Program-made: the position numbers and the translations under genes
Part shown: positions 1 through 64,000 of the stretch, piece after piece
Position numbering within the stretch: the first letter of the stretch is position 1
Layout of the letters: each line of letters opens with the position of its first letter
The notes under the pieces: generated by a model
Told to the model about the DNA's origin: nothing
The model's input: only the letters and a program-made list of their open reading frames with translations
Databases searched by the model: none
Assembly (NCBI GenBank): GCA_949282255.1
Contig: CASDPA010000009.1
Coordinates: 4,646 to 68,645, forward strand
Reading direction: 5' to 3'
Origin: an uncultured Spirochaetales bacterium
Lineage (GTDB): Bacteria; Spirochaetota; Spirochaetia; Sphaerochaetales; Sphaerochaetaceae
DNA length: 64,000 nucleotides

Positions 1-198
1 AATGGCTTAGGGATTTCATTCATGTATGAGCCTGTAGCAGAAGAAGGCTGCAAGAATGGACTATTAGAGATCATTGATGTAAAAGATTTCAATATCAAAC
101 ATGATTTTTCATTCATTTGGAATAAAAACAGCATTTTTGAAAAAAGGAACCGGGAAATATATGAGATGATGAAATTCTATTCTCATCTGGGATTATGA
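1..198 (+). CDS. LysR-type transcriptional regulator, C-terminal fragment (5' end outside window)
   Basis: Frame 1 is open from the window edge to TGA 196-198. It reads NGLGISFMYEPVAEEGCKNGLLEIIDVKDFNIKHDFSFIWNKNSIFEKRNREIYEMM..., which resembles the C-terminal end of LysR effector-binding domains. It is truncated, so it is absent from the ORF track. It overlaps the convergent gene by 16 nt. Confidence 0.45.
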   Translation, partial: NGLGISFMYEPVAEEGCKNGLLEIIDVKDFNIKHDFSFIWNKNSIFEKRNREIYEMMKFYSHLGL

Positions 199-959
199 CC
201 AGGATAAAGCTCTTCGGCGCTCCTGCTTTGCCAGTAGTCCAAGCTATCCATATCAATGATTGTCAGCCGTCCTCCGTAACCGGTTTTGGTATCGACATTT
301 ACCAAATCATATTTACTGTTTATGAAAGGAATTCCTTCAAGAACAGGGGTATGTCCCACAAAAAATCTTATCCTTGGCTCGAAAGGCTGCATAAGAGGTT
401 TCATACCATGCATATGATCAAGCGCCGAATAATAATAATCCCGTGCCCATACCGCTGATATTTCTGCAACCCTCTTATAGTCCGATACCTCTGAAGCTGT
501 TCTTTCATAGAGGTTCCTTTTCATTTTTGAAAGTAGAATAAGACTGTCGTAGGTTGTGGATACTGATGGACCGGCATGCATCAGGCAAAAAGAGTTTTCT
601 ATTCTGACATACGGCCATGTTGCAAGATATTCGGCATAATCGCAGAATCCGTCGCGTGTCAAACCCGATTTTTTAAATGATGCGACGCTGTGGTTCCCTC
701 CCTGTTCAAGCCATGCCGGATAAGAAATTCCGTATGCCAGATAATTTTGCAGCCATATGTCATGATTGCCTATTACCGGATGAAAATTTTTCAGTTGCCG
801 GAAAAAACGCAGGCACTCGAACACGTCTGGATACCCGTCTGCAACATCGCCTGTAAAATAAAGATGATCCTTTCCGAATTCAAACCTGCATGTTTCCAGA
901 ACATCCATAAGACATCTGTATGCACCGTGCAGGTCCCCGATCAAAAGACGTCTGGGCAT
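183..959 (-). CDS. calcineurin-like metallophosphoesterase (PrpA/ApaH-type phosphatase)
   Basis: 258-aa ORF with ordered metallophosphoesterase motifs: GDLHG, GDVADGYPD, GNHD and a later VGHTP. Confidence 0.85.
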   Translation of the reverse strand: MPRRLLIGDLHGAYRCLMDVLETCRFEFGKDHLYFTGDVADGYPDVFECLRFFRQLKNFHPVIGNHDIWLQNYLAYGISYPAWLEQGGNHSVASFKKSGLTRDGFCDYAEYLATWPYVRIENSFCLMHAGPSVSTTYDSLILLSKMKRNLYERTASEVSDYKRVAEISAVWARDYYYSALDHMHGMKPLMQPFEPRIRFFVGHTPVLEGIPFINSKYDLVNVDTKTGYGGRLTIIDMDSLDYWQSRSAEELYPGHNPR

Positions 960-1080
960 GGGAATAAGGATAGCCTATTAAAAACCATATTGCAAAGGGA
1001 AGAAAAATGATTTGGTTGTGTTGTGATTCCATACGTGCGATAATTGTTGAAGTTTTTTAAATCACAGCAAGGAGGCTGAT

Positions 1081-2469
1081 GTGTCAAACCAGAAGCAAAG
1101 GGAGTCTCTATCTTCCAGACTTGGATTCATTCTTCTTTCCGCCGGCTGCGCCATCGGGCTTGGAAATGTATGGAGGTTCCCTTATATAACAGGAAAATAT
1201 GGAGGGGCCGTATTCGTACTGATTTATCTAATGTTTCTTGTGCTATTGGGCCTACCTGTCATGGTCATGGAATTTTCTATCGGAAGAGCAGGCAGAAAAA
1301 ATATTGCAGGGGCATTGAAAACGCTTGAGCCGGAAAGCAGCAGATGGCATTGCTATGGTTATGTGGCGGTTGCCGGCAATTATCTGTTGATGATGTTTTA
1401 CACTGTCATCACCGGCTGGCTGCTTTATTATTTCATTTCCTCTTTTACCGGTGCATTCACCAATCTTGACAGCAATGCTGTTTCAGCGTTTTTTTCTTCT
1501 GTCCAGGCTCAGCCGACATTGCAGATCGGGTTTGCCTGGCTTGCAATTCTTCTTGGCTTCATGATATGTGGAATAGGTTTGCAGAAAGGGGTGGAGAAGG
1601 TCACCAAGATAATGATGATCCTGCTTCTTGTGATCATGTTTGCTCTTGCCGTAAATTCAATACTGATTCCTGGTTCATCAAAGGGGCTGAGCTTTTATCT
1701 TCTGCCAGATTTTTCCAAGGTTCTTGAATATGGGATAGGAGAGGTTGTATTCAATGCGATGAGCCAGGCATTCTTTACTCTTAGCATCGGAATGGGAGGA
1801 ATGGCCATATTCGGCTCATATATAGATAAGAAACAGTCCCTTACCGGAGAGTCTGTAAGGGTGATCGCATTGGACACGTTTGTTGCAATAATGAGCGGGC
1901 TAATAATCTTTCCGGCATGTTTTTCCTATGGCGTCAATCCTGATTCGGGGCCTGGACTTCTGTTTGTGACTCTTCCGAACATTTTCAATAAGATGCCTCT
2001 TGGGGTTTTGTGGGGCAGCCTGTTCTTCCTTTTCATGAGTTTTGCGGCGATGACCACGCTTGTTGCAGTGTTTGAAAACATCATTTCATATTGGATGGAT
2101 GAAAAGCATTGGACAAGGAGAAAGGCCACATGGGTAAACTGTATTGCCATAATGATCCTCTGCCTTCCGTGTGTTTTCGGTTTCAACATCCTTTCTGGCT
2201 TTGCCCCGCTGGGGCAGGGTACTTCGGTGTTGGATCTTGAGGATTTTCTGATATCAAGCACGATAATGCCTTTGGGGTCGCTTCTTCTTGTGGTTTTCTG
2301 CAGCAGCAAAAAAGGGTGGGGATGGAATAAGTTTTTGAATGAAGCAGATGAGGGTGATGGTCTGAAGTTTCCTTCTTGGGCAAGGTTTTATGTAAAATGG
2401 ATACTCCCTGTGATAATTCTTGTTGTGTTTGCAAAAGGTTATTATGATACATTCTCTAAACTGTTTTAA
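1081..2469 (+). CDS. sodium-dependent transporter, NSS/SNF family
   Basis: 462-aa polytopic ORF with a GTG start just after AGGAGG. It has the NSS signature GLGNVWRFPY near the N-terminus and about 11-12 hydrophobic helices. Confidence 0.9.
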   Translation: MSNQKQRESLSSRLGFILLSAGCAIGLGNVWRFPYITGKYGGAVFVLIYLMFLVLLGLPVMVMEFSIGRAGRKNIAGALKTLEPESSRWHCYGYVAVAGNYLLMMFYTVITGWLLYYFISSFTGAFTNLDSNAVSAFFSSVQAQPTLQIGFAWLAILLGFMICGIGLQKGVEKVTKIMMILLLVIMFALAVNSILIPGSSKGLSFYLLPDFSKVLEYGIGEVVFNAMSQAFFTLSIGMGGMAIFGSYIDKKQSLTGESVRVIALDTFVAIMSGLIIFPACFSYGVNPDSGPGLLFVTLPNIFNKMPLGVLWGSLFFLFMSFAAMTTLVAVFENIISYWMDEKHWTRRKATWVNCIAIMILCLPCVFGFNILSGFAPLGQGTSVLDLEDFLISSTIMPLGSLLLVVFCSSKKGWGWNKFLNEADEGDGLKFPSWARFYVKWILPVIILVVFAKGYYDTFSKLF

Positions 2470-2511
2470 AAAAGAATTATGCAAATTTATGTATATTTAT
2501 GCATAAAAATA

Positions 2512-2540
2512 TTGACTAATATTGGATAAATTTGCATTAT
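2512..2540 (+). promoter_or_regulatory. candidate sigma70-type promoter for the binding-protein gene
   Basis: TTGACT (2512-2517), 17-nt spacer, CATTAT (2535-2540), about 30 nt upstream of the ATG at 2572. ATGCAAAT / ATTTGCAT inverted repeats flank it. Pattern match only. Confidence 0.3.
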
Positions 2541-2571
2541 GGCAATATCTTTTTAGTTTGGGGGAGAGAAA

Positions 2572-3330
2572 ATGAAAAAAATTATCACCATATTGCTTGT
2601 TCTTGTTGCAGCATTTTCTATTTTTGCAGGAGGCGCACAGGAAGAGGTGGCAAAAAAATACGTTTTCGCGCAGGACTGCACATGGCCTCCACTTGAATAT
2701 GTGGACGAAAGTGGAAAAATCGTAGGATTTGAGGTTGATATCATAAGCGAAATGAGCAAACTTACCGGCATTGAGATGGAATCGAGGAATACCGGTTGGG
2801 ATGGCATATTCGCCGGCCTTGTCAACGGCTCTTATGATGCTGTGGCCTCCGGTGTCACCATAACGGAAGAAAGGAAGATGACTCTTGATTTTACCGATCC
2901 GATTCTTGAGGTCGTGCAGTCAATAATCGTCAGGGCAGGGGATGAGGACAAGGTCAATTCCTTTGAAACCCTTTCCGGCAGCAAGGTAGGTGTGCAGATC
3001 GGTACTACTGGTCATTTTGTTGCGGAAACCGCTCCTGGAATCATCCTTTCTGTATATGATGAAATCCCCCTTGCGGTGGAAGACCTTTTGAACGGCAATG
3101 TGGATGCGGTCGTCTGTGATTCTCTTATCGCCGCCGATTTCGTGCTTGCAAACGAGAATTATGCCGGCAAGCTCTCTATAAGCGGGAATGCCTCAGACGA
3201 GGTTGAACAGATTGCAATGTGCGTCAAGAAAGGTAACACAGAACTTCTGGAAATCATAAATTCTTCTTTAAAAACTCTGGAAGAAAATGGAACTATTGAT
3301 GCTCTGAAAGAAAAATATAATATCATCTGA
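2572..3330 (+). CDS. amino-acid ABC transporter substrate-binding protein (PBP type 3), orphan
   Basis: 252-aa ORF with RBS GGGGGAGAG. It has a signal peptide ending SIFAGG and family-3 solute-binding features (GFEVDI, WDGIFAGLVNGSYDAV, ITEER). No cognate permease or ATPase lies adjacent. Confidence 0.85.
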   Translation: MKKIITILLVLVAAFSIFAGGAQEEVAKKYVFAQDCTWPPLEYVDESGKIVGFEVDIISEMSKLTGIEMESRNTGWDGIFAGLVNGSYDAVASGVTITEERKMTLDFTDPILEVVQSIIVRAGDEDKVNSFETLSGSKVGVQIGTTGHFVAETAPGIILSVYDEIPLAVEDLLNGNVDAVVCDSLIAADFVLANENYAGKLSISGNASDEVEQIAMCVKKGNTELLEIINSSLKTLEENGTIDALKEKYNII

Positions 3331-3349
3331 TTTTTTGGTCATGAGGCGT

Positions 3350-3377
3350 ATGGCTGCTGTTCGGCAGCCATTTTTTT
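3350..3377 (+). terminator. Rho-independent terminator
   Basis: 8-bp stem ATGGCTGC / GCAGCCAT with a 6-nt loop, followed by T7 (3371-3377). It lies 20 nt after the stop at 3330. Confidence 0.8.
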
Positions 3378-3414
3378 GCACAATGCCTTTTCTTCTTGGG
3401 TATAATATAAAAAT

Positions 3415-4218
3415 ATGGAAAGAAAAGCGAAATTTGCCGGCTTTTGGTATCCTTCGGATATAAAGGATCTGGATGCCATAATCAATCTTGAATCCAACAA
3501 AGATGGTGCAGGGCTCAGGTATGCGGTTTTACCCCATGCCGGGCTTTATTACAGCGGAAGCCTGATCAATGAGTTTTTTTCACGTTTGGATAAAGATGTG
3601 GACCATGTTCTTATTCTTTCTCCTTCTCATTACCATTATCTTACGCCGGGGGTTTTCACCACCTCTTTATTCACATTTTCTGCCACTCCATATGGAAGCG
3701 TAGAAACCAAGCCTTTTGATTTAAAGCCAAATGAGATTAATGATCGGGCCATCAATGATGAGCATGCTGTGGAGATGTTTCTTCCTTTTATAAAAAAACA
3801 TGGCGGCCTTAGTGTTTCTTATGCTCTCATCAGCCATGTCAGAGATTTTGGCGAGATAGATTTTTTGGCAGCAAGGCTTTTTGAATATCTTGATGACAGG
3901 ACAGCAGTAGTAGCTTCAAGCGATTTCACGCATTATGGAAAGCGTTTTTCTTATGAGCCTTATGGCCCATATGCCGTCGGCAAGGTCGTGGAGCAAGACC
4001 TTATATGTGCAGGTCTTCTGGCACAAGGCAGGAGTGAAGAAGCATTTTCCCGTTATCATGAATCAACCATCTGCGGGCTTGTTCCGGCCCTCATTCTTTC
4101 CCGTTTTGCAAGTTTGAAAAAAACTGTTGGTATTGTGGGGCCTCACTGCACAAGCTTGGACAAAGGTGGTAAAGAGGATGATTTTGTATCATATTGCGAT
4201 GTTTTTTGGAGGAAATAA
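3415..4218 (+). CDS. amrB: AmmeMemoRadiSam system protein B (MEMO1 family)
   Basis: 267-aa ORF with MEMO-like motifs (FAGFWYP, LPHAGLYYSG, ILSPSHY, DEHAVEM). It sits directly upstream of the AMMECR1-like and radical SAM partners. Confidence 0.85.
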   Translation: MERKAKFAGFWYPSDIKDLDAIINLESNKDGAGLRYAVLPHAGLYYSGSLINEFFSRLDKDVDHVLILSPSHYHYLTPGVFTTSLFTFSATPYGSVETKPFDLKPNEINDRAINDEHAVEMFLPFIKKHGGLSVSYALISHVRDFGEIDFLAARLFEYLDDRTAVVASSDFTHYGKRFSYEPYGPYAVGKVVEQDLICAGLLAQGRSEEAFSRYHESTICGLVPALILSRFASLKKTVGIVGPHCTSLDKGGKEDDFVSYCDVFWRK

Positions 4219-4220
4219 GC

Positions 4221-4742
4221 ATGGATAGGGATTTACAGGTTGAGCTTCTTGCATTGGCAAGAAAATCAATTGAAAGCTATTTTGATGGAACAGAATTGCT
4301 TTTGCCCGATACCGATCTCTGGCGCGGAGCTTTTGTCACATTGAGAAAGAATGGGGATCTCAGAGGCTGTATCGGTTATCTTGAGCCTGTTGCCCCTCTT
4401 TACAGGCAGATATTCATGCTTGCAAGGGATGCAGCTTTCAATGACATCCGTTTCAATCCCCTGACAAAGGATGAGCTGACATCCTGTAAGATAGAAATCT
4501 CTATACTGACACCTCCTGTTTTTATTCTGAGTCTAGAAGATTTCATTTTGTCAAAGCATGGGATTGTGATGGAAAAAGGAGGAAGGCGGGCAATCTTTCT
4601 TCCTCAGGTTGCTGAGGAGACCGGATGGTCCAAAAGCGAGCTGCTTTCAGCTTTGAGCAGGAAAGCCGGCCTTTTCAGCGATGCTTGGAAAGCTCCTGAT
4701 GCCTCATTTAAGGTATTTGAAGTGGAGTCTTTTGAAGAATGA
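4221..4742 (+). CDS. amrA: AmmeMemoRadiSam system protein A (AMMECR1 domain)
   Basis: AMMECR1 signature GAFVTLRKNGDLRGCIGY. I place the start at ATG 4221 (MDRDLQ...), 3 nt after the amrB stop, rather than at the overlapping ATG 4194. Confidence 0.85.
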   Translation: MDRDLQVELLALARKSIESYFDGTELLLPDTDLWRGAFVTLRKNGDLRGCIGYLEPVAPLYRQIFMLARDAAFNDIRFNPLTKDELTSCKIEISILTPPVFILSLEDFILSKHGIVMEKGGRRAIFLPQVAEETGWSKSELLSALSRKAGLFSDAWKAPDASFKVFEVESFEE

Positions 4743-5653
4743 GATGCGATTTCTGCTATAGGCTGTGCGAAATTCCGGAAGGAGGGATGGGGTTCTGTAA
4801 AAGCCGTATCAATGATTGCGGTACTATTAAGGACCGATGCTATGGAGGGCTGGTCTCCATTGCTGCAGATCCTGTCGAAAAAAAGCCGCTTTACCACTTC
4901 TTGCCAGGATCCTTTACTCTTTCCATAGCCATGCCGGGGTGCAATTTCACTTGTGATTTTTGTCAGAATTATGAGATATCCCAACGCTATTTCATGAAAG
5001 ATGCGGTCGATCCAGATTCCATAGTAGGCTATGCCTCTGCTTATAACTGTCCCTCTATAAGCTACACTTATTCTGAACCTATTGTATGGCAGGATTATAT
5101 GCTTGATGTTGCAAAGCTTGCACGCAAGCGGAATATAAAGAACATAATGGTTACCAATGGCAGCTTTTCCGAGACCTCCATGGAAAGGATCCTGCCGTAT
5201 ATCGATGCATATAATGTGGATCTGAAAGGCGATGAGGAATTTTATAGATGTATTTGCCATTCTTCCTTTTCATCTGTCCTTTCTTCGATAAGGAGAATTT
5301 CGGAATATGGGGCGCATCTGGAAGTTACGACCATGGTGATAGAAGGCATCCATGATGAATCCATGATACGTTATTTGGGCAGCTGCCTATCATCATGCAA
5401 TGTCAAGGTATGGCATCTGTCAAGGTTTTTCCCAATGTATTTGATGAGCGATAGGAGACCGACAAGCGAGAGCTTCTTGAAAAGGATGCTTAAAATTGCC
5501 TTTGAATCCGCAGTCCCTTATGTATACCCTGGAAACAGCGGCCTAGATTCTTTTGTAAGATGTCCCCGCTGCTCCTGCCGCATTGAAAAGCCAAAAGCAG
5601 ACGGGCTATGCCCTTCCTGCGGGGAGAAACTTTACGGAGTGTATCAGATCTAG
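4739..5653 (+). CDS. amrS: AmmeMemoRadiSam system radical SAM enzyme
   Basis: 304-aa ORF with the radical SAM cluster motif CNFTCDFC (CxxxCxxC). It also has an N-terminal Cys cluster (CDFCYRLC...C) and a C-terminal CPRCSC...CPSC ribbon. Its ATG overlaps the amrA stop (ATGA at 4739-4742). Confidence 0.85.
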   Translation: MRCDFCYRLCEIPEGGMGFCKSRINDCGTIKDRCYGGLVSIAADPVEKKPLYHFLPGSFTLSIAMPGCNFTCDFCQNYEISQRYFMKDAVDPDSIVGYASAYNCPSISYTYSEPIVWQDYMLDVAKLARKRNIKNIMVTNGSFSETSMERILPYIDAYNVDLKGDEEFYRCICHSSFSSVLSSIRRISEYGAHLEVTTMVIEGIHDESMIRYLGSCLSSCNVKVWHLSRFFPMYLMSDRRPTSESFLKRMLKIAFESAVPYVYPGNSGLDSFVRCPRCSCRIEKPKADGLCPSCGEKLYGVYQI

Positions 5654-5714
5654 CCCCTTTCAAGAAAATGCTGATTGTTGTATCCTCTTTCAGGATTCTT
5701 ATCGGGAGGACGAT

Positions 5715-6614
5715 GTGGATACGGATAAAAAGCTTCTAAAAGGACATCTTGCGGCAATTTCCACCGTGTTTTTATGGGGTACGACATTCATTTCCACAAA
5801 GGTTCTTCTTAAAGACTTTTCTCCCGCAGCAATCCTTGTCATCCGGTTCATGATAGGTTATCTGGCTCTTTTGGCTTTCAACCATAGGATAATTCCATTG
5901 CAATCCTTAAAAAGGGAGATCGTGTTTGCCTCTGCTGGACTTACCGGAGTGTGCCTTTATTATCTTTTGGAGAATATTGCACTGACCTATACCCAGGCGG
6001 CAAACGTGTCAGTTGTGGTATCGTCCGCACCTCTTTTCACCTTTCTTCTTTCTTATTTCCTTTCAAAAGGCAGAGAGAAGGTCGGACCGTCATTCATTAT
6101 TGGTTTCATCCTTGCTCTTTCAGGTATCGCTTTAATAAGTTTTGCAGGTTCATCGTTTCAGCTGAATCCATTTGGAGATTTTCTTTCCTTGGTTGCTGCA
6201 GCTGTGTGGGCCTTCTATGCCGTATTGACAAAAAAGATTGCCTCATTTGGATTTGATGTTATTCAAACAACCAGACGAGTTTTCTTTTATGGAATCATTT
6301 TTATAATTCCATCTTCATTATTCTTGGGATTTGAAGCAAGTTTATCCTCCTTTTTAGACCCTGTTAATCTCTTGAATTTCCTGTATCTTGGGATCGGTGC
6401 GTCCGCGGCGTGTTTTGCAATTTGGAATTATTCTGTTGCGATTCTTGGACCGGTCAAAACAAGCGTTTACATTTATGCCATCCCTTTGGTCACCGTGGTT
6501 TTTTCGGTGCTTTTGCTTGATGAGAAGATCAATCTGTTATCCGCATCCGGTATGTTTCTTGCGCTCTTGGGATTGTTTTTATCCAATGGTGGTGGCCCAG
6601 AAGAAAAAACATGA
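5715..6614 (+). CDS. DMT superfamily (EamA-type) transporter
   Basis: Ten-helix hydrophobic ORF with two EamA-like halves. The track ORF begins at 5583 inside amrS. I prefer GTG 5715, which lies 4 nt after GGGAGGA. Confidence 0.8.
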   Translation: MDTDKKLLKGHLAAISTVFLWGTTFISTKVLLKDFSPAAILVIRFMIGYLALLAFNHRIIPLQSLKREIVFASAGLTGVCLYYLLENIALTYTQAANVSVVVSSAPLFTFLLSYFLSKGREKVGPSFIIGFILALSGIALISFAGSSFQLNPFGDFLSLVAAAVWAFYAVLTKKIASFGFDVIQTTRRVFFYGIIFIIPSSLFLGFEASLSSFLDPVNLLNFLYLGIGASAACFAIWNYSVAILGPVKTSVYIYAIPLVTVVFSVLLLDEKINLLSASGMFLALLGLFLSNGGGPEEKT

Positions 6615-6699
6615 ACAGGCTTTTTTGCCTCTTCATGCATCTTTAATTAGCAATGCAATACCTGTATACTGAATAAAATTCAAGAAAAGAGGGATTGCA

Positions 6700-9264
6700 A
6701 TGAAGGTTCTCGTATTGGGTGCTGTTGCTGCGGGTACAAAAGCTGCCGCTAAGATAAAAAGGGAAGACCGATCCATCGATGTCAAGATTCTTACAAAGGA
6801 TGAGGATATCTCATATGCAGGCTGCGGCCTGCCGTATTATGTCGGGGGAATGATCCCCAGCAGGGAAGATCTCATTGTCAACACCCCTGAAAAATATTCT
6901 GCACTTACAGGAGTGGAGGTTGTCACCGGCGCACAGGCTGTCTCAGTAGATACGAAAAACCACGTGGTGGAGTATCTGAAAAACGGAGCATCCTTAAAAG
7001 AGACCTATGACCGCTTGATCATAGCCACCGGTGCATCTGCTTTTGTTCCTGATATCGAGGGCAAGGATTTGGAAGGTGTTTTCAAGGTAAGGACACCTTC
7101 GGATGCTGTCGCACTGAGGAATTACGCAGATCGTGATGATGTCGGATCTGCAGTTGTCGTCGGTGCCGGATTCATCGGACTTGAGATTGCAGAGAACCTT
7201 TTGGCTAAAAAACTGAATGTCACGGTAATAGACTTTGCAAATCAGATCATGCCCAACGCATTTGACTACGAGATGGCTGAATGGGTCAGAAAGAAGATCG
7301 TCGCGCGCGGAATCAAGGTTCTGGTCTCAACAGGAATCAAGGCTATAAGAGGAAAGGATAAGGTCGAGGCCGTTGAAACCTCGTCTTCAGTTCTCAAGGC
7401 CGATCTGGTTGTTCTTGCGATAGGCGTGAGACCGAATACCTCCTTCCTTGAAAAAAGCGGCATCGAGATGTCAAAGGGAGCCATCCTTGTCGACGATTTT
7501 ATGAGGACCAATATAGAAGGAATTTATGCTGCAGGAGACTGTGCTCTTGTGAGAAACAGATTCACCGGAGAGAGGATGTATTCAGCCATGGGTTCCACTG
7601 CAAACATATCGGCCAGGGTATTGGCAAAAAACATCGTTGGTAAGAATGCCTCTTATCAAGGGGCTTATGGCACCGGTGTTGTCAAGGTGCTGGATAATCT
7701 GAATGCAGGGCGTACCGGTCTTACAGAAGCACAAGCTGTTTCTTTTGGACATGAACCGGTGAGTGTTGTGGCGGTCACGGATGACAAGGCACATTATTAT
7801 GCAGGAGCATCATTTTTTGTCACAAAGCTTGTTGCGGATAAAAAGACAAAGAAACTGCTTGGAATCCAGGTCGCAGGTTCCGGCGCTGTCGATAAAATGG
7901 TGGATATAGCCGTCACAGGGCTGGCCACGGGAATGAGAATCGATGATTTCGATACGCTGGATTTTGCGTATGCACCGCCTTTCTCAACGGCTATCCATCC
8001 ATTTGTTCAGGCCTGCAATATTCTTGAAAATAAGATTTCAGGAGAATTTGAGACCATAACACCATATGAATATCTGAAAAATGGCGCAAAAGGGTATCAT
8101 GTAATAGATGCGCTGCCGGAAAAGACCATAGCGGGTGCCAAATGGGTAGACTTGACCAAGGTTGTTGATTCCATTCCCGGAATTGCAAAGGACGAGAAGC
8201 TTCTTTTGGTTTGTGCGAAAGGTAAAAGAGGATATTTTCTGCAAAATAGGCTGAAGGCTGCCGGATATACCGAAACAAGGGTATTGGAGGGAGGATTGAC
8301 CGTTAACGATGTTAAAATCGATTTTGGCTCCCTGATCCCGGAATCCGAAGTCAAACGGGTCAAGGGGCTTGGGTGTCTTCAGGATAAGAGGAATCCGGAT
8401 CATTTCAATGTCAGGGTCATCACTGTCAATGGAAAGATATCCAGCGAGCAGCATAAGGTCATAGCCGAGGCTGCGGAACGGTTTGGCTCTGGAGAGATCA
8501 CAATGACCACCAGGTTGACTTTGGAGATACAGGGAGTACCTTTTTCCAATATCGAGCCATTGCGTGAATTCATAGCAAAAGCGGGGTTGCAGACTGGTGG
8601 AACCGGATCGAAGGTACGCCCGGTTGTATCCTGCAAGGGAACGACCTGTCAGTATGGCTTGATAGATACCTTCGCCTTGTCTGAAAAGATCCATAGGATA
8701 TTTTATGAAGGATGGCATGATGTTTCTCTTCCTCATAAGTTCAAGATTGCAGTCGGCGGATGTCCTAATAATTGTGTCAAGCCGGATTTGAACGATCTTG
8801 GTATAGTCGGGCAGCGCGTAATCCTTTTCAACTTGAACAAATGCAAGGGATGCAAGGTGTGTCATGTCGTAAACTCCTGTCCGGTAAAGGTTGCTTCTGT
8901 CAAGGATGGAAGGCTGCGGATTGAAGCCGATGGTTGCAACCATTGCGGACGTTGCGCCTCCATCTGTCCTTTCGGGGTTACCAGCGACTGGACAATGGGT
9001 TATAAGATATTCATCGGTGGAAGGTGGGGTAAGCGTGTGGCTATGGGAAAGCCCCTTTCAAAGCTTATGACTTCGGATGAGGAAGTCATCGATATCATCG
9101 AGAAAGCCATCCTGTTGTTCCGCGATGAAGGAAAGACAGGTGAAAGGTTTGCCGATACCGTTGAGCGCCTTGGGTTTGAATATGTTGAGAAGAAACTTTT
9201 CAGCACAAATCTGGATAAGGAAAAGATATTGAAGAAGGAGGTTGTGGGCGGAGCAACCTGTTGA
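6700..9264 (+). CDS. fusion protein: CoA-disulfide reductase/NADH-oxidase-like flavoprotein + rhodanese + siroheme sulfite-reductase-like (AsrC/Dsr-type) module with ferredoxin insert
   Basis: 854 aa. The N-terminal part has GAVAAG, SYAGCGLPYY and VVVGAGFIGLE. The middle part has the rhodanese loop CAKGKRG. The C-terminal part has SCKGTTCQYG and GGCPNNC (C-x5-C ... C-x3-C) plus CKGCKVC...CP and CNHCGRCASICP. Confidence 0.85.
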   Translation: MKVLVLGAVAAGTKAAAKIKREDRSIDVKILTKDEDISYAGCGLPYYVGGMIPSREDLIVNTPEKYSALTGVEVVTGAQAVSVDTKNHVVEYLKNGASLKETYDRLIIATGASAFVPDIEGKDLEGVFKVRTPSDAVALRNYADRDDVGSAVVVGAGFIGLEIAENLLAKKLNVTVIDFANQIMPNAFDYEMAEWVRKKIVARGIKVLVSTGIKAIRGKDKVEAVETSSSVLKADLVVLAIGVRPNTSFLEKSGIEMSKGAILVDDFMRTNIEGIYAAGDCALVRNRFTGERMYSAMGSTANISARVLAKNIVGKNASYQGAYGTGVVKVLDNLNAGRTGLTEAQAVSFGHEPVSVVAVTDDKAHYYAGASFFVTKLVADKKTKKLLGIQVAGSGAVDKMVDIAVTGLATGMRIDDFDTLDFAYAPPFSTAIHPFVQACNILENKISGEFETITPYEYLKNGAKGYHVIDALPEKTIAGAKWVDLTKVVDSIPGIAKDEKLLLVCAKGKRGYFLQNRLKAAGYTETRVLEGGLTVNDVKIDFGSLIPESEVKRVKGLGCLQDKRNPDHFNVRVITVNGKISSEQHKVIAEAAERFGSGEITMTTRLTLEIQGVPFSNIEPLREFIAKAGLQTGGTGSKVRPVVSCKGTTCQYGLIDTFALSEKIHRIFYEGWHDVSLPHKFKIAVGGCPNNCVKPDLNDLGIVGQRVILFNLNKCKGCKVCHVVNSCPVKVASVKDGRLRIEADGCNHCGRCASICPFGVTSDWTMGYKIFIGGRWGKRVAMGKPLSKLMTSDEEVIDIIEKAILLFRDEGKTGERFADTVERLGFEYVEKKLFSTNLDKEKILKKEVVGGATC

Positions 9265-9288
9265 TAGGTTGTATGTGCTTGCACAAGT

Positions 9289-9323
9289 ACCGTTTTTTCT
9301 GGAATTTTTTCAGAAAAAACGGT
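9289..9323. terminator. perfect 13-bp stem-loop (possible terminator or RNA stability element)
   Basis: ACCGTTTTTTCTG / CAGAAAAAACGGT around a 9-nt loop, 25 nt after the stop of the fusion gene. No T-tract follows the stem on either strand, so this is atypical for an intrinsic terminator. Confidence 0.45.
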
Positions 9324-9414
9324 ATCATCGTAATCGGATTTGCCAGACTGCATGATCAGGAAAGGGCCTTGAAATAATCCTTGAATTGTTTTGTTTAATT
9401 TCCTGGAGACGATC

Positions 9415-10332
9415 ATGCCGAAACGTTGTATTGCCGTTCTTTTTATCGTTTTGTTTTCATTTGTTCCTTTGTTTTCTACATCTTTTCTTGATTCTGAAGG
9501 CAGGCTTGTCGATGTAAAAAGCATTGAAAATACAGCATGCCTGAATTCATCGCTTGCCGATTTGTGGCACCTTGCCGGGGGAAATGTATCAATAACAATC
9601 AAGGATGCCATCGAAAAGGGGTATGCCCCTCAAGATGCTTTTCTTGTGGATAACGGTGCGGGAATACACATTGATGAGGAAATGCTCATTTATAACAAGC
9701 CTGATTTCGTGCTTGCGTCCCCGGATACGCCGAGTCATGTCAAAGCGGTAGAAAAACTTGAACGTCTTAATATTCCTGCAGCATTGATCAGATTGGAAAG
9801 TTTTGGGGATTTCTATCATTATTTTTCCATTTTGACGGATTTGACAGGTCGAAAAGATCTTTTTGAGATTCATGGAGAGGGACAGAAGGTCCGGATAGAA
9901 GAAATTATTTCAAAAGCGCAAAAGGTTGAAGAGAAACCTTCTGTACTCTTCGTACGATGCGGAAGCGGTTTTTCTTCCACGCGCGCAAAGACCAAGGATG
10001 AGCATTTTGCTGCAAAAATCCTTGCAGATCTTGGTGCCCATAATATCGCAGAGGATGTTCCTGTGCTTTCCGAGAGTCTTGCTTTGGAATCCGTTCTTGT
10101 TTGCGATCCGGATCTCATTCTCATCGTCCCTCAAGGCAATGAGGAGGCGAGTATTGCCTACATGGGAAGTTTGTTGGATAAACCGGGCTGGCGGAATCTG
10201 AAGGCGGTTGAGGAGGATAAGGTGTTTTTCCTTCCCAAAGACTTGTTTCATTACAAGCCTAATGGAAGATGGGCCGAGTCTTACTTTTTTTTGGCTTCGA
10301 TCCTTTATCCGGGAGTTTTTGATGAGAAATAA
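9415..10332 (+). CDS. ABC transporter substrate-binding protein, iron-siderophore/cobalamin (FecB/BtuF) class
   Basis: PBP type-8-like ORF upstream of a FecCD permease. The start is placed at ATG 9415 (GGAG 7 nt upstream) rather than TTG 9391. A signal peptide is present. Confidence 0.8.
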   Translation: MPKRCIAVLFIVLFSFVPLFSTSFLDSEGRLVDVKSIENTACLNSSLADLWHLAGGNVSITIKDAIEKGYAPQDAFLVDNGAGIHIDEEMLIYNKPDFVLASPDTPSHVKAVEKLERLNIPAALIRLESFGDFYHYFSILTDLTGRKDLFEIHGEGQKVRIEEIISKAQKVEEKPSVLFVRCGSGFSSTRAKTKDEHFAAKILADLGAHNIAEDVPVLSESLALESVLVCDPDLILIVPQGNEEASIAYMGSLLDKPGWRNLKAVEEDKVFFLPKDLFHYKPNGRWAESYFFLASILYPGVFDEK

Positions 10333-11296
10333 AGCTCCGATTGCATTTTCTTGTGCATTTGCACTATTGTTCATTGTATTTGTTGCTGCAATCGGTTTTG
10401 GCAGCTCAGGTGTTTCTTTCTCCTCTTTTTTTTCAAAGGATGAGACTGCATTGGTAATTTTTTATGCATTGCGGCTTCCCCGTGTTCTTGGAGCCTTCTT
10501 TGCAGGAATCGCATTCTCTGTATCCGGAGTCCTGATCCAGAGTGCGACAGCAAACGATCTGGCATCTCCGAATGTTGTAGGAATCAATGCCGGAGCAGGC
10601 TTTTTTGTTTTGCTGTTTCTTTCTTTTTTTCCTTTTGCTTATGCTTATCTTGCCCTCGCATCTTTTCTCGGAGCCTTGTGCGCTGTCCTGATAGTGGTTT
10701 TCATTTCATCGTTGGTAAGAAGTTTCGATGTGAAGAGCACCCTCATACTATCAGGTGTTGCCGTTGGCGCGTTGTTCAACGCTGGTATTTCTGTCATTTC
10801 CTCCTTGGATCCGGATGTCCTTTCAACATACAGCGCTTTTTCCATAGGTGGGTTTTCGGGCCTGTATTTGGAAAACCTGTATGTTCCATCCTGTTTCATT
10901 ATTGCCTCCTTCATCGCTTCCTTGTTTCTTGCAGGAAAGCTGAATTACCTTTCCCTTGGGGATGAGATCGCATCCTCAATAGGCATAAGGGTAAGATTGC
11001 TCAGGCGTTCAGCCTTGTTGGTCGGAGCTCTTAGTGCCGCATCTGCAGTAACATTTTCTGGCTTGCTTGGCTTCGTGGGGCTGGTGGTTCCTCATATGGC
11101 ACGTTATATCATCGGTGATGATCTGAGAATGAAATTGCCGTTTTCCGCCTTGCTTGGGGCTATCCTTGTTATTTTGGCCGATCTGCTGGGCCGTATTGTG
11201 ATAAGGCCGTCCGAGCTTCCAGCAGGAATATTCATGGCCGTCATTGGTGTTCCTTTTTTCTTATTTTTGCTGCTTAAAAGGAGGATGTATGGTTGA
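10322..11296 (+). CDS. FecCD/BtuC-family ABC permease
   Basis: About 9-10 TM helices with typical FecCD motifs (LRLPRVL, NDLASPN..G.NAGA, GFVGLVVPH). ATG 10322 overlaps the upstream stop by 11 nt. Confidence 0.9.
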   Translation: MRNKAPIAFSCAFALLFIVFVAAIGFGSSGVSFSSFFSKDETALVIFYALRLPRVLGAFFAGIAFSVSGVLIQSATANDLASPNVVGINAGAGFFVLLFLSFFPFAYAYLALASFLGALCAVLIVVFISSLVRSFDVKSTLILSGVAVGALFNAGISVISSLDPDVLSTYSAFSIGGFSGLYLENLYVPSCFIIASFIASLFLAGKLNYLSLGDEIASSIGIRVRLLRRSALLVGALSAASAVTFSGLLGFVGLVVPHMARYIIGDDLRMKLPFSALLGAILVILADLLGRIVIRPSELPAGIFMAVIGVPFFLFLLLKRRMYG

Positions 11297-12035
11297 AGTG
11301 GAAGGTCTCGGCCTTGAAACAGGTCGGAAAAGAATACTCAATGATGTTTCTTTTACTCTCCAAGATGGGGAGATCGTTGTGCTTTTGGGCAGCAATGGAA
11401 GCGGCAAAACCAGTTTGATCCGATGCCTCAGCTCGTATTACAACGGCTATTCAGGCTGCATAAAATACGGTGGAAAAGATTTAAAAGAATATCCGATGGA
11501 GAAAAGGGCGTCACTGCATTCGCTTCTTCCCCAAATTGTTCCCTCCGTGGATATGAGTTTGATGCAGCTTCTTTTTTATGCGGCTGAATCTTCGGGGCTG
11601 AACAAAAAAAAGGCAAAAAAAAGAATAGAGGAAGTGCTTATGCTCTCTGGGATGGAAAGTTTTTCCAACACTTTAGTATCAAGGATGTCCGGAGGCGAAC
11701 GTCAGCTTGCATTTCTTTCCTTCATGGCTGTCAGGGACAGTAAAGCATATTATCTTGATGAGCCGGAGGCATCCTTGGATGCAAAATTCAAGAAAAGGGC
11801 AAAAAACATCATCGAGAAGATAAAACAGGAAGATCGCATAGTGCTCTTATCGATGCATGACATGAACAGGGCGCTTATGATTGCCGATAGGATTCTTGTC
11901 TTAAATGAAGGCCGTCTTGCATTCAATGGCAGCCCTTCAGCATTTCTTGACGGCAATCTGGGGGAAAAGTATTTTTCTCTTGAACTGAGAAGGTTGCAGG
12001 ATGAAAACGGAAACAGGATTCAGCTTTATCTTTGA
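11289..12035 (+). CDS. ABC transporter ATP-binding protein (FecE/BtuD type)
   Basis: Walker A GSNGSGKTS, signature MSGGERQ, Walker B YYLDEPEASLD. ATG 11289 overlaps the permease stop. Confidence 0.9.
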   Translation: MVEVEGLGLETGRKRILNDVSFTLQDGEIVVLLGSNGSGKTSLIRCLSSYYNGYSGCIKYGGKDLKEYPMEKRASLHSLLPQIVPSVDMSLMQLLFYAAESSGLNKKKAKKRIEEVLMLSGMESFSNTLVSRMSGGERQLAFLSFMAVRDSKAYYLDEPEASLDAKFKKRAKNIIEKIKQEDRIVLLSMHDMNRALMIADRILVLNEGRLAFNGSPSAFLDGNLGEKYFSLELRRLQDENGNRIQLYL

Positions 12036-12337
12036 GAGTTTTGCATCCATTTTCTCTGCCTTTTCTCTTAATTAAAAGCTTGTTGTTTAAAATCATAAAA
12101 ATCCAATTATGTCGATTTTCCTATTTTTACTTGTATTTTTTCTGTATGTTTGGTTTTGAAGCTATGAAAACCCATACATATTCATCTTTTTGAAGAGGAG
12201 ATTCATGCTTTCAGATTTCAAACGGGGTACGTTTCTTGTTCTTATCGTAAGGAATTTGTGAACCCTTATTATGTGCCATGGATAAAATGCCTTCAAGTGG
12301 AAAAGCAAGATGGGAAGATTTTCCCAGAGGAGGAGTT

Positions 12338-12796
12338 ATGACAAGGGAAGACATGCTTTTGTTGGATGCGTTTTCTTACCAGAAAGATGATTTTCAAGTA
12401 AAAAGGCACATGATCATATTTTATGCTTTGGTCAGTCTTTTAGGTCGGATGGAAGGGTTTTGCAAGACTGATTTGGATATTATAAACGCATCTGCAATAC
12501 TTGAAAATATAAGATGTATGCAGCAGGAAAATGATGAGGTGGAAGATGAGCTAAAATATTTTTTGAATAAAGCGGGATATCCGGAATCTTATTTCAAGGA
12601 TATCCTTTTTCTTTCATCCAAAGATGTAGAAGGGGCTGTCGATAAACGGAAAAGCTTGTTTGACGAGGCTCGTATCATCTCCGGATGCATAGAATCTGAG
12701 GAACCCAAAAAAGAGGCAATGAAAGCACTTGGGGATTGCAAGAGCAATACAGGGCTGAAGCTCCTTATGAATTTGTGCCGGCATCCGGGGTTTTGA
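12338..12796 (+). CDS. hypothetical protein
   Basis: ORF with no motif I recognise. I prefer ATG 12338 (GGAGGAG 4 nt upstream) over ATG 12278. Confidence 0.5.
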   Translation: MTREDMLLLDAFSYQKDDFQVKRHMIIFYALVSLLGRMEGFCKTDLDIINASAILENIRCMQQENDEVEDELKYFLNKAGYPESYFKDILFLSSKDVEGAVDKRKSLFDEARIISGCIESEEPKKEAMKALGDCKSNTGLKLLMNLCRHPGF

Positions 12797-12870
12797 CAGC
12801 TGGTGATATTTTTTATATATTATTCTCTGTTTATGGAAGATCCTTTAAGTAGATGCGGGAGGTGTATTTT

Positions 12871-14124
12871 ATGACCCATCTCCCAGCTGTGATTATTTTG
12901 GTGGTGCTCTCAGCTGTTTTCAGCGGCACCGAGACGTCGTTCACTTCGCTTTCGATAATTCAGAAGAACGAACTCAAAAAGAAGAAGGGTAAGAGGGCCG
13001 AGGTGGCTTACAAACTGGCCAATTCCCCTGATACTCTTCTTACGACTATACTGATCGGAAACAACATCGTTAATATTTCTGCATCAAGCCTTACGACAAG
13101 CATGGTCATTTCCGCTTTTGGAAATCATGCTGTTGGGATTGCAACAGGTGTGTTGACGCTTGTTATTCTCATATTTGGGGAAATAACACCAAAGCAGATA
13201 GCGATCAACCACAACATGTGCATAGCGCTTGCCATGGCTATTCCTGTGAAAATATTGACGATCGTCTTCTTTCCTGTAGTATTTGTTTTCCGCATGATAT
13301 CCAATTTTGTGACCCGCATTTTCTGTCGTAATAAAAAAGATGGAATGAGTGTTGAGGGAATAATGAGTGTCATCGATGCCGCAGAGGATGAAGGGGTTGT
13401 TGAGAAGAACGAGTCGGACATGGTGGAGCGTGTATTCGATTTTTCAAATACGCACATTCTTTCGATAATGACACCAAAGGTCGATGTGTTCATGCTGGAC
13501 GGCGATAAGACGATAGAAGAAAGCTACGAGAAGATTGTGCTTTCAGGCTTCTCCAGAATTCCAATTTATGGGGAAAGCAAGGATGAGATTATCGGAGTTC
13601 TGATCTTGCGCGACATGCTGAAGGCCATTGCCAGGGGAGAAAGGAAAAAGAAGCTTTCGGAAATCGCATCCGCACCTACGTTTGTTCCTGAAATCCTACA
13701 TGTGGACGATTTGTTTTCGCTTTTCAAGAAGAATAAGATCCAAATGGCGATGGTTCTTGACGAATACGGCGAGCTTTCAGGTGTTGTCACCATGGAGGAT
13801 GTTGTTGAAGAGCTTTTCGGCGACATTTACGACGAGCATGAGGTGATCGAGCCCGATGCAATAACAAAGAAAGATGGGGAAGAGGGAGCGTATCTTGTCC
13901 AGGCAGATGTGTCATTCAAGGATTTCGAGGATTATTTTGAACTCGATGTCGACAAGCAGGGATTGCTTACAAGCGTCGCTGCATACGTTACGCAGTTTAT
14001 TGAGAGCATCTTAAGTCCTGGAGATTCTGTTGAAACACCGATAGGCGTTTTCAAGGTCACTGAAATGGAAGGACTTAGAGTAATGCAGTTCGAATTCCAT
14101 CCCTCAGCATCTGTGGAGGAGTAG
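12871..14124 (+). CDS. CNNM/CorC-HlyC family protein (DUF21 + CBS pair + CorC_HlyC)
   Basis: N-terminal 4-TM DUF21 (FSGTETSFTSLS, FGEITPK), a CBS pair region and a C-terminal transporter-associated domain. ATG 12871 lies 8 nt after GGGAGG. Confidence 0.9.
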   Translation: MTHLPAVIILVVLSAVFSGTETSFTSLSIIQKNELKKKKGKRAEVAYKLANSPDTLLTTILIGNNIVNISASSLTTSMVISAFGNHAVGIATGVLTLVILIFGEITPKQIAINHNMCIALAMAIPVKILTIVFFPVVFVFRMISNFVTRIFCRNKKDGMSVEGIMSVIDAAEDEGVVEKNESDMVERVFDFSNTHILSIMTPKVDVFMLDGDKTIEESYEKIVLSGFSRIPIYGESKDEIIGVLILRDMLKAIARGERKKKLSEIASAPTFVPEILHVDDLFSLFKKNKIQMAMVLDEYGELSGVVTMEDVVEELFGDIYDEHEVIEPDAITKKDGEEGAYLVQADVSFKDFEDYFELDVDKQGLLTSVAAYVTQFIESILSPGDSVETPIGVFKVTEMEGLRVMQFEFHPSASVEE

Positions 14125-14222
14125 TAGAGATATCTGGTTAAGCTCACATGTATATGAAGCATGCAGGCGGGCCGTTAAAACTCGAAATACGTTGTCTTAT
14201 TCTACTGGTGAAAATTCTGGTA

Positions 14223-14876
14223 TCATTTTCCAGCAAGCTCTGAAAACGATGTCTTCATCAACCCTGAGTCGAGAGCCTGGTACAGAAACCTGGATGCAAG
14301 TGATGAGTATGGGCTCCACTTCGAGCACCGCTTTATTACAGCATCCTTTTTCGTGTTTTTTGTTTCGTAAAGCCATTTATAGGCCTGTAGGAATGCTCCA
14401 TCCTCATACGGTAGTATGTCCTGCCTCTGTAATACGAAAAGGAGATACATCTTTGCGGTCCAGTTTCCTATCCCTTTTACAGATGTGAGCTCTTTCATCA
14501 CATTCTCATCGCTCATTCCTTCAAGCTTCGAAAGATCAAGGCTTCCGTCTGCGACAGCGTTTGTGAACGACATGATATATCCGGCCTTGGCCTTGGATAT
14601 CCCGATGGATGCAATATCGTCCATGCTCAAAATCAATATGCGGTCAGCAGTTATCCGTCCTCCTGCAACAGTCTCCAGTTTCTCAATCAGCTTGCCTGCC
14701 GAGGCGTTTGAAAGCATCTGCGAGACAATCTGCTCAACGATGAATTCATAGCCATCGGTGTACATGGGACAGTACACGCTCTTTGCAATCGATATAAGTT
14801 GGGCAAGTCTTTTGTCTTTCTTCTTGAGAGCCTTGATTCTCTCGTCTTCCTCTGTGATTATGAATGGTTCCATCAC
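14223..14876 (-). CDS. DNA-3-methyladenine glycosylase II-like (HhH-GPD, AlkA family)
   Basis: 217 aa with the helix-hairpin-helix element LTSVKGIGNWTAKMYLLF and a downstream Asp-containing segment (ILPYEDGAF). RBS GAGGAAG. Confidence 0.8.
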   Translation of the reverse strand: MMEPFIITEEDERIKALKKKDKRLAQLISIAKSVYCPMYTDGYEFIVEQIVSQMLSNASAGKLIEKLETVAGGRITADRILILSMDDIASIGISKAKAGYIMSFTNAVADGSLDLSKLEGMSDENVMKELTSVKGIGNWTAKMYLLFVLQRQDILPYEDGAFLQAYKWLYETKNTKKDAVIKRCSKWSPYSSLASRFLYQALDSGLMKTSFSELAGK

Positions 14877-14888
14877 TTCCTCAAGATC

Positions 14889-17234
14889 TCATATCAGTAT
14901 TCCGATGGTGTGCACAACAAACGCTACAAACCATGCTATCAGACATTGCAGGACAACTACAGCTATGCTCCATCTTCTCCCTAATTCCCTTCTTACCGTT
15001 GCGATTGCTGCTACACAAGGAGTGTAGAGCAGTGTGAATACTAGGAATACGAATGCAGAGAACTGGGTAAACATGCCTTTAAGGGCTGCAATATCTCCGC
15101 CAAGGAGTACCACCAGCGTGCTTACAACACTTTCCTTTGCTGTAAAGCCTGTTATCAGTGCCGTGGAAATCCTCCAGTCATTAAATCCAAGAGGGGCGAA
15201 AACCGGAGCAATCAGCGAGCCGAGGGATGCAAGCATGCTGTAGGATGAATCGGTTACAAGATTGAGCCTTATGTCGAAGCTTTGCAGGAACCAGACGATG
15301 ATCGTTGCAAAGAATATAAGCGTGAAAGCTCTTGTAATGAAGTCCTTGGTTTTCTCCCATATCAGCTGGGATACGTTCTTTGCTCTTGGCATCCTGTAGT
15401 TTGGAAGCTCCAGCACGAACGGTACGGGGTTGCCCTTGAATCCGGTTGACTTTAAAATAAGTGCGGCAATTATTCCGACAATGATGCCTATCAGATATAG
15501 CCCGATCATAACAAGGCTCTGGCATGAACTGAAGAATGCAGCAGTAAAAAGAGCATATATGGGAAGCTTTGCAGAACATGACATGAACGGTGTCAATAGG
15601 ATTGTCATCTTCCTATCCCTTTCGGATGAGAGCGTCCTGGTGGCCATTATTGCGGGAACCGTGCACCCGAATCCGATCAGCATAGGCACAAAGCTGCGGC
15701 CAGAAAGCCCGATTTTTCTTAGAATCTTATCCATAACAAAGGAAACCCGGGCCATGTATCCACTGTCTTCGAGTATCGAAAGAAAGAAGAACAGAACGAC
15801 TATGATCGGAAGGAAGCTCAGAACGCTTCCAACTCCTGCGAATATGCCATCGATTACAAGAGAATGGACCACCGGGTTCAGTCCGAATGCCGTAAGGCCG
15901 GAATCCACCACAGCTGTAAGCTTGTCGATACCCATGGCCAGAAGATCGGACAATCCGGTTCCCAGCGGTCCGAAAGTTAAATAAAATATCAGGGCCATTA
16001 TCAGCAGAAATGCAGGTATTGCCGTAAATCTTCCGGTGAGGATCTTGTCCGCCCTTAAACTTCTTATCCTTTGTTTGCTCTCCGACGGCTTTACAACGCT
16101 CTCGTCGCATACGGCTTCTATAAAAGAAAATCTGGAATCGGCAAGGGATGCCTCCCTGTCGCTTCCCGATTCACTTTCAAGCTGGAGCAATATATGCTCC
16201 AACGTCTCTTTTTCGTTTTCATCCAGCTCGAGCTGCTCAAGTATCGGTTCGTCGTTTTCTATTAGTTTCGAAGCGGCAAAACGAACAGGCAGCCCACTTC
16301 TTTTTGCATGGTCTTCGATAAGGTGCATGATGGCGTGCAGGCTTCTGTGCATCGCCGTATCACTGTTGCTCCCTTCTGAAGGGCAGAAATCGACTCTGCC
16401 CGGGCTTTCCTTGAACCTGGCCACATGCATGGCATGCTCTATCAATTCTGCAATGCCTTCATTCTTCGCTGCGGATATGGGCACCACTGGAACGCCCAGC
16501 GCCTCCTCAAGCCTGTTGATATCTATGGTCTCTCCATTTTCTCTGACTTCGTCCATCATGTTCAGGGCAATGACAATCGGAATGTCCAGCTCGATGAGCT
16601 GCATCGTCAGATAAAGGTTCCTTTCTATGTTCGTTGCATCAACGATGTTTATGATCCCATCAGGCCTGTCCTTTATCAGAAAATCCCTTGTGACTATCTC
16701 CTCGTTTGAAAAAGGGGAGAGTGAGTATATGCCAGGAAGATCGACGACGGTTGCATTTTGTCCACGGATTTTCCCGTCTTTCCTGTCCACTGTGACTCCG
16801 GGAAAGTTGCCGACATGTTGGTTGGAGCCTGTAAGCTGGTTGAAAAGTGTGGTCTTACCGCTGTTTTGGTTTCCTGCAAGTGCGAATGTGATACTAACAC
16901 TTTCCGGAATAAGAGGCTTGTCCCCCGGCTTATGCTGCATCTTTTCCCCGATTTGCGGGTGTGCGATGCTTTTTTTTCTCTCCGATACTTTTCCTCTGTT
17001 TTCTGGAGCATCGGCACTCATGATACTTATCTGTGCCGCATCCTCTTTCCTTAGCGTAAGTTCGTAACCTCTCACGCATAATTCGATCGGATCGCCCATC
17101 GGGGCTATTTTAACCAATGTGACTATTGTTTCCGGAGTCAGTCCCATATCAAGCAGATGTCTGCGTACAACACGGGGCCCGCCGACTGCGACTATTTTTG
17201 CCGATTTGTTTATTTCCAGCTTGTCTAGCGTCAT
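14889..17234 (-). CDS. feoB: ferrous iron transporter, FeoA-FeoB fusion
   Basis: 781 aa. It has an N-terminal FeoA-like SH3 segment (about 75 aa), a G-domain (GNQNSGKTTLFN, DLPG, NMMD), and a polytopic FeoB membrane domain. Confidence 0.92.
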   Translation of the reverse strand: MTLDKLEINKSAKIVAVGGPRVVRRHLLDMGLTPETIVTLVKIAPMGDPIELCVRGYELTLRKEDAAQISIMSADAPENRGKVSERKKSIAHPQIGEKMQHKPGDKPLIPESVSITFALAGNQNSGKTTLFNQLTGSNQHVGNFPGVTVDRKDGKIRGQNATVVDLPGIYSLSPFSNEEIVTRDFLIKDRPDGIINIVDATNIERNLYLTMQLIELDIPIVIALNMMDEVRENGETIDINRLEEALGVPVVPISAAKNEGIAELIEHAMHVARFKESPGRVDFCPSEGSNSDTAMHRSLHAIMHLIEDHAKRSGLPVRFAASKLIENDEPILEQLELDENEKETLEHILLQLESESGSDREASLADSRFSFIEAVCDESVVKPSESKQRIRSLRADKILTGRFTAIPAFLLIMALIFYLTFGPLGTGLSDLLAMGIDKLTAVVDSGLTAFGLNPVVHSLVIDGIFAGVGSVLSFLPIIVVLFFFLSILEDSGYMARVSFVMDKILRKIGLSGRSFVPMLIGFGCTVPAIMATRTLSSERDRKMTILLTPFMSCSAKLPIYALFTAAFFSSCQSLVMIGLYLIGIIVGIIAALILKSTGFKGNPVPFVLELPNYRMPRAKNVSQLIWEKTKDFITRAFTLIFFATIIVWFLQSFDIRLNLVTDSSYSMLASLGSLIAPVFAPLGFNDWRISTALITGFTAKESVVSTLVVLLGGDIAALKGMFTQFSAFVFLVFTLLYTPCVAAIATVRRELGRRWSIAVVVLQCLIAWFVAFVVHTIGILI

Positions 17235-17304
17235 ATATCTCTCTCAGCTTGGATGATATAGCCGAGCATTACATTTATTCAAGATGTGTGGGATAAATAA
17301 AAAT

Positions 17305-17376
17305 TACTCCCGGGCGGAATCGAACCGCCACTGTTCCCTCCGGAGGGGAATGTAATATCCATTTTACTACGGGAGC
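17305..17376 (-). tRNA. tRNA-Arg (anticodon CCG)
   Basis: I folded this by hand into a cloverleaf. Acceptor GCUCCCG/CGGGAGU (G1-U72 wobble). 4-bp D-stem with a GG-containing loop. Anticodon stem UUCCC/GGGAA with loop C-U-CCG-G-A. 4-nt variable loop. T-arm GGCGG-UUCGAUU-CCGCC. Discriminator A. CCA is not encoded. Confidence 0.85.
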
Positions 17377-17443
17377 ACTAGAAAGATGTTTACAGGTTTC
17401 TTTACAAATTGTCAATTATTTTATCCTGCCAGGGCGCCGGCAT

Positions 17444-18439
17444 TCATATTTTTATCTGAAGCGGTTCCAGATATTTGCCTGTTTTCCATTTGTTTATGAG
17501 CGTGGAGCAGAGTTTCTGCCCTAGTATTTTGAAAGATGGTCCTACCGCCTTGATCGGAGGCAGATAGTTTGCATAAAAGTATTCGTCGTCCGTATCGTAG
17601 ACAAGTATGTGCCTTGGGATCAGCGCCTGCCTTGAACATAGCGAGTCGATCACGTACGCCGAGGAATAGTCTCCTATGAACAGTCCCGTATGGTCATTGT
17701 AATTTCTCAATATCTCCGCCGTTTCGGAGATTCCCGAAATAGACGATATCTCGATGTATGTCGAAATGTAGCCCGCTTCGCGCACCGCGGTGTCGAAGCC
17801 CAAAAAGCGCTTGTTCTGCTGTCTGTAATATCCGAATACATAGAATTTCGTGCACCCCTCCGCCACAAGGGCTTTTCCCGCCTCGTATGAATGTTTGAAA
17901 TTATCCGTCTGCACCGAAGGAAGGATGGGCAGCTTATCAAGTATGATGTCCGAGACTATGTCCACACCCTCTCTGATCGCATGGTAGAACGGCAATTCCG
18001 AATTGGGGAAGGATAGCATTATCAGACCGTCCGCCTTCAGTGAGGTCAGATAGTTTCCGAAACTGAGGGAGCTCGTGTCAGAGAACGTGTTCATGAGGAA
18101 TTCGGTTTTTATGCCATAGTCGTCGGAAATTATTTTCGCCCCGTCGTAGAAGGATGAAAAAAAATGTCCGTCCTGCTTGTTCGATATGACATATATCGTC
18201 TTATGCCGCAGTCCCGCCGTGGCCGATTCCTTTTCCTGCACGATGATTCCCGAATTAGGTCTGGATGAAATCAGTCCTTTGTCTTTCAGTTCCTTGACCC
18301 CCCGTTGCGCCGTCTGTAGGCTGACAGAAAACTTGTCGGAGATTTCCCTCACACTCAGGTATCTGCTTCCGGCTTCGTAGTTGGTGAGTATATCCCTTCT
18401 TAAATTACGGATAAAATCTTCAAAAACTTTTTTTGGCAT
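17444..18439 (-). CDS. GntR-type wHTH regulator fused to a periplasmic-binding-protein-like sugar-sensing domain
   Basis: N-terminal GntR HTH (YLSVREISDKFSVSLQTAQRGVKELKDKGLI) followed by an about 260-aa PBP1/LacI-like ligand domain. It is divergent from the sugar ABC operon. Confidence 0.85.
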   Translation of the reverse strand: MPKKVFEDFIRNLRRDILTNYEAGSRYLSVREISDKFSVSLQTAQRGVKELKDKGLISSRPNSGIIVQEKESATAGLRHKTIYVISNKQDGHFFSSFYDGAKIISDDYGIKTEFLMNTFSDTSSLSFGNYLTSLKADGLIMLSFPNSELPFYHAIREGVDIVSDIILDKLPILPSVQTDNFKHSYEAGKALVAEGCTKFYVFGYYRQQNKRFLGFDTAVREAGYISTYIEISSISGISETAEILRNYNDHTGLFIGDYSSAYVIDSLCSRQALIPRHILVYDTDDEYFYANYLPPIKAVGPSFKILGQKLCSTLINKWKTGKYLEPLQIKI

Positions 18440-18441
18440 AT

Positions 18442-18564
18442 ATTATGATTATTTTTTTATGATATTCGTATAGTCAAGTAGAAAACACGTTAATATGGTA
18501 AATATTGCTTTATTATTATGATTTGTGTTATGAAATAATAAAAATATACTTGATGTATCATAAT
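18442..18564. promoter_or_regulatory. repeated ATTATGAT motif, candidate operator set in the divergent promoter region
   Basis: ATTATGAT at 18442-18449 and 18515-18522, TTATGATA at 18458-18465, and the inverted copy ATCATAAT at 18557-18564. Confidence 0.3.
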
Positions 18565-18571
18565 ATTTTCC

Positions 18572-18600
18572 TTTACAGTTGAAAAAACTGCAAATATACT
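18572..18600 (+). promoter_or_regulatory. candidate sigma70-type promoter of the sugar ABC operon
   Basis: TTTACA (18572-18577), 17-nt spacer, TATACT (18595-18600), 30 nt upstream of the ATG at 18630. Confidence 0.35.
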
Positions 18601-18629
18601 GGGCTTGAAATCCAGAAAAGGAGGAGAAT

Positions 18630-19943
18630 ATGAAGAAATTAGTTTCTATTGTCGGAATTATTCTTTTGATCTGCAGTGGAACCGTATTTGCAAGCGGCTC
18701 GTCTGAAAAAGACGATCAGATCACACTTGTGTGGTACCAGTGGTTTGATGCCGAAACACATGAGACGGAATTGAAGCCCATAATCGAGGAATTTGAGAAA
18801 ACGCACCCGAACGTGCACATCGAACTTGCCGCCATTTCCAGCGAGACATATTGGGACAGGCTCGCCCTGGATATCGCAAGCAATGCCGAAGGCGATATCA
18901 TAACACTCGATACGGGAGCCGGACTCGAAGGTTATTATTCCCAGCGCAAGGGTGGGGTGTTCATTCCGCTTGACGACTACATAAAAGGTTATGTTCTTGA
19001 TGACGGCACAAGACTGGAGGAGGACATCTACATGATTGATTCCGTCAAAAAGAATGGAAAGATCGTTGCCTTGCCGTATATCATGTTCAGCGCACCGATG
19101 ACGGCCTATAGGAAATCCACCCTTGAGAAATACGGTGTGGATCCTTCCGAGCTCGCGACATGGGATACCTATTTCGAAGCGGCGAAGAAGCTTACGGTCG
19201 ATGAGAACGGCGATGGCGCCGTCGATGTTTATGGATGGGGCCATCCGACATATGTCGAGACGCTGTCAAGATGGTGGCACATGCATTGGCTTTGGACGGC
19301 CGGCGGAGGTATTTTCCCAAATGAGGAGGGACCTTATACTGCCGACAGGCTGATTTTCAACTGTGAGGAGAACGTCAGGGCAGTCGAGTTCCTAAAGAAG
19401 ATGTTCGACTCCTGTGCTCCGGACGGACTTCGGACGGTTACGGACATCCATGCGATGTTTGCGAACGGATCGATCGCCACATGCCAGATGGCCGTATGGA
19501 CCTTGGCGAACTTCCAGGCGATGATGGGCGACGGGTATGAGACTGATCTGGGTATGATCCCGTTCCCGAGCGACGGCGACAATGAGCCCGTGCTTGTCTC
19601 ATGGGGCAATCCTCTTGCAATCTCCTCGAACTGCGAGCATCCGGACGAAGCCTTCGAGTTCATCGCATTCCTGCATTCCAAATATGCGCAGAAGCTTGCG
19701 ATGAGACGTGCGGCTCCCACCAACAAGCTCGTATACGATGATTATGCGGTGGATAATCCCAAGCAGGCAGAATTCATACAGACCTGCCAGAACTTCGAAA
19801 TGAGGATTGTTCCCGATATCGTCCAGTGGAACGAATTCGACCACATCGTACAGCAGTCTATCTCCGATGCGCTGCTCGGTACGAAATCGGTAAAGGACGC
19901 GCTTGATTGGGGACAGCAGGAGATGGCTAAGGCCCTGCAATAG
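18630..19943 (+). CDS. sugar ABC transporter substrate-binding protein (CUT1, family 1)
   Basis: 437 aa with RBS AGGAGGAG, a signal peptide (...GTVFASGSSEKD) and typical family-1 solute-binding composition. Confidence 0.9.
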   Translation: MKKLVSIVGIILLICSGTVFASGSSEKDDQITLVWYQWFDAETHETELKPIIEEFEKTHPNVHIELAAISSETYWDRLALDIASNAEGDIITLDTGAGLEGYYSQRKGGVFIPLDDYIKGYVLDDGTRLEEDIYMIDSVKKNGKIVALPYIMFSAPMTAYRKSTLEKYGVDPSELATWDTYFEAAKKLTVDENGDGAVDVYGWGHPTYVETLSRWWHMHWLWTAGGGIFPNEEGPYTADRLIFNCEENVRAVEFLKKMFDSCAPDGLRTVTDIHAMFANGSIATCQMAVWTLANFQAMMGDGYETDLGMIPFPSDGDNEPVLVSWGNPLAISSNCEHPDEAFEFIAFLHSKYAQKLAMRRAAPTNKLVYDDYAVDNPKQAEFIQTCQNFEMRIVPDIVQWNEFDHIVQQSISDALLGTKSVKDALDWGQQEMAKALQ

Positions 19944-19955
19944 TTTGTATTTGTC

Positions 19956-19980
19956 GGGCAGGCTTGTCCTGCCCTTTTTT
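19956..19980 (+). terminator. intra-operon stem-loop/terminator after the binding-protein gene
   Basis: GGGCAGG-CTTGT-CCTGCCC followed by T6. It sits between the SBP and permease genes, the usual arrangement for SBP over-expression. Confidence 0.75.
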
Positions 19981-19997
19981 GATAGGAGGAGAAAAGG

Positions 19998-20894
19998 ATG
20001 CAAAAGGTTGTTTCCGTAGAGAATAGACAAAGAATCGTCGTGCTGCAGTTTATTCTCCCCGCACTTTTGATTCTATGCGTATTCGTCTTTTATCCGATTT
20101 TAAAAACGATCGTGATGTCTTTCCAGGAATGGAATCTGATATCCCCGTCCGATGAGCACGAGTTTGTTGGATTGGCGAACTACAGGGCGGTGTTCGGCAT
20201 CACCCATTTCTCCCAGATGGTTACAACGACTTTGGTCTATACGGTGTTCAGCGTCGCGGGAAAAATGCTTCTGGGTCTTGGTGTAGCCCTGCTGTTCAAC
20301 AGGCCATTCAGGGGCAGGGCGCTTGCAAGAGGTTTCATGCTCATACCATGGGCGATGCCCACGGTCGTGGCCTGCAACGTATTTCTCATCGCTTTGGATC
20401 CGAATTACGGGATTCTGACGGAATTGTTCAAGATGCTGTTCCGTCTCGCCAAGCTGGACGTGTTCTCAAATACCACTTCTAGCCTTGTCGCGGTGATAAT
20501 CATCGGAATATGGAAGAATTTTCCGTTCATCTCCCTGATGCTACTTGCTGCGTTGAGCGGAATACCGAAGGACTATTACGATGCGGCGTCCATAGACGGA
20601 GCGAACGCGCTTGTAAAATTCAAGTGTGTGACATGGCCGCAGATAAAACCAATATGGAACACATTGCTCGTTCTGCAGATACTATGGACTGTGAAGGAAT
20701 TCGAGCTTATCTATCTCATCACGCGTGGAGGGCCCAACAACGCAACGAATGTCATGGGCATAGATATCTATCTGAACGCCTTCAGATATTATAAGATCGG
20801 CATGGCAAGTGCGGAAGGCGTCATGCTCCTGCTGATATGCGTTGTCTTCGCCATCGTATATTTCCGCGGAGTGAACAAAGAGGAGGCCGAGTGA
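19998..20894 (+). CDS. sugar ABC permease (MalF/UgpA-like)
   Basis: 298 aa, 6 TM, EAA-type loop AASIDGANALVKFKCVTWPQIKP. Confidence 0.9.
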   Translation: MQKVVSVENRQRIVVLQFILPALLILCVFVFYPILKTIVMSFQEWNLISPSDEHEFVGLANYRAVFGITHFSQMVTTTLVYTVFSVAGKMLLGLGVALLFNRPFRGRALARGFMLIPWAMPTVVACNVFLIALDPNYGILTELFKMLFRLAKLDVFSNTTSSLVAVIIIGIWKNFPFISLMLLAALSGIPKDYYDAASIDGANALVKFKCVTWPQIKPIWNTLLVLQILWTVKEFELIYLITRGGPNNATNVMGIDIYLNAFRYYKIGMASAEGVMLLLICVVFAIVYFRGVNKEEAE

Positions 20895-20895
20895 T

Positions 20896-21741
20896 ATGAC
20901 ATTGAGAAGAAGATTGAACGGCGTCGTGATGTATGCCCTGATCATACTCGTATGCCTGGTGGTTGTCACACCGTTCGTGATAATGATTTCCTATTCGCTC
21001 CGTTCCACGCAGGATATCTTCGCATTGGACCACAGCCTCATCCCTGCAAATCCAACGCTGGATGCATATAAGAACGCCCTGTTCAACTACAAGTTCAGCG
21101 GATCAGGTTTTCTCAGATGGTCGTGGAACAGTATATGGGTGTGCGGTATAGCTACTTTTCTAGCCATATTCTTCTCTGCTATGTTGGGGTACGCTATCTC
21201 GCGCTTTAGGTTTACGGGAAAGAAGGTTTTCTGGTTTTTGATCGCATTGACACAGACCATTCCATGGATAATCATACTCATCCCTTATTATATGACCGTC
21301 TCAAGCATGGGGATGACCAACAACCTGTGGGTTCTTATGATAACGTACTGTGCGGTGTTCATGCCCACCAGCGCATGGCTGTTCGTCGGTTTCTTCAATA
21401 AGATAGGAATCGAGGTGGAGGAGGCGGCGAAGATAGACGGATGTTCGTCCTGGGGCGTGTTCTTCAGGATAATAATACCGTTGTCAATATCTTCGATTTC
21501 CGCCATAGCCCTCGTGGCGTTCGTCACAGGATGGGGGGATTATCTGTTTTCCGCCACGTTCATCAAACGGGCCAGCTATTGGACTCTTCCTCTGGGCCTT
21601 ACCAGCTTCAGGGGTGAGTTCTTCATACAGTGGGCGGAGATCATGGCGATGTCCACGATTGTCACAATCCCGATTGTCGCACTGTTCGTTTTCCTGCAGA
21701 GATATCTTGTTGATATGATGTCCGGAAGTGTAAAACAGTAG
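20896..21741 (+). CDS. sugar ABC permease (MalG/UgpE-like)
   Basis: 281 aa, 6 TM, EAA loop EAAKIDGCSSWGVFFRIIIP. Confidence 0.9.
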   Translation: MTLRRRLNGVVMYALIILVCLVVVTPFVIMISYSLRSTQDIFALDHSLIPANPTLDAYKNALFNYKFSGSGFLRWSWNSIWVCGIATFLAIFFSAMLGYAISRFRFTGKKVFWFLIALTQTIPWIIILIPYYMTVSSMGMTNNLWVLMITYCAVFMPTSAWLFVGFFNKIGIEVEEAAKIDGCSSWGVFFRIIIPLSISSISAIALVAFVTGWGDYLFSATFIKRASYWTLPLGLTSFRGEFFIQWAEIMAMSTIVTIPIVALFVFLQRYLVDMMSGSVKQ

Positions 21742-21753
21742 TAAGGAGATTCT

Positions 21754-22850
21754 ATGTTGTTTGGAAATTTATCATCCATTGCGGAGATCGAACCTCGGGA
21801 ATCACGGTCTATTTCCGCAGAGAACCCGACGGGGGAGAAGGGCGGTGGAGGGCGTGCGTCGAGCATCCTGGGCCCGGGGCGCAAAGGAAAGGCTTATCTG
21901 GATCTGGAGGATGGCAAGGAGACCGTGCTGGCCGATATCCAAGGGCCGGGGGTGATAAACCACATCTGGATAACAGTGCAGGACAGTACGTCGAAAGGTG
22001 AGTTCGTACTCCGCGATCTGGTGCTGAGGATGTACTGGGACGGATCCCCAATTCCTTCGGTCGAGGTCCCCCTGGGGGATTTCTTCTGTTGCGGATTTTC
22101 CGCAAAATGCCAGGTCTCGTCCCTTCCGATAGCCGTCGCCCCTTACGGCGGATTCAACTGTTTCTTTCCCATGCCGTTCAAAAAACATGCGAGGATAACC
22201 GTTGAAAACCAGCATGGCTGCCTTATTCATGCGTTCTTTTTTACCATCAATTACTGCCTTGTCGAAGCCTTAGGCGAAAAGACCGGGTACTTCCACGCCC
22301 AGTGGCGCAGGACGAAGTATTCTTCCATAGGATGCGACCATGTCATCCTGGACGGGGTCGAGGGGGCCGGACAATATGTCGGAACATATCTGGCCTGGAC
22401 CGCTCTCGAACGTTACTGGTGGGGGGAAGGCGAGATAAAGTTCTATATCGACGGGGATGGAGAATACCCGACGATCTGCGGTACGGGCGTCGAGGATTAT
22501 GTCGGCGGAGCCTGGGGGTTTTTTGAAAAGGACCAGTACGGTGTGGTATCCAGACAGGAAACCACATACTGTCTTCCGTTCATGGGGTATCCATATCATA
22601 GCTGCGTGAGCGGCACGGTGCCTATATACGGCTATGATGCCGTTCCCGCCACGGCCTTTACAGGTGGCATATCCCCGATCCAATCTATTTCAGCAAAGAT
22701 ATCAGGGTGGAGATACAACAGATAGGCCATAACGGGGATCATCTTTTCGAAAGGGCGGACGACGTGGCCAGCGTGGCATATTGGTATCATCTGGGGGTGA
22801 ATGGGAACATGCCTGTCTTCCCAAAAAGAAAAGACCGGTTGCCCAGATGA
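21754..22850 (+). pseudogene. DUF2961 / GH172-family glycoside hydrolase, interrupted by a 1-nt frameshift near 22657-22659
   Basis: The track ORF 21754..22725 aligns along its length with the downstream paralog up to ...PATAF. The paralog-like C-terminus (YRWHIPDPIYFSKDIRVEIQQIG...VAYWY...RLPR, stop 22848-22850) continues in the +2 frame. Restoring one T in the run at 22657-22659 gives AFYRWH, matching the paralog's RAFYRWH. Confidence 0.8.
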
Positions 22851-22874
22851 CCGGACAGGTAAGGAGAATAGTAT

Positions 22875-23966
22875 ATGTTTGACAGCGGTTTGTATAAAAG
22901 GAACAAGATATATTCATATGCCATCAATGCGGAGAACCCTACCGGCGGAAGGGGCTGCGGAGGTCGTTCGGCATCCCCGCTCGGTGTCGCCCGCAAAGGT
23001 AGTCCCTGCTTCAGGAACGTAAGGCCTGGTGAGGTTGTGACATTGGCGGATATCAAAGGAACGGGAAAAATAACCCACATATGGGCGACGGTTGACGACC
23101 GCACATCGGACAGCGAGCGCTTCGTCTTGCGCGATCTTGTCCTTAGGATGTATTGGGACGGCGAGGCGTATCCGTCTGTCGAAGTACCGTTGGGGGATTT
23201 CTTTTGCAACGGATTCGGCGAGACCTACCTTGTCGAATCGATTCCTGTGTCGGTAGTTCCGTCCAGGGGATTCAACTGCTTTTTCCCGATGCCGTTCGGA
23301 AAAAGCGCCCTCATAACGCTGGAGAACCAGCACGCGGAGGATATTCCCGCTTTTTTCTATCAGATAGATTACACGCTGGGCGATGATGTCGACGAGGACA
23401 CCTTCTATTTCCATGCCAGGTGGAGGAGGGAGAACCCGACCATGTTGAAAAAAGACTACACTGTCTTGGATGATGTCAGGGGGGAAGGGGCCTATATCGG
23501 TACTTTTATTGCGATGTCGACTCTTTCAAGATATTGGTACGGCGAAGGGGAGATGAAATTCTATCTCGACGGCGATTCGGATTTTCCTACGATCTGCGGT
23601 ACCGGTATGGAGGATTATTTCGGAGGATCCTGGAGCTTTGCGAAACAGGATGGGGGAAAAACCGTCGAAAGAACCTTCAACTCGCCGTTCCTCGGCTACC
23701 CGTTTTACAGCAGGCACGATGAGAACCTGCACAACAACTATCACAATGACGACTGCCCGCCCATGCGCGCGTTCTATAGATGGCACCTCATGGATCCCGT
23801 GTATTTCAAAAAGGATATCAGGGTCACGCTGCAGCAGATAGGGGTCTGCCATAAAGGGCTTTTCGAAAGGCAGGACGATTTGTCTTCGGTTGCCTATTGG
23901 TATCAGAGCGAGCCTCATGTGGCTTTCCCCGCGCTTGTTCCGGTTGAGGAGCGCTGGCCTCGTTAG
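22875..23966 (+). CDS. DUF2961 / GH172-family glycoside hydrolase
   Basis: 363-aa intact paralog of the preceding gene. Shared blocks include AENPTG, THIW, VLRDLVLRMYWDG, VEVPLGDFFC, GFNCFFPMPF, ICGTG.EDY and YRWH. The RBS context GTAAGGAGA is the same as for the upstream copy. Confidence 0.88.
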   Translation: MFDSGLYKRNKIYSYAINAENPTGGRGCGGRSASPLGVARKGSPCFRNVRPGEVVTLADIKGTGKITHIWATVDDRTSDSERFVLRDLVLRMYWDGEAYPSVEVPLGDFFCNGFGETYLVESIPVSVVPSRGFNCFFPMPFGKSALITLENQHAEDIPAFFYQIDYTLGDDVDEDTFYFHARWRRENPTMLKKDYTVLDDVRGEGAYIGTFIAMSTLSRYWYGEGEMKFYLDGDSDFPTICGTGMEDYFGGSWSFAKQDGGKTVERTFNSPFLGYPFYSRHDENLHNNYHNDDCPPMRAFYRWHLMDPVYFKKDIRVTLQQIGVCHKGLFERQDDLSSVAYWYQSEPHVAFPALVPVEERWPR

Positions 23967-23984
23967 TGCCAGCTGCCGCCGGTT

Positions 23985-24008
23985 TCCGCTGTAAGGCGGA
24001 TTTTTTTT
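23985..24008 (+). terminator. Rho-independent terminator
   Basis: TCCGC-TGTAAG-GCGGA followed by T8 (24001-24008). Confidence 0.7.
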
Positions 24009-24018
24009 CGCGATGTTA

Positions 24019-24034
24019 ATCCAAAAATTTGGAT
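24019..24034. promoter_or_regulatory. perfect 16-bp palindrome ATCCAAAAATTTGGAT (candidate operator)
   Basis: A 7+2+7 palindrome. A related half-site, TTTTTGGAT, recurs at 24103-24111 just before the lacI-type gene start. Confidence 0.3.
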
Positions 24035-24044
24035 AAAATTTTTA

Positions 24045-24072
24045 TTGTCAACATACAGTATTATGTTAAAAT
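24045..24072 (+). promoter_or_regulatory. candidate extended -10 promoter for the lacI-led operon
   Basis: TTGTCA (24045-24050), 16-nt spacer ending in TGT, TAAAAT (24067-24072). Confidence 0.35.
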
Positions 24073-24116
24073 CTAAAATAGAAGGTACTTTATAGAGACA
24101 AATTTTTGGATAAATT

Positions 24117-25136
24117 ATGAATGACGTCAAATTAAAGGATATAGCGGAGGAATCGGGGTTTTCGGTTTCCACCGTTTCCAGGATCCTTTCAGGGGATAGG
24201 TCGAGAAAGATGAAGGAGCAGACGATCCGCTGTGTGCTGGATACCGCAAAGCGTTTGGGTTATTACGAGGAAAAGAGAACCAGACTCTATAAGGCGGATG
24301 CGGCACTTAATATCGGGTGTCTTTTTGTATCGGATCATGAGAGTATTTTGTCCCCGTTTTTTTCCGAGGTTCTTTCCGGAATCAAGGAGGAGATTTCTCA
24401 GCTTTCGCAGTTCAGAAATATAACATTCGATCTGCTTCTTTGCGAAGATGATGATTTTTCCAGCAGAATCGAAAGCAAAAGTCTGGATGCCGCGGTCATT
24501 TTAGGACGTTCACGGTCTTCGACTTTGGAGCTGATCCGTACCAACATAGCAAATCTGATCTATGCGGGACTGAATCCCGTGGGGGGAATGGACGAGGTTC
24601 TTTGTGATGCGCGCGATGGGATGGCAGACGCCGTACGATATCTCAATGGGCTCGGACATACTAGGATCGCATTCATCGGACCTACGCCAAAACAGTCGGA
24701 TGTGCATAACGAATTCAGATATATCGGCTATCAGGAAGGCTTGGCGCTATGCGGACTTGAATTCGATGATAGGCTTGTGGAGGATGTCTATCTCTCGATC
24801 CAGGATGGCTATGAAGGAGCTTCTTCCCTTTTTTCCCGAATCAAACCCACAGCCGTACTGGCAGCCAACGATAACACCGCTCTTGGCGTGCTGAGCTACC
24901 TAAAGGATAAGGGTATCCTGGTCCCGGACGAGGTTTCCGTCGTAGGTTTCGACAATATAGAGGTCTCATCATTTTTCAAGCCGTCTCTCAGCACCTATGA
25001 TGTTCCGAAGAAAGAGCTGGGAAGATTTGCCGTCAAATTCCTTATAGACAGGATCGACAACCCAAGAAACTGTGATATCAGGATCAATGTTCCTTATAGA
25101 TTTATAAAAAGAGATTCTTCAGGGAGGATTTTATGA
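24117..25136 (+). CDS. LacI-family transcriptional regulator
   Basis: N-terminal HTH VKLKDIAEESGFSVSTVSRILSG plus a PBP1 sugar-binding domain. The stop overlaps the next ATG (ATGA). Confidence 0.9.
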   Translation: MNDVKLKDIAEESGFSVSTVSRILSGDRSRKMKEQTIRCVLDTAKRLGYYEEKRTRLYKADAALNIGCLFVSDHESILSPFFSEVLSGIKEEISQLSQFRNITFDLLLCEDDDFSSRIESKSLDAAVILGRSRSSTLELIRTNIANLIYAGLNPVGGMDEVLCDARDGMADAVRYLNGLGHTRIAFIGPTPKQSDVHNEFRYIGYQEGLALCGLEFDDRLVEDVYLSIQDGYEGASSLFSRIKPTAVLAANDNTALGVLSYLKDKGILVPDEVSVVGFDNIEVSSFFKPSLSTYDVPKKELGRFAVKFLIDRIDNPRNCDIRINVPYRFIKRDSSGRIL

Positions 25137-26287
25137 AGAATGTTCTATTCATGCATGGAGGAGGTCCGACAGCGGTATTGAACGCCAGTCTTGCCGGAGC
25201 CTTGAAAGCGCTTAGGGAAAGCAGCTTTAAGGGACAGACCCTTTTTGCCCGATTCGGTACGGGCGGACTTTTAAAAAAGGATGTGGGCATTATTCCAAAG
25301 CTCGATGATGAAGGCTTAGCTGTTCTTTCCCGTACTCCTGGATCCGCAATCGGAAGCGGTCGCGACCATTTGGAGGCGGATGATTACCTCTTACTTGCTG
25401 AAAATCTTTGTAATCTCGATGTCGGATACGTTGTGATCGGTGGTGGAAATGGCACAATGGATACCGCAAAAAAGCTTTCAAAAGCATGCCTTGGCAAAAA
25501 CATACGTGTGGTAGGGGTTCCTAAGACCATGGACAACGACCTTTCCGTGACCGACCACAGCCCAGGCTTTCTTTCGGCGGCCAGGTATCTTTCCGCTTCC
25601 GTTTCGGAGGTGCTGATGGATGTACGCGGACTTCCGATACATATGGTGGTCATAGAAGCTTTCGGCCGTAATGCCGGATGGATCACAGCTTCATCGTCTT
25701 TGGCCGAGGTATGCGGATACGGAGCTCCAGACATGCTTCTTTTGCCGGAGGTGCCTTTTGATGAGGAGGCATTTCTTTCCCGGGTTGAAGAGCTGCATAG
25801 GCAGAAGGGCTGTGGTGTCATAGTTGCCAGCGAGGGGCTGAGATATAAGGATGGAAATCCTATAGTCGAGCCTGTGTTCAAGGTCGGTAGAAGTGTGTAT
25901 TTCGGCGATGTTTCTTCCCATCTGTCACTCTTGATAACCAGAAAACTGGGGATAAAGAGCAGAAGTGAAAAACCGGGAATATTCGGAAGGTCCTCAATCG
26001 CATGGCAGAGCGGACTGGACCGTGAGGAAGCGTTTGAATGCGGCCGCGTTTCGATGCAGGCCGCATTGGAGGGGAATACAGGTGTGATGAGCATCATCAG
26101 GCGCACTTCAAACGGCCCGTATTCCTCCGAGATAGCGATAAGCGAAATCGTCGATGAGATATTGTGCGAGCGCTGCCTGCCGGAAGATATGATCGACAGG
26201 GAGAGGTTTCAGGTTACCGACAAATTCTTTTCATATAGCAAACCGTTGATGGAGAAGGATGACATAAGATATCTATCGTTTGTTTGA
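25133..26287 (+). CDS. PfkA-family phosphofructokinase-like sugar-phosphate kinase (atypical motifs)
   Basis: 384 aa. PFK blocks are present: HGGGPTAVLNA, VVIGGGNGTMDTA, VPKTMDNDL, IEAFGRNAGW and VASEG. Confidence 0.85.
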   Translation: MKNVLFMHGGGPTAVLNASLAGALKALRESSFKGQTLFARFGTGGLLKKDVGIIPKLDDEGLAVLSRTPGSAIGSGRDHLEADDYLLLAENLCNLDVGYVVIGGGNGTMDTAKKLSKACLGKNIRVVGVPKTMDNDLSVTDHSPGFLSAARYLSASVSEVLMDVRGLPIHMVVIEAFGRNAGWITASSSLAEVCGYGAPDMLLLPEVPFDEEAFLSRVEELHRQKGCGVIVASEGLRYKDGNPIVEPVFKVGRSVYFGDVSSHLSLLITRKLGIKSRSEKPGIFGRSSIAWQSGLDREEAFECGRVSMQAALEGNTGVMSIIRRTSNGPYSSEIAISEIVDEILCERCLPEDMIDRERFQVTDKFFSYSKPLMEKDDIRYLSFV

Positions 26288-26302
26288 GGTAAGGAGGTTT
26301 TG

Positions 26303-27118
26303 ATGGATATTAAATACTTTAAAAAGGAAGGGTGCGAACTTTTGGAAGGCAGGATTCCTGTAAAGCTTTTAGGAGATAGCGGTGAGGTCTTTTACGAGAT
26401 CGCACTTGAAATGGTAGCCGCGATCGAGGAAAACAATAAAAGGGGAGAGAAAACGGTTTTTATACTTCCTGTCGGTCCTGTGGGTCAGTATCCGATATTC
26501 GTCCGTCTTGTTAATGAAAAAAGAATCAGTCTCAGAAATTGCTGGTTCATAAACATGGATGAATATCTGACCGACGAAAAAAAATATATAGATAAGGACG
26601 ATCCTCTTTCTTTCCGAGGATTCATGGAGAGGAACGTTTATTCGAAAATCGATGCTGAATTGGTCAATCCTTCTTCCCAGAGAATATTTCCGGATCCGGA
26701 AGATCCTGAGAATATCGCCCGCATTGTCTCAAATCTTGGAAAGATAGATATCGCTTTTGGAGGCATAGGGATAAACGGACACCTGGCCTTCAATGAGGCG
26801 GAAGAGGTTTCCGCCGAGGAATTTTCATCCCGTACGACCAGGGTCCTTAAGATAAGCAGGGAGACCAGGGCTGTAAATTCGATCGGTGATTTGAACGGCG
26901 CCATAGATGCGATGCCTGTTTATGCTGTCACGATCGGAATGGATATGATATTGAAGGCAAAAAAGGTCAGGCTCGGAATATTCCGCCCATGGCATCGCGC
27001 AGTCCTTCGTCAGGCCATATTCTCCGAGATGGGAGGCCATTTCCCGGTAACCCTTCTTCAAAATCATCCTGATGCCTTGATCTATGTCAACAATATCGCA
27101 GCAGGGAGGCCGTTCTGA
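26303..27118 (+). CDS. glucosamine/galactosamine-6-phosphate deaminase-isomerase family protein (NagB/AgaI-like)
   Basis: Motifs MDEYL and GGIGINGHLAFNE. ATG 26303 lies 5 nt after AAGGAGG. Confidence 0.85.
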   Translation: MDIKYFKKEGCELLEGRIPVKLLGDSGEVFYEIALEMVAAIEENNKRGEKTVFILPVGPVGQYPIFVRLVNEKRISLRNCWFINMDEYLTDEKKYIDKDDPLSFRGFMERNVYSKIDAELVNPSSQRIFPDPEDPENIARIVSNLGKIDIAFGGIGINGHLAFNEAEEVSAEEFSSRTTRVLKISRETRAVNSIGDLNGAIDAMPVYAVTIGMDMILKAKKVRLGIFRPWHRAVLRQAIFSEMGGHFPVTLLQNHPDALIYVNNIAAGRPF

Positions 27119-28248
27119 TGGAGATAAAAGGAAGAATTCTTGCTCATGGGACAATCAAAAACAGGATACTCGGAACCGATGGTGGAATAATCTCATTCAT
27201 CAAGGATTATGATGGAAAAGAGAAGCTACCTCTTATTATCCCTGGATTTTTCGATGTGCACACCCATGGCGGAAATATGATAGATGTGAACCATATAACG
27301 GATATCAGTCAGGTTGACGAGCTTTCGGCATTCTTCGCATCCAAGGGTGTGACATCCTTTCTTCTTTCCGTAATGACCGATGAAATCGATAGGATGGAGG
27401 AGGTTGTTCTCATCCTTAGAAAAGCCATGGAAAAGGGGCTTCCCGGCGCAGCTCTCCGTGGTATTCATCTGGAAGGTCCGTTCCTTGCTCCCGAATACAA
27501 GGGGGCTATGCCGGAGTCCCTGCTTAGGGCGGGGGATCCTGCTTTGTTCGACCATTTCCAGTCCATATCGGGGAACAATATCCGATATATCACGGTCGCT
27601 CCCGAGCTGGATGGTATGATCGATATGATAAGGCATATCAGGAAAAACGGTGTGTGTCGTGTGAGCATGGGACATAGTGCGGCCGAATACGAGAAAGCGA
27701 TGGAGGCGGTTGAAGCCGGGGTCGTCTCCAGCACCCATACCTTCAATGCGATGAAGCTTTTCCATATGCATCGCCCTGCGATATCTGGAGCGGCTCTTGA
27801 AAGCGGGGATGTCTATTGTGAGACGATCGCCGATGGCTTCCATCTTCATCCTGCAACTGTGCGCCTTATATTGAAAACAAAAGGTTATGATAGGGTTGTG
27901 GCCATAACAGATTCCATTATGGCCGCCGGATTACCAGATGGGAAGTACAAGCTTGGCGTCAATGATGTCATTGTGAAGGATGGCGATGCGAAGCTTCCTG
28001 ATGGAGTGAGGGCCGGTAGTACTCTCACCATGGATAAGGTGCTCAGGAACCTTTTAAGGTTCACAGGAGAAGATGTTTCAAAGCTTTCCCGTCTTGTAAG
28101 TGCCAATGCCGCACGGATGCTCGGTTTTGAGGATACTGGTACTCTTGAGGTTGGAAAAAGAGCTGATTTCATTTTGCTTTCTTCTGAAAACGAAGTTGAA
28201 GAAACCTATGTATGTGGTAAAAAAGTCTATGAGAAAGGAGGTGTTTGA
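27118..28248 (+). CDS. N-acetylhexosamine-6-phosphate deacetylase (NagA/AgaA-like amidohydrolase)
   Basis: GFFDVHTHGG, IHLEGPFL, MGHS, THTFNAM and ITDS blocks typical of NagA. The start overlaps the upstream stop (TGATG). Confidence 0.88.
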   Translation: MEIKGRILAHGTIKNRILGTDGGIISFIKDYDGKEKLPLIIPGFFDVHTHGGNMIDVNHITDISQVDELSAFFASKGVTSFLLSVMTDEIDRMEEVVLILRKAMEKGLPGAALRGIHLEGPFLAPEYKGAMPESLLRAGDPALFDHFQSISGNNIRYITVAPELDGMIDMIRHIRKNGVCRVSMGHSAAEYEKAMEAVEAGVVSSTHTFNAMKLFHMHRPAISGAALESGDVYCETIADGFHLHPATVRLILKTKGYDRVVAITDSIMAAGLPDGKYKLGVNDVIVKDGDAKLPDGVRAGSTLTMDKVLRNLLRFTGEDVSKLSRLVSANAARMLGFEDTGTLEVGKRADFILLSSENEVEETYVCGKKVYEKGGV

Positions 28249-29402
28249 TGCTTGTTCCGCTTAAGCCGATTCTCGACGCGACGGAAAAGTACAACTATGC
28301 ACAGGGTGCGTTCAATGTCAATGCGGTAAGCCAGGCCGAGGCTGTTATAAAAATTCACGAGATATTCCGTTCTCCTGCTATTTTACAGGGAGCGGATCTT
28401 GCAAACGGATTCATGGGTGGCTGCAAGGATTTCATGCATGCCACCATAGAGGATAAGAGAAAGGGTGCGATGAACATCGCTTCTGCTGTAAAAAAATTTG
28501 CGGTGGAATCCCCGATCCCTGTCGCTCTTCATCTCGATCACGGAAGGGATTTTGAATCCGTGAAAGCCGCGATAGATGGTGGATACACATCCGTGATGAT
28601 CGATGGCTCGGCCCTGCCTTTCAAGGAAAATGTCGAACTTACCAGGGAAGTCGTCAAATACGCGCATCAAAGAGGTGTCAGCGTTGAAGGGGAGCTCGGG
28701 GTGCTGGCAGGTGTGGAGGATCACGTATTCAGCTCAAGCAGCACATATACGAATCCTTTGGATGCCATAGAGTTTTTCAAAAGCACCAAGGTTGACGCCC
28801 TCGCAATAAGTTACGGTACGAAGCACGGAGCCTCAAAAGGTGGCAATGCCAAGCTGAGAAAGGAGATTGCAATCGCCATAAAGGAGCTGATGAACTTTGA
28901 AGGTATCGAAGGGGCGCTCGTCTCCCATGGTTCTTCCACTGTGCCAAAGTATATAGTAGATGAGATAAACAGGTTGGGTGGAGATATCAAGAATGCCAAC
29001 GGAATTCCTTTGGAGCAGCTTGTGGAGGTTTCAAAGCTGGGAATCAGGAAGATAAATGTCGACACGGACATACGTCTTGCAGTTACAAGAAACATCCGGG
29101 AATATTTTATCAATGATCCTTCAGCCTGCATGAATGCGGATATCAACGGAATCTGGGAAATAATGAAGACCCATCCGGAGGCGTTCGATCCTCGGGTGTA
29201 TCTTACACCGATCATGGACAGTCTTATGTACGGCACAATAAAAAATGATGGTGAGCGTAGGATCAACGATTTGATTAAGACAGGTGTTATGGAAGCCGTT
29301 GGAACATTGGTCGTTGAATTTTCCCAGGTGGGTAAGGCTCCGCTTGTGGAAATTAGAACTCTTGATGAAATGGCTGAATATTATAGGAGCAGGGGAATAT
29401 GA
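28248..29402 (+). CDS. class II ketose-bisphosphate aldolase family protein (FBA/tagatose-bisphosphate aldolase-like, long form)
   Basis: Class II aldolase blocks: ALHLDHG..., SVMIDGS, VEGELG and HG(A/S)S. At about 384 aa it is roughly 100 aa longer than GatY/KbaY-type enzymes. Confidence 0.85.
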   Translation: MLVPLKPILDATEKYNYAQGAFNVNAVSQAEAVIKIHEIFRSPAILQGADLANGFMGGCKDFMHATIEDKRKGAMNIASAVKKFAVESPIPVALHLDHGRDFESVKAAIDGGYTSVMIDGSALPFKENVELTREVVKYAHQRGVSVEGELGVLAGVEDHVFSSSSTYTNPLDAIEFFKSTKVDALAISYGTKHGASKGGNAKLRKEIAIAIKELMNFEGIEGALVSHGSSTVPKYIVDEINRLGGDIKNANGIPLEQLVEVSKLGIRKINVDTDIRLAVTRNIREYFINDPSACMNADINGIWEIMKTHPEAFDPRVYLTPIMDSLMYGTIKNDGERRINDLIKTGVMEAVGTLVVEFSQVGKAPLVEIRTLDEMAEYYRSRGI

Positions 29403-30259
29403 AGAAACAACATATTTTTGTTAATTTCAAGCGTTTTGATATCCCATCTTCGCTTGGAGGAGTGAACAGGATCTCAAGTCCGGAGCTTTATGGAGAAACG
29501 ATTGTCCGCAGCACGCTCGAGGAGCTTGTAAAGTATGATCGCAGCCAAGTGTCATTCACTCATTTTTATCCCGAGGCACAGATTCCTGGTGCCGTAAAAG
29601 CTTTGAACGGTGATACCACGATCAAGATAGGCTGTCAGGGTGTTTATAAGAATGATGTCGCAATTGGAGGAAATTTCGGAGCCTTCACGACATTGCGTCC
29701 CGCCTCAATCATGAAGGCTTTTGGATGCTCGTCGACGATTATAGGCCACTGCGAGGAAAGAAACAGCATGAGGGATCTTCTTTCCCTTGCCGGCGTATCC
29801 GATTATTCCGCGGTGGATAAGACTTTGAACAAAGAGGTCCTGTCCGCCCTTGCTCAAAATCTGGAAGTGCTTTTCTGTGTGGGTGAACGTGATTTTGAGG
29901 TAAAAAAGTGGGATGATGTCATTACCAAGCAGCTGGAACTTGGCTTGTCTGGAGCAGATCTGAAAAATGTTGTCATAGCTTATGAGCCCATATGGTCGAT
30001 AGGCCCCGGTAAAACTCCTGCGGATGCACCGTATATCAAAAAGGTCGCTCAATTGATCAAAAGTGTCCTTGGATGTGATATCCCCGTCGTATATGGAGGA
30101 GGGTTGAAGGAGCAGAATGCAAAGATGCTGGCTTCGATCGAAGAAATCGACGGAGGGTTGATAGCGCTGACTCGTTTTTCTGGAGAGATTGGATTCTATT
30201 CAGAGGAGTATCTTAACATAATAAGGCTTTATATGGATAAAAAGGAGGAGTTGAAATGA
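29399..30259 (+). CDS. triosephosphate isomerase family protein (divergent paralog)
   Basis: TIM catalytic landmarks are retained: VNFKRF (Lys), IIGHCEERN (His; canonical GHSERR) and AYEPIWSIGPGKT (Glu). Phosphate loop YGGGL. It is 286 aa versus about 250 for housekeeping TIM. Confidence 0.8.
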   Translation: MKKQHIFVNFKRFDIPSSLGGVNRISSPELYGETIVRSTLEELVKYDRSQVSFTHFYPEAQIPGAVKALNGDTTIKIGCQGVYKNDVAIGGNFGAFTTLRPASIMKAFGCSSTIIGHCEERNSMRDLLSLAGVSDYSAVDKTLNKEVLSALAQNLEVLFCVGERDFEVKKWDDVITKQLELGLSGADLKNVVIAYEPIWSIGPGKTPADAPYIKKVAQLIKSVLGCDIPVVYGGGLKEQNAKMLASIEEIDGGLIALTRFSGEIGFYSEEYLNIIRLYMDKKEELK

Positions 30260-31701
30260 AACTTGATTTTGAATATGGCGCAGGGGTGATGTCTGCCAAT
30301 CTTCCCGATAATACGGATGTGTTCATCCCCGGGGTAACGGTTTCTGATCCTTTATGCATACCGGATGAACTCATAGAGGAGGAGACTCTAAAAAGCATCA
30401 GAAATCCCATTGGGATGGAAACGTTGGACAAGCTTGCTAAAAAAGGAAGCAAGGTCACGATCATTTTCCCCGACAGAGTCAAAGGAGGGGAGCAGGCAAA
30501 CAGCCATAGAAAGGTTTCCATACGTCTCATACTTCAGGAGTTATATAATGCCGGAGTAGAGAAGAAGGATATACTTCTCATCTGCTCCAACGGTCTTCAC
30601 AGGAAAAATACCGAGAAGGAGATAAGAGGGGTTTTGGGAAACGAGTTGTTCAATGAATTCTGGTATTCCCACCAGATCATAAACCATGATAGCGAGGATT
30701 ATGACCATCTTGTCGATCTTGGAGTGACAAAAAGAGGTGATCCCGTCCTCATGAATCGCTATGTTTACGAATCCGATGTCGCTATCTTGATCGGACATGT
30801 GCAGGGAAATCCGTATGGAGGCTATTCGGGAGGATACAAGCATTGTGCGACCGGCATAACACATTGGAAGAGTATAGCAAGCCATCACGTTCCATCCGTG
30901 ATGCATAGAAATGATTTCACACCGGTTTCAGGACATTCTCTCATGCGCACGAAGTTCAATGAGATTGGAATGCACATGGAAGAGAAAATGGGCAAGAAAT
31001 TCTTCTGCTGTGACGCTGTTCTGGATACGAAGAGCCGGCAGATATCCATCTATTCGGGATATGCTAAGGAGATGATGCCTCTATCGTGGATCGATGCCGA
31101 TAAAAGAACCTATGTGCATTGGGCGGAAAAGAAATATGACATACTTGTTTTTGGAATGCCGCAGTTCTTCCATTACGGCGAAGGCATGGGTACTAATCCG
31201 ATCATGCTCATGCAGGCGCTATCCGCCCAGGTGATAAGACACAAGAGGATTATGAGCGACAAATGTGTGATAATCTGCTCGTCGCTATGTAACGGATTCT
31301 TCAATGATTCCCTTTGGCCCTATACCAGGGAGATGTTCGAGATGTTCAAGCATGACGAGATGAACATCCTTCCCGATATGGACCGTCTAGGGGAGTATTT
31401 CGCAACAAACGAGGAGTATATCAGAAAATATAGGTTTGCAAATGCATTCCATCCTTTCCATGGCTTCTCGATGATAAGCTGCGGGCATATTGCCGAGATG
31501 AACACATCGGCAATATACATAGTTGGAGCAAAAGATCCTGGTTATGCGCGGGCCATGGGGCTTAAGACGCGCGCCACATTCGAGGAGGCTCTTGCCGATG
31601 CAATGAAAAAATTTACAGGTCCGGAACCAAACATATTGGCTCTTCCAATGACCTTTAAGACCGCAGCTGTGCACCTATGCATGAAGGATGACCAGCAGTA
31701 G
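30256..31701 (+). CDS. LarA-family (DUF2088) nickel-pincer-cofactor-dependent racemase/epimerase homolog
   Basis: 481 aa with SNGLHRKNT, GNPYGGYSGGYKH and a His pair 15-16 residues after that Lys. ATGA overlap with the TIM-like gene. Confidence 0.85.
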   Translation: MKLDFEYGAGVMSANLPDNTDVFIPGVTVSDPLCIPDELIEEETLKSIRNPIGMETLDKLAKKGSKVTIIFPDRVKGGEQANSHRKVSIRLILQELYNAGVEKKDILLICSNGLHRKNTEKEIRGVLGNELFNEFWYSHQIINHDSEDYDHLVDLGVTKRGDPVLMNRYVYESDVAILIGHVQGNPYGGYSGGYKHCATGITHWKSIASHHVPSVMHRNDFTPVSGHSLMRTKFNEIGMHMEEKMGKKFFCCDAVLDTKSRQISIYSGYAKEMMPLSWIDADKRTYVHWAEKKYDILVFGMPQFFHYGEGMGTNPIMLMQALSAQVIRHKRIMSDKCVIICSSLCNGFFNDSLWPYTREMFEMFKHDEMNILPDMDRLGEYFATNEEYIRKYRFANAFHPFHGFSMISCGHIAEMNTSAIYIVGAKDPGYARAMGLKTRATFEEALADAMKKFTGPEPNILALPMTFKTAAVHLCMKDDQQ

Positions 31702-31726
31702 GCAATCATTTTTTCAACCAGGTTTT

Positions 31727-31759
31727 CCCCCTTTGTCCGTACAAAGGGGAATTTTTTTT
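31727..31759 (+). terminator. Rho-independent terminator ending the seven-gene operon
   Basis: CCCCCTTTGT-CCGT-ACAAAGGGG followed by AATTTTTTTT. Confidence 0.85.
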
Positions 31760-31867
31760 GCTTTGATTCATACCGTAAGTGAAAAAAAGGCTTAAAAAAG
31801 TTCAGCCTTTTCAACTCCCATATACGTGGTAGCCTAAATATGGAAGGTAAAAAAAAGGAGGCTTCAA

Positions 31868-32668
31868 GTGGCTGAAAAGTCGACAAGGAAAAAGGAGGGG
31901 ATTCTTTCCGAAAAAGGGAAAAGCCGTGTATGGCTGCTTATTTCCTTTTTGGTTGCAATAGGGGTTTGGACGGTGCTTTCCGTCTTGCCGAAAACCAGCA
32001 GATCCTTTCCTAATATCATAGTTACGTTTTCACAGATTCCTGTGATGATTGAACGCGGGGTGCTTTTTAAAGACCTTGCATCTTCCCTGATCAGTGTTTC
32101 CGCCGGCTATGCTCTTGGATTTGTAATCGCATTGCCTGTTGCAATACTTATGGCATGGTACCGTCCTGTAAGGAATATCATAGAGCCATGGATCCAGTTC
32201 ATCAGAAACATCCCGCCTCTTGCCTATGTTCCGCTCATTGTTATCGCGGCAGGTGTCGGGCGCAAGCCGCAGATCATCGTCATCACGATCGCCACGTTCC
32301 TTATAATGTGCATAACGATATACCAGGGAATAATCAATATCGATGAGACGCTTATCAAGGCGGCACGGGTGCTGGGAGCAAAGGACCGCGATATATTCCT
32401 GAGAGTTCTTGCTCCGGCGTCCCTTCCGTTTATTCTGACTGCAATCAGGCTTGGTGCGTCGGTTGCTCTGACAACGCTCATTGCAGCTGAGTCCACAGGA
32501 GCTTTCGCCGGCCTTGGAATGAGGATAAGAAGCTTGAATAATAACTTTGAGACGGCTCCGATGCTCTTATACATAATCATAATTGGTGTGATCGGCATCA
32601 CTATCGAAAAACTGATCAAATTGCTTGAAAGGAAGTTGACGGGATGGCAGGACAAGAGGGAAATATAA
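31868..32668 (+). CDS. ABC permease, NitT/TauT (SsuC-like) family
   Basis: 266 aa with a GTG start 6 nt after AAGGAGG. 6 TM, with EAA-like loop KAARVLGAKDRDIFLRVLAPASLP. Confidence 0.88.
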   Translation: MAEKSTRKKEGILSEKGKSRVWLLISFLVAIGVWTVLSVLPKTSRSFPNIIVTFSQIPVMIERGVLFKDLASSLISVSAGYALGFVIALPVAILMAWYRPVRNIIEPWIQFIRNIPPLAYVPLIVIAAGVGRKPQIIVITIATFLIMCITIYQGIINIDETLIKAARVLGAKDRDIFLRVLAPASLPFILTAIRLGASVALTTLIAAESTGAFAGLGMRIRSLNNNFETAPMLLYIIIIGVIGITIEKLIKLLERKLTGWQDKREI

Positions 32669-33435
32669 AATTAAAGATCGATAACGTTAAAAAGTCTTAT
32701 CAGGGTAGGACCGGAGAGGTGATAGCCCTTAATGGCGTGAATCTCGATATAAAGGAAAACGAATTTGTCACGGTGGTGGGACCTTCCGGTTGTGGCAAGT
32801 CTACATTGCTGAATATTATTGCAGGGCTTTTGGAGCCGACAAGTGGAAAAGTCATATGCAACGGAGTGGAAGTGAGGGGTACCGGACCTGACAGAGGAGT
32901 GGTTTTTCAGCAGTATGCGCTCTTCCCCTGGCTGACCGTGATCAAGAATGTCATGTTTGGTCTGAACATGAAAGGAATAAAAGGAAAAGAGGCCGAGGAC
33001 ATCGCAATGAAATATATTAAGATGGTCGATCTCGAGAAATTCCGCGATCATTATCCTAAGGAACTTTCCGGAGGTATGAAGCAGCGCGTGGCGATAGCGC
33101 GGGCCTATGCGGCCAATCCCGAGGTGTTGCTGATGGATGAACCTTTCGGGGCTCTTGACGCACAGACCAGAACGCAGCTTCAGCAGGAGCTTTTGGATAC
33201 TTGGGAAAGGGAAGTCAAGACTTGCTTTTTCATCACTCATGATGTTGACGAGGCTTTGATTCTTGGGCAGAGGGTTGTAATAATGTCCGCCCGTCCGGGA
33301 AGAATCAAAACGATAGTCGATGTCGATATCCCGTATCCTAGAGATCAGGAGACAAAGATGAGCCCCCGCTTTCTGGAACTGAAGAATTTGATTTGGTCCC
33401 AGGTATATCAGGAATACCTGGAAGTAAAGAGATAA
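32644..33435 (+). CDS. ABC ATP-binding protein, NitT/TauT (SsuB/TauB-like) family
   Basis: Walker A GPSGCGKST, signature LSGGMKQRV, Walker B LLMDEPFGALD. Confidence 0.88.
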   Translation: MAGQEGNIKLKIDNVKKSYQGRTGEVIALNGVNLDIKENEFVTVVGPSGCGKSTLLNIIAGLLEPTSGKVICNGVEVRGTGPDRGVVFQQYALFPWLTVIKNVMFGLNMKGIKGKEAEDIAMKYIKMVDLEKFRDHYPKELSGGMKQRVAIARAYAANPEVLLMDEPFGALDAQTRTQLQQELLDTWEREVKTCFFITHDVDEALILGQRVVIMSARPGRIKTIVDVDIPYPRDQETKMSPRFLELKNLIWSQVYQEYLEVKR

Positions 33436-33453
33436 TACAAAAGGAGTATTCAT

Positions 33454-34443
33454 ATGAAAAAAGTTTTTACATTGGCTCTTGTAGCCCTCATCGCCATGGC
33501 TGTTGTTTTTGCTGGTGGCTCCAGCGAAAAAGCTTCCGGCCTTCAGAAGGTCAGGGTCGCCTACATGACCAACTATGCATCATTGTGTTCTGTTGTGGCA
33601 GGCATTGAGACAGGTGCGTTCGCCGATCAGGGAATCCAAATCGAGCTTGTGGAATTCGCAGATGGTCCGACGATTATCGCCGCAATGGAAAGCGGATCGA
33701 TCGATATCGGATATATCGGACACGGCGCCCATAAGCTCGCCATAAACGGAAGATGTAAGATTTTTGCTTTCAGCCACGTCGGAAACGGTGATGCGGTAAT
33801 CGGACTCAAGAGCCATGGAGTGACCGAGGATCCAGCTTCATTAAAGGGCAAAAAGGTCGGATATGCATCTGGAACCTCCAGCGAGCTCATCCTCCGCTGG
33901 GCTCTTGAAGAAGCAGGTCTTTCCTTTGATGATATCGTAGCGTACGAGATGGATGCATCTGCAATCACAAGCGCGATGACATCCGGTAGCCTCGATGCAT
34001 GTGCTACCTGGTCGCCTGCGACATTCACAATTCTTGATGCGATCGGCAGTGATGCCTTCACCATCGCAAACAATGTGACCTTCAGCGACCGCAGCGCTTC
34101 CGTCGCTTCCTGGATCGTGATGAATGATTGGGCGGAAAAAAATCATGATCTCCTTATCAGATTCACAAAGGCGCTTTATGCCGGCATGGACTATAGGGCG
34201 GCAAATATCGAAGATACGGCAAAATGGGTTTCAACAGTCCTTGGTTCGGATTACGATACCATCTATGCTCAGCGTGGAGATGCGCAATGGATTACAAGTC
34301 AGCAGTTGCTCAGCGACATTGCTGATGGTACAATAGAAAAGCTGTACGAGGTTCAGAAGTCAAGCTTCGGGGCTGAAGTCGATCAGAACACTCCAATATC
34401 GGCTTATGTTCTCTTTGACGTGATGCTTGAAGCAGGCAAGTGA
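33454..34443 (+). CDS. ABC substrate-binding protein, NMT1/SsuA/TauA-like
   Basis: 329 aa with a signal peptide ending VVFAGGSSEK. Its NMT1-like fold is inferred from composition and from its position after the SsuBC-like genes. Confidence 0.8.
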   Translation: MKKVFTLALVALIAMAVVFAGGSSEKASGLQKVRVAYMTNYASLCSVVAGIETGAFADQGIQIELVEFADGPTIIAAMESGSIDIGYIGHGAHKLAINGRCKIFAFSHVGNGDAVIGLKSHGVTEDPASLKGKKVGYASGTSSELILRWALEEAGLSFDDIVAYEMDASAITSAMTSGSLDACATWSPATFTILDAIGSDAFTIANNVTFSDRSASVASWIVMNDWAEKNHDLLIRFTKALYAGMDYRAANIEDTAKWVSTVLGSDYDTIYAQRGDAQWITSQQLLSDIADGTIEKLYEVQKSSFGAEVDQNTPISAYVLFDVMLEAGK

Positions 34444-34463
34444 TTCTTTCGAGTTTTTTTCTG

Positions 34464-34495
34464 GGCCGCTTCCCTTTTGGGAGCGGCCTGATTTT
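34464..34495 (+). terminator. probable terminator
   Basis: 10-bp stem with one bulge (GGCCGCTTCCC / GGGAGCGGCC) and a 4-nt loop, followed by a weak T-tract (TGATTTT). Confidence 0.5.
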
Positions 34496-34506
34496 AAGGA
34501 GGGAAG

Positions 34507-35994
34507 ATGCTTTTCATACTTGTGCTGATGATTTTTTCCGCATCCCTTCTTTTTTTTCTTATAAACAGGAACAGACGTAGCATATTGATCCTTCTGTCCA
34601 GTCTGAGCCTGGCTTTATTTATTATCGGAATACTTTTATACATATCAAAAAAGGGTGGAATATCCTCCCAGATGAGTATGATACTCTTCGGGTTCAAGCG
34701 GGTAAGGACCGCCATGCAATATACCCGGTTCACACTTGACCAGCTTGGCTATTTTCTGGCTTTCGGCCGTTACAGTTTTCCGTTTTTCCTTCTGCTTACA
34801 TGCCTGGACATGTCCTACGCGGATTTTGCGATAAAAGCGGAGAAGAAGTTTTATCTATTCCTTATACTTCCCATTGTTTCGCTTATCCTATATTATCCCT
34901 CCGTTTTCAAGTTCTTTGCAAAGGAAAGCGACGGGCTGGTCCGGTTCATGCTTATCTTTTCCCGCAGTTGGATTTTTTTATATGTTATTGCTTCCATGGT
35001 GATGCTTATTTGGGAGTTTTTTTCCATTACTATGGGATTTTTCCGCAAGCGTTTTCTTTTTAAAAGTCTACTAATGATATCTCTGGCCATGATTTATTGT
35101 TTTTACGCACCACAGGATCCTGCGCAGGTATATCTTTTTTATCGCAATAACTATATGTGGATGCTAGGCTTGTGGTATTTGTCATCCGCCTTCAATTCCC
35201 CCTTGTACATAATAGTGATGTCGGGAAGCATAATCTTTGCGGTTGTCGGTTTTTTTTCACTTCTAAGATATGTGAGTTTGAAATTCGACGAGAGCCGGCA
35301 GGATGTGGTTCTGCGGCAAAAGGCGCAGGATGCGAGCATCGGCATAAGCATGTTCAACCATAGCACTAAAAACGAGCTTTTAGCTTCTTCGATACTTCTT
35401 GCGAGGCTCGAGAAGAAATTTCCCGGAGATGAGGATATTTCCAAGCTCAAGGGGATCAATACCAAGCTTATGCAGAAAATGGAAAGTCTGTACAAGTCCT
35501 CTAAAAATGAACAGTACCGCCTTGTTCCGGAAAACCTGGAAAAGATAATCGAGGAATCCGTCAAGCGGGCATTGGTTCATAACTCCGATTCGGATTATTC
35601 GATTTTGATGGAAGATCGATCCATTTACGTGCTTGCTGATTTTTATCCTCTTTCGGAAGCTCTTTCAAATCTTATGGAGAATGCTTGGGAGGCTCAAAGG
35701 GCGAATGATATTTTTGACAGCATCAAAGTAGAGGTTCGTCGTGAACGTCTTTGGATTTCGGTAACCATAACCGATAAAGGCGGAGGGATATCTTCAAAGG
35801 ATGCCAAAAGAATATGGGAACCGTTCTATTCGACAAAGAATAGTTCAAAAAACTGGGGAATGGGGATGTATTATTCGAGAAAGGTAATAAAGAGCCATTT
35901 GGGCTCTGTTCGTTTTGAAAGTCCCAGACAGGGAGGTACCAGGTTTGTGGTGCTTCTGCCGAAAATTGGAGCAAGGGAGGTTACGGATGATTAA
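34507..35994 (+). CDS. polytopic sensor histidine kinase (GHKL ATPase; HPK10-like H-box)
   Basis: About 270 aa of 6-7 TM helices. Then the candidate H-box FNHSTKNEL, N-box NLMENAWEA, G1 DKGGGI and G2 GMGMY. Confidence 0.85.
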   Translation: MLFILVLMIFSASLLFFLINRNRRSILILLSSLSLALFIIGILLYISKKGGISSQMSMILFGFKRVRTAMQYTRFTLDQLGYFLAFGRYSFPFFLLLTCLDMSYADFAIKAEKKFYLFLILPIVSLILYYPSVFKFFAKESDGLVRFMLIFSRSWIFLYVIASMVMLIWEFFSITMGFFRKRFLFKSLLMISLAMIYCFYAPQDPAQVYLFYRNNYMWMLGLWYLSSAFNSPLYIIVMSGSIIFAVVGFFSLLRYVSLKFDESRQDVVLRQKAQDASIGISMFNHSTKNELLASSILLARLEKKFPGDEDISKLKGINTKLMQKMESLYKSSKNEQYRLVPENLEKIIEESVKRALVHNSDSDYSILMEDRSIYVLADFYPLSEALSNLMENAWEAQRANDIFDSIKVEVRRERLWISVTITDKGGGISSKDAKRIWEPFYSTKNSSKNWGMGMYYSRKVIKSHLGSVRFESPRQGGTRFVVLLPKIGAREVTDD

Positions 35995-36667
35995 GGTGAT
36001 GGTTGTTGAGGATTATGATATAATCCGTGAAGATATTGTCGATTGCCTCGGTTCGGAGCCTGGAATGGCTGTTGTTGGTTCGTTTGGAGATGCGAAAGCC
36101 GCTGTTTCCTATTATATTGACAATGAGGATATCGATATCGTTCTGATGGATATTGAAATGGAGGAGATGGACTCGGGAATAAAGGCGGCGGAGGAGATAT
36201 TAAAAAATGATCCCGATGCAAGGATTGTCTTTCTCACCAGTCATGATTCGGATTCGATGATTGTCTCCGCTCTTGCCACGGGTGCGGAGGATTATATCAT
36301 AAAAGGATCTTCGGCTGAAGACATGATAAGACACATACGTGATGTCTATGAAGGCCGGGCACACCTTGATTCAAAGGTCCAGCAGGTTGTGATGGGCGAG
36401 TATAAGAGGTTAAGACAAAGCGAGCAGAGTCTTTTATATTTCATACAGCATCTTGGTTCGCTCACGCCGGCTGAAAAAGACCTTATAACATGTTTTCTGG
36501 ATGGTCTTAAGGTTAGGCAGATAGCCCAAAAAAGAGGGGTGGAGGCCTCTACGATCAAAAGCCAGATACGCACACTGCTGCAGAAATTCGGATGCTCAAG
36601 GTCAAACGAAATTGTAAAAATAATCCAAGGCTTGGGAATAGAACATCTTTTTAAGATAGAAAAATAA
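35987..36667 (+). CDS. response regulator, LuxR/NarL-type HTH output
   Basis: REC domain (MVVEDYD..., VLMDIEM) and a C-terminal LuxR HTH (LTPAEKDLITCF..GLKVRQIAQKRGVEASTIKSQI). ATG 35987 overlaps the kinase stop (ATGATTAA). Confidence 0.9.
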   Translation: MIKVMVVEDYDIIREDIVDCLGSEPGMAVVGSFGDAKAAVSYYIDNEDIDIVLMDIEMEEMDSGIKAAEEILKNDPDARIVFLTSHDSDSMIVSALATGAEDYIIKGSSAEDMIRHIRDVYEGRAHLDSKVQQVVMGEYKRLRQSEQSLLYFIQHLGSLTPAEKDLITCFLDGLKVRQIAQKRGVEASTIKSQIRTLLQKFGCSRSNEIVKIIQGLGIEHLFKIEK

Positions 36668-36814
36668 TCATATTTTTATTGGTTTAAGTATAATATTATA
36701 TATAAATAATATAAAATTTATATGATTATATACTTACTATTTAATAAAAAAAGTTTAAAAATTTTTTCGTTAAATCAATTCTTTCCATGATATCATTTCT
36801 TCAGGAGCATAATC

Positions 36815-39223
36815 ATGGCAAGATGGCAAAGAATGCAGTATGTTCCTTCTCTTACGTTGGGGGAGGATGGAAAAAGGATTACTGGTTGTTCCAGACATAT
36901 AAATTTGTCAAGGCGTGCCGCCGCAGAAGGGGCCGTACTTTTAAAAAACGATTCTTCGCTTCTTCCGTTGAGCGGGGTACGTATCGCCCCTTTCGGAAAA
37001 GGTGTTTCCGATTATGTGAAAGGCGGCGGTGGCAGCGGGGATGTCACCACCTCCTACATACGCAGCATCATGGATGCCTTGCAGGAGAAGGAGAGGGAGG
37101 GGCGCGTCGGGCTGTTTGAGCCGCTGGTTGATTATTATTCCAAATATGTCGCCGAGCAATACGCCTTAAAAGGTGTTCCTGGGTTGATCGAAGAGGCACA
37201 GTTTCCTTTAAGGATCGCCAAGGAGGCTGCGAGATTCTGCAACGTGGCGCTGATTGTCATAAGCCGGTATTCAGGTGAAAACTGGGATAGATTTTCAAAA
37301 GGTGGTCCGGTTTTTTCCACAGAGAAGGGAACTGAGGAGTTATTGAAGAAGCAGGCTTCAATCTTTGAAAAAGGTGATTTTTATTTAAGCGGGAAAGAGG
37401 AAGGGATGGTATCATCCGTTTTAAAGCTTTTTGAAAATGTCGTGGTCGTTTTGAATTCCGGTGGAATGATGGATGTGTCATGGATAAAGAATAATGGAAA
37501 TATCAAAGCGGCCATCCATGCGTTCCAAGGAGGTATGGAGGGAGGATCTGCTGTCGCCGATATCCTTGTAGGCGATGTCTGTCCATCTGGAAGGCTCACC
37601 GACACTTATGCCGTGGATCTTGGAGATTATCCTTCCACAGCCGGGTTCCATGAGGATATCGGATATGTGGAATATAACGAGGATATTTTTGTCGGCTATA
37701 GATACTTTTCGACCATCCCCGGAGCCGAGAGCAAAGTATGCTATCCGTTCGGATATGGGTTGTCCTATACCTCGTTCAAGCTTGAGCAGAAAAGGGCGGA
37801 ATACGACAGGGGATGCGTAAGTCTGACAATCGGTGTTGAAAACAAAGGCTCTTTCAGTTCAAAGGATGTGCTTGAAGTGTATACCGTCGCACCGTCCGGG
37901 AAGCTGGATAAACCTGCCAGGGTGTTGTCCGCCTTCAAAAAGACTGTATTGCTAAAACCTGGCCAAAAGATCGATGTGGATATTAATTTTCTGCTTTCGG
38001 CCGCCGCAAGCTATGATTATGAAGGCCTTTTATGCAAGTCCTCCTTCATCCTCGAGCAGGGGGATTATTACTTCCTTGTGACCGATGATGGGTTGAATTT
38101 CCAAAAACTGAGTCTGGAGGTACATTTGGACAAGGATCTGGTCCTATCCCGGCACGACGAGCTTCTCCGACCATCCCTTTTAAAAAGACGGATGAGAAAA
38201 GATGGATCCTATGCTCCGGTTGCAAACAAGGGCGGATCGTCACCTGTCAGTATTTTCAACAGGCAGAGCGAGGCCGATATGGAGTTTATATTCCCCGGTC
38301 AGAGAGCTTTGCCGAGAAAACGGGGAATGGAATGCAAAAAACCATTGTTGATCGATGTCGTCGAAGGAAGGATAAGTCTGCAGGATTTCATTTCCTCCTT
38401 GGATGTCGATACCCTTATCGATCTTACCGGAGGACAGGTCAACACAGGTGTAGCAAATACGTTCGGATTTGGAAACCAGCCTGAGCATGGAATTGTGAAC
38501 GCCATGACCGCTGATGGACCCGCGGGGTTGAGAATCAATCCTGAATGCGGAGTATGTACGACCGCATGGCCATGTGCGACCCTTTTGGCCTCGAGCTGGG
38601 ATGAGCAGCTGGTGGAGGAGGTTGGCAGGGCCGCAGGAAGCGAGGTCAAGGAGAATAATATCGCAGTTTGGCTTACCCCTGCGGTGAATATCCATAGAAG
38701 TCCGCTTTGTGGAAGGAATTTCGAATATTATTCCGAGGATCCGCTCTTTTCAGGAAAGATTGGTGCGGCAATGGTGCGCGGAATCGAATCGAATGGAATA
38801 GGGGCATGTGTGAAGCATTTCGCTTTCAATAACAAGGAGACAAACAGGAAGGACAGCGATTCCAGGGTCTCGGAAAGAGCTGCCAGGGAAATTTATCTAA
38901 AACAGTTCGAGATAATCGTCAAAGAGGCGGATCCGGTTGCCATGATGTGCTCTTATAATCTGGTCAATGGAATCAGAGTATCCGAAAATCACGAGCTTTT
39001 GAAAAAAATACTTCGTAGCGAGTGGGGCTATGAAGGATTGCTGATGACCGACTGGTGGACACATGGAGAACACTATCTGGAGCTTTTGGCCGGTATAGAT
39101 CTCAAGATGGCGACAGGTTTTCCTGAAAGGGTGCGCCTTGCCTATGACAAGGGAGAATTGACCAGGGAGGATCTTGAAACCTGCGTCCGTCATCTGCTTG
39201 GAGCGATATTACGCCTAGCTTGA
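36815..39223 (+). CDS. glycoside hydrolase family 3 (beta-glucosidase/xylosidase-like) with permuted domain order
   Basis: 802 aa. GH3 domain-2 blocks come first (AAEGAVLLKNDSSLLPL, ISRYSGENWD, FQGGMEGGSAVADILVGDVCPSGRL, YPFGYGLSYTSF). An Fn3-like segment follows. The catalytic barrel blocks come last (VKHFAFNNKE, GLLMTDWW). Confidence 0.9.
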   Translation: MARWQRMQYVPSLTLGEDGKRITGCSRHINLSRRAAAEGAVLLKNDSSLLPLSGVRIAPFGKGVSDYVKGGGGSGDVTTSYIRSIMDALQEKEREGRVGLFEPLVDYYSKYVAEQYALKGVPGLIEEAQFPLRIAKEAARFCNVALIVISRYSGENWDRFSKGGPVFSTEKGTEELLKKQASIFEKGDFYLSGKEEGMVSSVLKLFENVVVVLNSGGMMDVSWIKNNGNIKAAIHAFQGGMEGGSAVADILVGDVCPSGRLTDTYAVDLGDYPSTAGFHEDIGYVEYNEDIFVGYRYFSTIPGAESKVCYPFGYGLSYTSFKLEQKRAEYDRGCVSLTIGVENKGSFSSKDVLEVYTVAPSGKLDKPARVLSAFKKTVLLKPGQKIDVDINFLLSAAASYDYEGLLCKSSFILEQGDYYFLVTDDGLNFQKLSLEVHLDKDLVLSRHDELLRPSLLKRRMRKDGSYAPVANKGGSSPVSIFNRQSEADMEFIFPGQRALPRKRGMECKKPLLIDVVEGRISLQDFISSLDVDTLIDLTGGQVNTGVANTFGFGNQPEHGIVNAMTADGPAGLRINPECGVCTTAWPCATLLASSWDEQLVEEVGRAAGSEVKENNIAVWLTPAVNIHRSPLCGRNFEYYSEDPLFSGKIGAAMVRGIESNGIGACVKHFAFNNKETNRKDSDSRVSERAAREIYLKQFEIIVKEADPVAMMCSYNLVNGIRVSENHELLKKILRSEWGYEGLLMTDWWTHGEHYLELLAGIDLKMATGFPERVRLAYDKGELTREDLETCVRHLLGAILRLA

Positions 39224-39227
39224 TCGT

Positions 39228-40454
39228 TTATCCGTTCATTTCGAGCTTTTTGACGTATTCGTCCATGCTTTCCGCAACCTTTTTTGCGTAGCTGACCGCT
39301 TCCACAACGGTCCTGGCTCCCAGCACGACGTCCCCTGCGGCAAAAATCCCCGGCCTGGTCGTTTCTCCGTTTTCATCTGTGAGTAAAAGGCCGTTCGAGC
39401 TTGGTCTCAAGCCTTCGGTTGTGTCCACCAGCTTGCTCTTAGGGCCCTGGCTTATTGCTATGATCGTATTGTCTGCGAAGAATTTTATCTCTTTTTCTTC
39501 CTCTCCGATGATAGAGCCGCTCTCATCCAATATTGTTCTTCTAAACACGGGACCGTTTTTTTCTATTCTCACAGGGCGCATGCACCATGAGAATTCCGCC
39601 CCCTCGAGCTTTGTGTATTCGATTTCCTCCATTGCCGCGTCGGATGTATTGCGTCTTGCAAAAAGCGTCACTTCATGCCCTGCTCTCCGCAATATGGTCC
39701 GAGCCACGTCCATGGCAGTATTTCCAACCCCGATTATCGCAATTTTTTTACCCAGGGTATATGCATCGGGATTGGCAAGAAAATCGATGGCGAAATGGAC
39801 ATTGCCGAGAGTTTCTCCGGGGATGGACAGCTTTTTGGGCCTCCATACCCCCGTTCCTATGAATATCGCCTTGTAGCCGTCGCGAAAAAGATCGTCGATC
39901 ACCAGCGCCCCTCCGATCGTAGTGTTGGGTCTGATGCGTATGCCCATGTCGTCAAGCTTTTTCCTGTATCTTAGCAGAATGGACTTCGGCAATCTGAATT
40001 CAGGGATTCCGTATTGCAGTACCCCTCCGATTTTATCCCTCGCATCAAAGACCGTCACCTCGTATCCACGTTTCTTCATTTCGATCGCAATTGTGATTCC
40101 TGCGGGCCCGGCTCCGATTACTGCGATCATCCTGCCGTTGCTTTCGGCCTTTTTTATCTCCATTTGATCCAAGCATGCTTCGGAAATATAGTTTTCTATC
40201 GAGGAGATATGTATCCCTTCGCCTTTGCGGGAAAGTACGCAATGGCCCTCGCACTGTCTTTGATGATCGCAAACGAGCGAGCAGATCACGCTCAGCGGAT
40301 TATTGTCGAAAAGCATCCGACCCGCTTCCTTCACTTTGTTTTCTTTAAGCTTTTTTATCATGAGCGGAATATCCGTATTAATCGGACATCCGGTTCTGCA
40401 TAAGGGCTTTTTGCATTGCAGGCAACGTTCCGCTTCCTCGATCACATGTACCAT
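39228..40454 (-). CDS. glutamate synthase small-subunit-like NAD(P)H oxidoreductase (GltD/SudA/NfnB family)
   Basis: N-terminal Fe-S motif CLQCKKPLCRTGCP....C....C..C. Two dinucleotide folds, GAGPAGITIA and IGVGNTAMDVA. C-terminal AAGDV. RBS AAGGAGG. Confidence 0.88.
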   Translation of the reverse strand: MVHVIEEAERCLQCKKPLCRTGCPINTDIPLMIKKLKENKVKEAGRMLFDNNPLSVICSLVCDHQRQCEGHCVLSRKGEGIHISSIENYISEACLDQMEIKKAESNGRMIAVIGAGPAGITIAIEMKKRGYEVTVFDARDKIGGVLQYGIPEFRLPKSILLRYRKKLDDMGIRIRPNTTIGGALVIDDLFRDGYKAIFIGTGVWRPKKLSIPGETLGNVHFAIDFLANPDAYTLGKKIAIIGVGNTAMDVARTILRRAGHEVTLFARRNTSDAAMEEIEYTKLEGAEFSWCMRPVRIEKNGPVFRRTILDESGSIIGEEEKEIKFFADNTIIAISQGPKSKLVDTTEGLRPSSNGLLLTDENGETTRPGIFAAGDVVLGARTVVEAVSYAKKVAESMDEYVKKLEMNG

Positions 40455-40600
40455 CGTTTCCTCCTTGTGTTAAAAATGGAACATAGTTTCATTTTATCAG
40501 AATATTTTTCCCTGTCCAGTCCTATTTATCCCATTAGCAACTTTTTAGCTTTTAAAGATCCTATGATGAAACTAAGATATTGATATGGTGCAAGGAGACC

Positions 40601-41359
40601 ATGTTGAATTTTATGATCATACCCGGGCTTGTTTCCGTAACTTTTAAAAGTCTCGATACCGATACTGTGATCCATCTGGCGTCGAAGGCGGGCTTATGCG
40701 CCATAGAATGGAGTGAGGTATGGCATCTTTTTCCAGGAGATGAAAAAGAAGCTGTTAATCTGGGAAAAAGAACCCGTTCATCCGGTATGGATGTCGCCGC
40801 ATTGGGATCCTATTACAAGCTTGGGTGTGGAATGGATTTTACTACACGTTTAAAATCTGCGGCCGCTCTTGGAACTGATACAATAAGGATTTGGGCGGGT
40901 GAAAAGCCTTCCAGTGCTGTTGATCCATCTTTAAGGAGGAAAATGGTTGAGGAGGCCAGGTATGTTTCCGACCTCGCATCAGGCTATGGAATCAAAATAG
41001 CCTGCGAATGGCATCGCAATACCCTTACAGATACCAATGAAAGCGGCTTGTCTTTTTTAAACGAGGTCGATAGGGACAATTTCCGGACCTTGTGGCAGCC
41101 CTCTTTGGAAATGAATGAGGAGGAAAGAAGAGAAGGTCTTGTGCAGATAGGAAAACGGCTTGTGAATTTCCATGTTTACCATTGGAACGGAGTTGAAAGG
41201 CTTGCTCTTAAGGATGGGAAAAAGCAGTGGCTTGATTATTTCAGCATCCCGGATCCCTCAATCTGTCGTTATGCATTGCTTGAGTTCGTGCAAAACGACA
41301 GCATGGATCAGTTTATGGAGGATGCGGAATGTTTGCGGGATATGTTATTTATCCGCTAG
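40601..41359 (+). CDS. sugar phosphate isomerase/epimerase (xylose isomerase-like TIM barrel)
   Basis: About 250-aa ORF with the pattern expected for AP_endonuc_2/IolE-like barrels (AIEWS, IRIWAG, IACEWH). The start is placed at ATG 40601 after AAGGAG. Confidence 0.7.
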   Translation: MLNFMIIPGLVSVTFKSLDTDTVIHLASKAGLCAIEWSEVWHLFPGDEKEAVNLGKRTRSSGMDVAALGSYYKLGCGMDFTTRLKSAAALGTDTIRIWAGEKPSSAVDPSLRRKMVEEARYVSDLASGYGIKIACEWHRNTLTDTNESGLSFLNEVDRDNFRTLWQPSLEMNEEERREGLVQIGKRLVNFHVYHWNGVERLALKDGKKQWLDYFSIPDPSICRYALLEFVQNDSMDQFMEDAECLRDMLFIR

Positions 41360-41582
41360 TTTTAAGCTTGTCAGGTCAAGATACCATGTAAACGGAAAGC
41401 ATATACTTTATATTGGTTAATTACTTCAATTGAAAAGAATAAATTAAACGCATAGATGAGATGCGCGCATCTTCTCCAAATTATCAAGGAGGAAGCTGAT
41501 GTCCGATGGTGTTCCCGAAAAGGAAAAGGATGGCATGATCTTTGTCCGCATATCACAAATGGAGAGGAGGCTGGAAAAAGCT

Positions 41583-41957
41583 ATGAAAAGAAATCGTAAT
41601 CTGATCCTGTTGCAAATAGTGCTTTCATTCATTTGTCTTGCTTTGCTTGTTTCAAGCTGCTCGCAAATGGGGTTGGATGATGTTTTTAAAACGGATGGCT
41701 ACAGCGAAAAGGATCTGGAGGGGCGGACCTTCCGGACGGAGGATGATAGTCTTGGCTTTGTTTCAATCACTTTTTTAGAAGATGGCAAAGGCATTGTTTC
41801 AGAGGGAGGAAGAGCTCCTGACAAGGATATAAGCTACACGAAGGAGAAGGTTGTTCTCAATGGAAAGGGCTATGATCTGGATATACAGTTATTTTTCGAC
41901 TATATAGAGATCGGTGCGGAGGATGGGACTTCGGTCGTTTTTTCCCTTGTGCAATGA
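41583..41957 (+). CDS. small putative lipoprotein, function unknown
   Basis: MKRNRNLILLQIVLSFICLALLVSSCSQ gives a signal peptide with a lipobox Cys. Upstream in-frame ATGs exist at 41499 and 41559. Confidence 0.5.
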   Translation: MKRNRNLILLQIVLSFICLALLVSSCSQMGLDDVFKTDGYSEKDLEGRTFRTEDDSLGFVSITFLEDGKGIVSEGGRAPDKDISYTKEKVVLNGKGYDLDIQLFFDYIEIGAEDGTSVVFSLVQ

Positions 41958-41975
41958 TCGGATATGTTTTTAATA

Positions 41976-42002
41976 GGGGGGTATGGGGAGACCCCCTTTT
42001 TT
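41976..42002 (+). terminator. Rho-independent terminator
   Basis: G-run/C-run hairpin (GGGGG...CCCCC) followed by T6. Confidence 0.6.
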
Positions 42003-42486
42003 GCAAAATAAGCAAATAGGCGCTCAGAGGTAGGATCAGATACTTTGTAAGACGATGTGAAACGCAATTGCTATGGTATCTTCATGGCTACGGCTTTTAT
42101 TCCCGGAATAAAAAATCCTTACATCGGAGACTGTATTGCATTTTTTGATGGAGCGCCTGCGGATACGGGTTCAATTGATAAGGCATTTGACGAAGGCTGT
42201 GGCAGGGTAGTTGCCTTCTTTAAAAAAAGGAGTGGAATACATCGATCAAGGCCATGTTGAAGCTGTTACAAGGATGGAGGAAATATTTCCAATTGACTCA
42301 AATAATATTCCTGCTTTTTCCCGTCCGCTCCATATTTGGAAATGATTGTTTTATAATCCATGTTTGCAGGCTGCTCAGCCTTTTTGCTGATGACCTGATA
42401 CATGCAAGCATATCATGCTGTTTTTGAGATTCTTTTATCTTACATCATAAGTTTTTAACAGTATAATTAAATAGCGGGAGGCTTTT

Positions 42487-43218
42487 ATGGGACCATTTTC
42501 CACAAAATTGGAGCGCATATCTGAAAACATATATATTATCGATCAGGAAATGGTCAGATCGTATATTATTGTAGGAAAGAATAAGGCACTTTGTTTTGAT
42601 TTCGGAGTTGCTGACGTCGTTTTTTCAATGTATCTGAAAGAAATCTCTTTTCTTCCCTATATCTATGTACTCAGTCATGCCGATATCGATCATGTTGCAA
42701 ATATCCGTTGTGCCGATAAGGTCTATGTCTCGGAAAAAGAGCTTGGACTGGTCAAAAATTACGATGAAAACAGGTTACTGCCTGCGCCTGAGGGAATGGT
42801 ATTTGATCTCGGTGGTGTGAGTCTGGAGGTGGTATCAACTTTCGGTCATACGCCTGGATCGATATCTTTGCTATGGAGAAGCAGGAAGATTCTTTTTTCC
42901 GGCGACACATTGTCATATGGCCCTATATACATGTTCGGCCCTGCCAGGGATATCGCAAGGTACAAGCGGACCTTGTATAAGCTTTCGGATATGGAAGAGG
43001 AAGGAATTTTCACCGAAATATATCCATCTCATAACATTTTTCCTGTAAAAGCCGGGATAATAAAAGAGCTTATAGCGATTGTGGAAGGTTTTGAGTCTGG
43101 AGAAATCAAAGGAGAGGACCCTGGAATTAAATTTGCAGGCTTTGAAAATGTGAAACTGTTCCGATTTGGACGATGCGGTATTTATTTTGAAGTCGGACAT
43201 GAGGGCGGGTGTCCATGA
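42487..43218 (+). CDS. MBL-fold metallo-hydrolase
   Basis: 243 aa with the SHADIDH metal motif, a later GHTPGS and SGDT. Confidence 0.85.
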   Translation: MGPFSTKLERISENIYIIDQEMVRSYIIVGKNKALCFDFGVADVVFSMYLKEISFLPYIYVLSHADIDHVANIRCADKVYVSEKELGLVKNYDENRLLPAPEGMVFDLGGVSLEVVSTFGHTPGSISLLWRSRKILFSGDTLSYGPIYMFGPARDIARYKRTLYKLSDMEEEGIFTEIYPSHNIFPVKAGIIKELIAIVEGFESGEIKGEDPGIKFAGFENVKLFRFGRCGIYFEVGHEGGCP

Positions 43219-43241
43219 GTTTTATTTAAATTGCATTGTCA

Positions 43242-43631
43242 TCATGAAAAGTGTTTTTTGATTTCCTTTATAACAAGGTAATCAGCAGGCAGCCATTTTA
43301 CGGTATCGATATCCGAAGGTGTGAGCCATTTCGCATCATCGTGTTCCTTTAAAGTCGGAAGGCCCTCGACTATGGTTGCAAAATAACAATCCATGATCAG
43401 ATGAAAATCCGGATATTGGTATTCGATGGTTGTAAGCAGCGAGTCGATTTTTATGATCGTATCAAGCTCTTCCTTGATTTCCCTGATAGCCGCCTGTTCG
43501 CCGGTTTCTCCTTCTTCCCGTTTGCCTCCGGGAAACTCCCATAACCCCTTGAATGTGCCTTTTGCTCTTCGGGTGGCATAAATTTTTCCTCTCTCGTAAA
43601 TTATTGCGGCACTCACACGTATTGTTTTCAT
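43242..43631 (-). CDS. NUDIX hydrolase (MutT-like)
   Basis: Nudix box GGKREEGETGEQAAIREIKEEL preceded by WEFPGG. Confidence 0.88.
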   Translation of the reverse strand: MKTIRVSAAIIYERGKIYATRRAKGTFKGLWEFPGGKREEGETGEQAAIREIKEELDTIIKIDSLLTTIEYQYPDFHLIMDCYFATIVEGLPTLKEHDDAKWLTPSDIDTVKWLPADYLVIKEIKKHFS

Positions 43632-43958
43632 CGGACCAACTATAGCAGAAAAAAAATATCTTGTCTGTCAATAATCCTGTTTATTTGGGCTGTGTGCAAA
43701 TGGAATTTCGATCTATGGAAAGTATTTTTTCATTTCAGATATCGCAATCAGAAAAACCACCTGCACACATCGAAATATTGCAAGAAACACAGTAAAAACG
43801 ATTTTTGATTATTCCTAGTATTTTCAGCATAAAAATCCATCCAGATTAAAATTATTTAATTTTATCCACTAAAAGCGTAAGTGCTTTCATAATTTGGCTT
43901 TGATATATTAAAATAAATATGATTGTGGATTATCATACAGTCGTCATGGAGAAAAAAT

Positions 43959-45134
43959 ATGGTTATCGGTGAATTCAACGAATCATATCCACCATTGATG
44001 GATGGAGTCGGTCAGGTTGTACGTAATTATACCCACGGCCTTAATGCGCTTGGCGAAAAAACATTTGCCGTTGTTGCCGGAGACAAGGATGCTCCCGCAT
44101 ATGATATACAGACAGGGGAGGATAATACCATACGTACAAGAATGTATCCTCTTCCGCAGGTTGCTCCCTATGGACCGGTTATAAAGAGTAGGGCATTTAA
44201 GAAAAAGGTCGCATCCATCCCCTTTGATATTGTCCATTCCCATTCTCCTTTCTATTTGGGGGCTTTTGCATCAAAGATTGCACGCAGGAGACACATACCC
44301 CACGTGACAACTTTTCATAGCCAGTTCCGGGATGATATCCAAGGAGCGATACATGTGAAATGGATTACTGATATTGCTGTAAAATTCATTCTCAGGCATT
44401 ATGAAAAGGCTGACGAAGTCTGGGTGCCCAGCAAGGCTACAGGGGAAAAGCTCAAAGAATACGGTTATAAGGGAGAATATGTTGTCATGGAAAATGGCTG
44501 CGATATGAAGATTCCCGATGATACAAAGTATGCGGAGCTGAAAAAGAAGGGGCTTGAATTTCTTAATGTTGAGAATCTGGATGTGCCTGTCCTCCTTTAC
44601 ATAGGTCAGCACAAGGTGGAGAAAAATCTTATGATGGCGTTGGAGGCATTAAAAATCATGCATGAAAAGGGGTATGCATTTTTGATGCTTTTTGCCGGAA
44701 TAGGTCCTGATAAACCTGCTATGGAGGAGTATGTGAGGAAGAACGGATTATCGGATAATGTCAGGTTCCTTGGCCGCATTACCGATAGAAAGATCCTCGA
44801 GAGCCTTTATTCGCTTTCCTCTTTATTCTTATTTCCTTCGTTTTATGATACATCCTGTCTTGTCATGAGGGAGGCGGCAGCTTTCAATCTTCCCGTACTT
44901 TTTGTCAACGGCAGCTGTACTTCGGAGGGTATTATTGATGGAAAAAACGGATTCCTTGCGGATAATAGTCCTGAAAGTTTTGCAGAAAAAATCATGGCTG
45001 TGACTTCAGATGGCTCCTTGCTTGAAAAAACTGGAAATGGTGCCAGATCTTCGCTGTATCGTAGCTGGGAGATGGTTGCCTCCGAGGTGAGGGATCGGTA
45101 TAAGCTGATAATAGAAAAGTACAATACTAAGTAA
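43959..45134 (+). CDS. glycosyltransferase family 4 (GT-B fold)
   Basis: N-terminal YPPLMDGV and a C-terminal E-x7-E region (REAAAFNLPVLFVNGSCTSEGIIDGKNGFL). ATG 43959 lies 7 nt after GGAG; the track start at 43923 is TTG. Confidence 0.88.
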   Translation: MVIGEFNESYPPLMDGVGQVVRNYTHGLNALGEKTFAVVAGDKDAPAYDIQTGEDNTIRTRMYPLPQVAPYGPVIKSRAFKKKVASIPFDIVHSHSPFYLGAFASKIARRRHIPHVTTFHSQFRDDIQGAIHVKWITDIAVKFILRHYEKADEVWVPSKATGEKLKEYGYKGEYVVMENGCDMKIPDDTKYAELKKKGLEFLNVENLDVPVLLYIGQHKVEKNLMMALEALKIMHEKGYAFLMLFAGIGPDKPAMEEYVRKNGLSDNVRFLGRITDRKILESLYSLSSLFLFPSFYDTSCLVMREAAAFNLPVLFVNGSCTSEGIIDGKNGFLADNSPESFAEKIMAVTSDGSLLEKTGNGARSSLYRSWEMVASEVRDRYKLIIEKYNTK

Positions 45135-45144
45135 GGATTGGATT

Positions 45145-45684
45145 ATGGATAATAAATTTCTTGTAGTCATCGATATGCAGAACGATTTCATAACCGGACC
45201 GTTGTCATCTCCCGAGGCTTCTAGGATCCTGGATGATGTCGTAAAGAAGATTGAAGGCTTCGATGGGCGTATTGTGTTCACGATGGATACCCATGATGAA
45301 ACATATGGAAAAACACAGGAGGGGCGGCTCCTTCCTGTGAGCCATTGTATCAAAGGCAGCGAAGGATGGAGGTTGGTAAAGCCGCTTGATGAGCTTGCCG
45401 GAGAGAAAGGCGCCTTAGTGTTTGAAAAAAATACTTTTGGTTCCATTTCTCTTGCCGAATATCTTGCGGAAATTAATAAAGCCGATCCGATCTCATCCAT
45501 AACCCTTATAGGCGTTTGTACCGATATCTGTGTTGTAAGCAACGCATTGCTTTTTAAGGCCTATCTTCCGGAAGTTGAAATCCATGTCGATCCATCCTGC
45601 GTGGCAGGGGTGAGCAGGCAAAAGAACGAGGCGGCCTTGGAAACGATGAGAAGCTGTCAGATATTCATTGACAATTCAATCTAG
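45145..45684 (+). CDS. isochorismatase-family cysteine hydrolase (nicotinamidase/PncA-like)
   Basis: VIDMQNDF (Asp), a mid-protein Lys region and GVCTDICV (catalytic Cys). Confidence 0.85.
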   Translation: MDNKFLVVIDMQNDFITGPLSSPEASRILDDVVKKIEGFDGRIVFTMDTHDETYGKTQEGRLLPVSHCIKGSEGWRLVKPLDELAGEKGALVFEKNTFGSISLAEYLAEINKADPISSITLIGVCTDICVVSNALLFKAYLPEVEIHVDPSCVAGVSRQKNEAALETMRSCQIFIDNSI

Positions 45685-46065
45685 TCTGATTTCGGATATC
45701 GTTTCCTTTAAATCCTCTGGAACGGGAGGAATACTTTCTTTTGTGGCAATTCTTATCGCACATAGCTCCCTGTAGTGACTGTGCCTGACCGCAAGAATTG
45801 TGCTTTGTTCAGGACAGGGTGTGGTAGACAAGTTGTTTTCCTCTCCATATTTTCCAAAGCGCCATTTTATGTAACAACGGATGCTGAGATATTTCTTTAC
45901 GGAGGAACTTCCTGACGTCAGGGCATGGCCTTGATCGCAGGTGCCTGCCCAATCTATATGAAGGATATCCTGCCAGGCGGTCTCAAGAACTCTGGAAAGT
46001 ATTGAGTCCAGAGATCTTGATACACAGATGATGAAGGATTTCTTGAATTTCTTCAATTTTTCCAT
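45676..46065 (-). CDS. hypothetical protein
   Basis: 129-aa ORF with RBS-like GAGGAGA upstream. It overlaps the 3' end of the convergent hydrolase gene by 9 nt. It contains C-x6-GKYG-x9-CP, which only vaguely recalls small metal-binding DUFs. Confidence 0.45.
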   Translation of the reverse strand: MEKLKKFKKSFIICVSRSLDSILSRVLETAWQDILHIDWAGTCDQGHALTSGSSSVKKYLSIRCYIKWRFGKYGEENNLSTTPCPEQSTILAVRHSHYRELCAIRIATKESIPPVPEDLKETISEIRLD

Positions 46066-46496
46066 CTCCTCTGATTAGGGAGCGATAGTCATTGCAAAAT
46101 CCTTAAGTGTAAAAAAAGGTATATGATGATCTGTTTTTTCGAGTTTATGAGAATAAGTATGGAAAGATGTATGAGGAAAGAAGAATGAAATATTGATTAT
46201 CCTTTCTTTTTCAATTAAATCAGGAAATATTAATAAAGAAGATACTTATTGCATTTTGATAAAATATTTAGCAAATAAATGCTGATATTAATTTATTATT
46301 TTGTACATATATAATTACGAGAATTAATTTATAATTTTTTCCCCAAAAATCAGTTTTTTTGTTTTCAGTTTTGTACTAATTTCAATCCGCTATTTTAACT
46401 TCAACTTGACTTATGAAAATACGTGGAAAAGACTAAAAAAACGAAATCAGTACAATCTTGATTTGACATTTTTCATTTTAAAGGGGAGGTTGTTTG

Positions 46497-46867
46497 ATGG
46501 CTAAGTCGGTTAATGATAATGAAAATGCCAGACTTATCGCTGAAGGGAAGAAGAGAGCGACCAGGATTGAAACTTTTGCAGGAATTGGCTTTGTTCTCCC
46601 CAGCTTTATCGGCTTTTTTGTTTTTATTCTTGTTCCTGTTGTCATGTCTCTTGGAATCAGTTTTTGTAATTGGAACTTCCTTAAAGGCTGGGGTGCGATT
46701 GAATTCACTGGGTTGAGCAATTTTATAAAAATGTTCTCCGATAATTGGTTTTTCGTTTCATTTAAAAACAATATCCTTTTTACGGCAATAACAATTCCGG
46801 TACTCATCATGCTTGGATTGATTATGGGGGAAATAATCAATAGGCATGTTTTTGGAGGAAAGATAAT
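46497..46867 (+). pseudogene. sugar ABC permease (MalF-like), N-terminal fragment cut by IS insertion
   Basis: ATG 46497 lies 7 nt after AAGGGGAGG. The permease N-terminus (TM1, periplasmic loop, TM2) runs to codon ...GGKII. After 46867 the ORF reads into the IS inverted repeat. Confidence 0.85.
46863..46867. repeat. target-site duplication, left copy (ATAAT)
   Basis: ATAAT immediately precedes the IS end TG at 46868. An identical ATAAT follows the other end. Confidence 0.75.
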
Positions 46868-46893
46868 TGAGTATTCTCACGCTTCAGCACCAC
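46868..46893. repeat. IS21-family left inverted repeat
   Basis: TGAGTATTCTCACGCTTCAGCACCAC, matching the reverse complement of 49381-49405. Confidence 0.75.
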
Positions 46894-47032
46894 TTGTATC
46901 AACTTTAGCACCACCCAATCTCAAGTTGAGCACCACTTAGGTAAAATCATTCAATCTCAACATCAGCACCACCTTAGAATCATGGCATCAGCTGCTTTGT
47001 CAGTAGCTGAAATCAATTCTAAGGAGGCCGAC

Positions 47033-48592
47033 ATGGCTAGAAAGATCAATGTGCGCAAGATCCTAGATGAACTGATCAAGAAGACTTCGCACAACAGCAT
47101 TGCCACATCCTGGCACATCTCAAAGCATTCGGTGAGCGATGTTGCAGCAAGAGGCCTGGAACTGGGAATACTCCCCGAAGGACCCGTTCCAGAAATGGAC
47201 GATGACAGTTTGTACAAGCTGTTCTTCCCAGAAAAGATCACTGCGGAAGAGATCCATGAAGCGGTGGACTTTGAGAAGGTTCACGAAGAACTCAATCACC
47301 CAGGAGTCACACTCAAGCTATTGTGGAAGGAGTACAAGGTCGAATGCATCTGCAATGGCAAAGATGCGATGAGCTACCAGAAGTTCTGCCGAAGGTACGG
47401 TTCCTACTGTTCGTCAAAGGGTTTTGCCAGCCACATTGAGCACAAGGCGGGGGACCGCATAGAGGTGGACTGGTCTGGTCCCACAATGCATTACACATCT
47501 CCAGAGACGGGCAAAAAGGTCACGGTCTATCTGTTCGTAGCAGATCTTGTATGTTCAAGGCTGGCCTATGTGGAACCCACGCTGTCTATGGATGAAGCCA
47601 ACTGGATCCAGTGTCACGTAAACATGTGGAACTACTATGGAGGCGTTTCCAGAGTACTCATCTGCGACAATCTTCTGACAGGAGTGCAGCACCATCCCAG
47701 GGAAGGAGAGATCATTCTCACCCGTGAATATGAGCGTCTTGTAGAACACCACAATACGGCCATTCTTCCCTGCCAGGCGAAGAAGCCGAGACAAAAGAGC
47801 AGTACTGAGAATACTGTCTACAATGCGGCACTCTCCATTATCGCAAAACTCCGCAATGTGGAATTCAGGTCTTTCAACGAACTCAAGAAAGCTGTTACAG
47901 AGAAGCTTGAAGATTTGAACAACCAGCCATTCGAGAAGAGGATTGGATCACGCAGATCAGACTTCGAAGCGAATGAGAGAGCTGCGCTGAAGCCGCTTCC
48001 CTCTGTTCCTTACGTAGCTGGCACCTGGTACTGGAACCGCAAGGTTCAGCCGAACTGTCACATCTCGTACAACAAGAACTGGTACTCGGTGCCATCCAAG
48101 TACTTGGGCCAGAGTGTGGACCTGCGGGTGACGACAACAGAAGTACAGGTGTTCTTCAAGTCCAATCTCATCAAGCGCCATCTACTATTGTCTCCAGATG
48201 TTGCAAACCGCTACAGCACTGATCCAGATGACATGCCCACGGGAGCTGGCTTTGCCGAATGGGATTCAGGAAGGATCATGAAGTGGGCGTACTCAATTGG
48301 CCCATCAACGGCGACAGTGGTAGAGAGGATCCTGGCATCCAAAGCCATTGTCGAACAGGCATTCAACAGTGCACTCGCTGTCCTTCGACTGCCCAGGCGC
48401 TACAGCAAGGAAGCTATTGAAAAGGCATCTGGGGAGGCTCTCTCCAAATTCACCGCCCCAAGATACCAGCAGATCAAAGCCATCCTGGCAGCTGACATGT
48501 CCCGGAATGACAAGACCGAGGACACATCGCCAAAAGGCATGCTCATGGGCGCCGAGTATTTCAGGAACTTTGGAGGTGGCGACAATGATTGA
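47033..48592 (+). CDS. istA: IS21-family transposase IstA
   Basis: About 519 aa. It has an N-terminal HTH region and a DDE-type core, with length and organisation typical of IstA. ATG 47033 lies 5 nt after AAGGAGG. Confidence 0.9.
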   Translation: MARKINVRKILDELIKKTSHNSIATSWHISKHSVSDVAARGLELGILPEGPVPEMDDDSLYKLFFPEKITAEEIHEAVDFEKVHEELNHPGVTLKLLWKEYKVECICNGKDAMSYQKFCRRYGSYCSSKGFASHIEHKAGDRIEVDWSGPTMHYTSPETGKKVTVYLFVADLVCSRLAYVEPTLSMDEANWIQCHVNMWNYYGGVSRVLICDNLLTGVQHHPREGEIILTREYERLVEHHNTAILPCQAKKPRQKSSTENTVYNAALSIIAKLRNVEFRSFNELKKAVTEKLEDLNNQPFEKRIGSRRSDFEANERAALKPLPSVPYVAGTWYWNRKVQPNCHISYNKNWYSVPSKYLGQSVDLRVTTTEVQVFFKSNLIKRHLLLSPDVANRYSTDPDDMPTGAGFAEWDSGRIMKWAYSIGPSTATVVERILASKAIVEQAFNSALAVLRLPRRYSKEAIEKASGEALSKFTAPRYQQIKAILAADMSRNDKTEDTSPKGMLMGAEYFRNFGGGDND

Positions 48593-49334
48593 CAAGTCCT
48601 CCATAGAGAAACTCAACGCACTCAAGCTTGATGAGCTTGTAGACATCATACACCGTCAGGAATCGGTAACGGAATTCATTTCAATGCCATTTGACCAGAG
48701 ACTCCAATTCGCGATTGATGACCTGTACACTGCCAAGATGGACCAGAACTACAAAAGGCTTTTGGCCAATGCCCATCTCAAGTACCCGGGAGCGAGTTTC
48801 CACAGCATTGAATACCTGCCCGAAAGGAACCTGGACAAGACAACCCTAGCGCAACTGGCAACTGGGAATTTCCTTGGCTATGCAACTGACATCGCGATCT
48901 ATGGCATCTCCGGTAGTGGCAAGTCATTTATTGCATGCTGTCTGGGAACCATGGCCTGTTCACATGGCAAGAGGACCCTTTTCTACCGCAAGCCAGACCT
49001 GCTTGAGGATTTCGCCTGCCTCGAAACGGCCCAGCAGAGGAAGAGGTTCATGACAAAACTGGCGAGATACGATCTGCTGATCATTGATGAATGGCTCGGG
49101 AAAAGCCTTACCGAGCTGGAGGTCAACTTCATATTCGAGATCGTCGAGAAGCGTACAGAAGTGCACTCAACCATCTTCTGCTCCCAGTACGCGCCTCAGG
49201 ACTGGTACGCGCGTCTTGGTGCATCCACACAGTGCGAGAGCATCCTGAACCGCATATTCTCAGGTCTTTGCAGGCTCAATTGTGGCCCAATGAACATGAG
49301 GGACCATTACTCTTTGTCAAAACTTAGAATCTAA
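48585..49334 (+). CDS. istB: IS21-family helper ATPase IstB
   Basis: 249 aa with Walker A GISGSGKSF and Walker B LLIIDEW. ATG 48585 overlaps the istA stop (ATGATTGA). The track ORF start at 48348 is an out-of-context upstream extension. Confidence 0.9.
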   Translation: MIDKSSIEKLNALKLDELVDIIHRQESVTEFISMPFDQRLQFAIDDLYTAKMDQNYKRLLANAHLKYPGASFHSIEYLPERNLDKTTLAQLATGNFLGYATDIAIYGISGSGKSFIACCLGTMACSHGKRTLFYRKPDLLEDFACLETAQQRKRFMTKLARYDLLIIDEWLGKSLTELEVNFIFEIVEKRTEVHSTIFCSQYAPQDWYARLGASTQCESILNRIFSGLCRLNCGPMNMRDHYSLSKLRI

Positions 49335-49380
49335 GTGGTGCTGAAGTTGTTACTGGCACCGGTGCTCTCATTGAGATCGC

Positions 49381-49405
49381 CGGTGCTTTTACGTGAGAAT
49401 ATTCA
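49381..49405. repeat. IS21-family right inverted repeat
   Basis: CGGTGCTTTTACGTGAGAATATTCA, ending in CA. Confidence 0.75.
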
Positions 49406-49410
49406 ATAAT
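49406..49410. repeat. target-site duplication, right copy (ATAAT)
   Basis: Identical to 46863-46867. Confidence 0.75.
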
Positions 49411-49978
49411 CAGAGTAATGATTTTCATACCGTATATTGCCAGTGTCGTTGCCATATGTACGGTTTGGCAGGTCATGCTACAACCGAGTTACGGTCCTAT
49501 AAATCAGTTTCTAATGTCGTTGGGCATCAAAAACCCTCCGCGCTGGTTGGTCGATAATAATTGGGCCATCTACTCAATAATGATGATTTATATTTGGACG
49601 CAGATCGGATACTATGTCGCAGTATACATGGCCGGATTGAAAAATGTTCCAGCTGATATATATGAAGCGGCAACCATTGATGGAGCCTCGGGAGTAAGAC
49701 AGTTCTTTTCCATAACCATTCCAATGGTCAAACCCACTACTTTTTTTCTTTCCACAATGGGGATAATAGGCTCGTTCAAGGTGTTTGACCTAATAAGCGT
49801 GCTTACAAACGGCGGGCCGGGTAATTCAACCTCCGTAATGGCTTTTTACATATATAAATCGGCCTTCACCGATTTCAAAATGGGATATGCCAGCGCTTTG
49901 GCATGGGCGCTTTTCATTGTTATTTTCGCAGTCACCATGATCCAATGGAAATTCCAGAAGAATTTTGAAAACGAGTAA
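49411..49978 (+). pseudogene. sugar ABC permease (MalF-like), C-terminal fragment
   Basis: Removing the IS plus one ATAAT copy joins ...GGKII to RVMIFIPYIASV... in frame. The fragment carries the EAA loop EAATIDGASGVRQFFSITIPMVKP. Confidence 0.85.
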
Positions 49979-49991
49979 GGGGGAGGAAGAA

Positions 49992-50837
49992 ATGCTTGTA
50001 ATCAGAGGAAAAAGAGTTTTTTTGCATCAGATCATTCTGACATTATTGTTGTTTTTCATCGGTCTTACCATGCTTACCCCGCTCGTATGGATGATTTCCA
50101 CTTCTTTTAAAACGGAGAACGAGGTTTTTGAATTCCCGATCAGATGGATACCGAAAACAAATGTCGGCTTTTCAAATTACCTTGAAGTATGGGGCAGTCA
50201 ATACAATTTTGGTATGTATTATTGGAATAGTATCAAGATTACAGTTGTTTCCACAGTTTTTCAGATACTCATTTCCGCATTCGCCGCCTACGGGTTCACA
50301 AAAATAAAATGGAAATACAGAGATAAGCTTTTTCTTGTATACCTCGCTTCCATGATGATTCCTCCCCAGGTGATGATAGTAAGCCGGTTTGTGATAATGC
50401 AGAAGTTGGGATTATACAACACGCATCTTGGAATAATTCTTATGACTATGGTCAGCACCTATGGATTGTTTCTTCTTCGTCAGGCCATGCTTGGAATCCC
50501 CGATTCGCTTTGTGAATCTGCGAAAATAGATGGAGCAGGGCATTTAAGGATTTTTTTCCAGCTCATGCTTCCCTTGATCGTACCATCCATTGCAACACTT
50601 GCAGTTCTAAAATTTGTATGGACCTGGAATGATTACCAGACTGCGTTGATTTTCTTAAGTAAAAGGACGCTTTTTACAATCCAGCTTGGAATGAAACTGT
50701 TTGCTTCCGAATCAGGGAATATCTACTCTTTGATGATGGCTGCCGCAGTATCTTCTACGCTTCCTTTGATACTGGTGTTCCTTCTCGGACAGCGTTACAT
50801 AATCGATGGAATCGCATCCGGTGCGGTGAAAGGATAA
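49992..50837 (+). CDS. sugar ABC permease (MalG-like)
   Basis: 6 TM with EAA loop ESAKIDGAGHLRIFFQLMLP. ATG 49992 follows GGGGGAGGAAG. Confidence 0.88.
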   Translation: MLVIRGKRVFLHQIILTLLLFFIGLTMLTPLVWMISTSFKTENEVFEFPIRWIPKTNVGFSNYLEVWGSQYNFGMYYWNSIKITVVSTVFQILISAFAAYGFTKIKWKYRDKLFLVYLASMMIPPQVMIVSRFVIMQKLGLYNTHLGIILMTMVSTYGLFLLRQAMLGIPDSLCESAKIDGAGHLRIFFQLMLPLIVPSIATLAVLKFVWTWNDYQTALIFLSKRTLFTIQLGMKLFASESGNIYSLMMAAAVSSTLPLILVFLLGQRYIIDGIASGAVKG

Positions 50838-50881
50838 AAATATAACAATATATCTCATATAATTTTAAAGGAGGAAAAGAG

Positions 50882-52237
50882 ATGAAAAGACTGCTGTCTT
50901 TTATGTTGATCGTATGTTTGATCTCTTTCGCTTTCGTATCCTGCTCAAAGGATTCATCTTCTACAACCGCTTCGGGAACGACGGCAACGGCAAAAAGCAC
51001 CGCATCGGCGGACGAGCCTGTAACGATCCGTTTTGTGAGCTGGCAAACAAATCATGCCGAGGCAAACCAGGCTGTTGCTGATGCTTATCATGAATTACAC
51101 CCTGAAGTCACCGTTGTCTTCGACTACATCGGCGATATGAACAGCAACGATTATATGACCAAGACGGATATCATGATAATGGGCGGGGAGGCCATGGATA
51201 TCGTTATGACGCCAAGTTTCACGGCTTTTGCATCCAGGGCGGCAAGCGGTGCGTATTTGGACCTTGATCCATATTTCGAGGCTGAGGGAACTTCCTTGGA
51301 GGATTCTTATGATGCTGTTTTACGTGTGAACGGCGGTGCGTATGGAATTCCTGGAGAAATGAAGTATGATATGATTCTTATCAATAAGGATCTTCTTGAT
51401 GAAGCAGGTCTCGATGTTCCTTCCCTTGATTGGACGTGGGATGATTATAGGGAATATGCCAAAGCTCTTACGAAGGGAGAGGGTGCAAGCAAGATATATG
51501 GCTCATTCTTCTATTCGTGGGGAAATGTGAATCTTTATGGCGTAGCTTCCGCAAAAAAAGGAAATAGATATTTCAATGATGACCATACGCTTGTTTTTGA
51601 AGATCCAAGCTTCACTGATTTCCTCCAATATCGGTATGATTTGGAGAATGTGGATAAATGTTCAACTCCCTTGGCGGATATTAAGAGCTTGAATATGAAC
51701 TATCGTGATCAGTTTTTCAGAGGACAGATTGCCATGCTTCCCATGGGTACGTTCATGTTGAGCGACATAGGAAATGAAAAATACTCACCTGATTTTGTCA
51801 CAACCTTCGCAAGAATACCCTCCTGGTCGGAGGACGATCCTCACTATTACATCACACAGGGACAGGTTTTCTCGATTTCAAGAACGAGTGAACACCCGCA
51901 GGAAGCTTATGATTTCCTCAGGTTCTGGACAACGGAAGGGGTGGCGATCAAAGGAATGTTCATCTCGAATGAAAAGAATGTCGATAGAATGGAAAGTGTC
52001 AATCAGATAGTTGCAGGTTTTACCGATAAGCTCGATATTGAAACTCTTTCGGCCATCATGACCGATCCGAAGTGGGAGAGCAGCTACGAGGAATGGGTTC
52101 CTGAATATCAGAACGAGATCGATACGATTCTTACAGAGGAGACCGATATGTTCCTGCTCGGATCGCAGAGTCTTGATAAGACTGTACAGAATCTTATGAA
52201 ACGTGGTAATGCTGTTATCGCAGAGTACGAGAACTGA
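50882..52237 (+). CDS. sugar ABC substrate-binding lipoprotein (family 1)
   Basis: 451 aa with RBS AAAGGAGGA and signal peptide plus lipobox-like ...FAFVSCSKD. Confidence 0.88.
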   Translation: MKRLLSFMLIVCLISFAFVSCSKDSSSTTASGTTATAKSTASADEPVTIRFVSWQTNHAEANQAVADAYHELHPEVTVVFDYIGDMNSNDYMTKTDIMIMGGEAMDIVMTPSFTAFASRAASGAYLDLDPYFEAEGTSLEDSYDAVLRVNGGAYGIPGEMKYDMILINKDLLDEAGLDVPSLDWTWDDYREYAKALTKGEGASKIYGSFFYSWGNVNLYGVASAKKGNRYFNDDHTLVFEDPSFTDFLQYRYDLENVDKCSTPLADIKSLNMNYRDQFFRGQIAMLPMGTFMLSDIGNEKYSPDFVTTFARIPSWSEDDPHYYITQGQVFSISRTSEHPQEAYDFLRFWTTEGVAIKGMFISNEKNVDRMESVNQIVAGFTDKLDIETLSAIMTDPKWESSYEEWVPEYQNEIDTILTEETDMFLLGSQSLDKTVQNLMKRGNAVIAEYEN

Positions 52238-52254
52238 TATAATTATTTTTGTAT

Positions 52255-52285
52255 CCGCCCTTCGGGGCGGAGCTGTCTTTTTTTT
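52255..52285 (+). terminator. probable terminator
   Basis: CCGCCC-TTCG-GGGCGG hairpin. A T8 run begins 7 nt downstream. Confidence 0.5.
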
Positions 52286-52297
52286 AGGAAGGGTAGA

Positions 52298-54445
52298 TTG
52301 TCTAGAAACCGACATCTTTTTGTTAAATATATTGGGCCGTATCTTCTGGTAATTTTTTTGGTGGTCCTCTGTCTTTCCCCTGTGTATTTTCTTTTTGGGC
52401 GGACGGAAAGCGAAAAGATATTGCAGACTATCTGCTCATATGCTGATAAGTCTTTTCATGAATTTGTACTGGATGAGAACGTGCTGTTCAATACCGCCCG
52501 TACGTTTTATACCGATAGTGAACTTAAAAAAATATATTATGGCTCGGAAGAAGAGATCGGGTTGTTTTACCAGGCAACAAAACTCCAACAGAGATTGAGA
52601 CTTTGCTTTAACAATCTGGCATATGTAAATGATGTTATAATCTATATCCCAAAGTTTGATTATGTCATTACTTATGACTATATATTCACCAATCGTGCAA
52701 AGTTCTATGAATTATTCAAAATCTCCAAATTTGAGGATGCGGATTGGTTGACTGGTATTAAGCCGTTGAGTACGATGAGCTGGGCATCCTTTATAAGCGG
52801 ATATGAAAAAATTCCAAGCGATGAAAGAGGAGTCGAATTATTTACCTGTTTTACTTTTCCCATGGTTGGGGATGGAAGCTTTGAAATGGTATTGCTGGTT
52901 GCTAGGGATGGCAGCAATCTTGTTTCCAAATTCATATATCCCGAGATCGGGGAAGATGCTTTCTCCATTCTTCGTGACAGATCCGGCAATATGATTGCTT
53001 GTAAGAATATAGACGAAAGTGAAAATAGTGCCGCTCTCTCACAGATGCATATAATTAATTTTGGTGAATCAGGTTATACGCTGCAGATAGGAATATCCGA
53101 TTCCTATTTTTCTAAATATAGGAGAAATGCTTATTTCGGGATTGCAATGAGCATAGTCGCCGCAATGCTCAGCAGCTTTTTTGTCTCGGCATTTTTTGTT
53201 CATCGAAGTACTTCATCCATCGGACGCATCATCGATTCCATCGACCCTGAAGCCGACAAGGTCGAGGGAAATGAAATGCTCAGAATCGAAGATGGCGTGA
53301 ATAATATGAAATCCGATATTTCTTCTCTCAAGGAAAGCGTAAGGAAATCTCTTATCGAAAAATTGTTTTTCAAAGGAATATCGGATGAAGAGGTTGCCGT
53401 TCTCGAGCATTATTATGGTAATTTACCAAAACAATATACGATTGCATCCTTTTGTGCGGAGGGAGAATCCGGAGTGGAGGATATGTTATTGCAGAAGATC
53501 GGGGATCGTATGACAAAAGATGCATATATATCATTCCATGATCAGAGAAACAGCGTTATGCTCATCTCATGCCAGGATGCCGATCCAATTGCTTTGAGCC
53601 GACTGTTAAGGGCTATTAACCAAGAATCTAAAATCAGAATCTGGGCAGGGCTCAGCCACAGCTCCACAGATTATAAGGACGCTTATAAGGAGACGATTAT
53701 CGCCCAACGCCGTCTTGCCTCCGGTCCAAAGATGTCGGAAGTTAATGTTTTCACCCATACCCACGGATCTAGGGCCACCGCACCGATTGTGAATGTGAAG
53801 GATCTAGATATTCTTCAGCAGTCTCTTATGAACGGGGATTTTGATTCTTCAAACAAACTGATAAACCATATTTTTGAAGAGTTTAGAAATATGGATTTCG
53901 ACGAGGTCGAGCTCCGTCAGCTTTTCTTCTCTCTAAGGGCCATTTATTCCTCGGTGCTCACTTCATATATGATCGAGGAGGAGTTGAGCGCGCCTGATAA
54001 ACGTCCTGATATACCGGATCTTCCGAATGAGTTTGAAAATTATTCGACCTATGACATGGAAGAATTCTTTATCTCTCTCAACGAGGTCGTATTTAAAAAT
54101 CACGAAAATAGAGTGGAAAAGAAGATCAACGGGCTTGCCGAAAGCATAGTCTGCTATGTAAGAACGAATTTTTCCGATAAGAATCTGTGTGCCGCAGTTA
54201 TTGCAGATAAATTTGGCATATCGGAAAAATATGTGTTCAAGCTTTTTAGGGATGCTACCGGAAGGACCTTGAATTCCAGTTTGTCGGAAATAAGGATCGC
54301 AGAAGCCATACGCTTGCTTAGAGAAACGGATGTGCCTGTTTCGGAAATAGCCTTGAAGGCCGGCTTCTCTTCCTCAAACAGCATGTATAAGGTGTTCATC
54401 AGGGAAAAAGGGGTGACGCCGACCGCATATAGGATGAAAAAATAA
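52298..54445 (+). CDS. membrane-anchored AraC-family transcriptional regulator with extracytoplasmic sensor domain
   Basis: 715 aa with a TTG start. TM1 is about residues 10-32, followed by an about 250-aa extracytoplasmic segment and TM2 (AYFGIAMSIVAAMLSSFFVSAFFV). The cytoplasmic region ends in a double AraC HTH (ISEKYVFKLFRD..., IALKAGFSSSNSMYKVF). I see no receiver domain. Confidence 0.8.
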   Translation: MSRNRHLFVKYIGPYLLVIFLVVLCLSPVYFLFGRTESEKILQTICSYADKSFHEFVLDENVLFNTARTFYTDSELKKIYYGSEEEIGLFYQATKLQQRLRLCFNNLAYVNDVIIYIPKFDYVITYDYIFTNRAKFYELFKISKFEDADWLTGIKPLSTMSWASFISGYEKIPSDERGVELFTCFTFPMVGDGSFEMVLLVARDGSNLVSKFIYPEIGEDAFSILRDRSGNMIACKNIDESENSAALSQMHIINFGESGYTLQIGISDSYFSKYRRNAYFGIAMSIVAAMLSSFFVSAFFVHRSTSSIGRIIDSIDPEADKVEGNEMLRIEDGVNNMKSDISSLKESVRKSLIEKLFFKGISDEEVAVLEHYYGNLPKQYTIASFCAEGESGVEDMLLQKIGDRMTKDAYISFHDQRNSVMLISCQDADPIALSRLLRAINQESKIRIWAGLSHSSTDYKDAYKETIIAQRRLASGPKMSEVNVFTHTHGSRATAPIVNVKDLDILQQSLMNGDFDSSNKLINHIFEEFRNMDFDEVELRQLFFSLRAIYSSVLTSYMIEEELSAPDKRPDIPDLPNEFENYSTYDMEEFFISLNEVVFKNHENRVEKKINGLAESIVCYVRTNFSDKNLCAAVIADKFGISEKYVFKLFRDATGRTLNSSLSEIRIAEAIRLLRETDVPVSEIALKAGFSSSNSMYKVFIREKGVTPTAYRMKK

Positions 54446-54472
54446 ATATACTCTCAAAAAGGAGGTTGAAAT

Positions 54473-56212
54473 ATGAAAGCTATAATGGTGCTTTTTGATT
54501 CGCTCAATAGACATTTTTTACCAAATTATGGTTGTGAATGGACCAAGCTTCCAAATTTCAGACGGTTAGGGGAGCATGCCGTCACATTTGATAATTTTTA
54601 TGCCGGCAGCATGCCGTGCATGCCTGCAAGAAGGGAACTCCATACAGGAAGATATAATTTTTTACATAGATCCTGGTCTCCTATGGAACCGTATGACGAA
54701 TCTGTTTTTTCCAATTTAAGAAAAAAAGGTGTCTATTCGCATATTACTACAGACCACTTCCATTATTGGGAAGATGGCGGATCCTGTTATTTGAGCAAAT
54801 ATGACAGTTTCGAGATAAACAGGGGACAGCAGGGGGATCCGTGGATAGCCTGTGTGGAAAAACCATATTGGCCGGAAACGCTTTCAAAGCGTACTGCTGG
54901 AGCAAATTGGCGCCATGATTGGGCCAACAGGGCATACTTGGATACCGAAGAAAAGATGCCAATTTACAAAACATTTGAAAATGGTTTGGAATTTATCGAT
55001 GAAAACCACGCAGGAGATTCCTGGATATTGCAGATTGAAGCTTTCGATCCTCATGAGCCATTTTATAGTCTGCAGGAATGGAAGGATCTCTATCCCCATA
55101 GCTATGATGGAAAACAAATGGACTGGCCCGATTATGGCAAAAACGAACTGGATAATGCCGCCACCGAGCATGTCAGATATGAATATGCATCTTTGCTGTC
55201 GATGTGCGACCACTACCTTGGAAAGCTTTTGGATAGGCTGGATCAATATGGAATGTGGGACGATACGATGCTGATTGTGAATACCGATCATGGCTTTATG
55301 CTAGGAGAGAAGCAATGGATGGGTAAGAATGTGCAGCCGATGTACAGCGAGCTTTGTCTTCTTCCTTTCTTTTTGCATGATCCGCGTCATAAAGAGATGG
55401 ATGGAACAAGATGCTCCGCCCTTTGTCAAACAATAGATATTCCTGTTACTTTGGCTGAATATTTTAAGGCAGATAGTCTGAAACATGCCCAAGGGGCCTC
55501 ATTGGAGAAAGCCTTGTTAGGGGAAACCATACATGAGTATGCTCTTTTCGGAATATTCGGCGGTCATGTGAATATTACAGATGGTAGGTATGTCTATATG
55601 AGAAGTGCTGTGAATTCTTCAAATACCCCGCTGTATGAGTATACTCTCATGCCATGCCATATGAGCGCTCCTTTTTCAGCCGCTGAATTGAAAAATTCCG
55701 ATCTGGTGGAAGGTTTTGATTTTTCCGATGGTATGAAACTGTTGAAAATGGAGGCCCGGGGAGGGTGCAACAGCTATTGGTACGGTTCGCTTCTTTTTGA
55801 TTTAAAGAAGGACCCTGAAGAAAAGGAAAGCCTGATAGATGAGAAACTGGAGATAAGCATGTGTCGGCATCTTAAGAAAATGCTCATCTTGTCAGATGCT
55901 CCCAAGGAGCAGTTTGAACGGCTTGGAATTCCCTTTGAAGGAGAGATCGATGCCGGCTGTATCATGAAGGGGCCGAAAAAATATGATAAGCCGACAATTG
56001 AAGGTGTAAAACTTTCTTCAGAGGCGGAAAAGGCGTTGGCCATCTATCTTTCTATGCTTGTTCCGGAGGTTCAGAAAACCTTTATATCCCATATTGAAAG
56101 AAAACATGCGGGAAGAACCATCGACAGGGAGGATGTGTTCAACGGCATAAGGGATGTTGAAAATCCTCGATTCATGGAGGCGACAATAAAAACCATAAAA
56201 AACATTTTATGA
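54473..56212 (+). CDS. sulfatase (formylglycine-dependent, Cys-type)
   Basis: 579 aa. N-terminal LFDSLNRH. Sulfatase signature C-x-P-x-R within GSMPCMPARRELHTGR. Later DHG (NTDHGFMLGE). Confidence 0.88.
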   Translation: MKAIMVLFDSLNRHFLPNYGCEWTKLPNFRRLGEHAVTFDNFYAGSMPCMPARRELHTGRYNFLHRSWSPMEPYDESVFSNLRKKGVYSHITTDHFHYWEDGGSCYLSKYDSFEINRGQQGDPWIACVEKPYWPETLSKRTAGANWRHDWANRAYLDTEEKMPIYKTFENGLEFIDENHAGDSWILQIEAFDPHEPFYSLQEWKDLYPHSYDGKQMDWPDYGKNELDNAATEHVRYEYASLLSMCDHYLGKLLDRLDQYGMWDDTMLIVNTDHGFMLGEKQWMGKNVQPMYSELCLLPFFLHDPRHKEMDGTRCSALCQTIDIPVTLAEYFKADSLKHAQGASLEKALLGETIHEYALFGIFGGHVNITDGRYVYMRSAVNSSNTPLYEYTLMPCHMSAPFSAAELKNSDLVEGFDFSDGMKLLKMEARGGCNSYWYGSLLFDLKKDPEEKESLIDEKLEISMCRHLKKMLILSDAPKEQFERLGIPFEGEIDAGCIMKGPKKYDKPTIEGVKLSSEAEKALAIYLSMLVPEVQKTFISHIERKHAGRTIDREDVFNGIRDVENPRFMEATIKTIKNIL

Positions 56213-56235
56213 TTAAAACCTGCATTTTCTTTTTC

Positions 56236-56883
56236 TTAGTATAAGATTTCACCATCCGTGGAAATCGTTATCACATCTGATTTGATATCCTTGCCGCTGA
56301 GGCTTATGGCTTTCCGTACTGCCATTACAAGACCTCCGCAGCATGAAACTTCCATTCGTGCCAATGTGATGCTTTTTATATCATTGTTTTTGATAATCTC
56401 GGATAATTTGAAGCTGTAATCTATTCCGTCCAGCTTTGGACAGCCTATCACCGTAATCCTTCCTTTCATGAAATCCTTATGAAAGCATGCATAGGAAAAG
56501 GCGGTACATGTCGCGGCAATGAGAAGATGCGACCCGTCGAAGTATTTTGCTTTTGGCGGTACGAGCTTGATCTGGCATGGCCATTGCATCAGTTCGGATT
56601 CATTTGCTTTGATCTCCGCTTTCTTATTTAATTTTTCAGCGCTTTCTCCAGGACACTCCGTATACTGGTTTTTCCTCTGTATCGATGGCTCTTGCGCTGT
56701 GATGAACCTGATTGCTCCCATGGGGCAGGCCGGCAGACAGTCTCCAAGCCCGTCGCGATAATCCGGCCGGGTAAGCTTTGCTTTCCCGTCAACCATGCTT
56801 ATGGCGCCTTCATGGCAGGCGTTCGCACATAGGCCGCAGCCGTTGCATAATGCTTCATTTATTTCAATTATTTTTCGCTCCAT
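56236..56883 (-). CDS. 4Fe-4S ferredoxin-domain protein with Cys-rich C-terminal domain
   Basis: The first motif, CNGCGLCANAC, is canonical. The second retains only C-x3-C-P (DCLPACP). The C-terminal about 110 aa has further Cys residues (WPCQ, ATCTAFSYAC, IGCPKLD, VSCCGG). Confidence 0.8.
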   Translation of the reverse strand: MERKIIEINEALCNGCGLCANACHEGAISMVDGKAKLTRPDYRDGLGDCLPACPMGAIRFITAQEPSIQRKNQYTECPGESAEKLNKKAEIKANESELMQWPCQIKLVPPKAKYFDGSHLLIAATCTAFSYACFHKDFMKGRITVIGCPKLDGIDYSFKLSEIIKNNDIKSITLARMEVSCCGGLVMAVRKAISLSGKDIKSDVITISTDGEILY

Positions 56884-56945
56884 AGCGTCTCCTTATTAAC
56901 AATGTATCCTTTTTTTTATGATAATAATGTTGGAGAAACAACAAA

Positions 56946-57623
56946 ATGAAGAATTCTGATCTGATATTTTCCTCTCCGCTGTTCAAAGGATTGGGAAAAG
57001 AGGATATCTCGGCACTTGAAAAAATCATTTCACAAAATATCCGCCATTATCCGGAAAACAGTACAATTTTTGCCGCCGGTGAATGTACAAAAAGATTTGC
57101 CATGGTATTACAGGGCGTGATAGTAATCGAGCACGTGGATGCTTTTGGAACAAGAAATATCCTTTCATATGTGGGACAAGGGGGTGTTTTTGCGGAGACA
57201 TATGCATTCCTTCCAAATGAGGCCATGGCGGTTTATGCGGTATCGGAAACGGATTCGAAAATTGTTTTTTTCAACCGTATCCAGCTGTTTTCCTCTCCCG
57301 TGCTTTCAGCAGATGGCCGGAGCGTTCTATTTGAGAATCTTCTTTCTTTGAGCATGGAAAAAAATCTCGCATTGGCGAAAAAAATCATCTGTACGACTCC
57401 AAAGACAATAAGGGGGAGGCTTTCTGCTTATCTATCCGATGAAATGATGAAGAATCGTAATAATACTTTTGAAATACCATTTGATCGTCAGGGGCTTGCC
57501 GATTATCTATGCGTTGAAAGAAGCGCGCTTTCCGCGGAGATTTCGAAGATGAGGAAAGAAGGGATGATAGAATGCAGGAAAAACCGTTTTTCAATAATTA
57601 TGAAAAAAAACACTGCACTTTAG
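56946..57623 (+). CDS. Crp/Fnr-family transcriptional regulator
   Basis: 225 aa with a cNMP-binding-like N-domain and the C-terminal HTH RQGLADYLCVERSALSAEISKM. Confidence 0.88.
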   Translation: MKNSDLIFSSPLFKGLGKEDISALEKIISQNIRHYPENSTIFAAGECTKRFAMVLQGVIVIEHVDAFGTRNILSYVGQGGVFAETYAFLPNEAMAVYAVSETDSKIVFFNRIQLFSSPVLSADGRSVLFENLLSLSMEKNLALAKKIICTTPKTIRGRLSAYLSDEMMKNRNNTFEIPFDRQGLADYLCVERSALSAEISKMRKEGMIECRKNRFSIIMKKNTAL

Positions 57624-57649
57624 GTCCTGCTTGAATTATACTATTGCAC

Positions 57650-58378
57650 ATGGCCCGCAACATATTCGATAACAGCACCTTCTTTGCCGAATATATGAAG
57701 CTAAGAAGCGAGAAGAACTATAATGATCTTTTAGAGCAGCCGGAGATGGCCGCATTGCTTCCCTGTCTGTCTGGAAGAGCAGTCCTCGATGCAGGATGCG
57801 GGTATGGTGCCAACTGCAGGGTTTTTTCCGAGGCAGGAGCATCAAGGGTCGTAGGAATAGACATTTCAAAAAACATGCTTGAAAAGGCCAGAAAGGATAA
57901 CAGCCTGGAGAATATAGAGTATATCGAAAAAGATATGGCCGATATATCGGAAGTGGAAGGTCCTTTTGATTTGGTATATTCCTCGCTGGCCTTTCATTAT
58001 GTGAAGGACTTTGAAAAGCTCATCAGGGATATCTACGGCCTTCTTTCTCCCAAAGGCATCCTGCTTTTTTCCCAGGAACATCCGGTTGTGACGGCGACAA
58101 AGGACTATAGAGGGCATTTTGATGATTTCGGTCATTATGTGTTCGGGGATTATCAGGCGGAGGGTAAAAGGTATGGCACCTGGTTTGTTAAAGATGTTGA
58201 AAGCTATCATCGTACGGTTGCCACGATATTGACTACGGTGGCTAGAAATGGCTTCCGCATAACAGATGTGATTGAGCCAGTCCCTTCTTCCATGGCTTTG
58301 AGGGAACGGCCGGATCTTGAAAAGGATTTCATCCGTCCGACTTTCCTGATTGTTAAAGCTTTTAAGGATACATATTAA
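57650..58378 (+). CDS. class I SAM-dependent methyltransferase
   Basis: Motif I VLDAGCGYGAN, followed by VVGIDIS and post-I/II blocks. The start is at ATG 57650; the track starts at TTG 57644. Confidence 0.85.
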   Translation: MARNIFDNSTFFAEYMKLRSEKNYNDLLEQPEMAALLPCLSGRAVLDAGCGYGANCRVFSEAGASRVVGIDISKNMLEKARKDNSLENIEYIEKDMADISEVEGPFDLVYSSLAFHYVKDFEKLIRDIYGLLSPKGILLFSQEHPVVTATKDYRGHFDDFGHYVFGDYQAEGKRYGTWFVKDVESYHRTVATILTTVARNGFRITDVIEPVPSSMALRERPDLEKDFIRPTFLIVKAFKDTY

Positions 58379-58413
58379 TTCATGTTATTTTTTTCACATT
58401 CAGTTGATTTATT

Positions 58414-59976
58414 ATGTTAAAATTTGCAAATAAGGAAAAGAACGCAGTGGAAAAAAAATGCGCAATCGAAATGAAAGGCATTACCAAGCGTTTCGGACAG
58501 GTAGTCGCTAACGATGGCATTGATCTAGATATCAACTATGGTGAGATATTGGCTTTGCTCGGAGAAAACGGCAGCGGCAAAACGACCTTGATGAACATGC
58601 TTTCAGGCATATACCAGCCTGACGGAGGGGAAATTTACGAGGATGGTAAACCCATCTATATCCGTTCTCCCAAGGATGCCTATGGCTATGGTATCGGAAT
58701 GATCCACCAGCATTATAAGCTTGTGGAGGTTTTTACAGCGGCACAGAATATCATTCTCGGCTTGGATGAGGAGAAGATGGATCTGGCCCAGACGAATGCG
58801 AAGGTTGCCGAAATATGCGGACGGTACGGCTTTGATATAGACCCTGTAAAAAAGGTCTATGACATGTCTGTATCTCAAAAGCAGACAGTCGAGATCGTGA
58901 AAGTCCTTTACCGTGGGGCAAAGGTGCTTGTCTTGGATGAGCCGACGGCGGTTCTGACCCCGCAGGAGACCAAGAAGCTTTTCAACGTCCTGAAAAACAT
59001 GAAGGAAGATGGAAAGGCGATCATCATAATAACCCATAAGCTTCATGAGGTAATGGAAGTTTCCGATAAGGTTGCCGTTCTCAGAAAGGGCAAATACATA
59101 GGTACGGTCAACACATGTGAGACGAATCCTCAGGCCTTGACGGATATGATGGTCGGGCATGCTGTCTCGTTGAATATCGACAGGCCTAAATATGACAATC
59201 CTCAGACAAAGCTGATTGTTGAAAATCTCACCTGTATCGACAACGAGGGCATAACAAGGCTAGATCATGTCAGTTTTACGGCAAAAACAGGTGAGATACT
59301 CGGAGTGGCAGGCATTTCCGGTTCCGGACAGAAGGAACTGTTGGAAGCCATGACCGGACTATATCCGGTGAAAGAGGGCAGCGTGCGTTTCATCGGAGAC
59401 GATGGAAAAGAGACCGAGCTTGTTGGAAAGACCCCGATGCAGATCAGGCGTACAGGTGTCGGTATGGCCTTTGTTCCTGAAGACCGCCTTGGCATGGGAC
59501 TCGTCGGATCGATGGGTATGACAGGAAACATGATGCTCAGGTCCTGGAAGAACGGCAAAGGTGCGCTTTTGAGGAAGAAGGATCCGGAAGCACTTGCAAA
59601 CAGGATTTGGGATGAGTTGGAAGTTGTTACCCCCGGTGTAGATTTTCCTGTAAGAAAACTTTCTGGAGGAAATGTCCAGAAGGTGCTTGTTGGCCGTGAG
59701 ATTTCCAGCGAGCCTGCGGTGCTTATGACCGCCTATGCAGTCAGAGGCCTTGATATAAACACTTCCTATACGATTTACAACTTGCTTACGGAACAAAAGA
59801 TGAAGGGAGTTGCTGTCGTGTATGTAGGAGAAGATCTTGATGTGCTGATTGAATTGGCAGATAGGATACTCGTTCTTTGCGGCGGCAGGGTGAGTGGACT
59901 TGTGGATGCCAGAGTCACTACAAAAGAGGAAATAGGGTTGATGATGACCCAATTTGAATCAAAGGAGGATGAGTGA
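58414..59976 (+). CDS. ABC ATP-binding protein, tandem ATPase domains (BMP/nucleoside-sugar uptake type)
   Basis: Two nucleotide-binding domains. Domain 1 has GENGSGKTT and LVLDEPT. Domain 2 has GISGSGQKE and LSGGNVQK. The start is uncertain (58414 or ATG 58471). Confidence 0.88.
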   Translation: MLKFANKEKNAVEKKCAIEMKGITKRFGQVVANDGIDLDINYGEILALLGENGSGKTTLMNMLSGIYQPDGGEIYEDGKPIYIRSPKDAYGYGIGMIHQHYKLVEVFTAAQNIILGLDEEKMDLAQTNAKVAEICGRYGFDIDPVKKVYDMSVSQKQTVEIVKVLYRGAKVLVLDEPTAVLTPQETKKLFNVLKNMKEDGKAIIIITHKLHEVMEVSDKVAVLRKGKYIGTVNTCETNPQALTDMMVGHAVSLNIDRPKYDNPQTKLIVENLTCIDNEGITRLDHVSFTAKTGEILGVAGISGSGQKELLEAMTGLYPVKEGSVRFIGDDGKETELVGKTPMQIRRTGVGMAFVPEDRLGMGLVGSMGMTGNMMLRSWKNGKGALLRKKDPEALANRIWDELEVVTPGVDFPVRKLSGGNVQKVLVGREISSEPAVLMTAYAVRGLDINTSYTIYNLLTEQKMKGVAVVYVGEDLDVLIELADRILVLCGGRVSGLVDARVTTKEEIGLMMTQFESKEDE

Positions 59977-61067
59977 TGGCTTGCGAATCCAAAATTCCTT
60001 TGCTCAGACTTGCAAAAAGGACGGACATGAGTCCACAAAAAGCATGGATGATACGTGTCGGTTCCATATTTTTTGCACTATTGCTCGGATTTATTCCAAT
60101 GCTACTTACAGGGGTGAATCCGTTTTCCGCCTATTCTGTGATTATTCAGGGATCACTTTCCCGGCCTATTTATATAAAACAGACAGTGAAGATTGCAGTC
60201 CCCCTTCTTGGCTGTGCGCTTGCTATAGCACCTTGTTTTAAGATGAGATTCTGGAACATAGGCGCTGAGGGACAGATAACGATGGGGGCTGTGTTTGCAA
60301 CTTATTTTGCACTTTTCTGGGCTGACAGGATTCCTCATGTACCACTTTTGATGATCATGTTTATCGTGGCAGCTGTTGCCGGAGGGCTCTGGGCATTGAT
60401 TCCTGCTTTTTTCAAGGCGAAATGGAACACCAACGAGACCCTTTTTACGCTGATGATGAACTATATAGCCATTGGTATAGTCGCCTGGCTGCAGGGAGGC
60501 CCATGGGAAGGAAGAAAAGGATCCCAGCTTATTCCGATGTTCAGCAACAATGCCAGGCTCCCGTCCGTATTCGGCGTGCATTGCGGGTGGATAATCGTTT
60601 TGATCCTTGTAGTCTTCATGTATGTGTATATGAATAAAACTAAGCAAGGATATGAAATTGCAGTAATTGGCGATTCTGTCAATACGGCCCGTTATGCAGG
60701 AATGAATGTAGGTAACATCATAATGCGTACCATGTTCATTTCAGGCGCGATAAGCGGTATCGTTGGTTTCATCACTGTTGCGGGAGCAAACTATACCTTG
60801 TACAGCGGTGTTGCAAACGGAGTGGGCTTTACATCCATAACAGTGGCATGGCTTTCCCAGTTGAATTCTTTTGCCATGATAGCAATATCAATGATACTCG
60901 CAATTTTGGAAAAGGGAGCAAATACGCTTCAGACGAAATTGCAGGTGCCGACATCGATTGCGGATATCATCACAGGAATACTGCTCTTTTGTATGCTCAG
61001 CAGCGAATTCTTCATCAATTACCGCCTGATATTGCGGCATAAGGACAAAAAGGAGGACCGCGTATGA
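59973..61067 (+). CDS. ABC permease (BMP-family system, YufP/RnsC-like)
   Basis: 364-aa polytopic ORF. Overlaps the ATPase stop. Confidence 0.88.
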   Translation: MMACESKIPLLRLAKRTDMSPQKAWMIRVGSIFFALLLGFIPMLLTGVNPFSAYSVIIQGSLSRPIYIKQTVKIAVPLLGCALAIAPCFKMRFWNIGAEGQITMGAVFATYFALFWADRIPHVPLLMIMFIVAAVAGGLWALIPAFFKAKWNTNETLFTLMMNYIAIGIVAWLQGGPWEGRKGSQLIPMFSNNARLPSVFGVHCGWIIVLILVVFMYVYMNKTKQGYEIAVIGDSVNTARYAGMNVGNIIMRTMFISGAISGIVGFITVAGANYTLYSGVANGVGFTSITVAWLSQLNSFAMIAISMILAILEKGANTLQTKLQVPTSIADIITGILLFCMLSSEFFINYRLILRHKDKKEDRV

Positions 61068-62047
61068 CTACTTTGATTGCATTGATAGTGGCTGCAGTCA
61101 CTTTTGGCACGGTTCTTATGTATGGTACGCTGGGTGAGATACTCACAGAAAAATCTGGAAATCTCAATCTTGGAGTCGAAGGGATCATGTATATGGGAGG
61201 TGCGTTCGGTCTTGCCGGTGCCTTTTATTATGAAAAGGCGGTCGGCGCCGCAGCAAATGGTCCTGTTGCGATAATCATCGCTCTATTATGCGCATTCCTT
61301 GCCGGAATGGTGGCATCACTCATTTATAGTTTTCTTACGATAACCTTGAGGGCGAACCAGAATGTGACAGGGCTTGCCCTTGCAATATTCGGAACCGGTA
61401 TCGGACAATTTGTCGGTGAGTACATGAGGGTCAGCGAAAAGGGATATGTGGCGCTCAGCAACAATTTGAAAAACGCATTCTCAGCAACAATATTTCCTGA
61501 TTTTCTTGTGAACATTCCTGTAGTTGGGCGTATTTTCTTCTCCCATACCGTCTTTTTCTATATGGCAATAGTGATTGCGGTTGCAATGCACCTGTTTTTG
61601 AAACGGACAAGGTATGGTCTCTATCTCACTGCTGTCGGAGAATCTCCGTCGACTTCGGATGCGGCTGGAATAAACATCACCAAATATAAGTATCTTGCAA
61701 CGACGATCGGAGGAGGCATTTCTGCTATTGGTGGTATGGTTTATATCATGACCACCGCCGGATGTGTTTGGAATCATGAAGGGCTTTCCGGCGTTGGCTG
61801 GCTTGCTGTTGCGCTTGTCATTTTCTGTATCTGGAGACCTTTGAATGCAATTTGGGGCTCGATAGTATTCGGTGCGATGATGATAATGTACCTTCGTCTG
61901 TCCCTTCCGTTTATTCCGACGGAGATTTACAAAATTCTGCCATACATTGTTACTGTGATCGTTCTGATCATAACAAGCATCAGAAACAGCAGGGACAAGC
62001 AACCGCCTGCTTCTCTTGGTATCAATTACTTCAGGGAGGAGCGATGA
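61064..62047 (+). CDS. ABC permease (BMP-family system, YufQ/RnsD-like)
   Basis: 327-aa polytopic ORF. ATGA overlap with the upstream permease. Confidence 0.88.
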   Translation: MTTLIALIVAAVTFGTVLMYGTLGEILTEKSGNLNLGVEGIMYMGGAFGLAGAFYYEKAVGAAANGPVAIIIALLCAFLAGMVASLIYSFLTITLRANQNVTGLALAIFGTGIGQFVGEYMRVSEKGYVALSNNLKNAFSATIFPDFLVNIPVVGRIFFSHTVFFYMAIVIAVAMHLFLKRTRYGLYLTAVGESPSTSDAAGINITKYKYLATTIGGGISAIGGMVYIMTTAGCVWNHEGLSGVGWLAVALVIFCIWRPLNAIWGSIVFGAMMIMYLRLSLPFIPTEIYKILPYIVTVIVLIITSIRNSRDKQPPASLGINYFREER

Positions 62048-62054
62048 TGAATAG

Positions 62055-62080
62055 GGGACCATTTGGTCCCTTTTCTTTTT
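62055..62080 (+). terminator. Rho-independent terminator
   Basis: GGGACC-ATTT-GGTCCC followed by TTTTCTTTTT. Confidence 0.75.
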
Positions 62081-62238
62081 GAAATAATACTCAATATATT
62101 TCAAGAGCGGCTTTTTGAGGAAAATATTGAATTCTTGTTCTATCAATTGAAAAAGCGGAAAAAAATACTCGTACGATTATTTTTGATATGATAAAATTCA
62201 ATTAAGGCCGGCGTTGCCGGTCATGAAAGGAGAAACAT

Positions 62239-63465
62239 ATGAATAAAACTCTTTCTGTGCTGATCGTACTATTATTCGTATCAGCTATCGCCTTTGCCGG
62301 TGGAAGTACAGAACAAGCCGCACCAGCCGCTGCTGATACAAATACTGTCAAGGTTGGTCTGCTCTGCATTGGTGATGAAAATGATCAAGGCTACACTTAC
62401 AATTTCATCAGAGGAAGGGATGAGGCTACCGAGCTTCTTGCAGCAGATGGTATCACTGTGGATTGGGTCACAAAATTCAATGTCAGGGAAGATTCCTCCT
62501 GTGTAGATGCCAATATCGAAGCGGCCGAGGAAGGGTGCCAGATCATCATCAATAACAGCTATGGTTTTGAGCCTTACATGCTCGAAGTTGTGGACAGCTA
62601 TCCAGATATCGAATTCATCAGCTGTACAAACTGTGCATCCGCTCTTGATGACAGGGCAAACACCCATAACGCTTTTGCTGATATCTACGAAGGCAGATAC
62701 GTAGCTGGTGTGGTTGCAGGAATGAAGATGCAGCAGATGATCGATGAAGGTAAGATCACTCCTGAACAGGCTGTTATCGGTTATGTTGGCGCATACTCGT
62801 TTGCTGAGGTTATTTCTGGATTCACATCCTATTATCTCGGTGCAAAATCTGTATGTCCGTCCGTGACAATGCTTGTTTCATTCGTAGGCTCATGGTCTGA
62901 TGCAACAGCTGAATCCGATGCAGCTCTCGCTCTTGCCGACAGGGGCTGTGTGATGATCAGCCAGCATTCTGATAACACGACTCCGGCTACAGCAGCACAG
63001 AGCAAGGGTGTTTTCCATACAGGATATAACAATGATATGAGCGGTATCGCTCCGAACGCATCCCTCATTTCCACAAGAATAGACTGGGGAATCTACTTCT
63101 ACGAAGCAATCAAGGCGTATGTCGAAGGAAAAGAAATTCCTCAGGATTGGTGCAAAGGAATGGCCGATGGTGCTGTAGTGATGACTGCTCTTAACGAAGC
63201 TATTGCTGCTCCTGGAACAAAGGAAAAGATGGAAGAGACCATCGCGGCCATTTCTGCTGGTGAGATTGAGGTTTTCGATACAAGCACATTCACTGTTGGA
63301 GGCGAACCTCTTACCCACGCATTTGCTCTTGACCTTGATGGTGATTTCACTGCAGAGACTGAAGAAGCTGTTTATGATGGTGCGTTCCATGAATCGGAAT
63401 TCCAATCCGCTCCATATTTCACTGCACAAATTGACGGAATCACATGGCTTAATGCCGCTTATTGA
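62239..63465 (+). CDS. BMP-family (PnrA/TmpC-like) ABC substrate-binding protein
   Basis: 408 aa with RBS AAAGGAGA and a signal peptide ending AIAFAGGSTEQ (no Cys). BMP-like blocks: VGLLCIGDENDQGYTY, GYVGAY and ISQHSD. Confidence 0.9.
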   Translation: MNKTLSVLIVLLFVSAIAFAGGSTEQAAPAAADTNTVKVGLLCIGDENDQGYTYNFIRGRDEATELLAADGITVDWVTKFNVREDSSCVDANIEAAEEGCQIIINNSYGFEPYMLEVVDSYPDIEFISCTNCASALDDRANTHNAFADIYEGRYVAGVVAGMKMQQMIDEGKITPEQAVIGYVGAYSFAEVISGFTSYYLGAKSVCPSVTMLVSFVGSWSDATAESDAALALADRGCVMISQHSDNTTPATAAQSKGVFHTGYNNDMSGIAPNASLISTRIDWGIYFYEAIKAYVEGKEIPQDWCKGMADGAVVMTALNEAIAAPGTKEKMEETIAAISAGEIEVFDTSTFTVGGEPLTHAFALDLDGDFTAETEEAVYDGAFHESEFQSAPYFTAQIDGITWLNAAY

Positions 63466-63491
63466 TCCTTACGTTTAACGATGGATTGGAA

Positions 63492-63524
63492 CCCTTCCTC
63501 AACTGAGGGAGGGTGTTTTTTTTT
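63492..63524 (+). terminator. Rho-independent terminator
   Basis: 9-bp stem CCCTTCCTC / GAGGGAGGG (one G-U pair) with a 4-nt loop, followed by T9. Confidence 0.8.
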
Positions 63525-63657
63525 AGAGCCTTCTGAAATATATGAACGGTTTGGGATTAAAAAAATTAATTTTTCAAGGAATATATATTGTATAAATATA
63601 CGCTTTAATGTATATATCTTTATTATTACAAGAAGAATGCTTTTTGGGAGGTGTAAT

Positions 63658-64000
63658 ATGAAAACAAAAAGACTTTTTGTTTTTGCTTTGGTTGCTCTTA
63701 TAGCCGTCGCCGGGGTATTTGCAGGCGGGGCATCTGAATCCGCTTCCGATACCTATAAGGTCGGTTTTATCGGACCTCTGACCGGAGATAATGCAAACTA
63801 TGGAATCAGATGTTCAAATGCTGCCAAGCTCGCAGTTTCTGAAATCAATGCAGCTGGTGGAATCAATGGCAAGATGGTTGAACTCATCAGCGAGGATAGC
63901 GAGGGAACGGTTGACAAGGCTCTTGCTGGATATGAAAAGCTTGCTTATATGGATAATGTATGCGCAATCATCGGCCCTGTGTTCACTTCTCCTGCTCTTG
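63658..64000 (+). CDS. branched-chain amino acid (LivJ-like) ABC substrate-binding protein, N-terminal part (3' end outside window)
   Basis: ATG 63658 follows GGGAGG. It reads MKTKRLFVFALVALIAVAGVFAGGASESASDTYKVGFIGPLTGDNANYG...INAAGGINGK, a typical PBP1 Leu/Ile/Val-binding N-terminus. The frame is open to the window end. Confidence 0.8.
   Translation, partial: MKTKRLFVFALVALIAVAGVFAGGASESASDTYKVGFIGPLTGDNANYGIRCSNAAKLAVSEINAAGGINGKMVELISEDSEGTVDKALAGYEKLAYMDNVCAIIGPVFTSPAL

What the first reader, a model, noticed from the sequence alone, without database searches (positions are those of the whole stretch)
6700..9264. Single-polypeptide CoADR-like flavoprotein + rhodanese + siroheme sulfite-reductase-like module
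Seen in the sequence:
- Residues 1 to about 450 carry GAVAAG, the single-Cys CoADR/NADH-oxidase motif SYAGCGLPYY and a second dinucleotide fold VVVGAGFIGLE.
- Residues about 455-555 form a rhodanese with an intact active-site loop CAKGKRG.
- Residues about 565-854 carry the siroheme-[4Fe-4S] pattern C-x5-C (SCKGTTCQYG) ... C-x3-C (GGCPNNC), with an inserted 2x[4Fe-4S] ferredoxin (CKGCKVC...CP, CNHCGRCASICP). This is AsrC/DsrAB-like.

Established: CoADR-rhodanese fusions act on persulfide/polysulfide sulfur (for example the NADH-dependent persulfide reductase type and CoADR-RHD). AsrC-type reductases normally receive electrons from separate AsrA/AsrB subunits.

Inference: this fusion could be a self-sufficient NAD(P)H-to-sulfur-oxyanion/persulfide reductase. 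Sulfane sulfur would be handed between the flavoprotein Cys, the rhodanese Cys, the siroheme centre and perhaps the C-terminal Cys. I know of no characterised enzyme with this architecture.
Basis: partly seen in the sequence, partly recalled or inferred. Interest (0 to 1): 0.7.

Follow-up and report, generated by a model that had tools for sequence, protein, structure and literature searches.

The report
Persulfide reductase fused to sulfite reductase
One 854-residue protein of a gut spirochaete joins an NADH-dependent persulfide reductase, a rhodanese and a siroheme sulfite reductase ending in an invariant cysteine tail; the architecture is common in gut anaerobes, I found no paper describing it, and it is probably an overlooked route from sulfite or thiosulfate to hydrogen sulfide.

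Summary
ORF 6700-9264 (+) encodes 854 aa with three modules. Residues 1-545 are an Npsr/CoAPR-type flavoprotein plus rhodanese, and both catalytic Cys (C42, C505) align to solved enzymes. Residues 546-831 are a siroheme sulfite-reductase module. Its closest relative is the C-terminal half of F420-dependent sulfite reductase (Fsr; group IIId Dsr-LP), not AsrC or DsrAB. All five Fsr anion-site residues and all 12 cluster Cys are present. One correction: the first cluster motif is C-x4-C, not C-x5-C.

New findings:
- The last 23 residues extend beyond the Fsr fold and end in GG-A-[T/S]-C-COOH, invariant in 135/135 full-length homologues.
- The same SiR-plus-tail module is joined to a CoADR-RHD in three ways: two fusion clades whose flavoproteins are only 35% identical, and one adjacent-gene form.
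- A haem/iron-chelate-type ABC importer, a divergent LysR gene and siroheme or Fe-S biogenesis genes recur beside it.
- At least 80 species genomes of gut Clostridia and Spirochaetales carry it, annotated only as "FAD-dependent oxidoreductase".

Best reading: an NADH-linked sulfite/thiosulfate/persulfide-to-sulfide reductase with a cysteine sulfur relay. The mechanism is inferred, not shown. It is a new variant of known kinds.

The parts
6700..9264 (+). Whole gene: 854-aa CoADR-RHD-SiR fusion protein, stop codon included
   Evidence: ORF list and translation. The identical protein occurs on independent contigs.
6700..8034 (+). Residues 1-445: single-Cys FAD/NADH flavoprotein of the CoADR/Npsr/CoAPR type. 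FAD motif G7-G12. Redox Cys42 is the codon at 6823-6825. NADH Rossmann G155..D178 lies at 7162-7233.
   Evidence: Pfam Pyr_redox_2, Pyr_redox and Pyr_redox_dim. Matches 6pfz, 8a56 and 3nta at E 1e-70 to 1e-95, with Cys42 aligned. Foldseek TM 0.91-0.94 normalised to the target. C42 is present in 135/135 homologues and an acidic residue at 178 in 135/135.
8035..8334 (+). Residues 446-545: rhodanese domain with active-site loop C505-A-K-G-K-R510-G. Cys505 is the codon at 8212-8214.
   Evidence: Pfam Rhodanese at 25.2 bits, above the 22.2 cut-off. C505 aligns to AfNpsr C519 and EfCoAPR C508. C505 is present in 135/135 and R510 in 134/135.
8335..9192 (+). Residues 546-831: siroheme-[4Fe-4S] sulfite-reductase module of the Fsr-C / group IIId Dsr-LP type. 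Anion-site residues are R572, R605, R640, K680 and K682.
   Evidence: Pfam NIR_SIR_ferr and NIR_SIR. A profile alignment to MjFsr 7np8 residues 346-611 maps R355/R388/R423/K460/K462 onto these residues. All five are 135/135.
8632..8775 (+). Siroheme-coupled [4Fe-4S] ligands: C645-x4-C650 ... C688-x3-C692
   Evidence: Translation. They align to the Fsr CX5C...CX3C motif with a one-residue gap. Conservation is 134-135 of 135.
8824..8979 (+). Residues 709-760: inserted ferredoxin with two [4Fe-4S] sites (C715, C718, C721, C727 and C746, C749, C752, C756)
   Evidence: Pfam Fer4_10, Fer4_7, Fer4_6 and Fer4_2. Aligned to the Fsr inserted ferredoxin. All eight Cys are 135/135.
9193..9261 (+). Residues 832-854: C-terminal extension beyond the Fsr fold, ending ...V-V-G-G-A-T-C-COOH. 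I interpret it as a flexible sulfur-carrier arm.
   Evidence: The profile alignment to Fsr ends about residue 831. The last block of the AF2 model (residues 851-854) has mean pLDDT 48, and residues 845-854 are coil. G850, G851 and C854 are 135/135. The tail is in all 134 fusions scanned and in 13 of 125 free-standing modules.
9287..9325 (+). Perfect 18-bp hairpin between the fusion gene and the ABC-importer genes
   Evidence: Sequence. RNAfold dG is -23.2 kcal/mol. The consensus terminator scan did not call it, because no T-run follows.
9415..12035 (+). Type II ABC importer: Peripla_BP_2 binding protein (9415-10332), FecCD permease (10322-11296) and ATPase (11289-12035). It is a recurrent neighbour of the SiR-plus-tail module.
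   Evidence: Pfam and NCBIfam. Gene calls. Adjacent in 28/83 loci, in a second fusion clade with a different gene order, and next to free-standing SiR-plus-tail genes.

Best explanation
The protein is a cytoplasmic reductase that converts oxidised inorganic sulfur to sulfide. By homology with both parent families it is a dimer. It combines two complete catalytic machines and a sulfur relay.

Machine 1, residues 546-831: an Fsr-C-type siroheme-[4Fe-4S] centre reduces sulfite to sulfide. It is fed one electron at a time through the two [4Fe-4S] clusters of its inserted ferredoxin.

Machine 2, residues 1-545: an Npsr/CoAPR-type unit uses NADH, FAD, Cys42 and probably a bound CoA to reduce sulfane sulfur presented as a persulfide on rhodanese Cys505.

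Relay (inferred): the invariant Gly-Gly-Ala-Thr-Cys-COOH tail is a swinging carrier arm that moves sulfur between the siroheme pocket and the Cys505/CoA/Cys42 line.

Substrate supply (inferred): the rhodanese can split thiosulfate into a Cys505 persulfide plus sulfite. Those are exactly the substrates of the two flanking modules. The net reaction would then be thiosulfate, sulfite or persulfide plus NADH giving H2S. Depending on geometry, reduced ferredoxin may also contribute.

Shown here: the modules, their catalytic residues, their repeated association and their conservation.

Inferred: the substrates, the role of the tail and the electron route to the siroheme.
For: Each module is intact.
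- C42 and C505 align to the catalytic Cys of AfNpsr and EfCoAPR. The modelled residues 1-540 superpose on those structures at TM 0.91-0.94.
- R572, R605, R640, K680 and K682 match the sulfite-binding residues and the aSir-hallmark Arg of MjFsr.
- All 12 cluster Cys are present.

All of these residues, plus G850, G851 and C854, are invariant or nearly so in 135 full-length homologues at 42-97% identity.

The CoADR-RHD / SiR-plus-tail pairing arose or was kept in three forms.
- The window clade.
- The P0131 clade. Its flavoprotein is only 35% identical and its rhodanese is undetectable by BLAST, yet its SiR part is 58% identical.
- A two-gene form with a 23-nt spacer (L093).

The tail is universal where a Cys-based partner is fused (CoADR-RHD, C_GCAxxG_C_C) and rare otherwise (13/125).

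The context fits a sulfur-regulated enzyme that brings its own cofactor supply.
- A divergent LysR gene in 29/83 loci.
- CobA/HemD or CysG siroheme genes and Rrf2-NifS-NifU Fe-S genes nearby.

There is a precedent for rhodanese plus sulfite reductase as a thiosulfate-to-sulfide route in Clostridia (PMC5497025). CoAPR and Npsr are experimentally persulfide reductases that use the rhodanese Cys and a swinging CoA arm (PMC9405070, PMC7969121).
Against: - There is no biochemical or genetic data for any member.
- The Fsr/aSir-type active site, with Arg605 where DsrA has Thr, is thought to carry out the full six-electron reduction without releasing intermediates. The siroheme may therefore not need a Cys acceptor.
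- Thirteen free-standing SiR genes also carry the tail. One of them has no CoADR-RHD within 6 kb (L092), so the tail is not strictly tied to the flavoprotein.
- Thiosulfate sulfurtransferase activity has not been shown for the rhodanese domains of Npsr or CoAPR.
- Model pTM is only 0.65 and no coordinates were available. Neither the reach of the tail nor the FAD-to-cluster distance could be checked.
Confidence: 0.5

Rival explanations
1. Plain electron wire, the Fsr/NirB logic. NADH reduces FAD. FAD passes single electrons to the 'additional' [4Fe-4S] cluster, then to the peripheral cluster, then to the coupled cluster and siroheme, which performs the whole six-electron reduction of sulfite. 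Cys42, Cys505 and Cys854 play no part in sulfite reduction. They would be a second, separate persulfide-reductase activity, or regulatory.
For: - The SiR module is the same group IIId type that Fsr fuses to a flavoprotein. Its second cluster is proposed there as the inter-domain conduit (PMC3448663).
- Flavoproteins of the Pyr_redox_2 family do feed Fe-S chains in NirB, PadH and AorC (NCBIfam and PDB hits).
- No ferredoxin, AsrA or AsrB gene is conserved nearby.
- The NADH site is intact.
Against: - In characterised CoADR/Npsr enzymes the FAD hands a hydride equivalent to Cys42, not to a metal centre.
- The three Cys are invariant in two clades whose flavoproteins share only 35% identity.
- The same SiR-plus-tail module works with a non-flavin Cys-rich partner, or alone. 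A fused electron donor is therefore not required.
Confidence: 0.25
2. A built-in DsrC-like split of the six electrons. Ferredoxin feeds four electrons to the siroheme. The sulfur, now at the S(0) level, is picked up by the Cys854 tail as a persulfide. It passes to Cys505 and CoA, and is released as H2S by the NADH/FAD/Cys42 unit, which supplies the last two electrons.
For: - The tail is universal in fusions and mostly absent from free-standing modules.
- The alternative fused partner is a Cys-rich 'putative redox-active' domain.
- CoADR-RHD enzymes are known only as persulfide/polysulfide reductases.
- From my own knowledge, the closest analogies are the DsrAB-DsrC arm and the SoxY GGCGG carrier arm.
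Against: - The active site is of the aSir/Fsr type, with Arg605 and a DsrA/aSir-type cluster motif. This predicts complete reduction without release of an intermediate.
- The tail carries only one Cys, whereas DsrC uses two.
- No ferredoxin gene is linked.
Confidence: 0.2
3. Two independent activities on one chain, a persulfide reductase and a ferredoxin-dependent sulfite reductase. They would be fused only for co-expression or co-localisation, with no intramolecular transfer of sulfur or electrons.
For: - Both halves exist as free-standing proteins at 50-60% identity.
- Model pTM of 0.65 suggests no confidently fixed inter-domain packing.
Against: - The association recurs in three forms.
- The linker between the rhodanese and the SiR module is short, about 10 residues.
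- The tail is strictly present in every fusion.
Confidence: 0.12
4. The physiological substrate of the siroheme centre is another anion, such as nitrite, hydroxylamine or selenite, rather than sulfite.
For: - Siroheme reductases, Fsr included, also reduce nitrite.
- NCBIfam NirB is among the partial hits.
Against: - The Arg/Arg/Lys/Lys set is that of sulfite-reducing group I Fsr. The substituted set of group II Fsr, now assigned to nitrite, is not present.
- Both fused partners are sulfur-handling domains.
- The neighbours are Fe-S and siroheme biogenesis genes and a LysR gene, not nitrogen-metabolism genes.
Confidence: 0.05

Closest known systems
F420-dependent sulfite reductase Fsr (Methanocaldococcus jannaschii / Methanothermococcus thermolithotrophicus; PDB 7np8, 7npa) and free-standing group IIId Dsr-LP
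   Same: - One sulfite/nitrite-reductase repeat with an inserted 2x[4Fe-4S] ferredoxin.
- The same five anion-site residues.
- The same cluster ligands.
- A flavoprotein fused at the N-terminus.
   Different: - The partner is an NADH/FAD/Cys CoADR-rhodanese unit, not an FrhB-type F420H2 oxidase with its own clusters.
- The first cluster motif is C-x4-C, not C-x5-C.
- There is an extra 23-residue C-terminal tail ending in Cys.
- The host is a bacterium, not a methanogen.
NADH-dependent persulfide reductase Npsr / CoA-persulfide reductase CoAPR / CoADR-RHD (PDB 3nta, 6pfz, 8a56, 3icr)
   Same: - Residues 1-545 have the same fold (TM 0.91-0.94).
- The single redox Cys42 and the rhodanese Cys are in the same positions.
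- The conserved HYY and YAPP motifs are present.
   Different: - It carries about 310 further residues of siroheme/Fe-S reductase.
- It scores below the NCBIfam CoA-disulfide-reductase cut-offs: 380 against 458, 373 against 579 and 246 against 394.
- The rhodanese loop is unusually basic: C-A-[K/R]-G-K-R.
NirB, the NADH-nitrite reductase large subunit
   Same: A Pyr_redox_2-family NADH flavoprotein is fused to a NIR_SIR siroheme module on one chain. There are partial NCBIfam hits.
   Different: - NirB has a BFD-type [2Fe-2S] linker and no redox Cys, rhodanese, ferredoxin insert or Cys tail.
- The score of 239 bits is far below the 578 cut-off.
Anaerobic sulfite reductase AsrABC
   Same: AsrC is also a group III Dsr-LP with a ferredoxin insert. 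It occurs in the same kinds of anaerobes. It is used together with rhodaneses for thiosulfate reduction.
   Different: - AsrC receives electrons from separate AsrA and AsrB subunits, and none is linked here.
- The TIGR02912 score of 97.5 is far below the 324 cut-off.
DsrAB with its DsrC carrier; the SoxY GGCGG arm; the C-terminal Cys tails of MerA and thioredoxin reductase. This comparison is from my own knowledge.
   Same: The idea is the same: a flexible Gly-rich C-terminal peptide bearing a Cys that swings between active sites carrying sulfur or reducing equivalents.
   Different: - There is no sequence homology.
- The tail here is part of the reductase chain itself and has a single, terminal Cys.
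- A carrier role here is an inference only.

Membership tests
Npsr / CoAPR / CoADR-RHD (single-Cys pyridine-nucleotide-disulfide oxidoreductase with rhodanese) | FAD and NAD(P)H dinucleotide folds plus a dimerisation domain | tested here: met
   Pfam Pyr_redox_2, Pyr_redox and Pyr_redox_dim are all above their cut-offs. Foldseek TM is 0.91-0.94 to 8a56 and 6pfz.
Npsr / CoAPR / CoADR-RHD | A single redox-active Cys in the S-[FY]-A-x-C-G-L-P-Y motif | tested here: met
   C42 in SYAGCGLPYY aligns to the catalytic Cys of 6pfz and 8a56. It is present in 135/135 homologues.
Npsr / CoAPR / CoADR-RHD | A C-terminal rhodanese domain with a catalytic Cys | tested here: met
   Pfam Rhodanese is above its cut-off. 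C505 aligns to AfNpsr C519 and EfCoAPR C508. It is present in 135/135 homologues.
Npsr / CoAPR / CoADR-RHD | Tightly bound CoA and NAD(P)H-dependent persulfide/polysulfide reductase activity | not testable with these tools
   Needs the purified protein.
CoA-disulfide reductase (NCBIfam equivalogs NF007123, TIGR03385, NF010037) | A whole-protein score above the curated cut-off | tested here: not met
   380 against 458, 373 against 579 and 246 against 394 bits.
Fsr-C / group IIId Dsr-LP siroheme sulfite reductase | NIR_SIR_ferr plus NIR_SIR fold, with four Cys for the siroheme-coupled [4Fe-4S] cluster | tested here: met
   Pfam. C645, C650, C688 and C692 align to the Fsr ligands. The spacing is C-x4-C rather than C-x5-C.
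Fsr-C / group IIId Dsr-LP siroheme sulfite reductase | All four sulfite-binding Arg/Lys residues (subgroup d), plus the aSir-type Arg | tested here: met
   R572, R640, K680, K682 and R605 correspond to MjFsr R355, R423, K460, K462 and R388. Each is 135/135.
Fsr-C / group IIId Dsr-LP siroheme sulfite reductase | Peripheral and additional [4Fe-4S] clusters in an inserted ferredoxin | tested here: met
   Two four-Cys motifs lie in residues 715-756.
Fsr-C / group IIId Dsr-LP siroheme sulfite reductase | Bound siroheme and sulfite reduction to sulfide | not testable with these tools
   Needs spectroscopy and enzyme assays.
Fsr proper (F420-dependent sulfite reductase) | An N-terminal FrhB/FpoF-type F420H2 oxidase half | tested here: not met
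   The N-terminal half is a CoADR-RHD. Only Fsr residues from about 346 onward align.
AsrC (anaerobic sulfite reductase subunit C) | TIGR02912 score above the cut-off, and linked asrA/asrB genes | tested here: not met
   97.5 bits against 324. No AsrA or AsrB homologue is among the recurrent neighbours.
DsrA / DsrB | TIGR02064 or TIGR02066 score above the cut-off | tested here: not met
   86-88 bits against cut-offs of 341-393.
NirB | TIGR02374 score above the cut-off, and a BFD-like [2Fe-2S] domain between the flavoprotein and the siroheme module | tested here: not met
   239 bits against 578. There is no Fer2_BFD hit.

The most novel reading that the evidence does not exclude
The enzyme is a hybrid six-electron machine with a built-in DsrC- or SoxY-like carrier arm. 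The siroheme centre reduces sulfite only part of the way, or hands over its product. The invariant C-terminal Cys854 takes the sulfur as a persulfide and swings it to the rhodanese/CoA/Cys42 line, where NADH supplies the final two electrons. One polypeptide would then reproduce what dissimilatory sulfite reducers need DsrAB, DsrC and DsrMK(JOP) to do. The co-transferred ABC importer would supply iron or a tetrapyrrole for its cofactors. This would be a widespread, unrecognised H2S-forming pathway of gut Clostridia and spirochaetes.
Probability: 0.2. Interest if true: 0.88.

Novelty: new variant of a known kind. Interest (0 to 1): 0.72.

Why it matters
Hydrogen sulfide production in the gut is usually credited to a few routes: Dsr in Desulfovibrio and Bilophila, AsrABC, and cysteine desulfhydrases.

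This protein is an apparently unstudied candidate sulfite/thiosulfate reductase. At least 80 species-representative genomes encode it, including Lachnospiraceae, Oscillospiraceae, Clostridium leptum, Blautia, Dorea, Schaedlerella and gut Spirochaetales. It is annotated only as 'FAD-dependent oxidoreductase', so surveys of sulfur genes would miss it.

Mechanistically it would be one of two things. It could be the second known sulfite reductase fused to its own electron donor, the first in bacteria and the first to use NADH. Or it could be the first siroheme reductase with a covalently attached cysteine carrier arm coupled to a persulfide reductase.

Either way it offers a compact, single-gene system for studying how siroheme chemistry and thiol/persulfide chemistry are joined. 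Several hosts are cultured: Schaedlerella arabinosiphila DSM 106076, C. leptum DSM 753 and Pseudoflavonifractor phocaeensis. The question is therefore directly testable.

Tried and rejected
- Apparent 'split' form [CoADR 443 aa][RHD-SiR 403 aa] in L097. This looked like Rosetta-stone evidence. Reading the DNA showed an in-frame TAA where the fusions have GAA. It is a nonsense mutation or a sequencing error, so I rejected it.
- P0465, an apparent RHD-SiR protein of 484 aa. It begins in the middle of the dimerisation domain on a 2.5-kb contig, so it is a fragment. Only L093 counts as a real two-gene form.
- Count of 597 matching stretches in the genome scan. I did not use it as a count of fusions, because one of the two search peptides (SCKGTTCQ) also occurs in free-standing modules. 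Only the 80 returned loci, all covering residues 1-854 or nearly so, are counted.
- Structure prediction. It gave good domain folds (pLDDT 84.4) but pTM was 0.65 and no coordinates were returned.
- Rfam scan. It found no riboswitch or other RNA near the gene.
- Promoter and terminator consensus scans. They gave no more than chance.
- Literature. Six searches found no description of the fusion. The one paper holding all four query terms, a selenium review, was unrelated.
- Selenite, nitrite and reverse (oxidative) functions. I considered them and rated them unlikely on the active-site residues and the genomic context.
- Ligand of the ABC importer. It could not be assigned. The best hits are weak and haem- or iron-chelate-like: IsdE at 35 bits and a haem ATPase at 140 bits against a 261 cut-off.


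Full report
**The observation**

Window 6700-9264 (+) is one ATG-initiated ORF of 854 codons.
- Pyr_redox_2 (residues 1-287, E 2e-62)
- Pyr_redox (151-228)
- Pyr_redox_dim (333-432)
- Rhodanese (468-534; 25.2 bits against 22.2)
- NIR_SIR_ferr (562-626)
- NIR_SIR (636-836, E 2e-28)
- Fer4 dicluster hits (709-760)

The quoted motifs are all there. One detail is wrong: SCKGTTCQYG is C645-x4-C650, not C-x5-C. The gene is not a chimera. The identical protein sits in the same context on several independent contigs, and hundreds of homologues of 852-856 aa share the architecture.

**N-terminal module (residues 1-545)**

- The best solved relatives are the NADH-dependent persulfide reductase of Archaeoglobus fulgidus (6pfz, E 1e-94), CoA-persulfide reductase of Enterococcus faecalis (8a56), Bacillus anthracis CoADR-RHD (3icr) and Shewanella Npsr (3nta).
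- In those alignments C42 (SYAGCGLPYY) matches the redox Cys. C505 (loop C-A-K-G-K-R-G) matches the rhodanese Cys, which is AfNpsr C519 and EfCoAPR C508.
- An AlphaFold2 model (mean pLDDT 84.4, pTM 0.65) superposes over about 540 columns on these structures, rhodanese included. TM is 0.91-0.94 normalised to the target, with rmsd 2.2-2.7 A.
- The protein scores below the curated cut-offs for CoA-disulfide reductase proper, at 380 against 458 bits. I therefore file it as Npsr/CoAPR-like, not as a CoADR equivalog.
- An acidic residue ends the second Rossmann strand (D178; D or E in 135/135 homologues). By the usual rule this indicates NADH rather than NADPH. That is an inference.

**C-terminal module (residues 546-831)**

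- By sequence it is closest to the C-terminal half of F420-dependent sulfite reductase. PDB 7np8 gives E 2e-35 for the single sequence and 3e-50 with a 13-sequence profile. This is well ahead of DsrA/B, plant nitrite reductases and E. coli SiRHP. The NCBIfam models for AsrC, DsrA and DsrB are far below cut-off.
- The Fsr structural paper names Arg355, Arg423, Lys460 and Lys462 as the sulfite ligands. It names Arg388 as the assimilatory-type hallmark that replaces the DsrA threonine. The profile alignment maps these onto R572, R640, K680, K682 and R605.
- With the coupled-cluster Cys (C645, C650, C688, C692) and two complete four-Cys ferredoxin motifs (C715/718/721/727 and C746/749/752/756), the module meets the published definition of a group IIId Dsr-LP (PMC3448663).

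**The tail**

- The profile alignment to Fsr stops near residue 831. The remaining 23 residues are an extension that ends V-V-G-G-A-T-C-COOH.
- In the model, residues 845-854 are coil, and the last block (851-854) has mean pLDDT 48.
- I aligned 135 full-length homologues at 42-97% identity to the window protein. C42, C505, the five anion-site residues, 11 of the 12 cluster Cys, G850, G851 and the terminal C854 are each present in 135/135. C645 is present in 134/135.
- In a separate motif scan, all 134 fusions detected end in GGATC or GGASC. Of 125 free-standing SiR modules, 13 carry the tail and 112 end about 20 residues earlier without it.

**Comparative architecture**

At 50% clustering only about three clusters are full length.
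- The second clade (P0131 and relatives, 866-891 aa) has a SiR part 58% identical to the window's. Its flavoprotein is only 35% identical, and BLAST does not detect its rhodanese. That flavoprotein is instead 50-55% identical to ordinary free-standing CoADR-RHD proteins. The same SiR-plus-tail was therefore joined to a CoADR-RHD at least twice, or the N-terminal half was swapped.
- A true two-gene version exists. In L093 a 544-aa CoADR-RHD, with both Cys, lies 23 nt upstream of a 315-aa SiR-plus-tail gene.
- The SiR-plus-tail is also fused to a C_GCAxxG_C_C 'putative redox-active' Cys-rich domain. This is P0136/P0440, seen on 21 contigs.
- Two apparent 'RHD-SiR' proteins are artefacts: an in-frame TAA in L097 and a contig-end fragment.
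- The short tail-less module (P0458) has an unrelated context.

**Genomic context**

In the window the gene follows an EamA-type transporter gene. Downstream come an 18-bp hairpin (dG -23.2 kcal/mol) and a type II ABC importer made of a Peripla_BP_2 binding protein, a FecCD permease and an ATPase.

Across 83 loci:
- The importer is adjacent in 28.
- A divergent LysR gene is adjacent in 29.
- Of the 41 loci with 4 kb or more on both sides, 27 have one or the other.

In the second fusion clade the order is LysR<> SBP-permease-ATPase-fusion, with a 5-nt gap before the fusion gene. Next to a free-standing SiR-plus-tail gene the order is SiR-SBP-permease-ATPase-CysG, where CysG is siroheme synthase. 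Another free-standing SiR gene (P0137, which lacks the tail) is followed by the binding-protein gene.

Other recurrent neighbours are a CobA/HemD fusion (6 loci) and Rrf2-NifS-NifU (5 loci). The binding protein and ATPase resemble haem or iron-chelate systems only weakly.

I read this as a horizontally mobile module that carries its own regulator and cofactor supply. The importer's ligand is unknown.

**Distribution**

The hosts are:
- gut Spirochaetales MAGs, the closest at 65-69% identity
- Lachnospiraceae
- Oscillospiraceae
- Clostridium leptum DSM 753
- Schaedlerella arabinosiphila
- Dorea
- Blautia
- Pseudoflavonifractor

The only names attached are 'FAD-dependent oxidoreductase' and 'uncharacterized NAD(FAD)-dependent dehydrogenase'. 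Identity of 62-69% between spirochaete and clostridial copies suggests horizontal transfer. I did not test this.

**How it most likely works**

Shown: two complete catalytic units and a conserved Cys tail, repeatedly associated.

Established for the parent families:
- Npsr and CoAPR reduce persulfides with NAD(P)H through the rhodanese Cys, a swinging CoA arm and Cys42.
- Fsr-type siroheme centres reduce sulfite to sulfide with electrons delivered through the inserted ferredoxin.
- Rhodaneses split thiosulfate into sulfane sulfur and sulfite, and this feeds sulfite reductase in Clostridia.

Inferred: the polypeptide turns thiosulfate, sulfite or persulfide into H2S. NADH drives at least the sulfane step, and the tail shuttles sulfur between the siroheme pocket and the Cys505/CoA/Cys42 line.

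Two sharper versions compete. I could not separate them, because no inter-domain geometry was available.
- A plain Fsr/NirB-like wire from NADH through FAD and the Fe-S clusters to siroheme.
- A DsrC-like split, in which ferredoxin gives four electrons and NADH gives the last two through the thiol relay.

The flavin-free forms of the SiR-plus-tail argue that a fused electron donor is not essential. The aSir-type Arg605 argues that intermediates need not be released.

**Novelty**

I found no paper on this architecture. The Fsr structural preprint states that Fsr is the only sulfite reductase known to be fused to its electron donor. All the modules are known kinds. What is new is their combination, the invariant Cys tail and the linked importer. 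I therefore rate it a new variant of a known kind, of good interest for gut sulfur metabolism and for siroheme enzymology.

Noticed in passing
window 9415-12035 (+); also L084, L090, L092: A Peripla_BP_2 / FecCD / ABC-ATPase importer recurs beside the siroheme module. It is adjacent in 28/83 loci. It appears in two fusion clades with different gene orders, and next to free-standing SiR genes. In L092 it sits between the SiR gene and a CysG siroheme-synthase gene. The binding protein is only weakly IsdE/haem-like. The ligand (iron chelate, a tetrapyrrole, or even an oxyanion) is unknown.
   Followed up: partly
window 9287-9325: A perfect 18-bp hairpin (dG -23.2 kcal/mol) lies in the 150-nt spacer between the fusion gene and the ABC binding-protein gene. 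No T-run follows it, so it is not a canonical terminator. There is no Rfam match.
   Followed up: partly
L097 5970-6000: A homologous fusion gene is interrupted by an in-frame TAA where other copies have GAA (Glu). It was therefore called as two genes (CoADR 443 aa and RHD-SiR 403 aa). This is a nonsense mutation or a sequencing error, not a natural split.
   Followed up: yes
L087-L089 7001-8356 (protein P0136): The same SiR-plus-tail module is fused to an N-terminal C_GCAxxG_C_C 'putative redox-active' domain (451 aa; seen on 21 contigs). This is a second uncharacterised architecture that may report on what the Cys tail does.
   Followed up: partly
window 3415-5653 (+): A complete AmmeMemoRadiSam trio (Memo-like, AMMECR1, radical SAM) lies just upstream of the EamA transporter gene and the fusion gene.
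   Followed up: no
window 31868-34440 (+): An ABC transporter with an NMT1/THI5-type binding protein, the family that includes the sulfonate, taurine and nitrate binding proteins. It could be another sulfur-source uptake system in the same genome.
   Followed up: no
window 39231-40454 (-): A Fer4_20 + Pyr_redox_2 protein of 408 aa. It is of the NfnB / GltD / sulfide-dehydrogenase SudA type, a second flavin-Fe-S oxidoreductase in the window.
   Followed up: no
window 46982-48592 (+): An ORF with a Mu-transposase C-terminal domain, which hints at a mobile element in the window.
   Followed up: no
window 21754-23966 (+): Two tandem DUF2961 genes lie beside a sugar ABC transporter. A LacI/PfkB-like/aldolase/TIM/LarA-N cluster follows at 24117-31701.
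   Followed up: no

What the first reader, a model, noticed from the sequence alone, without database searches (positions are those of the whole stretch)
24117..31759. Seven-gene coupled operon joining an amino-sugar deacetylase/deaminase, a PFK-like kinase, a class II aldolase, a TIM paralog and a LarA-family enzyme
Seen:
- The genes are lacI, PFK-like, NagB-like, NagA-like, class II aldolase, TIM-like and LarA-like.
- They are joined by ATGA/TGATG overlaps or gaps under 15 nt.
- A promoter-like element bounds the operon on one side and a strong terminator (31727-31759) on the other.

Established: deacetylase, then deaminase/isomerase, then kinase, then ketohexose-1,6-bisphosphate aldolase is the logic of the GalNAc/GalN (Aga) pathway. 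That route runs via tagatose-6-P and tagatose-1,6-bisphosphate to DHAP + GAP.

The pathway as assembled here has no characterised equivalent that I know of:
- The kinase is a PfkA-family protein with non-canonical motifs, rather than the housekeeping PfkA.
- The aldolase is about 100 aa longer than GatY/KbaY.
- A dedicated TIM paralog is included.
- A nickel-pincer LarA homolog, normally a 2-hydroxyacid racemase/epimerase, is co-translated.
- No PTS or other transporter and no sugar kinase for the free sugar are encoded in the operon.

Inference: this is a catabolic route for an unusual (possibly acidic or epimeric) N-acetyl-amino sugar, with the LarA enzyme performing a stereo-inversion that funnels it into the aldolase branch. 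The actual substrate cannot be read from the sequence.
Basis: partly seen in the sequence, partly recalled or inferred. Interest (0 to 1): 0.72.

Follow-up and report, generated by a model that had tools for sequence, protein, structure and literature searches.

The report
Orphan nickel-enzyme sugar-breakdown gene cluster
This gut spirochaete operon is a widely conserved second copy of upper glycolysis plus amino-sugar enzymes, built around an odd triose-phosphate-isomerase paralog and a nickel-cofactor enzyme whose structure is known but whose job is not, and its transporter neighbours suggest it breaks down a sulfur-tagged sugar.

Summary
The seven coupled genes are real. They run LacI, PfkA-family kinase, NagB-like, NagA, long class II aldolase, TIM paralog, LarA homolog, with a promoter-like site and terminator at the stated places.

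The association is not chance. In 49 related loci with full flanks, LarAH is joined by the TIM paralog in 41, the aldolase in 39 and the kinase in 32. These loci span Spirochaetales and many Bacillota.

The LarA homolog is about 80% identical to LarA_Bw and LarA_Sp (PDB 9Q3J, 9Q2U). That is the published single-histidine subfamily, with solved structures, an unknown substrate and a glycolysis-like context already noted (Gatreddi 2025).

A TauA/SsuA-type ABC transporter and a two-component system lie directly downstream and travel with the cluster, inside it in several Firmicutes. TauE exporters and sulfatases also recur. The Aga/tagatose reading has no specific support.

The kinase, NagB-like and TIM-like proteins keep their catalytic residues but have remodelled phosphate pockets.

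Best reading (inferred, about 0.4): a parallel glycolysis for a 6-anionic, probably 6-sulfo, hexosamine or hexose. The TIM paralog and LarAH would process the non-DHAP fragment. The substrate is unproven.

The parts
23985..24000 (+). terminator-like stem-loop ending the upstream GH172 operon; marks the 5' boundary
24045..24072 (+). sigma-70-like promoter (TTGTCA-16-TAAAAT, extended -10 TG). It encloses an 18-bp palindrome AACATACAGTATTATGTT (24050-24067), a candidate LacI operator.
   Evidence: the perfect palindrome occurs once in the window
24117..25136 (+). LacI-family repressor (339 aa)
   Evidence: LacI-family gene present in 33 of 49 full-flank related loci
25133..26287 (+). PfkA-family kinase (384 aa), PRK14072 clade. 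Catalytic residues are kept. D103N, G124K, R162H and H249I/L differ from E. coli PfkA. The phosphoryl donor and sugar substrate are unresolved.
26300..27118 (+). NagB-like deaminase/isomerase paralog (about 271 aa, probable start ATG 26303). D72, H143 and E148 are kept; the phosphate-binding loop, R172 and K208 are replaced.
27118..28248 (+). NagA-type N-acetylhexosamine-6-X deacetylase (376 aa)
28245..29402 (+). long class II ketose-bisphosphate aldolase (384-385 aa, probable start ATG 28248). The NVDTDIR motif, with the Arg that binds the distal anion, is kept.
29399..30259 (+). TIM paralog (286 aa). Catalytic Asn/Lys/His/Glu and loop 6 are kept. Loop 7 is YGGS->YGGG and loop 8 is VGGASL->IALTRF, invariant in the family.
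   Evidence: adjacent to LarAH in 41 of 49 full loci and in 8 of 9 testable metagenome loci
30256..31701 (+). LarA homolog (481 aa) of the single-histidine LarA_Sp/LarA_Bw subfamily, with D73, K76, H115, N185, K195, H211, H306, Y307, H402 and R432
   Evidence: PMC12611868
31728..31759 (+). intrinsic terminator (9-bp stem, T run)
31868..32668 (+). NitT/TauT-family ABC permease (TauC/SsuC-like); conserved partner of the cluster
32644..33435 (+). ABC ATPase (TauB/NtrCD-like)
33454..34443 (+). NMT1/SsuA/TauA-type solute-binding protein. The nearest solved relatives are TauA and SsuA.
34507..35994 (+). multi-TM sensor histidine kinase; co-occurs with the cluster in 19 of 80 loci
35987..36667 (+). 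LuxR/NarL-type response regulator (start taken from the gene call in L084)

Best explanation
The operon is one copy of a widespread, horizontally mobile catabolic module of host-gut anaerobes. It is a regulated 'parallel upper glycolysis' for a hexosamine or hexose that enters the cell already carrying an anionic group at C6. That group is most likely a sulfate ester (for example mucin or keratan-derived GlcNAc-6-sulfate) or a sulfonate, not a phosphate added by a kinase.

Proposed steps, all inferred:
1. The TauABC/SsuABC-like transporter encoded just downstream imports the sugar, under control of the HK/RR pair.
2. NagA removes the acetyl group.
3. The NagB-like enzyme deaminates or isomerises the product to the ketose-6-X.
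4. The PfkA-family kinase phosphorylates C1.
5. The long class II aldolase splits the product into DHAP and a C3 aldehyde that carries X.
6. The TIM paralog and the nickel-pincer LarA homolog, the invariant core of the module, convert that C3-X fragment by enediol chemistry followed by a cofactor-held hydride transfer, into a usable or exportable product.
7. In relatives, TauE/SafE or CHR-type anion exporters remove the sulfur anion or the sulfonated end product.

LacI represses the operon through the palindrome that overlaps the promoter.

Shown: the gene content, the translational coupling, the conservation of the module and of its transporter partners, retention of catalytic residues, remodelled phosphate pockets, and membership of the LarA homolog in the structurally solved single-His subfamily.

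Inferred: the identity of X, the direction of flux, and the reactions of the TIM paralog and LarAH.
For: 1. Conservation. Of 49 loci with at least 8 kb on both sides, 41 have the TIM paralog, 39 the aldolase, 32 the kinase, 24 the NagB-like gene and 21 NagA. They come from Spirochaetales, Lachnospiraceae, Oscillospiraceae, Clostridiaceae, Erysipelotrichaceae and others.
2. Reciprocal test. Of 11 metagenome loci found with the TIM paralog (39-58% identity), 8 of the 9 with downstream sequence have LarAH adjacent. The ninth has LacI + TIM-like + a NitT/TauT ABC transporter.
3. Transporter. The window genes 31868-34443 match TauC/SsuC, TauB and the SsuA family, and the nearest solved SBPs are TauA and SsuA. 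The same genes lie inside the LarAH gene run in L029, L033, L062, L071, L081 and L093. This transporter type is present in 25 of 49 full loci. TauE/SafE is present in 16 of 80 loci and a CHR transporter in 2. An NMT1-SBP-fused chemoreceptor occurs in L062 and L069.
4. No recurrent free-sugar kinase. A PTS appears in only a few of the 80 loci. The four PTS-type loci lack the PFK, as expected if phosphorylation at C1 is the only one needed.
5. Phosphate pockets are remodelled while catalytic residues are kept, family-wide. PFK: R162H, H249I/L. NagB-like: TGGT loop, R172 and K208 replaced. TIM-like: loops 7 and 8 replaced.
6. Sulfatase-family genes lie inside or beside LarAH runs in L013, L063, L048, L021 and L038.
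7. Precedents. Sulfo-EMP2 uses a PF00365 kinase and a PF01116 aldolase on 6-sulfo sugars (PMC10665668). Ordinary NagA deacetylates GlcNAc-6-sulfate with only a 7-fold higher Km (PMC6016474).
8. LarAH keeps all NPN-binding and subfamily active-site residues. LarC-like genes sit in or near two related loci.
Against: 1. No enzyme here has been assayed, and transporter family membership does not fix the ligand. The SsuA_fam score is below its cut-off (112.7 against 163.5).
2. About half of the full-flank loci show no NitT/TauT transporter within 10 kb. One near-identical seven-gene operon (L082/L083) has only a TctABC system nearby.
3. The aldolase keeps the Arg that binds the distal phosphate in class II FBAs, whereas SqiA sulfonate aldolases lose it. 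It is also closer to Giardia FBA (203 bits) than to SqiA (about 113 bits).
4. NagA passes the GlcNAc-6-P equivalog cut-off.
5. Some clusters use a PTS, which would be compatible with ordinary sugar phosphates.
6. The 316.5-Da ligand co-purified with LarA_Sp matches neither GlcNAc-6-S nor GlcNAc-6-P (about 301 Da by my own arithmetic).
7. Sulfatases in some clusters could mean that the sulfate is removed first.
8. The many loci are related by descent and by horizontal transfer, so they are not independent.
Confidence: 0.4

Rival explanations
1. The substrate is an epimeric N-acetyl amino-sugar phosphate (ManNAc, GalNAc, AllNAc-type or similar). LarAH acts at hexose level as a GalE-like epimerase: it transiently oxidises one secondary alcohol, and a single catalytic base is enough. 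This converts the sugar to the gluco/fructo configuration that the NagA/NagB/PFK/aldolase line can use. The TIM paralog is simply a dedicated triose-phosphate isomerase.
For: A single catalytic His with a tightly bound hydride carrier fits a GalE-type mechanism (PMC12611868; my inference). PGI-like, PMI-like, NagB-like and aldose-1-epimerase genes alternate among clusters, suggesting several hexose entry points. The aldolase keeps its distal-anion Arg, and NagA passes its equivalog cut-off. PTS-type clusters exist.
Against: Clusters consisting only of LacI + TIM-like + LarAH, or of HIBADH + LarAH + ABC + TauE, have no hexose-processing enzymes. The TIM paralog, not an isomerase or deacetylase, is the gene locked to LarAH, and its phosphate-gripper loops are changed. 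No kinase for the free sugar recurs.
Confidence: 0.2
2. This is an ordinary GlcNAc-6-phosphate catabolic operon (NagA/NagB) fused to spare isozymes of PFK, FBA and TIM. LarAH has an unrelated or accessory role, such as lactate or other hydroxy-acid handling.
For: NagA, PFK and aldolase pass family-level cut-offs. Gatreddi et al. describe the neighbours simply as glycolytic enzymes.
Against: The NagB-like and TIM-like proteins fall far below their equivalog cut-offs, and their substrate-anion sites are rebuilt family-wide. LarA_Sp shows no lactate racemase activity. The TIM-LarAH pairing is conserved across phyla, often with overlapping stop and start codons. No GlcNAc PTS or kinase is present.
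Confidence: 0.12
3. The anionic group is a carboxylate. The substrate is an (N-acetyl)hexosaminuronic or hexuronic acid, cleaved to DHAP plus tartronate semialdehyde. The TIM paralog and LarAH (a 2-hydroxy-acid enzyme family) isomerise or epimerise that C3 hydroxy-acid, and a HIBADH-type reductase does so in some relatives.
For: All known LarA substrates are 2-hydroxy acids (PMC11770544). The nearest NCBIfam model is the gluconate/mannonate-epimerase branch. HIBADH neighbours score equally as tartronate-semialdehyde reductase and as sulfolactaldehyde reductase. A TctABC carboxylate transporter lies near L082/L083.
Against: The recurrent transporter is of the sulfonate, taurine or nitrate type rather than a carboxylate type. 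TauE, CHR and sulfatase neighbours point to sulfur anions. The carboxylate-binding residues of classical LarA are replaced in this subfamily.
Confidence: 0.1
4. The module runs in the biosynthetic or gluconeogenic direction. It would turn an imported C3 compound into hexosamine phosphate through the reversible PFK and aldolase.
For: PRK14072-clade PFKs are annotated as PPi-dependent, a reaction that is readily reversible (the reversibility is my own knowledge). An FBPase neighbour is reported for B. wexlerae.
Against: NagA deacetylation is effectively irreversible. LacI-type repression, sugar-type isomerases, mutarotases and sulfatases are hallmarks of catabolic loci.
Confidence: 0.03

Closest known systems
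LarA_Sp / LarA_Bw single-histidine LarA subfamily (PDB 9Q2U, 9Q3K, 9Q3J; Gatreddi et al., Protein Sci 2025, PMC12611868)
   Same: The window protein aligns end to end (E = 1e-257 to 3e-262, about 80% identity). It has the same Asp73, Lys76, His115, Asn185, Lys195, His211, His306, Tyr307, His401 and Arg431 equivalents, and the same kind of glycolysis-like gene neighbourhood.
   Different: There is nothing structural to distinguish it. What is added here is the wider neighbourhood: the TauABC-like transporter, HK/RR, TauE, sulfatases, minimal and PTS variants, and the near-obligate TIM paralog partner. The substrate is unknown in both cases.
Sulfoglycolytic Embden-Meyerhof-Parnas pathway, variant 2 (sulfo-EMP2: SqvD, SqiK, SqiA, plus YihU or SlaB)
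   Same: It follows the same logic of glycolytic paralogs working on a sugar whose C6 anion is not phosphate. Both use a PF00365 kinase and a PF01116 class II aldolase. TauE-type exporters and HIBADH-type reductases occur in relatives.
   Different: There is no sulfoquinovosidase (GH31) and no SqvD-type (PF02952) isomerase. NagA plus NagB-like, PGI-like or PMI-like enzymes take that place. The aldolase is not SqiA-like and keeps the Arg that SqiA lacks. Neither a TIM paralog nor LarAH is part of any described sulfoglycolysis.
GlcNAc-6-P (NagA/NagB) and GalNAc/GalN (Aga) amino-sugar pathways
   Same: A deacetylase, then a deaminase/isomerase, then a kinase, then an aldolase. NagA meets the TIGR00221 cut-off.
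   Different: The NagB-like protein is far below the NagB and AgaI cut-offs, with a rebuilt phosphate site. There is no PTS, NagK, AgaS or KbaZ. The aldolase is FBA-like rather than GatY/KbaY-like.
Canonical triose-phosphate isomerase and TIM-family tetrulose-phosphate isomerases (from memory: EryH/LerI type)
   Same: The catalytic Asn, Lys, His and Glu and the lid loop 6 are conserved.
   Different: Loop 7 Ser and the loop 8 Gly-Gly, which grip the phosphate, are replaced by Gly and by Ala-Leu-Thr-Arg in every family member. There is a 30-aa N-terminal elaboration. The protein is always partnered with LarAH or a TauABC-like transporter.

Membership tests
LarA superfamily, single-His (LarA_Sp/LarA_Bw) subfamily | Lar_N domain and full-length similarity to solved members | tested here: met
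   PF09861 E = 2e-40; 9q3j 873.7 bits and 9q2u 858.6 bits over residues 1-480
LarA superfamily, single-His (LarA_Sp/LarA_Bw) subfamily | NPN-anchoring Lys, Ni-ligand His, ribose Asp, and Lys replacing the phosphate/carboxylate Arg | tested here: met
   K195, H211, D73 and K76 are present, matching the residue list in PMC12611868
LarA superfamily, single-His (LarA_Sp/LarA_Bw) subfamily | First catalytic His present, second replaced by Asn | tested here: met
   H115 and N185
Canonical LarA 2-hydroxy-acid racemase/epimerase | Two catalytic histidines (His108 and His174 of LarA_Lp) | tested here: not met
   The second His is Asn185. All NCBIfam LarA equivalogs are far below cut-off, for example 112.6 against 460.
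NPN-dependent enzyme (any) | larB/larC/larE cofactor-synthesis genes in the genome | not testable with these tools
   None in the 64-kb window. LarC-like N-termini lie in or near two related loci, L080 and L061. The rest of the genome is not available.
NagA (GlcNAc-6-P deacetylase) | Score above the equivalog cut-off | tested here: met
   TIGR00221 280.2 bits against 225.65. The nature of the C6 anion cannot be read from this.
NagB / AgaI (hexosamine-6-P deaminase/isomerase) | Equivalog score, and the phosphate-binding loop TGGT, Arg172 and Lys208 | tested here: not met
   TIGR00502 100 against 236.9; PRK09762 (AgaI) 33.9 against 271; no Pfam hit. The loop is VG-P, R172 is lost and K208 is His, while catalytic D72, H143 and E148 are kept.
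Aga (GalNAc/GalN) pathway | AgaS (SIS) deaminase, KbaY/KbaZ tagatose-bisphosphate aldolase pair, Aga PTS | tested here: not met
   None is found in the window or among recurrent neighbours. The aldolase scores best on FBA models.
PPi-dependent phosphofructokinase | Asp104 / Lys124 signature (E. coli numbering) and F6P 6-phosphate ligands R162, R243, H249 | tested here: inconclusive
   The PRK14072 subfamily cut-off is passed. K124 is present but position 104 is Gly and D103 is Asn. R243 and R252 are kept, R162 is His and H249 is Ile/Leu, in 49 of 49 or nearly all family members.
Triose-phosphate isomerase | Catalytic Lys/His/Glu plus phosphate-gripper loops 6-8, and an equivalog score | tested here: not met
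   The catalytic residues and loop 6 are present, but loops 7 and 8 are replaced and all NCBIfam TIM models are below cut-off, for example TIGR00419 65.3 against 130.6.
Sulfo-EMP2 sulfoglycolysis | PF00365 SF kinase and PF01116 SFP aldolase | tested here: inconclusive
   Both Pfam families are present. The aldolase is nearer Giardia FBA than SqiA and keeps the Arg that SqiA replaces. No SqiK sequence was available for comparison.
Sulfo-EMP2 sulfoglycolysis | Sulfoquinovosidase (GH31 YihQ) and SqvD (PF02952) isomerase in the cluster | tested here: not met
   Neither is among the annotated window genes or the recurrent neighbour families.
NitT/TauT (taurine/sulfonate/nitrate) ABC transporter | TauC/SsuC-type permease, TauB-type ATPase, NMT1/SsuA/TauA-type SBP | tested here: met
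   Family-level matches. All equivalog cut-offs are missed, so the ligand is undetermined.

The most novel reading that the evidence does not exclude
The TIM paralog and LarAH together form a new desulfation or desulfonation module. The TIM paralog makes the enediolate of the C3 aldehyde (glyceraldehyde-3-sulfate or sulfolactaldehyde) and lets the sulfur oxyanion leave, as methylglyoxal synthase does with phosphate. The single-His LarAH then acts as a nickel-pincer 'glyoxalase': it takes the hydride from C1 of the hydrated 2-oxoaldehyde and returns it to C2, giving lactate. This would let gut fermenters use all six carbons of 6-sulfo sugars such as mucin GlcNAc-6-sulfate without a sulfatase. 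TauE or CHR exporters would remove sulfate or sulfite. It would also give the NPN cofactor its first non-racemase, intramolecular redox-isomerase role.
Probability: 0.12. Interest if true: 0.9.

Novelty: new variant of a known kind. Interest (0 to 1): 0.6.

Why it matters
The single-histidine LarA subfamily is a structurally solved enzyme with no known reaction. Relatives were confirmed at 526 places in species-representative genomes, and it is abundant in human and animal gut metagenomes (one 90% cluster alone has 2,371 member sequences). This analysis fixes its invariant partner, a TIM paralog with rebuilt anion-gripping loops. It also identifies a recurrent TauABC-like importer, anion exporters and sulfatases. 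Together these narrow the substrate search from 'some carbohydrate' to a short, purchasable or synthesisable list: 6-sulfo hexosamines and hexoses, and C3 sulfo carbonyl compounds. If the sulfo-sugar reading holds, it would reveal how common gut Firmicutes and spirochaetes consume sulfated host glycans or dietary sulfosugars, with consequences for mucus turnover and for sulfite, sulfate and H2S supply. It would also extend nickel-pincer chemistry beyond hydroxy-acid racemisation.

Tried and rejected
1. Link to the two upstream GH172 (DUF2961) genes and their CUT1 ABC transporter. Rejected: there was no GH172 hit in any of the 80 related loci, not even in L001 at 96% identity, and a terminator separates them.
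2. Shared LacI operator in front of the ABC operon. The promoter palindrome has no counterpart there.
3. DUF4867 (the 'SqvB/SftX' family of sulfoglycolysis clusters) next to LarAH in L068. Confirmed as DUF4867. However, it lies beside two ~500-aa ORFs that I did not annotate; if these are the FGGY-kinase and isomerase partners typical of the largest, non-sulfo DUF4867 group (one FGGY hit among the neighbours), it belongs to an adjacent operon. I treat it as weak evidence.
4. Guess that L012:6617-7876 is LarC. Wrong: it is a guanine-deaminase-like amidohydrolase. LarC-like N-termini were then found by motif in L080 and L061.
5. Mass matching of the 316.5-Da LarA_Sp adduct. GlcNAc-6-P and GlcNAc-6-S (about 301 Da) do not fit. 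N-acetylglucosaminate-6-P (317.2 Da) and NaMN minus water (317.2 Da) fit numerically, but this is untestable arithmetic from memory and I did not use it.
6. Literature searches for LarA or nickel-pincer together with sulfoquinovose, and for catabolism of GlcNAc-6-sulfate, GlcN-6-sulfate or fructose-6-sulfate. No relevant paper was found.
7. Search for larB/C/E, nickel transport or extra pathway genes in the rest of the window. None was found.
8. Reaching more distant LarAH relatives for context. The tools return only the closest 80-120 hits, so members with 30-60% identity could not be examined, apart from the few that came in through the TIM-paralog scan (L094-L096).

Full report
**1. The observation**

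The window holds seven co-directional ORFs at exactly the stated coordinates. Profile searches assign them as follows:

| Coordinates | Length | Assignment | Key scores |
|---|---|---|---|
| 24117-25136 | 339 aa | LacI family | Pfam LacI, Peripla_BP_1/3 |
| 25133-26287 | 384 aa | PfkA family | PRK14072 334.8 bits, cut-off 273 |
| 26300-27118 | 272 aa | NagB-like | no Pfam hit; TIGR00502 100 bits, cut-off 236.9 |
| 27118-28248 | 376 aa | NagA | TIGR00221 280.2 bits, cut-off 225.65 |
| 28245-29402 | 385 aa | class II aldolase | ketose-bisphosphate aldolase subfamily cut-off passed |
| 29399-30259 | 286 aa | TIM-like | Pfam TIM 113.9 bits; below every NCBIfam TIM cut-off |
| 30256-31701 | 481 aa | LarA-like | only the Lar_N domain matches |

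The junctions read from the DNA are three ATGA overlaps, two TGATG overlaps and one 15-nt spacer with AGGAGG. A promoter-like site with an extended -10 lies at 24045-24072. Stem-loop plus T-run terminators bracket the unit at 23985-24000 and 31728-31749. An 18-bp palindrome, AACATACAGTATTATGTT, lies between the -35 and -10 elements and occurs perfectly only once in the window. It is a plausible LacI operator.

**2. Source organism**

The best genome matches are uncultured gut Spirochaetales and Sphaerochaetaceae, with LarA homologs at 86-96% identity. Identical copies occur on ENA and Logan contigs with the same gene order as the window.

**3. The LarA homolog is a known orphan**

It aligns end to end, at roughly 80% identity, with PDB 9Q3J (Blautia wexlerae) and 9Q2U/9Q3K (Streptococcus plurextorum). 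These come from Gatreddi et al. 2025 (PMC12611868). That paper defines a LarA subfamily in which the second catalytic histidine is an invariant asparagine.

- The proteins form octamers.
- LarA_Sp binds the nickel-pincer nucleotide covalently.
- LarA_Sp shows no lactate racemase activity.
- LarA_Sp co-purifies with an unidentified 316.5-Da adduct and a partly reduced cofactor.

The authors note neighbouring 'glycolytic' genes and speculate on carbohydrate metabolism.

The window protein carries every hallmark residue: D73, K76, H115, N185, K195, H211, H306, Y307, H402 and R432. The LarA part of the finding is therefore a new member of a described family whose function is unsolved. The statement that the assembly has no described equivalent is only half true.

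**4. Conservation of the neighbourhood**

A scan of one genome per species confirmed a relative at 526 places. I analysed the 80 closest, all at 75% identity or more, from Spirochaetales and from many Bacillota families. I searched their ORFs with the window proteins, then clustered the ORFs of all loci to find further recurrent neighbour families.

Counts in the 49 loci with at least 8 kb on both sides:

| Neighbour of LarAH | Loci (of 49) |
|---|---|
| TIM paralog | 41 |
| long class II aldolase | 39 |
| LacI-family regulator | 33 |
| PfkA-family kinase | 32 |
| NagB-like | 24 |
| NagA | 21 |

The TIM paralog almost always lies directly upstream of LarAH, frequently with overlapping stop and start codons.

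I also ran the reciprocal test by scanning metagenomes with the TIM paralog. It gave 11 true relatives at 39-58% identity. Of the 9 with downstream sequence, 8 have LarAH next door. The ninth (L096) has LacI, the TIM paralog and an ABC transporter of the type described in section 5.

The architecture is modular.

- **Core:** TIM paralog plus LarAH.
- **Cleavage unit:** kinase plus aldolase.
- **Entry enzymes, which vary:** NagA with NagB-like, a PGI-like protein (15 loci), a PMI-like cupin (10 loci) and an aldose-1-epimerase (11 loci).

Other variants exist.

- **Minimal:** LacI, TIM paralog and LarAH only (L006, L008, L011, L026).
- **No TIM:** in five loci LarAH follows a HIBADH-type dehydrogenase, next to a TauA-type ABC transporter. 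Four of these also carry an alkaline-phosphatase-superfamily protein, and TauE lies close by in three (L058, L061, L072).
- **PTS type:** four Erysipelotrichaceae-type loci use a PTS, a split transketolase and a short GatY-like aldolase, and lack the kinase.

**5.

Right after the terminator, the window encodes an ABC permease, an ATPase and a solute-binding protein (31868-34443). A multi-TM histidine kinase and a LuxR-type response regulator follow (34507-36667).

The transporter belongs to the NitT/TauT family. Its best models are TauC, SsuC, TauB and the SsuA family. The nearest solved binding proteins are TauA and SsuA.

These five genes recur with the cluster in both phyla. In several Firmicutes they lie inside the same gene run:

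- PFK-TIM-LarAH-permease-ATPase-SBP-NagB-FBA-NagA in L029 and L033.
- permease-ATPase-SBP-NagB-NagA-HK-RR-PFK-FBA-TIM-LarAH-TauE in L062 and L071.

The most abundant metagenomic variant of the LarA homolog (2,371 member sequences) has such a transporter on both sides.

Overall, 25 of 49 full loci carry this transporter type. TauE/SafE anion exporters occur in 16 of 80 loci. A CHR (chromate/sulfate-type) pair occurs in two loci, and a chemoreceptor fused to the same SBP fold in two.

Sulfatase-family genes sit inside LarAH runs in L013 and L063, and close by in L048, L021 and L038. The L048 protein is a close homolog (447 bits) of the sulfatase at 54473-56212 in this window.

By contrast, no hexokinase, ROK kinase or PfkB kinase recurs. 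The only ROK proteins carry an HTH domain, which suggests regulators.

**6. Residue-level checks**

I aligned each family of LarAH-linked paralogs with the E. coli enzyme (sequences from memory, consistent with the PDB alignments).

- **Kinase.** It keeps T125, D127, D129, R171, E222, R243 and R252. In essentially all 49 members D103 is Asn and G124 is Lys. The 6-phosphate ligands R162 and H249 are His and Ile/Leu.
- **NagB-like.** It keeps catalytic D72, H143 and E148. It replaces the phosphate loop TGGT, R172 and K208 with a conserved FRxWHR element.
- **TIM paralog.** It keeps Asn, Lys, His, Glu and lid loop 6. It changes YGGS to YGGG and VGGASL to an invariant IALTRF.
- **Aldolase.** It is closest to Giardia class IIB FBA (203 bits) and not to the sulfonate-specific SqiA (about 113 bits). 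It keeps the NVDTDIR arginine that binds the distal anion.

Three of the four 'glycolytic' paralogs thus look catalytically competent but tuned to a different anionic handle. The aldolase gives no such signal.

**7. Most likely function**

The module has an anion-type importer and no free-sugar kinase. Its only phosphorylation is at C1, and in the PTS-type variants the PTS would supply that one. Anion exporters and sulfatases recur. The phosphate pockets are rebuilt.

Together these fit best a sugar that arrives with its own C6 anion. Sulfur anions are the obvious candidates. Two precedents support this:

- Sulfoquinovose is processed by exactly such paralogs (a PF00365 kinase and a PF01116 aldolase) in sulfo-EMP2 (PMC10665668).
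- Ordinary NagA already accepts GlcNAc-6-sulfate with a 7-fold higher Km (PMC6016474).

Because NagA and NagB-type enzymes are frequent and the carriers are gut organisms, I favour 6-O-sulfated hexosamines from mucin, keratan sulfate or heparan sulfate. Sulfonated or otherwise anionic hexoses would be the alternatives in clusters that use PGI-like or PMI-like entry enzymes.

Aldol cleavage would give DHAP plus a C3 aldehyde that carries the anion. The invariant TIM-paralog/LarAH pair also occurs without any hexose enzymes, beside HIBADH or beside the transporter alone. Most economically, it is the unit that deals with that small fragment.

What it does chemically is unknown. Options:

- isomerisation followed by a stereochemical or redox-neutral rearrangement to an exported sulfonate;
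- or, more daringly, enediolate-driven loss of sulfate or sulfite followed by NPN-mediated conversion of the 2-oxoaldehyde to lactate (see the novel case).

I put the overall model at about 0.4, and within it the sulfur identity of the anion at roughly even odds.

**8. Rivals**

It is chemically attractive but does not explain the minimal and HIBADH-type clusters or the lock between the TIM paralog and LarAH.
- **Plain GlcNAc-6-P operon with spare isozymes**, 0.12. It conflicts with the divergent NagB-like and TIM-like proteins and with the cross-phylum coupling.
- **Carboxylate (aminuronic or uronic acid) version** giving tartronate semialdehyde, 0.1. It fits LarA's hydroxy-acid heritage and the HIBADH neighbours, but not the transporter, exporter and sulfatase pattern.
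- **Biosynthetic direction**, 0.03. Unlikely.

**9. Evidence against my own reading**

- Half of the full loci have no such transporter within 10 kb.
- L082/L083 carry the same seven-gene operon with only a TctABC system nearby.
- The SBP is below the SsuA family cut-off.
- The aldolase looks like a normal bisphosphate aldolase.
- Some clusters use a PTS.
- The 316.5-Da adduct matches none of my candidate intermediates.
- The loci share ancestry and horizontal transfer, so the counts overstate independent support.

**10. Novelty and interest**

The operon itself is a further example of a published but unsolved enzyme-context pair. New here are:

- the quantitative, reciprocal demonstration of the TIM-paralog/LarAH core;
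- the modular variants;
- the TauABC-like importer, HK/RR, TauE and sulfatase association;
- the family-wide remodelling of the phosphate pockets.

These turn an open question, what single-His LarA enzymes do, into a short list of testable substrates. I rate it a new variant of known kinds (amino-sugar catabolism, sulfoglycolysis-like parallel glycolysis and NPN enzymes), with interest 0.6.

Noticed in passing
window 17444-23966: A divergent GntR-HTH/periplasmic-binding-fold regulator, then a CUT1 ABC transporter (SBP and two permeases) and two tandem DUF2961/GH172 genes (323 and 363 aa). This is a separate oligosaccharide locus. It is not conserved next to the LarAH cluster in any of the 80 related loci.
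   Followed up: partly
window 6700-9264: An 854-aa fusion of a pyridine-nucleotide-disulfide oxidoreductase with a nitrite/sulfite-reductase (NIR_SIR, 4Fe-4S) module. It is a possible sulfite reductase, which is interesting if the nearby pathway releases sulfite.
   Followed up: no
window 54473-56212 (with 49418-54445): A sulfatase (579 aa, with a SGSH_C-like region) lies behind an AraC-type regulator and a CUT1 ABC transporter. Its close homolog (447 bits) sits about 2.5 kb from the LarAH cluster in locus L048.
   Followed up: partly
window 46982-49334: An IS21-type element (IstA-like transposase with a Mu-transposase C domain, plus IstB ATPase). It appears to be inserted just upstream of a truncated ABC permease ORF (49418-49978, 186 aa).
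   Followed up: no
window 36815-39223: A GH3 glycosidase with permuted domain order: the C-terminal domain and Fn3-like domain come before the N-terminal catalytic domain.
   Followed up: no
window 3415-5653: Memo-like, AMMECR1 and radical-SAM genes in a row (the 'AmmeMemoRadiSam' trio).
   Followed up: no
window 14889-17234 (- strand): A FeoA-FeoB fusion protein (781 aa), and nearby a FecCD/ABC/Peripla_BP_2 metal-chelate type transporter (9391-12035). No recognisable nickel transporter or larBCE genes were found in the window.
   Followed up: partly
L062:11572-13503 and L069: A methyl-accepting chemotaxis protein fused to an NMT1/TauA-type solute-binding domain, encoded right after LarAH. This implies chemotaxis towards the same ligand class as the transporter.
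   Followed up: no
L080:4851-5744 and L061:19101-20042: LarC-like (nickel-insertion, DUF111) N-terminal motif YLECxSGISGDM. In L080 the ORF lies directly upstream of NagB-like in the LarAH gene run.
   Followed up: partly
L081:4463-5629: A 388-aa protein without any Pfam hit, encoded between the short aldolase and the PFK in the most abundant metagenomic variant of the cluster. Small recurrent unknowns (clusters c57, 154 aa, and c84, 126 aa) follow TauE in several Lachnospiraceae loci.
   Followed up: no
L052, L058, L061, L072: A variant cluster without a TIM paralog: a 677-aa alkaline-phosphatase-superfamily protein (PF01663), a HIBADH-type dehydrogenase, LarAH, a divergent NMT1 SBP and doubled ABC permease/ATPase genes. 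TauE lies within 10 kb in L058, L061 and L072 (in the gene run only in L072).
   Followed up: partly
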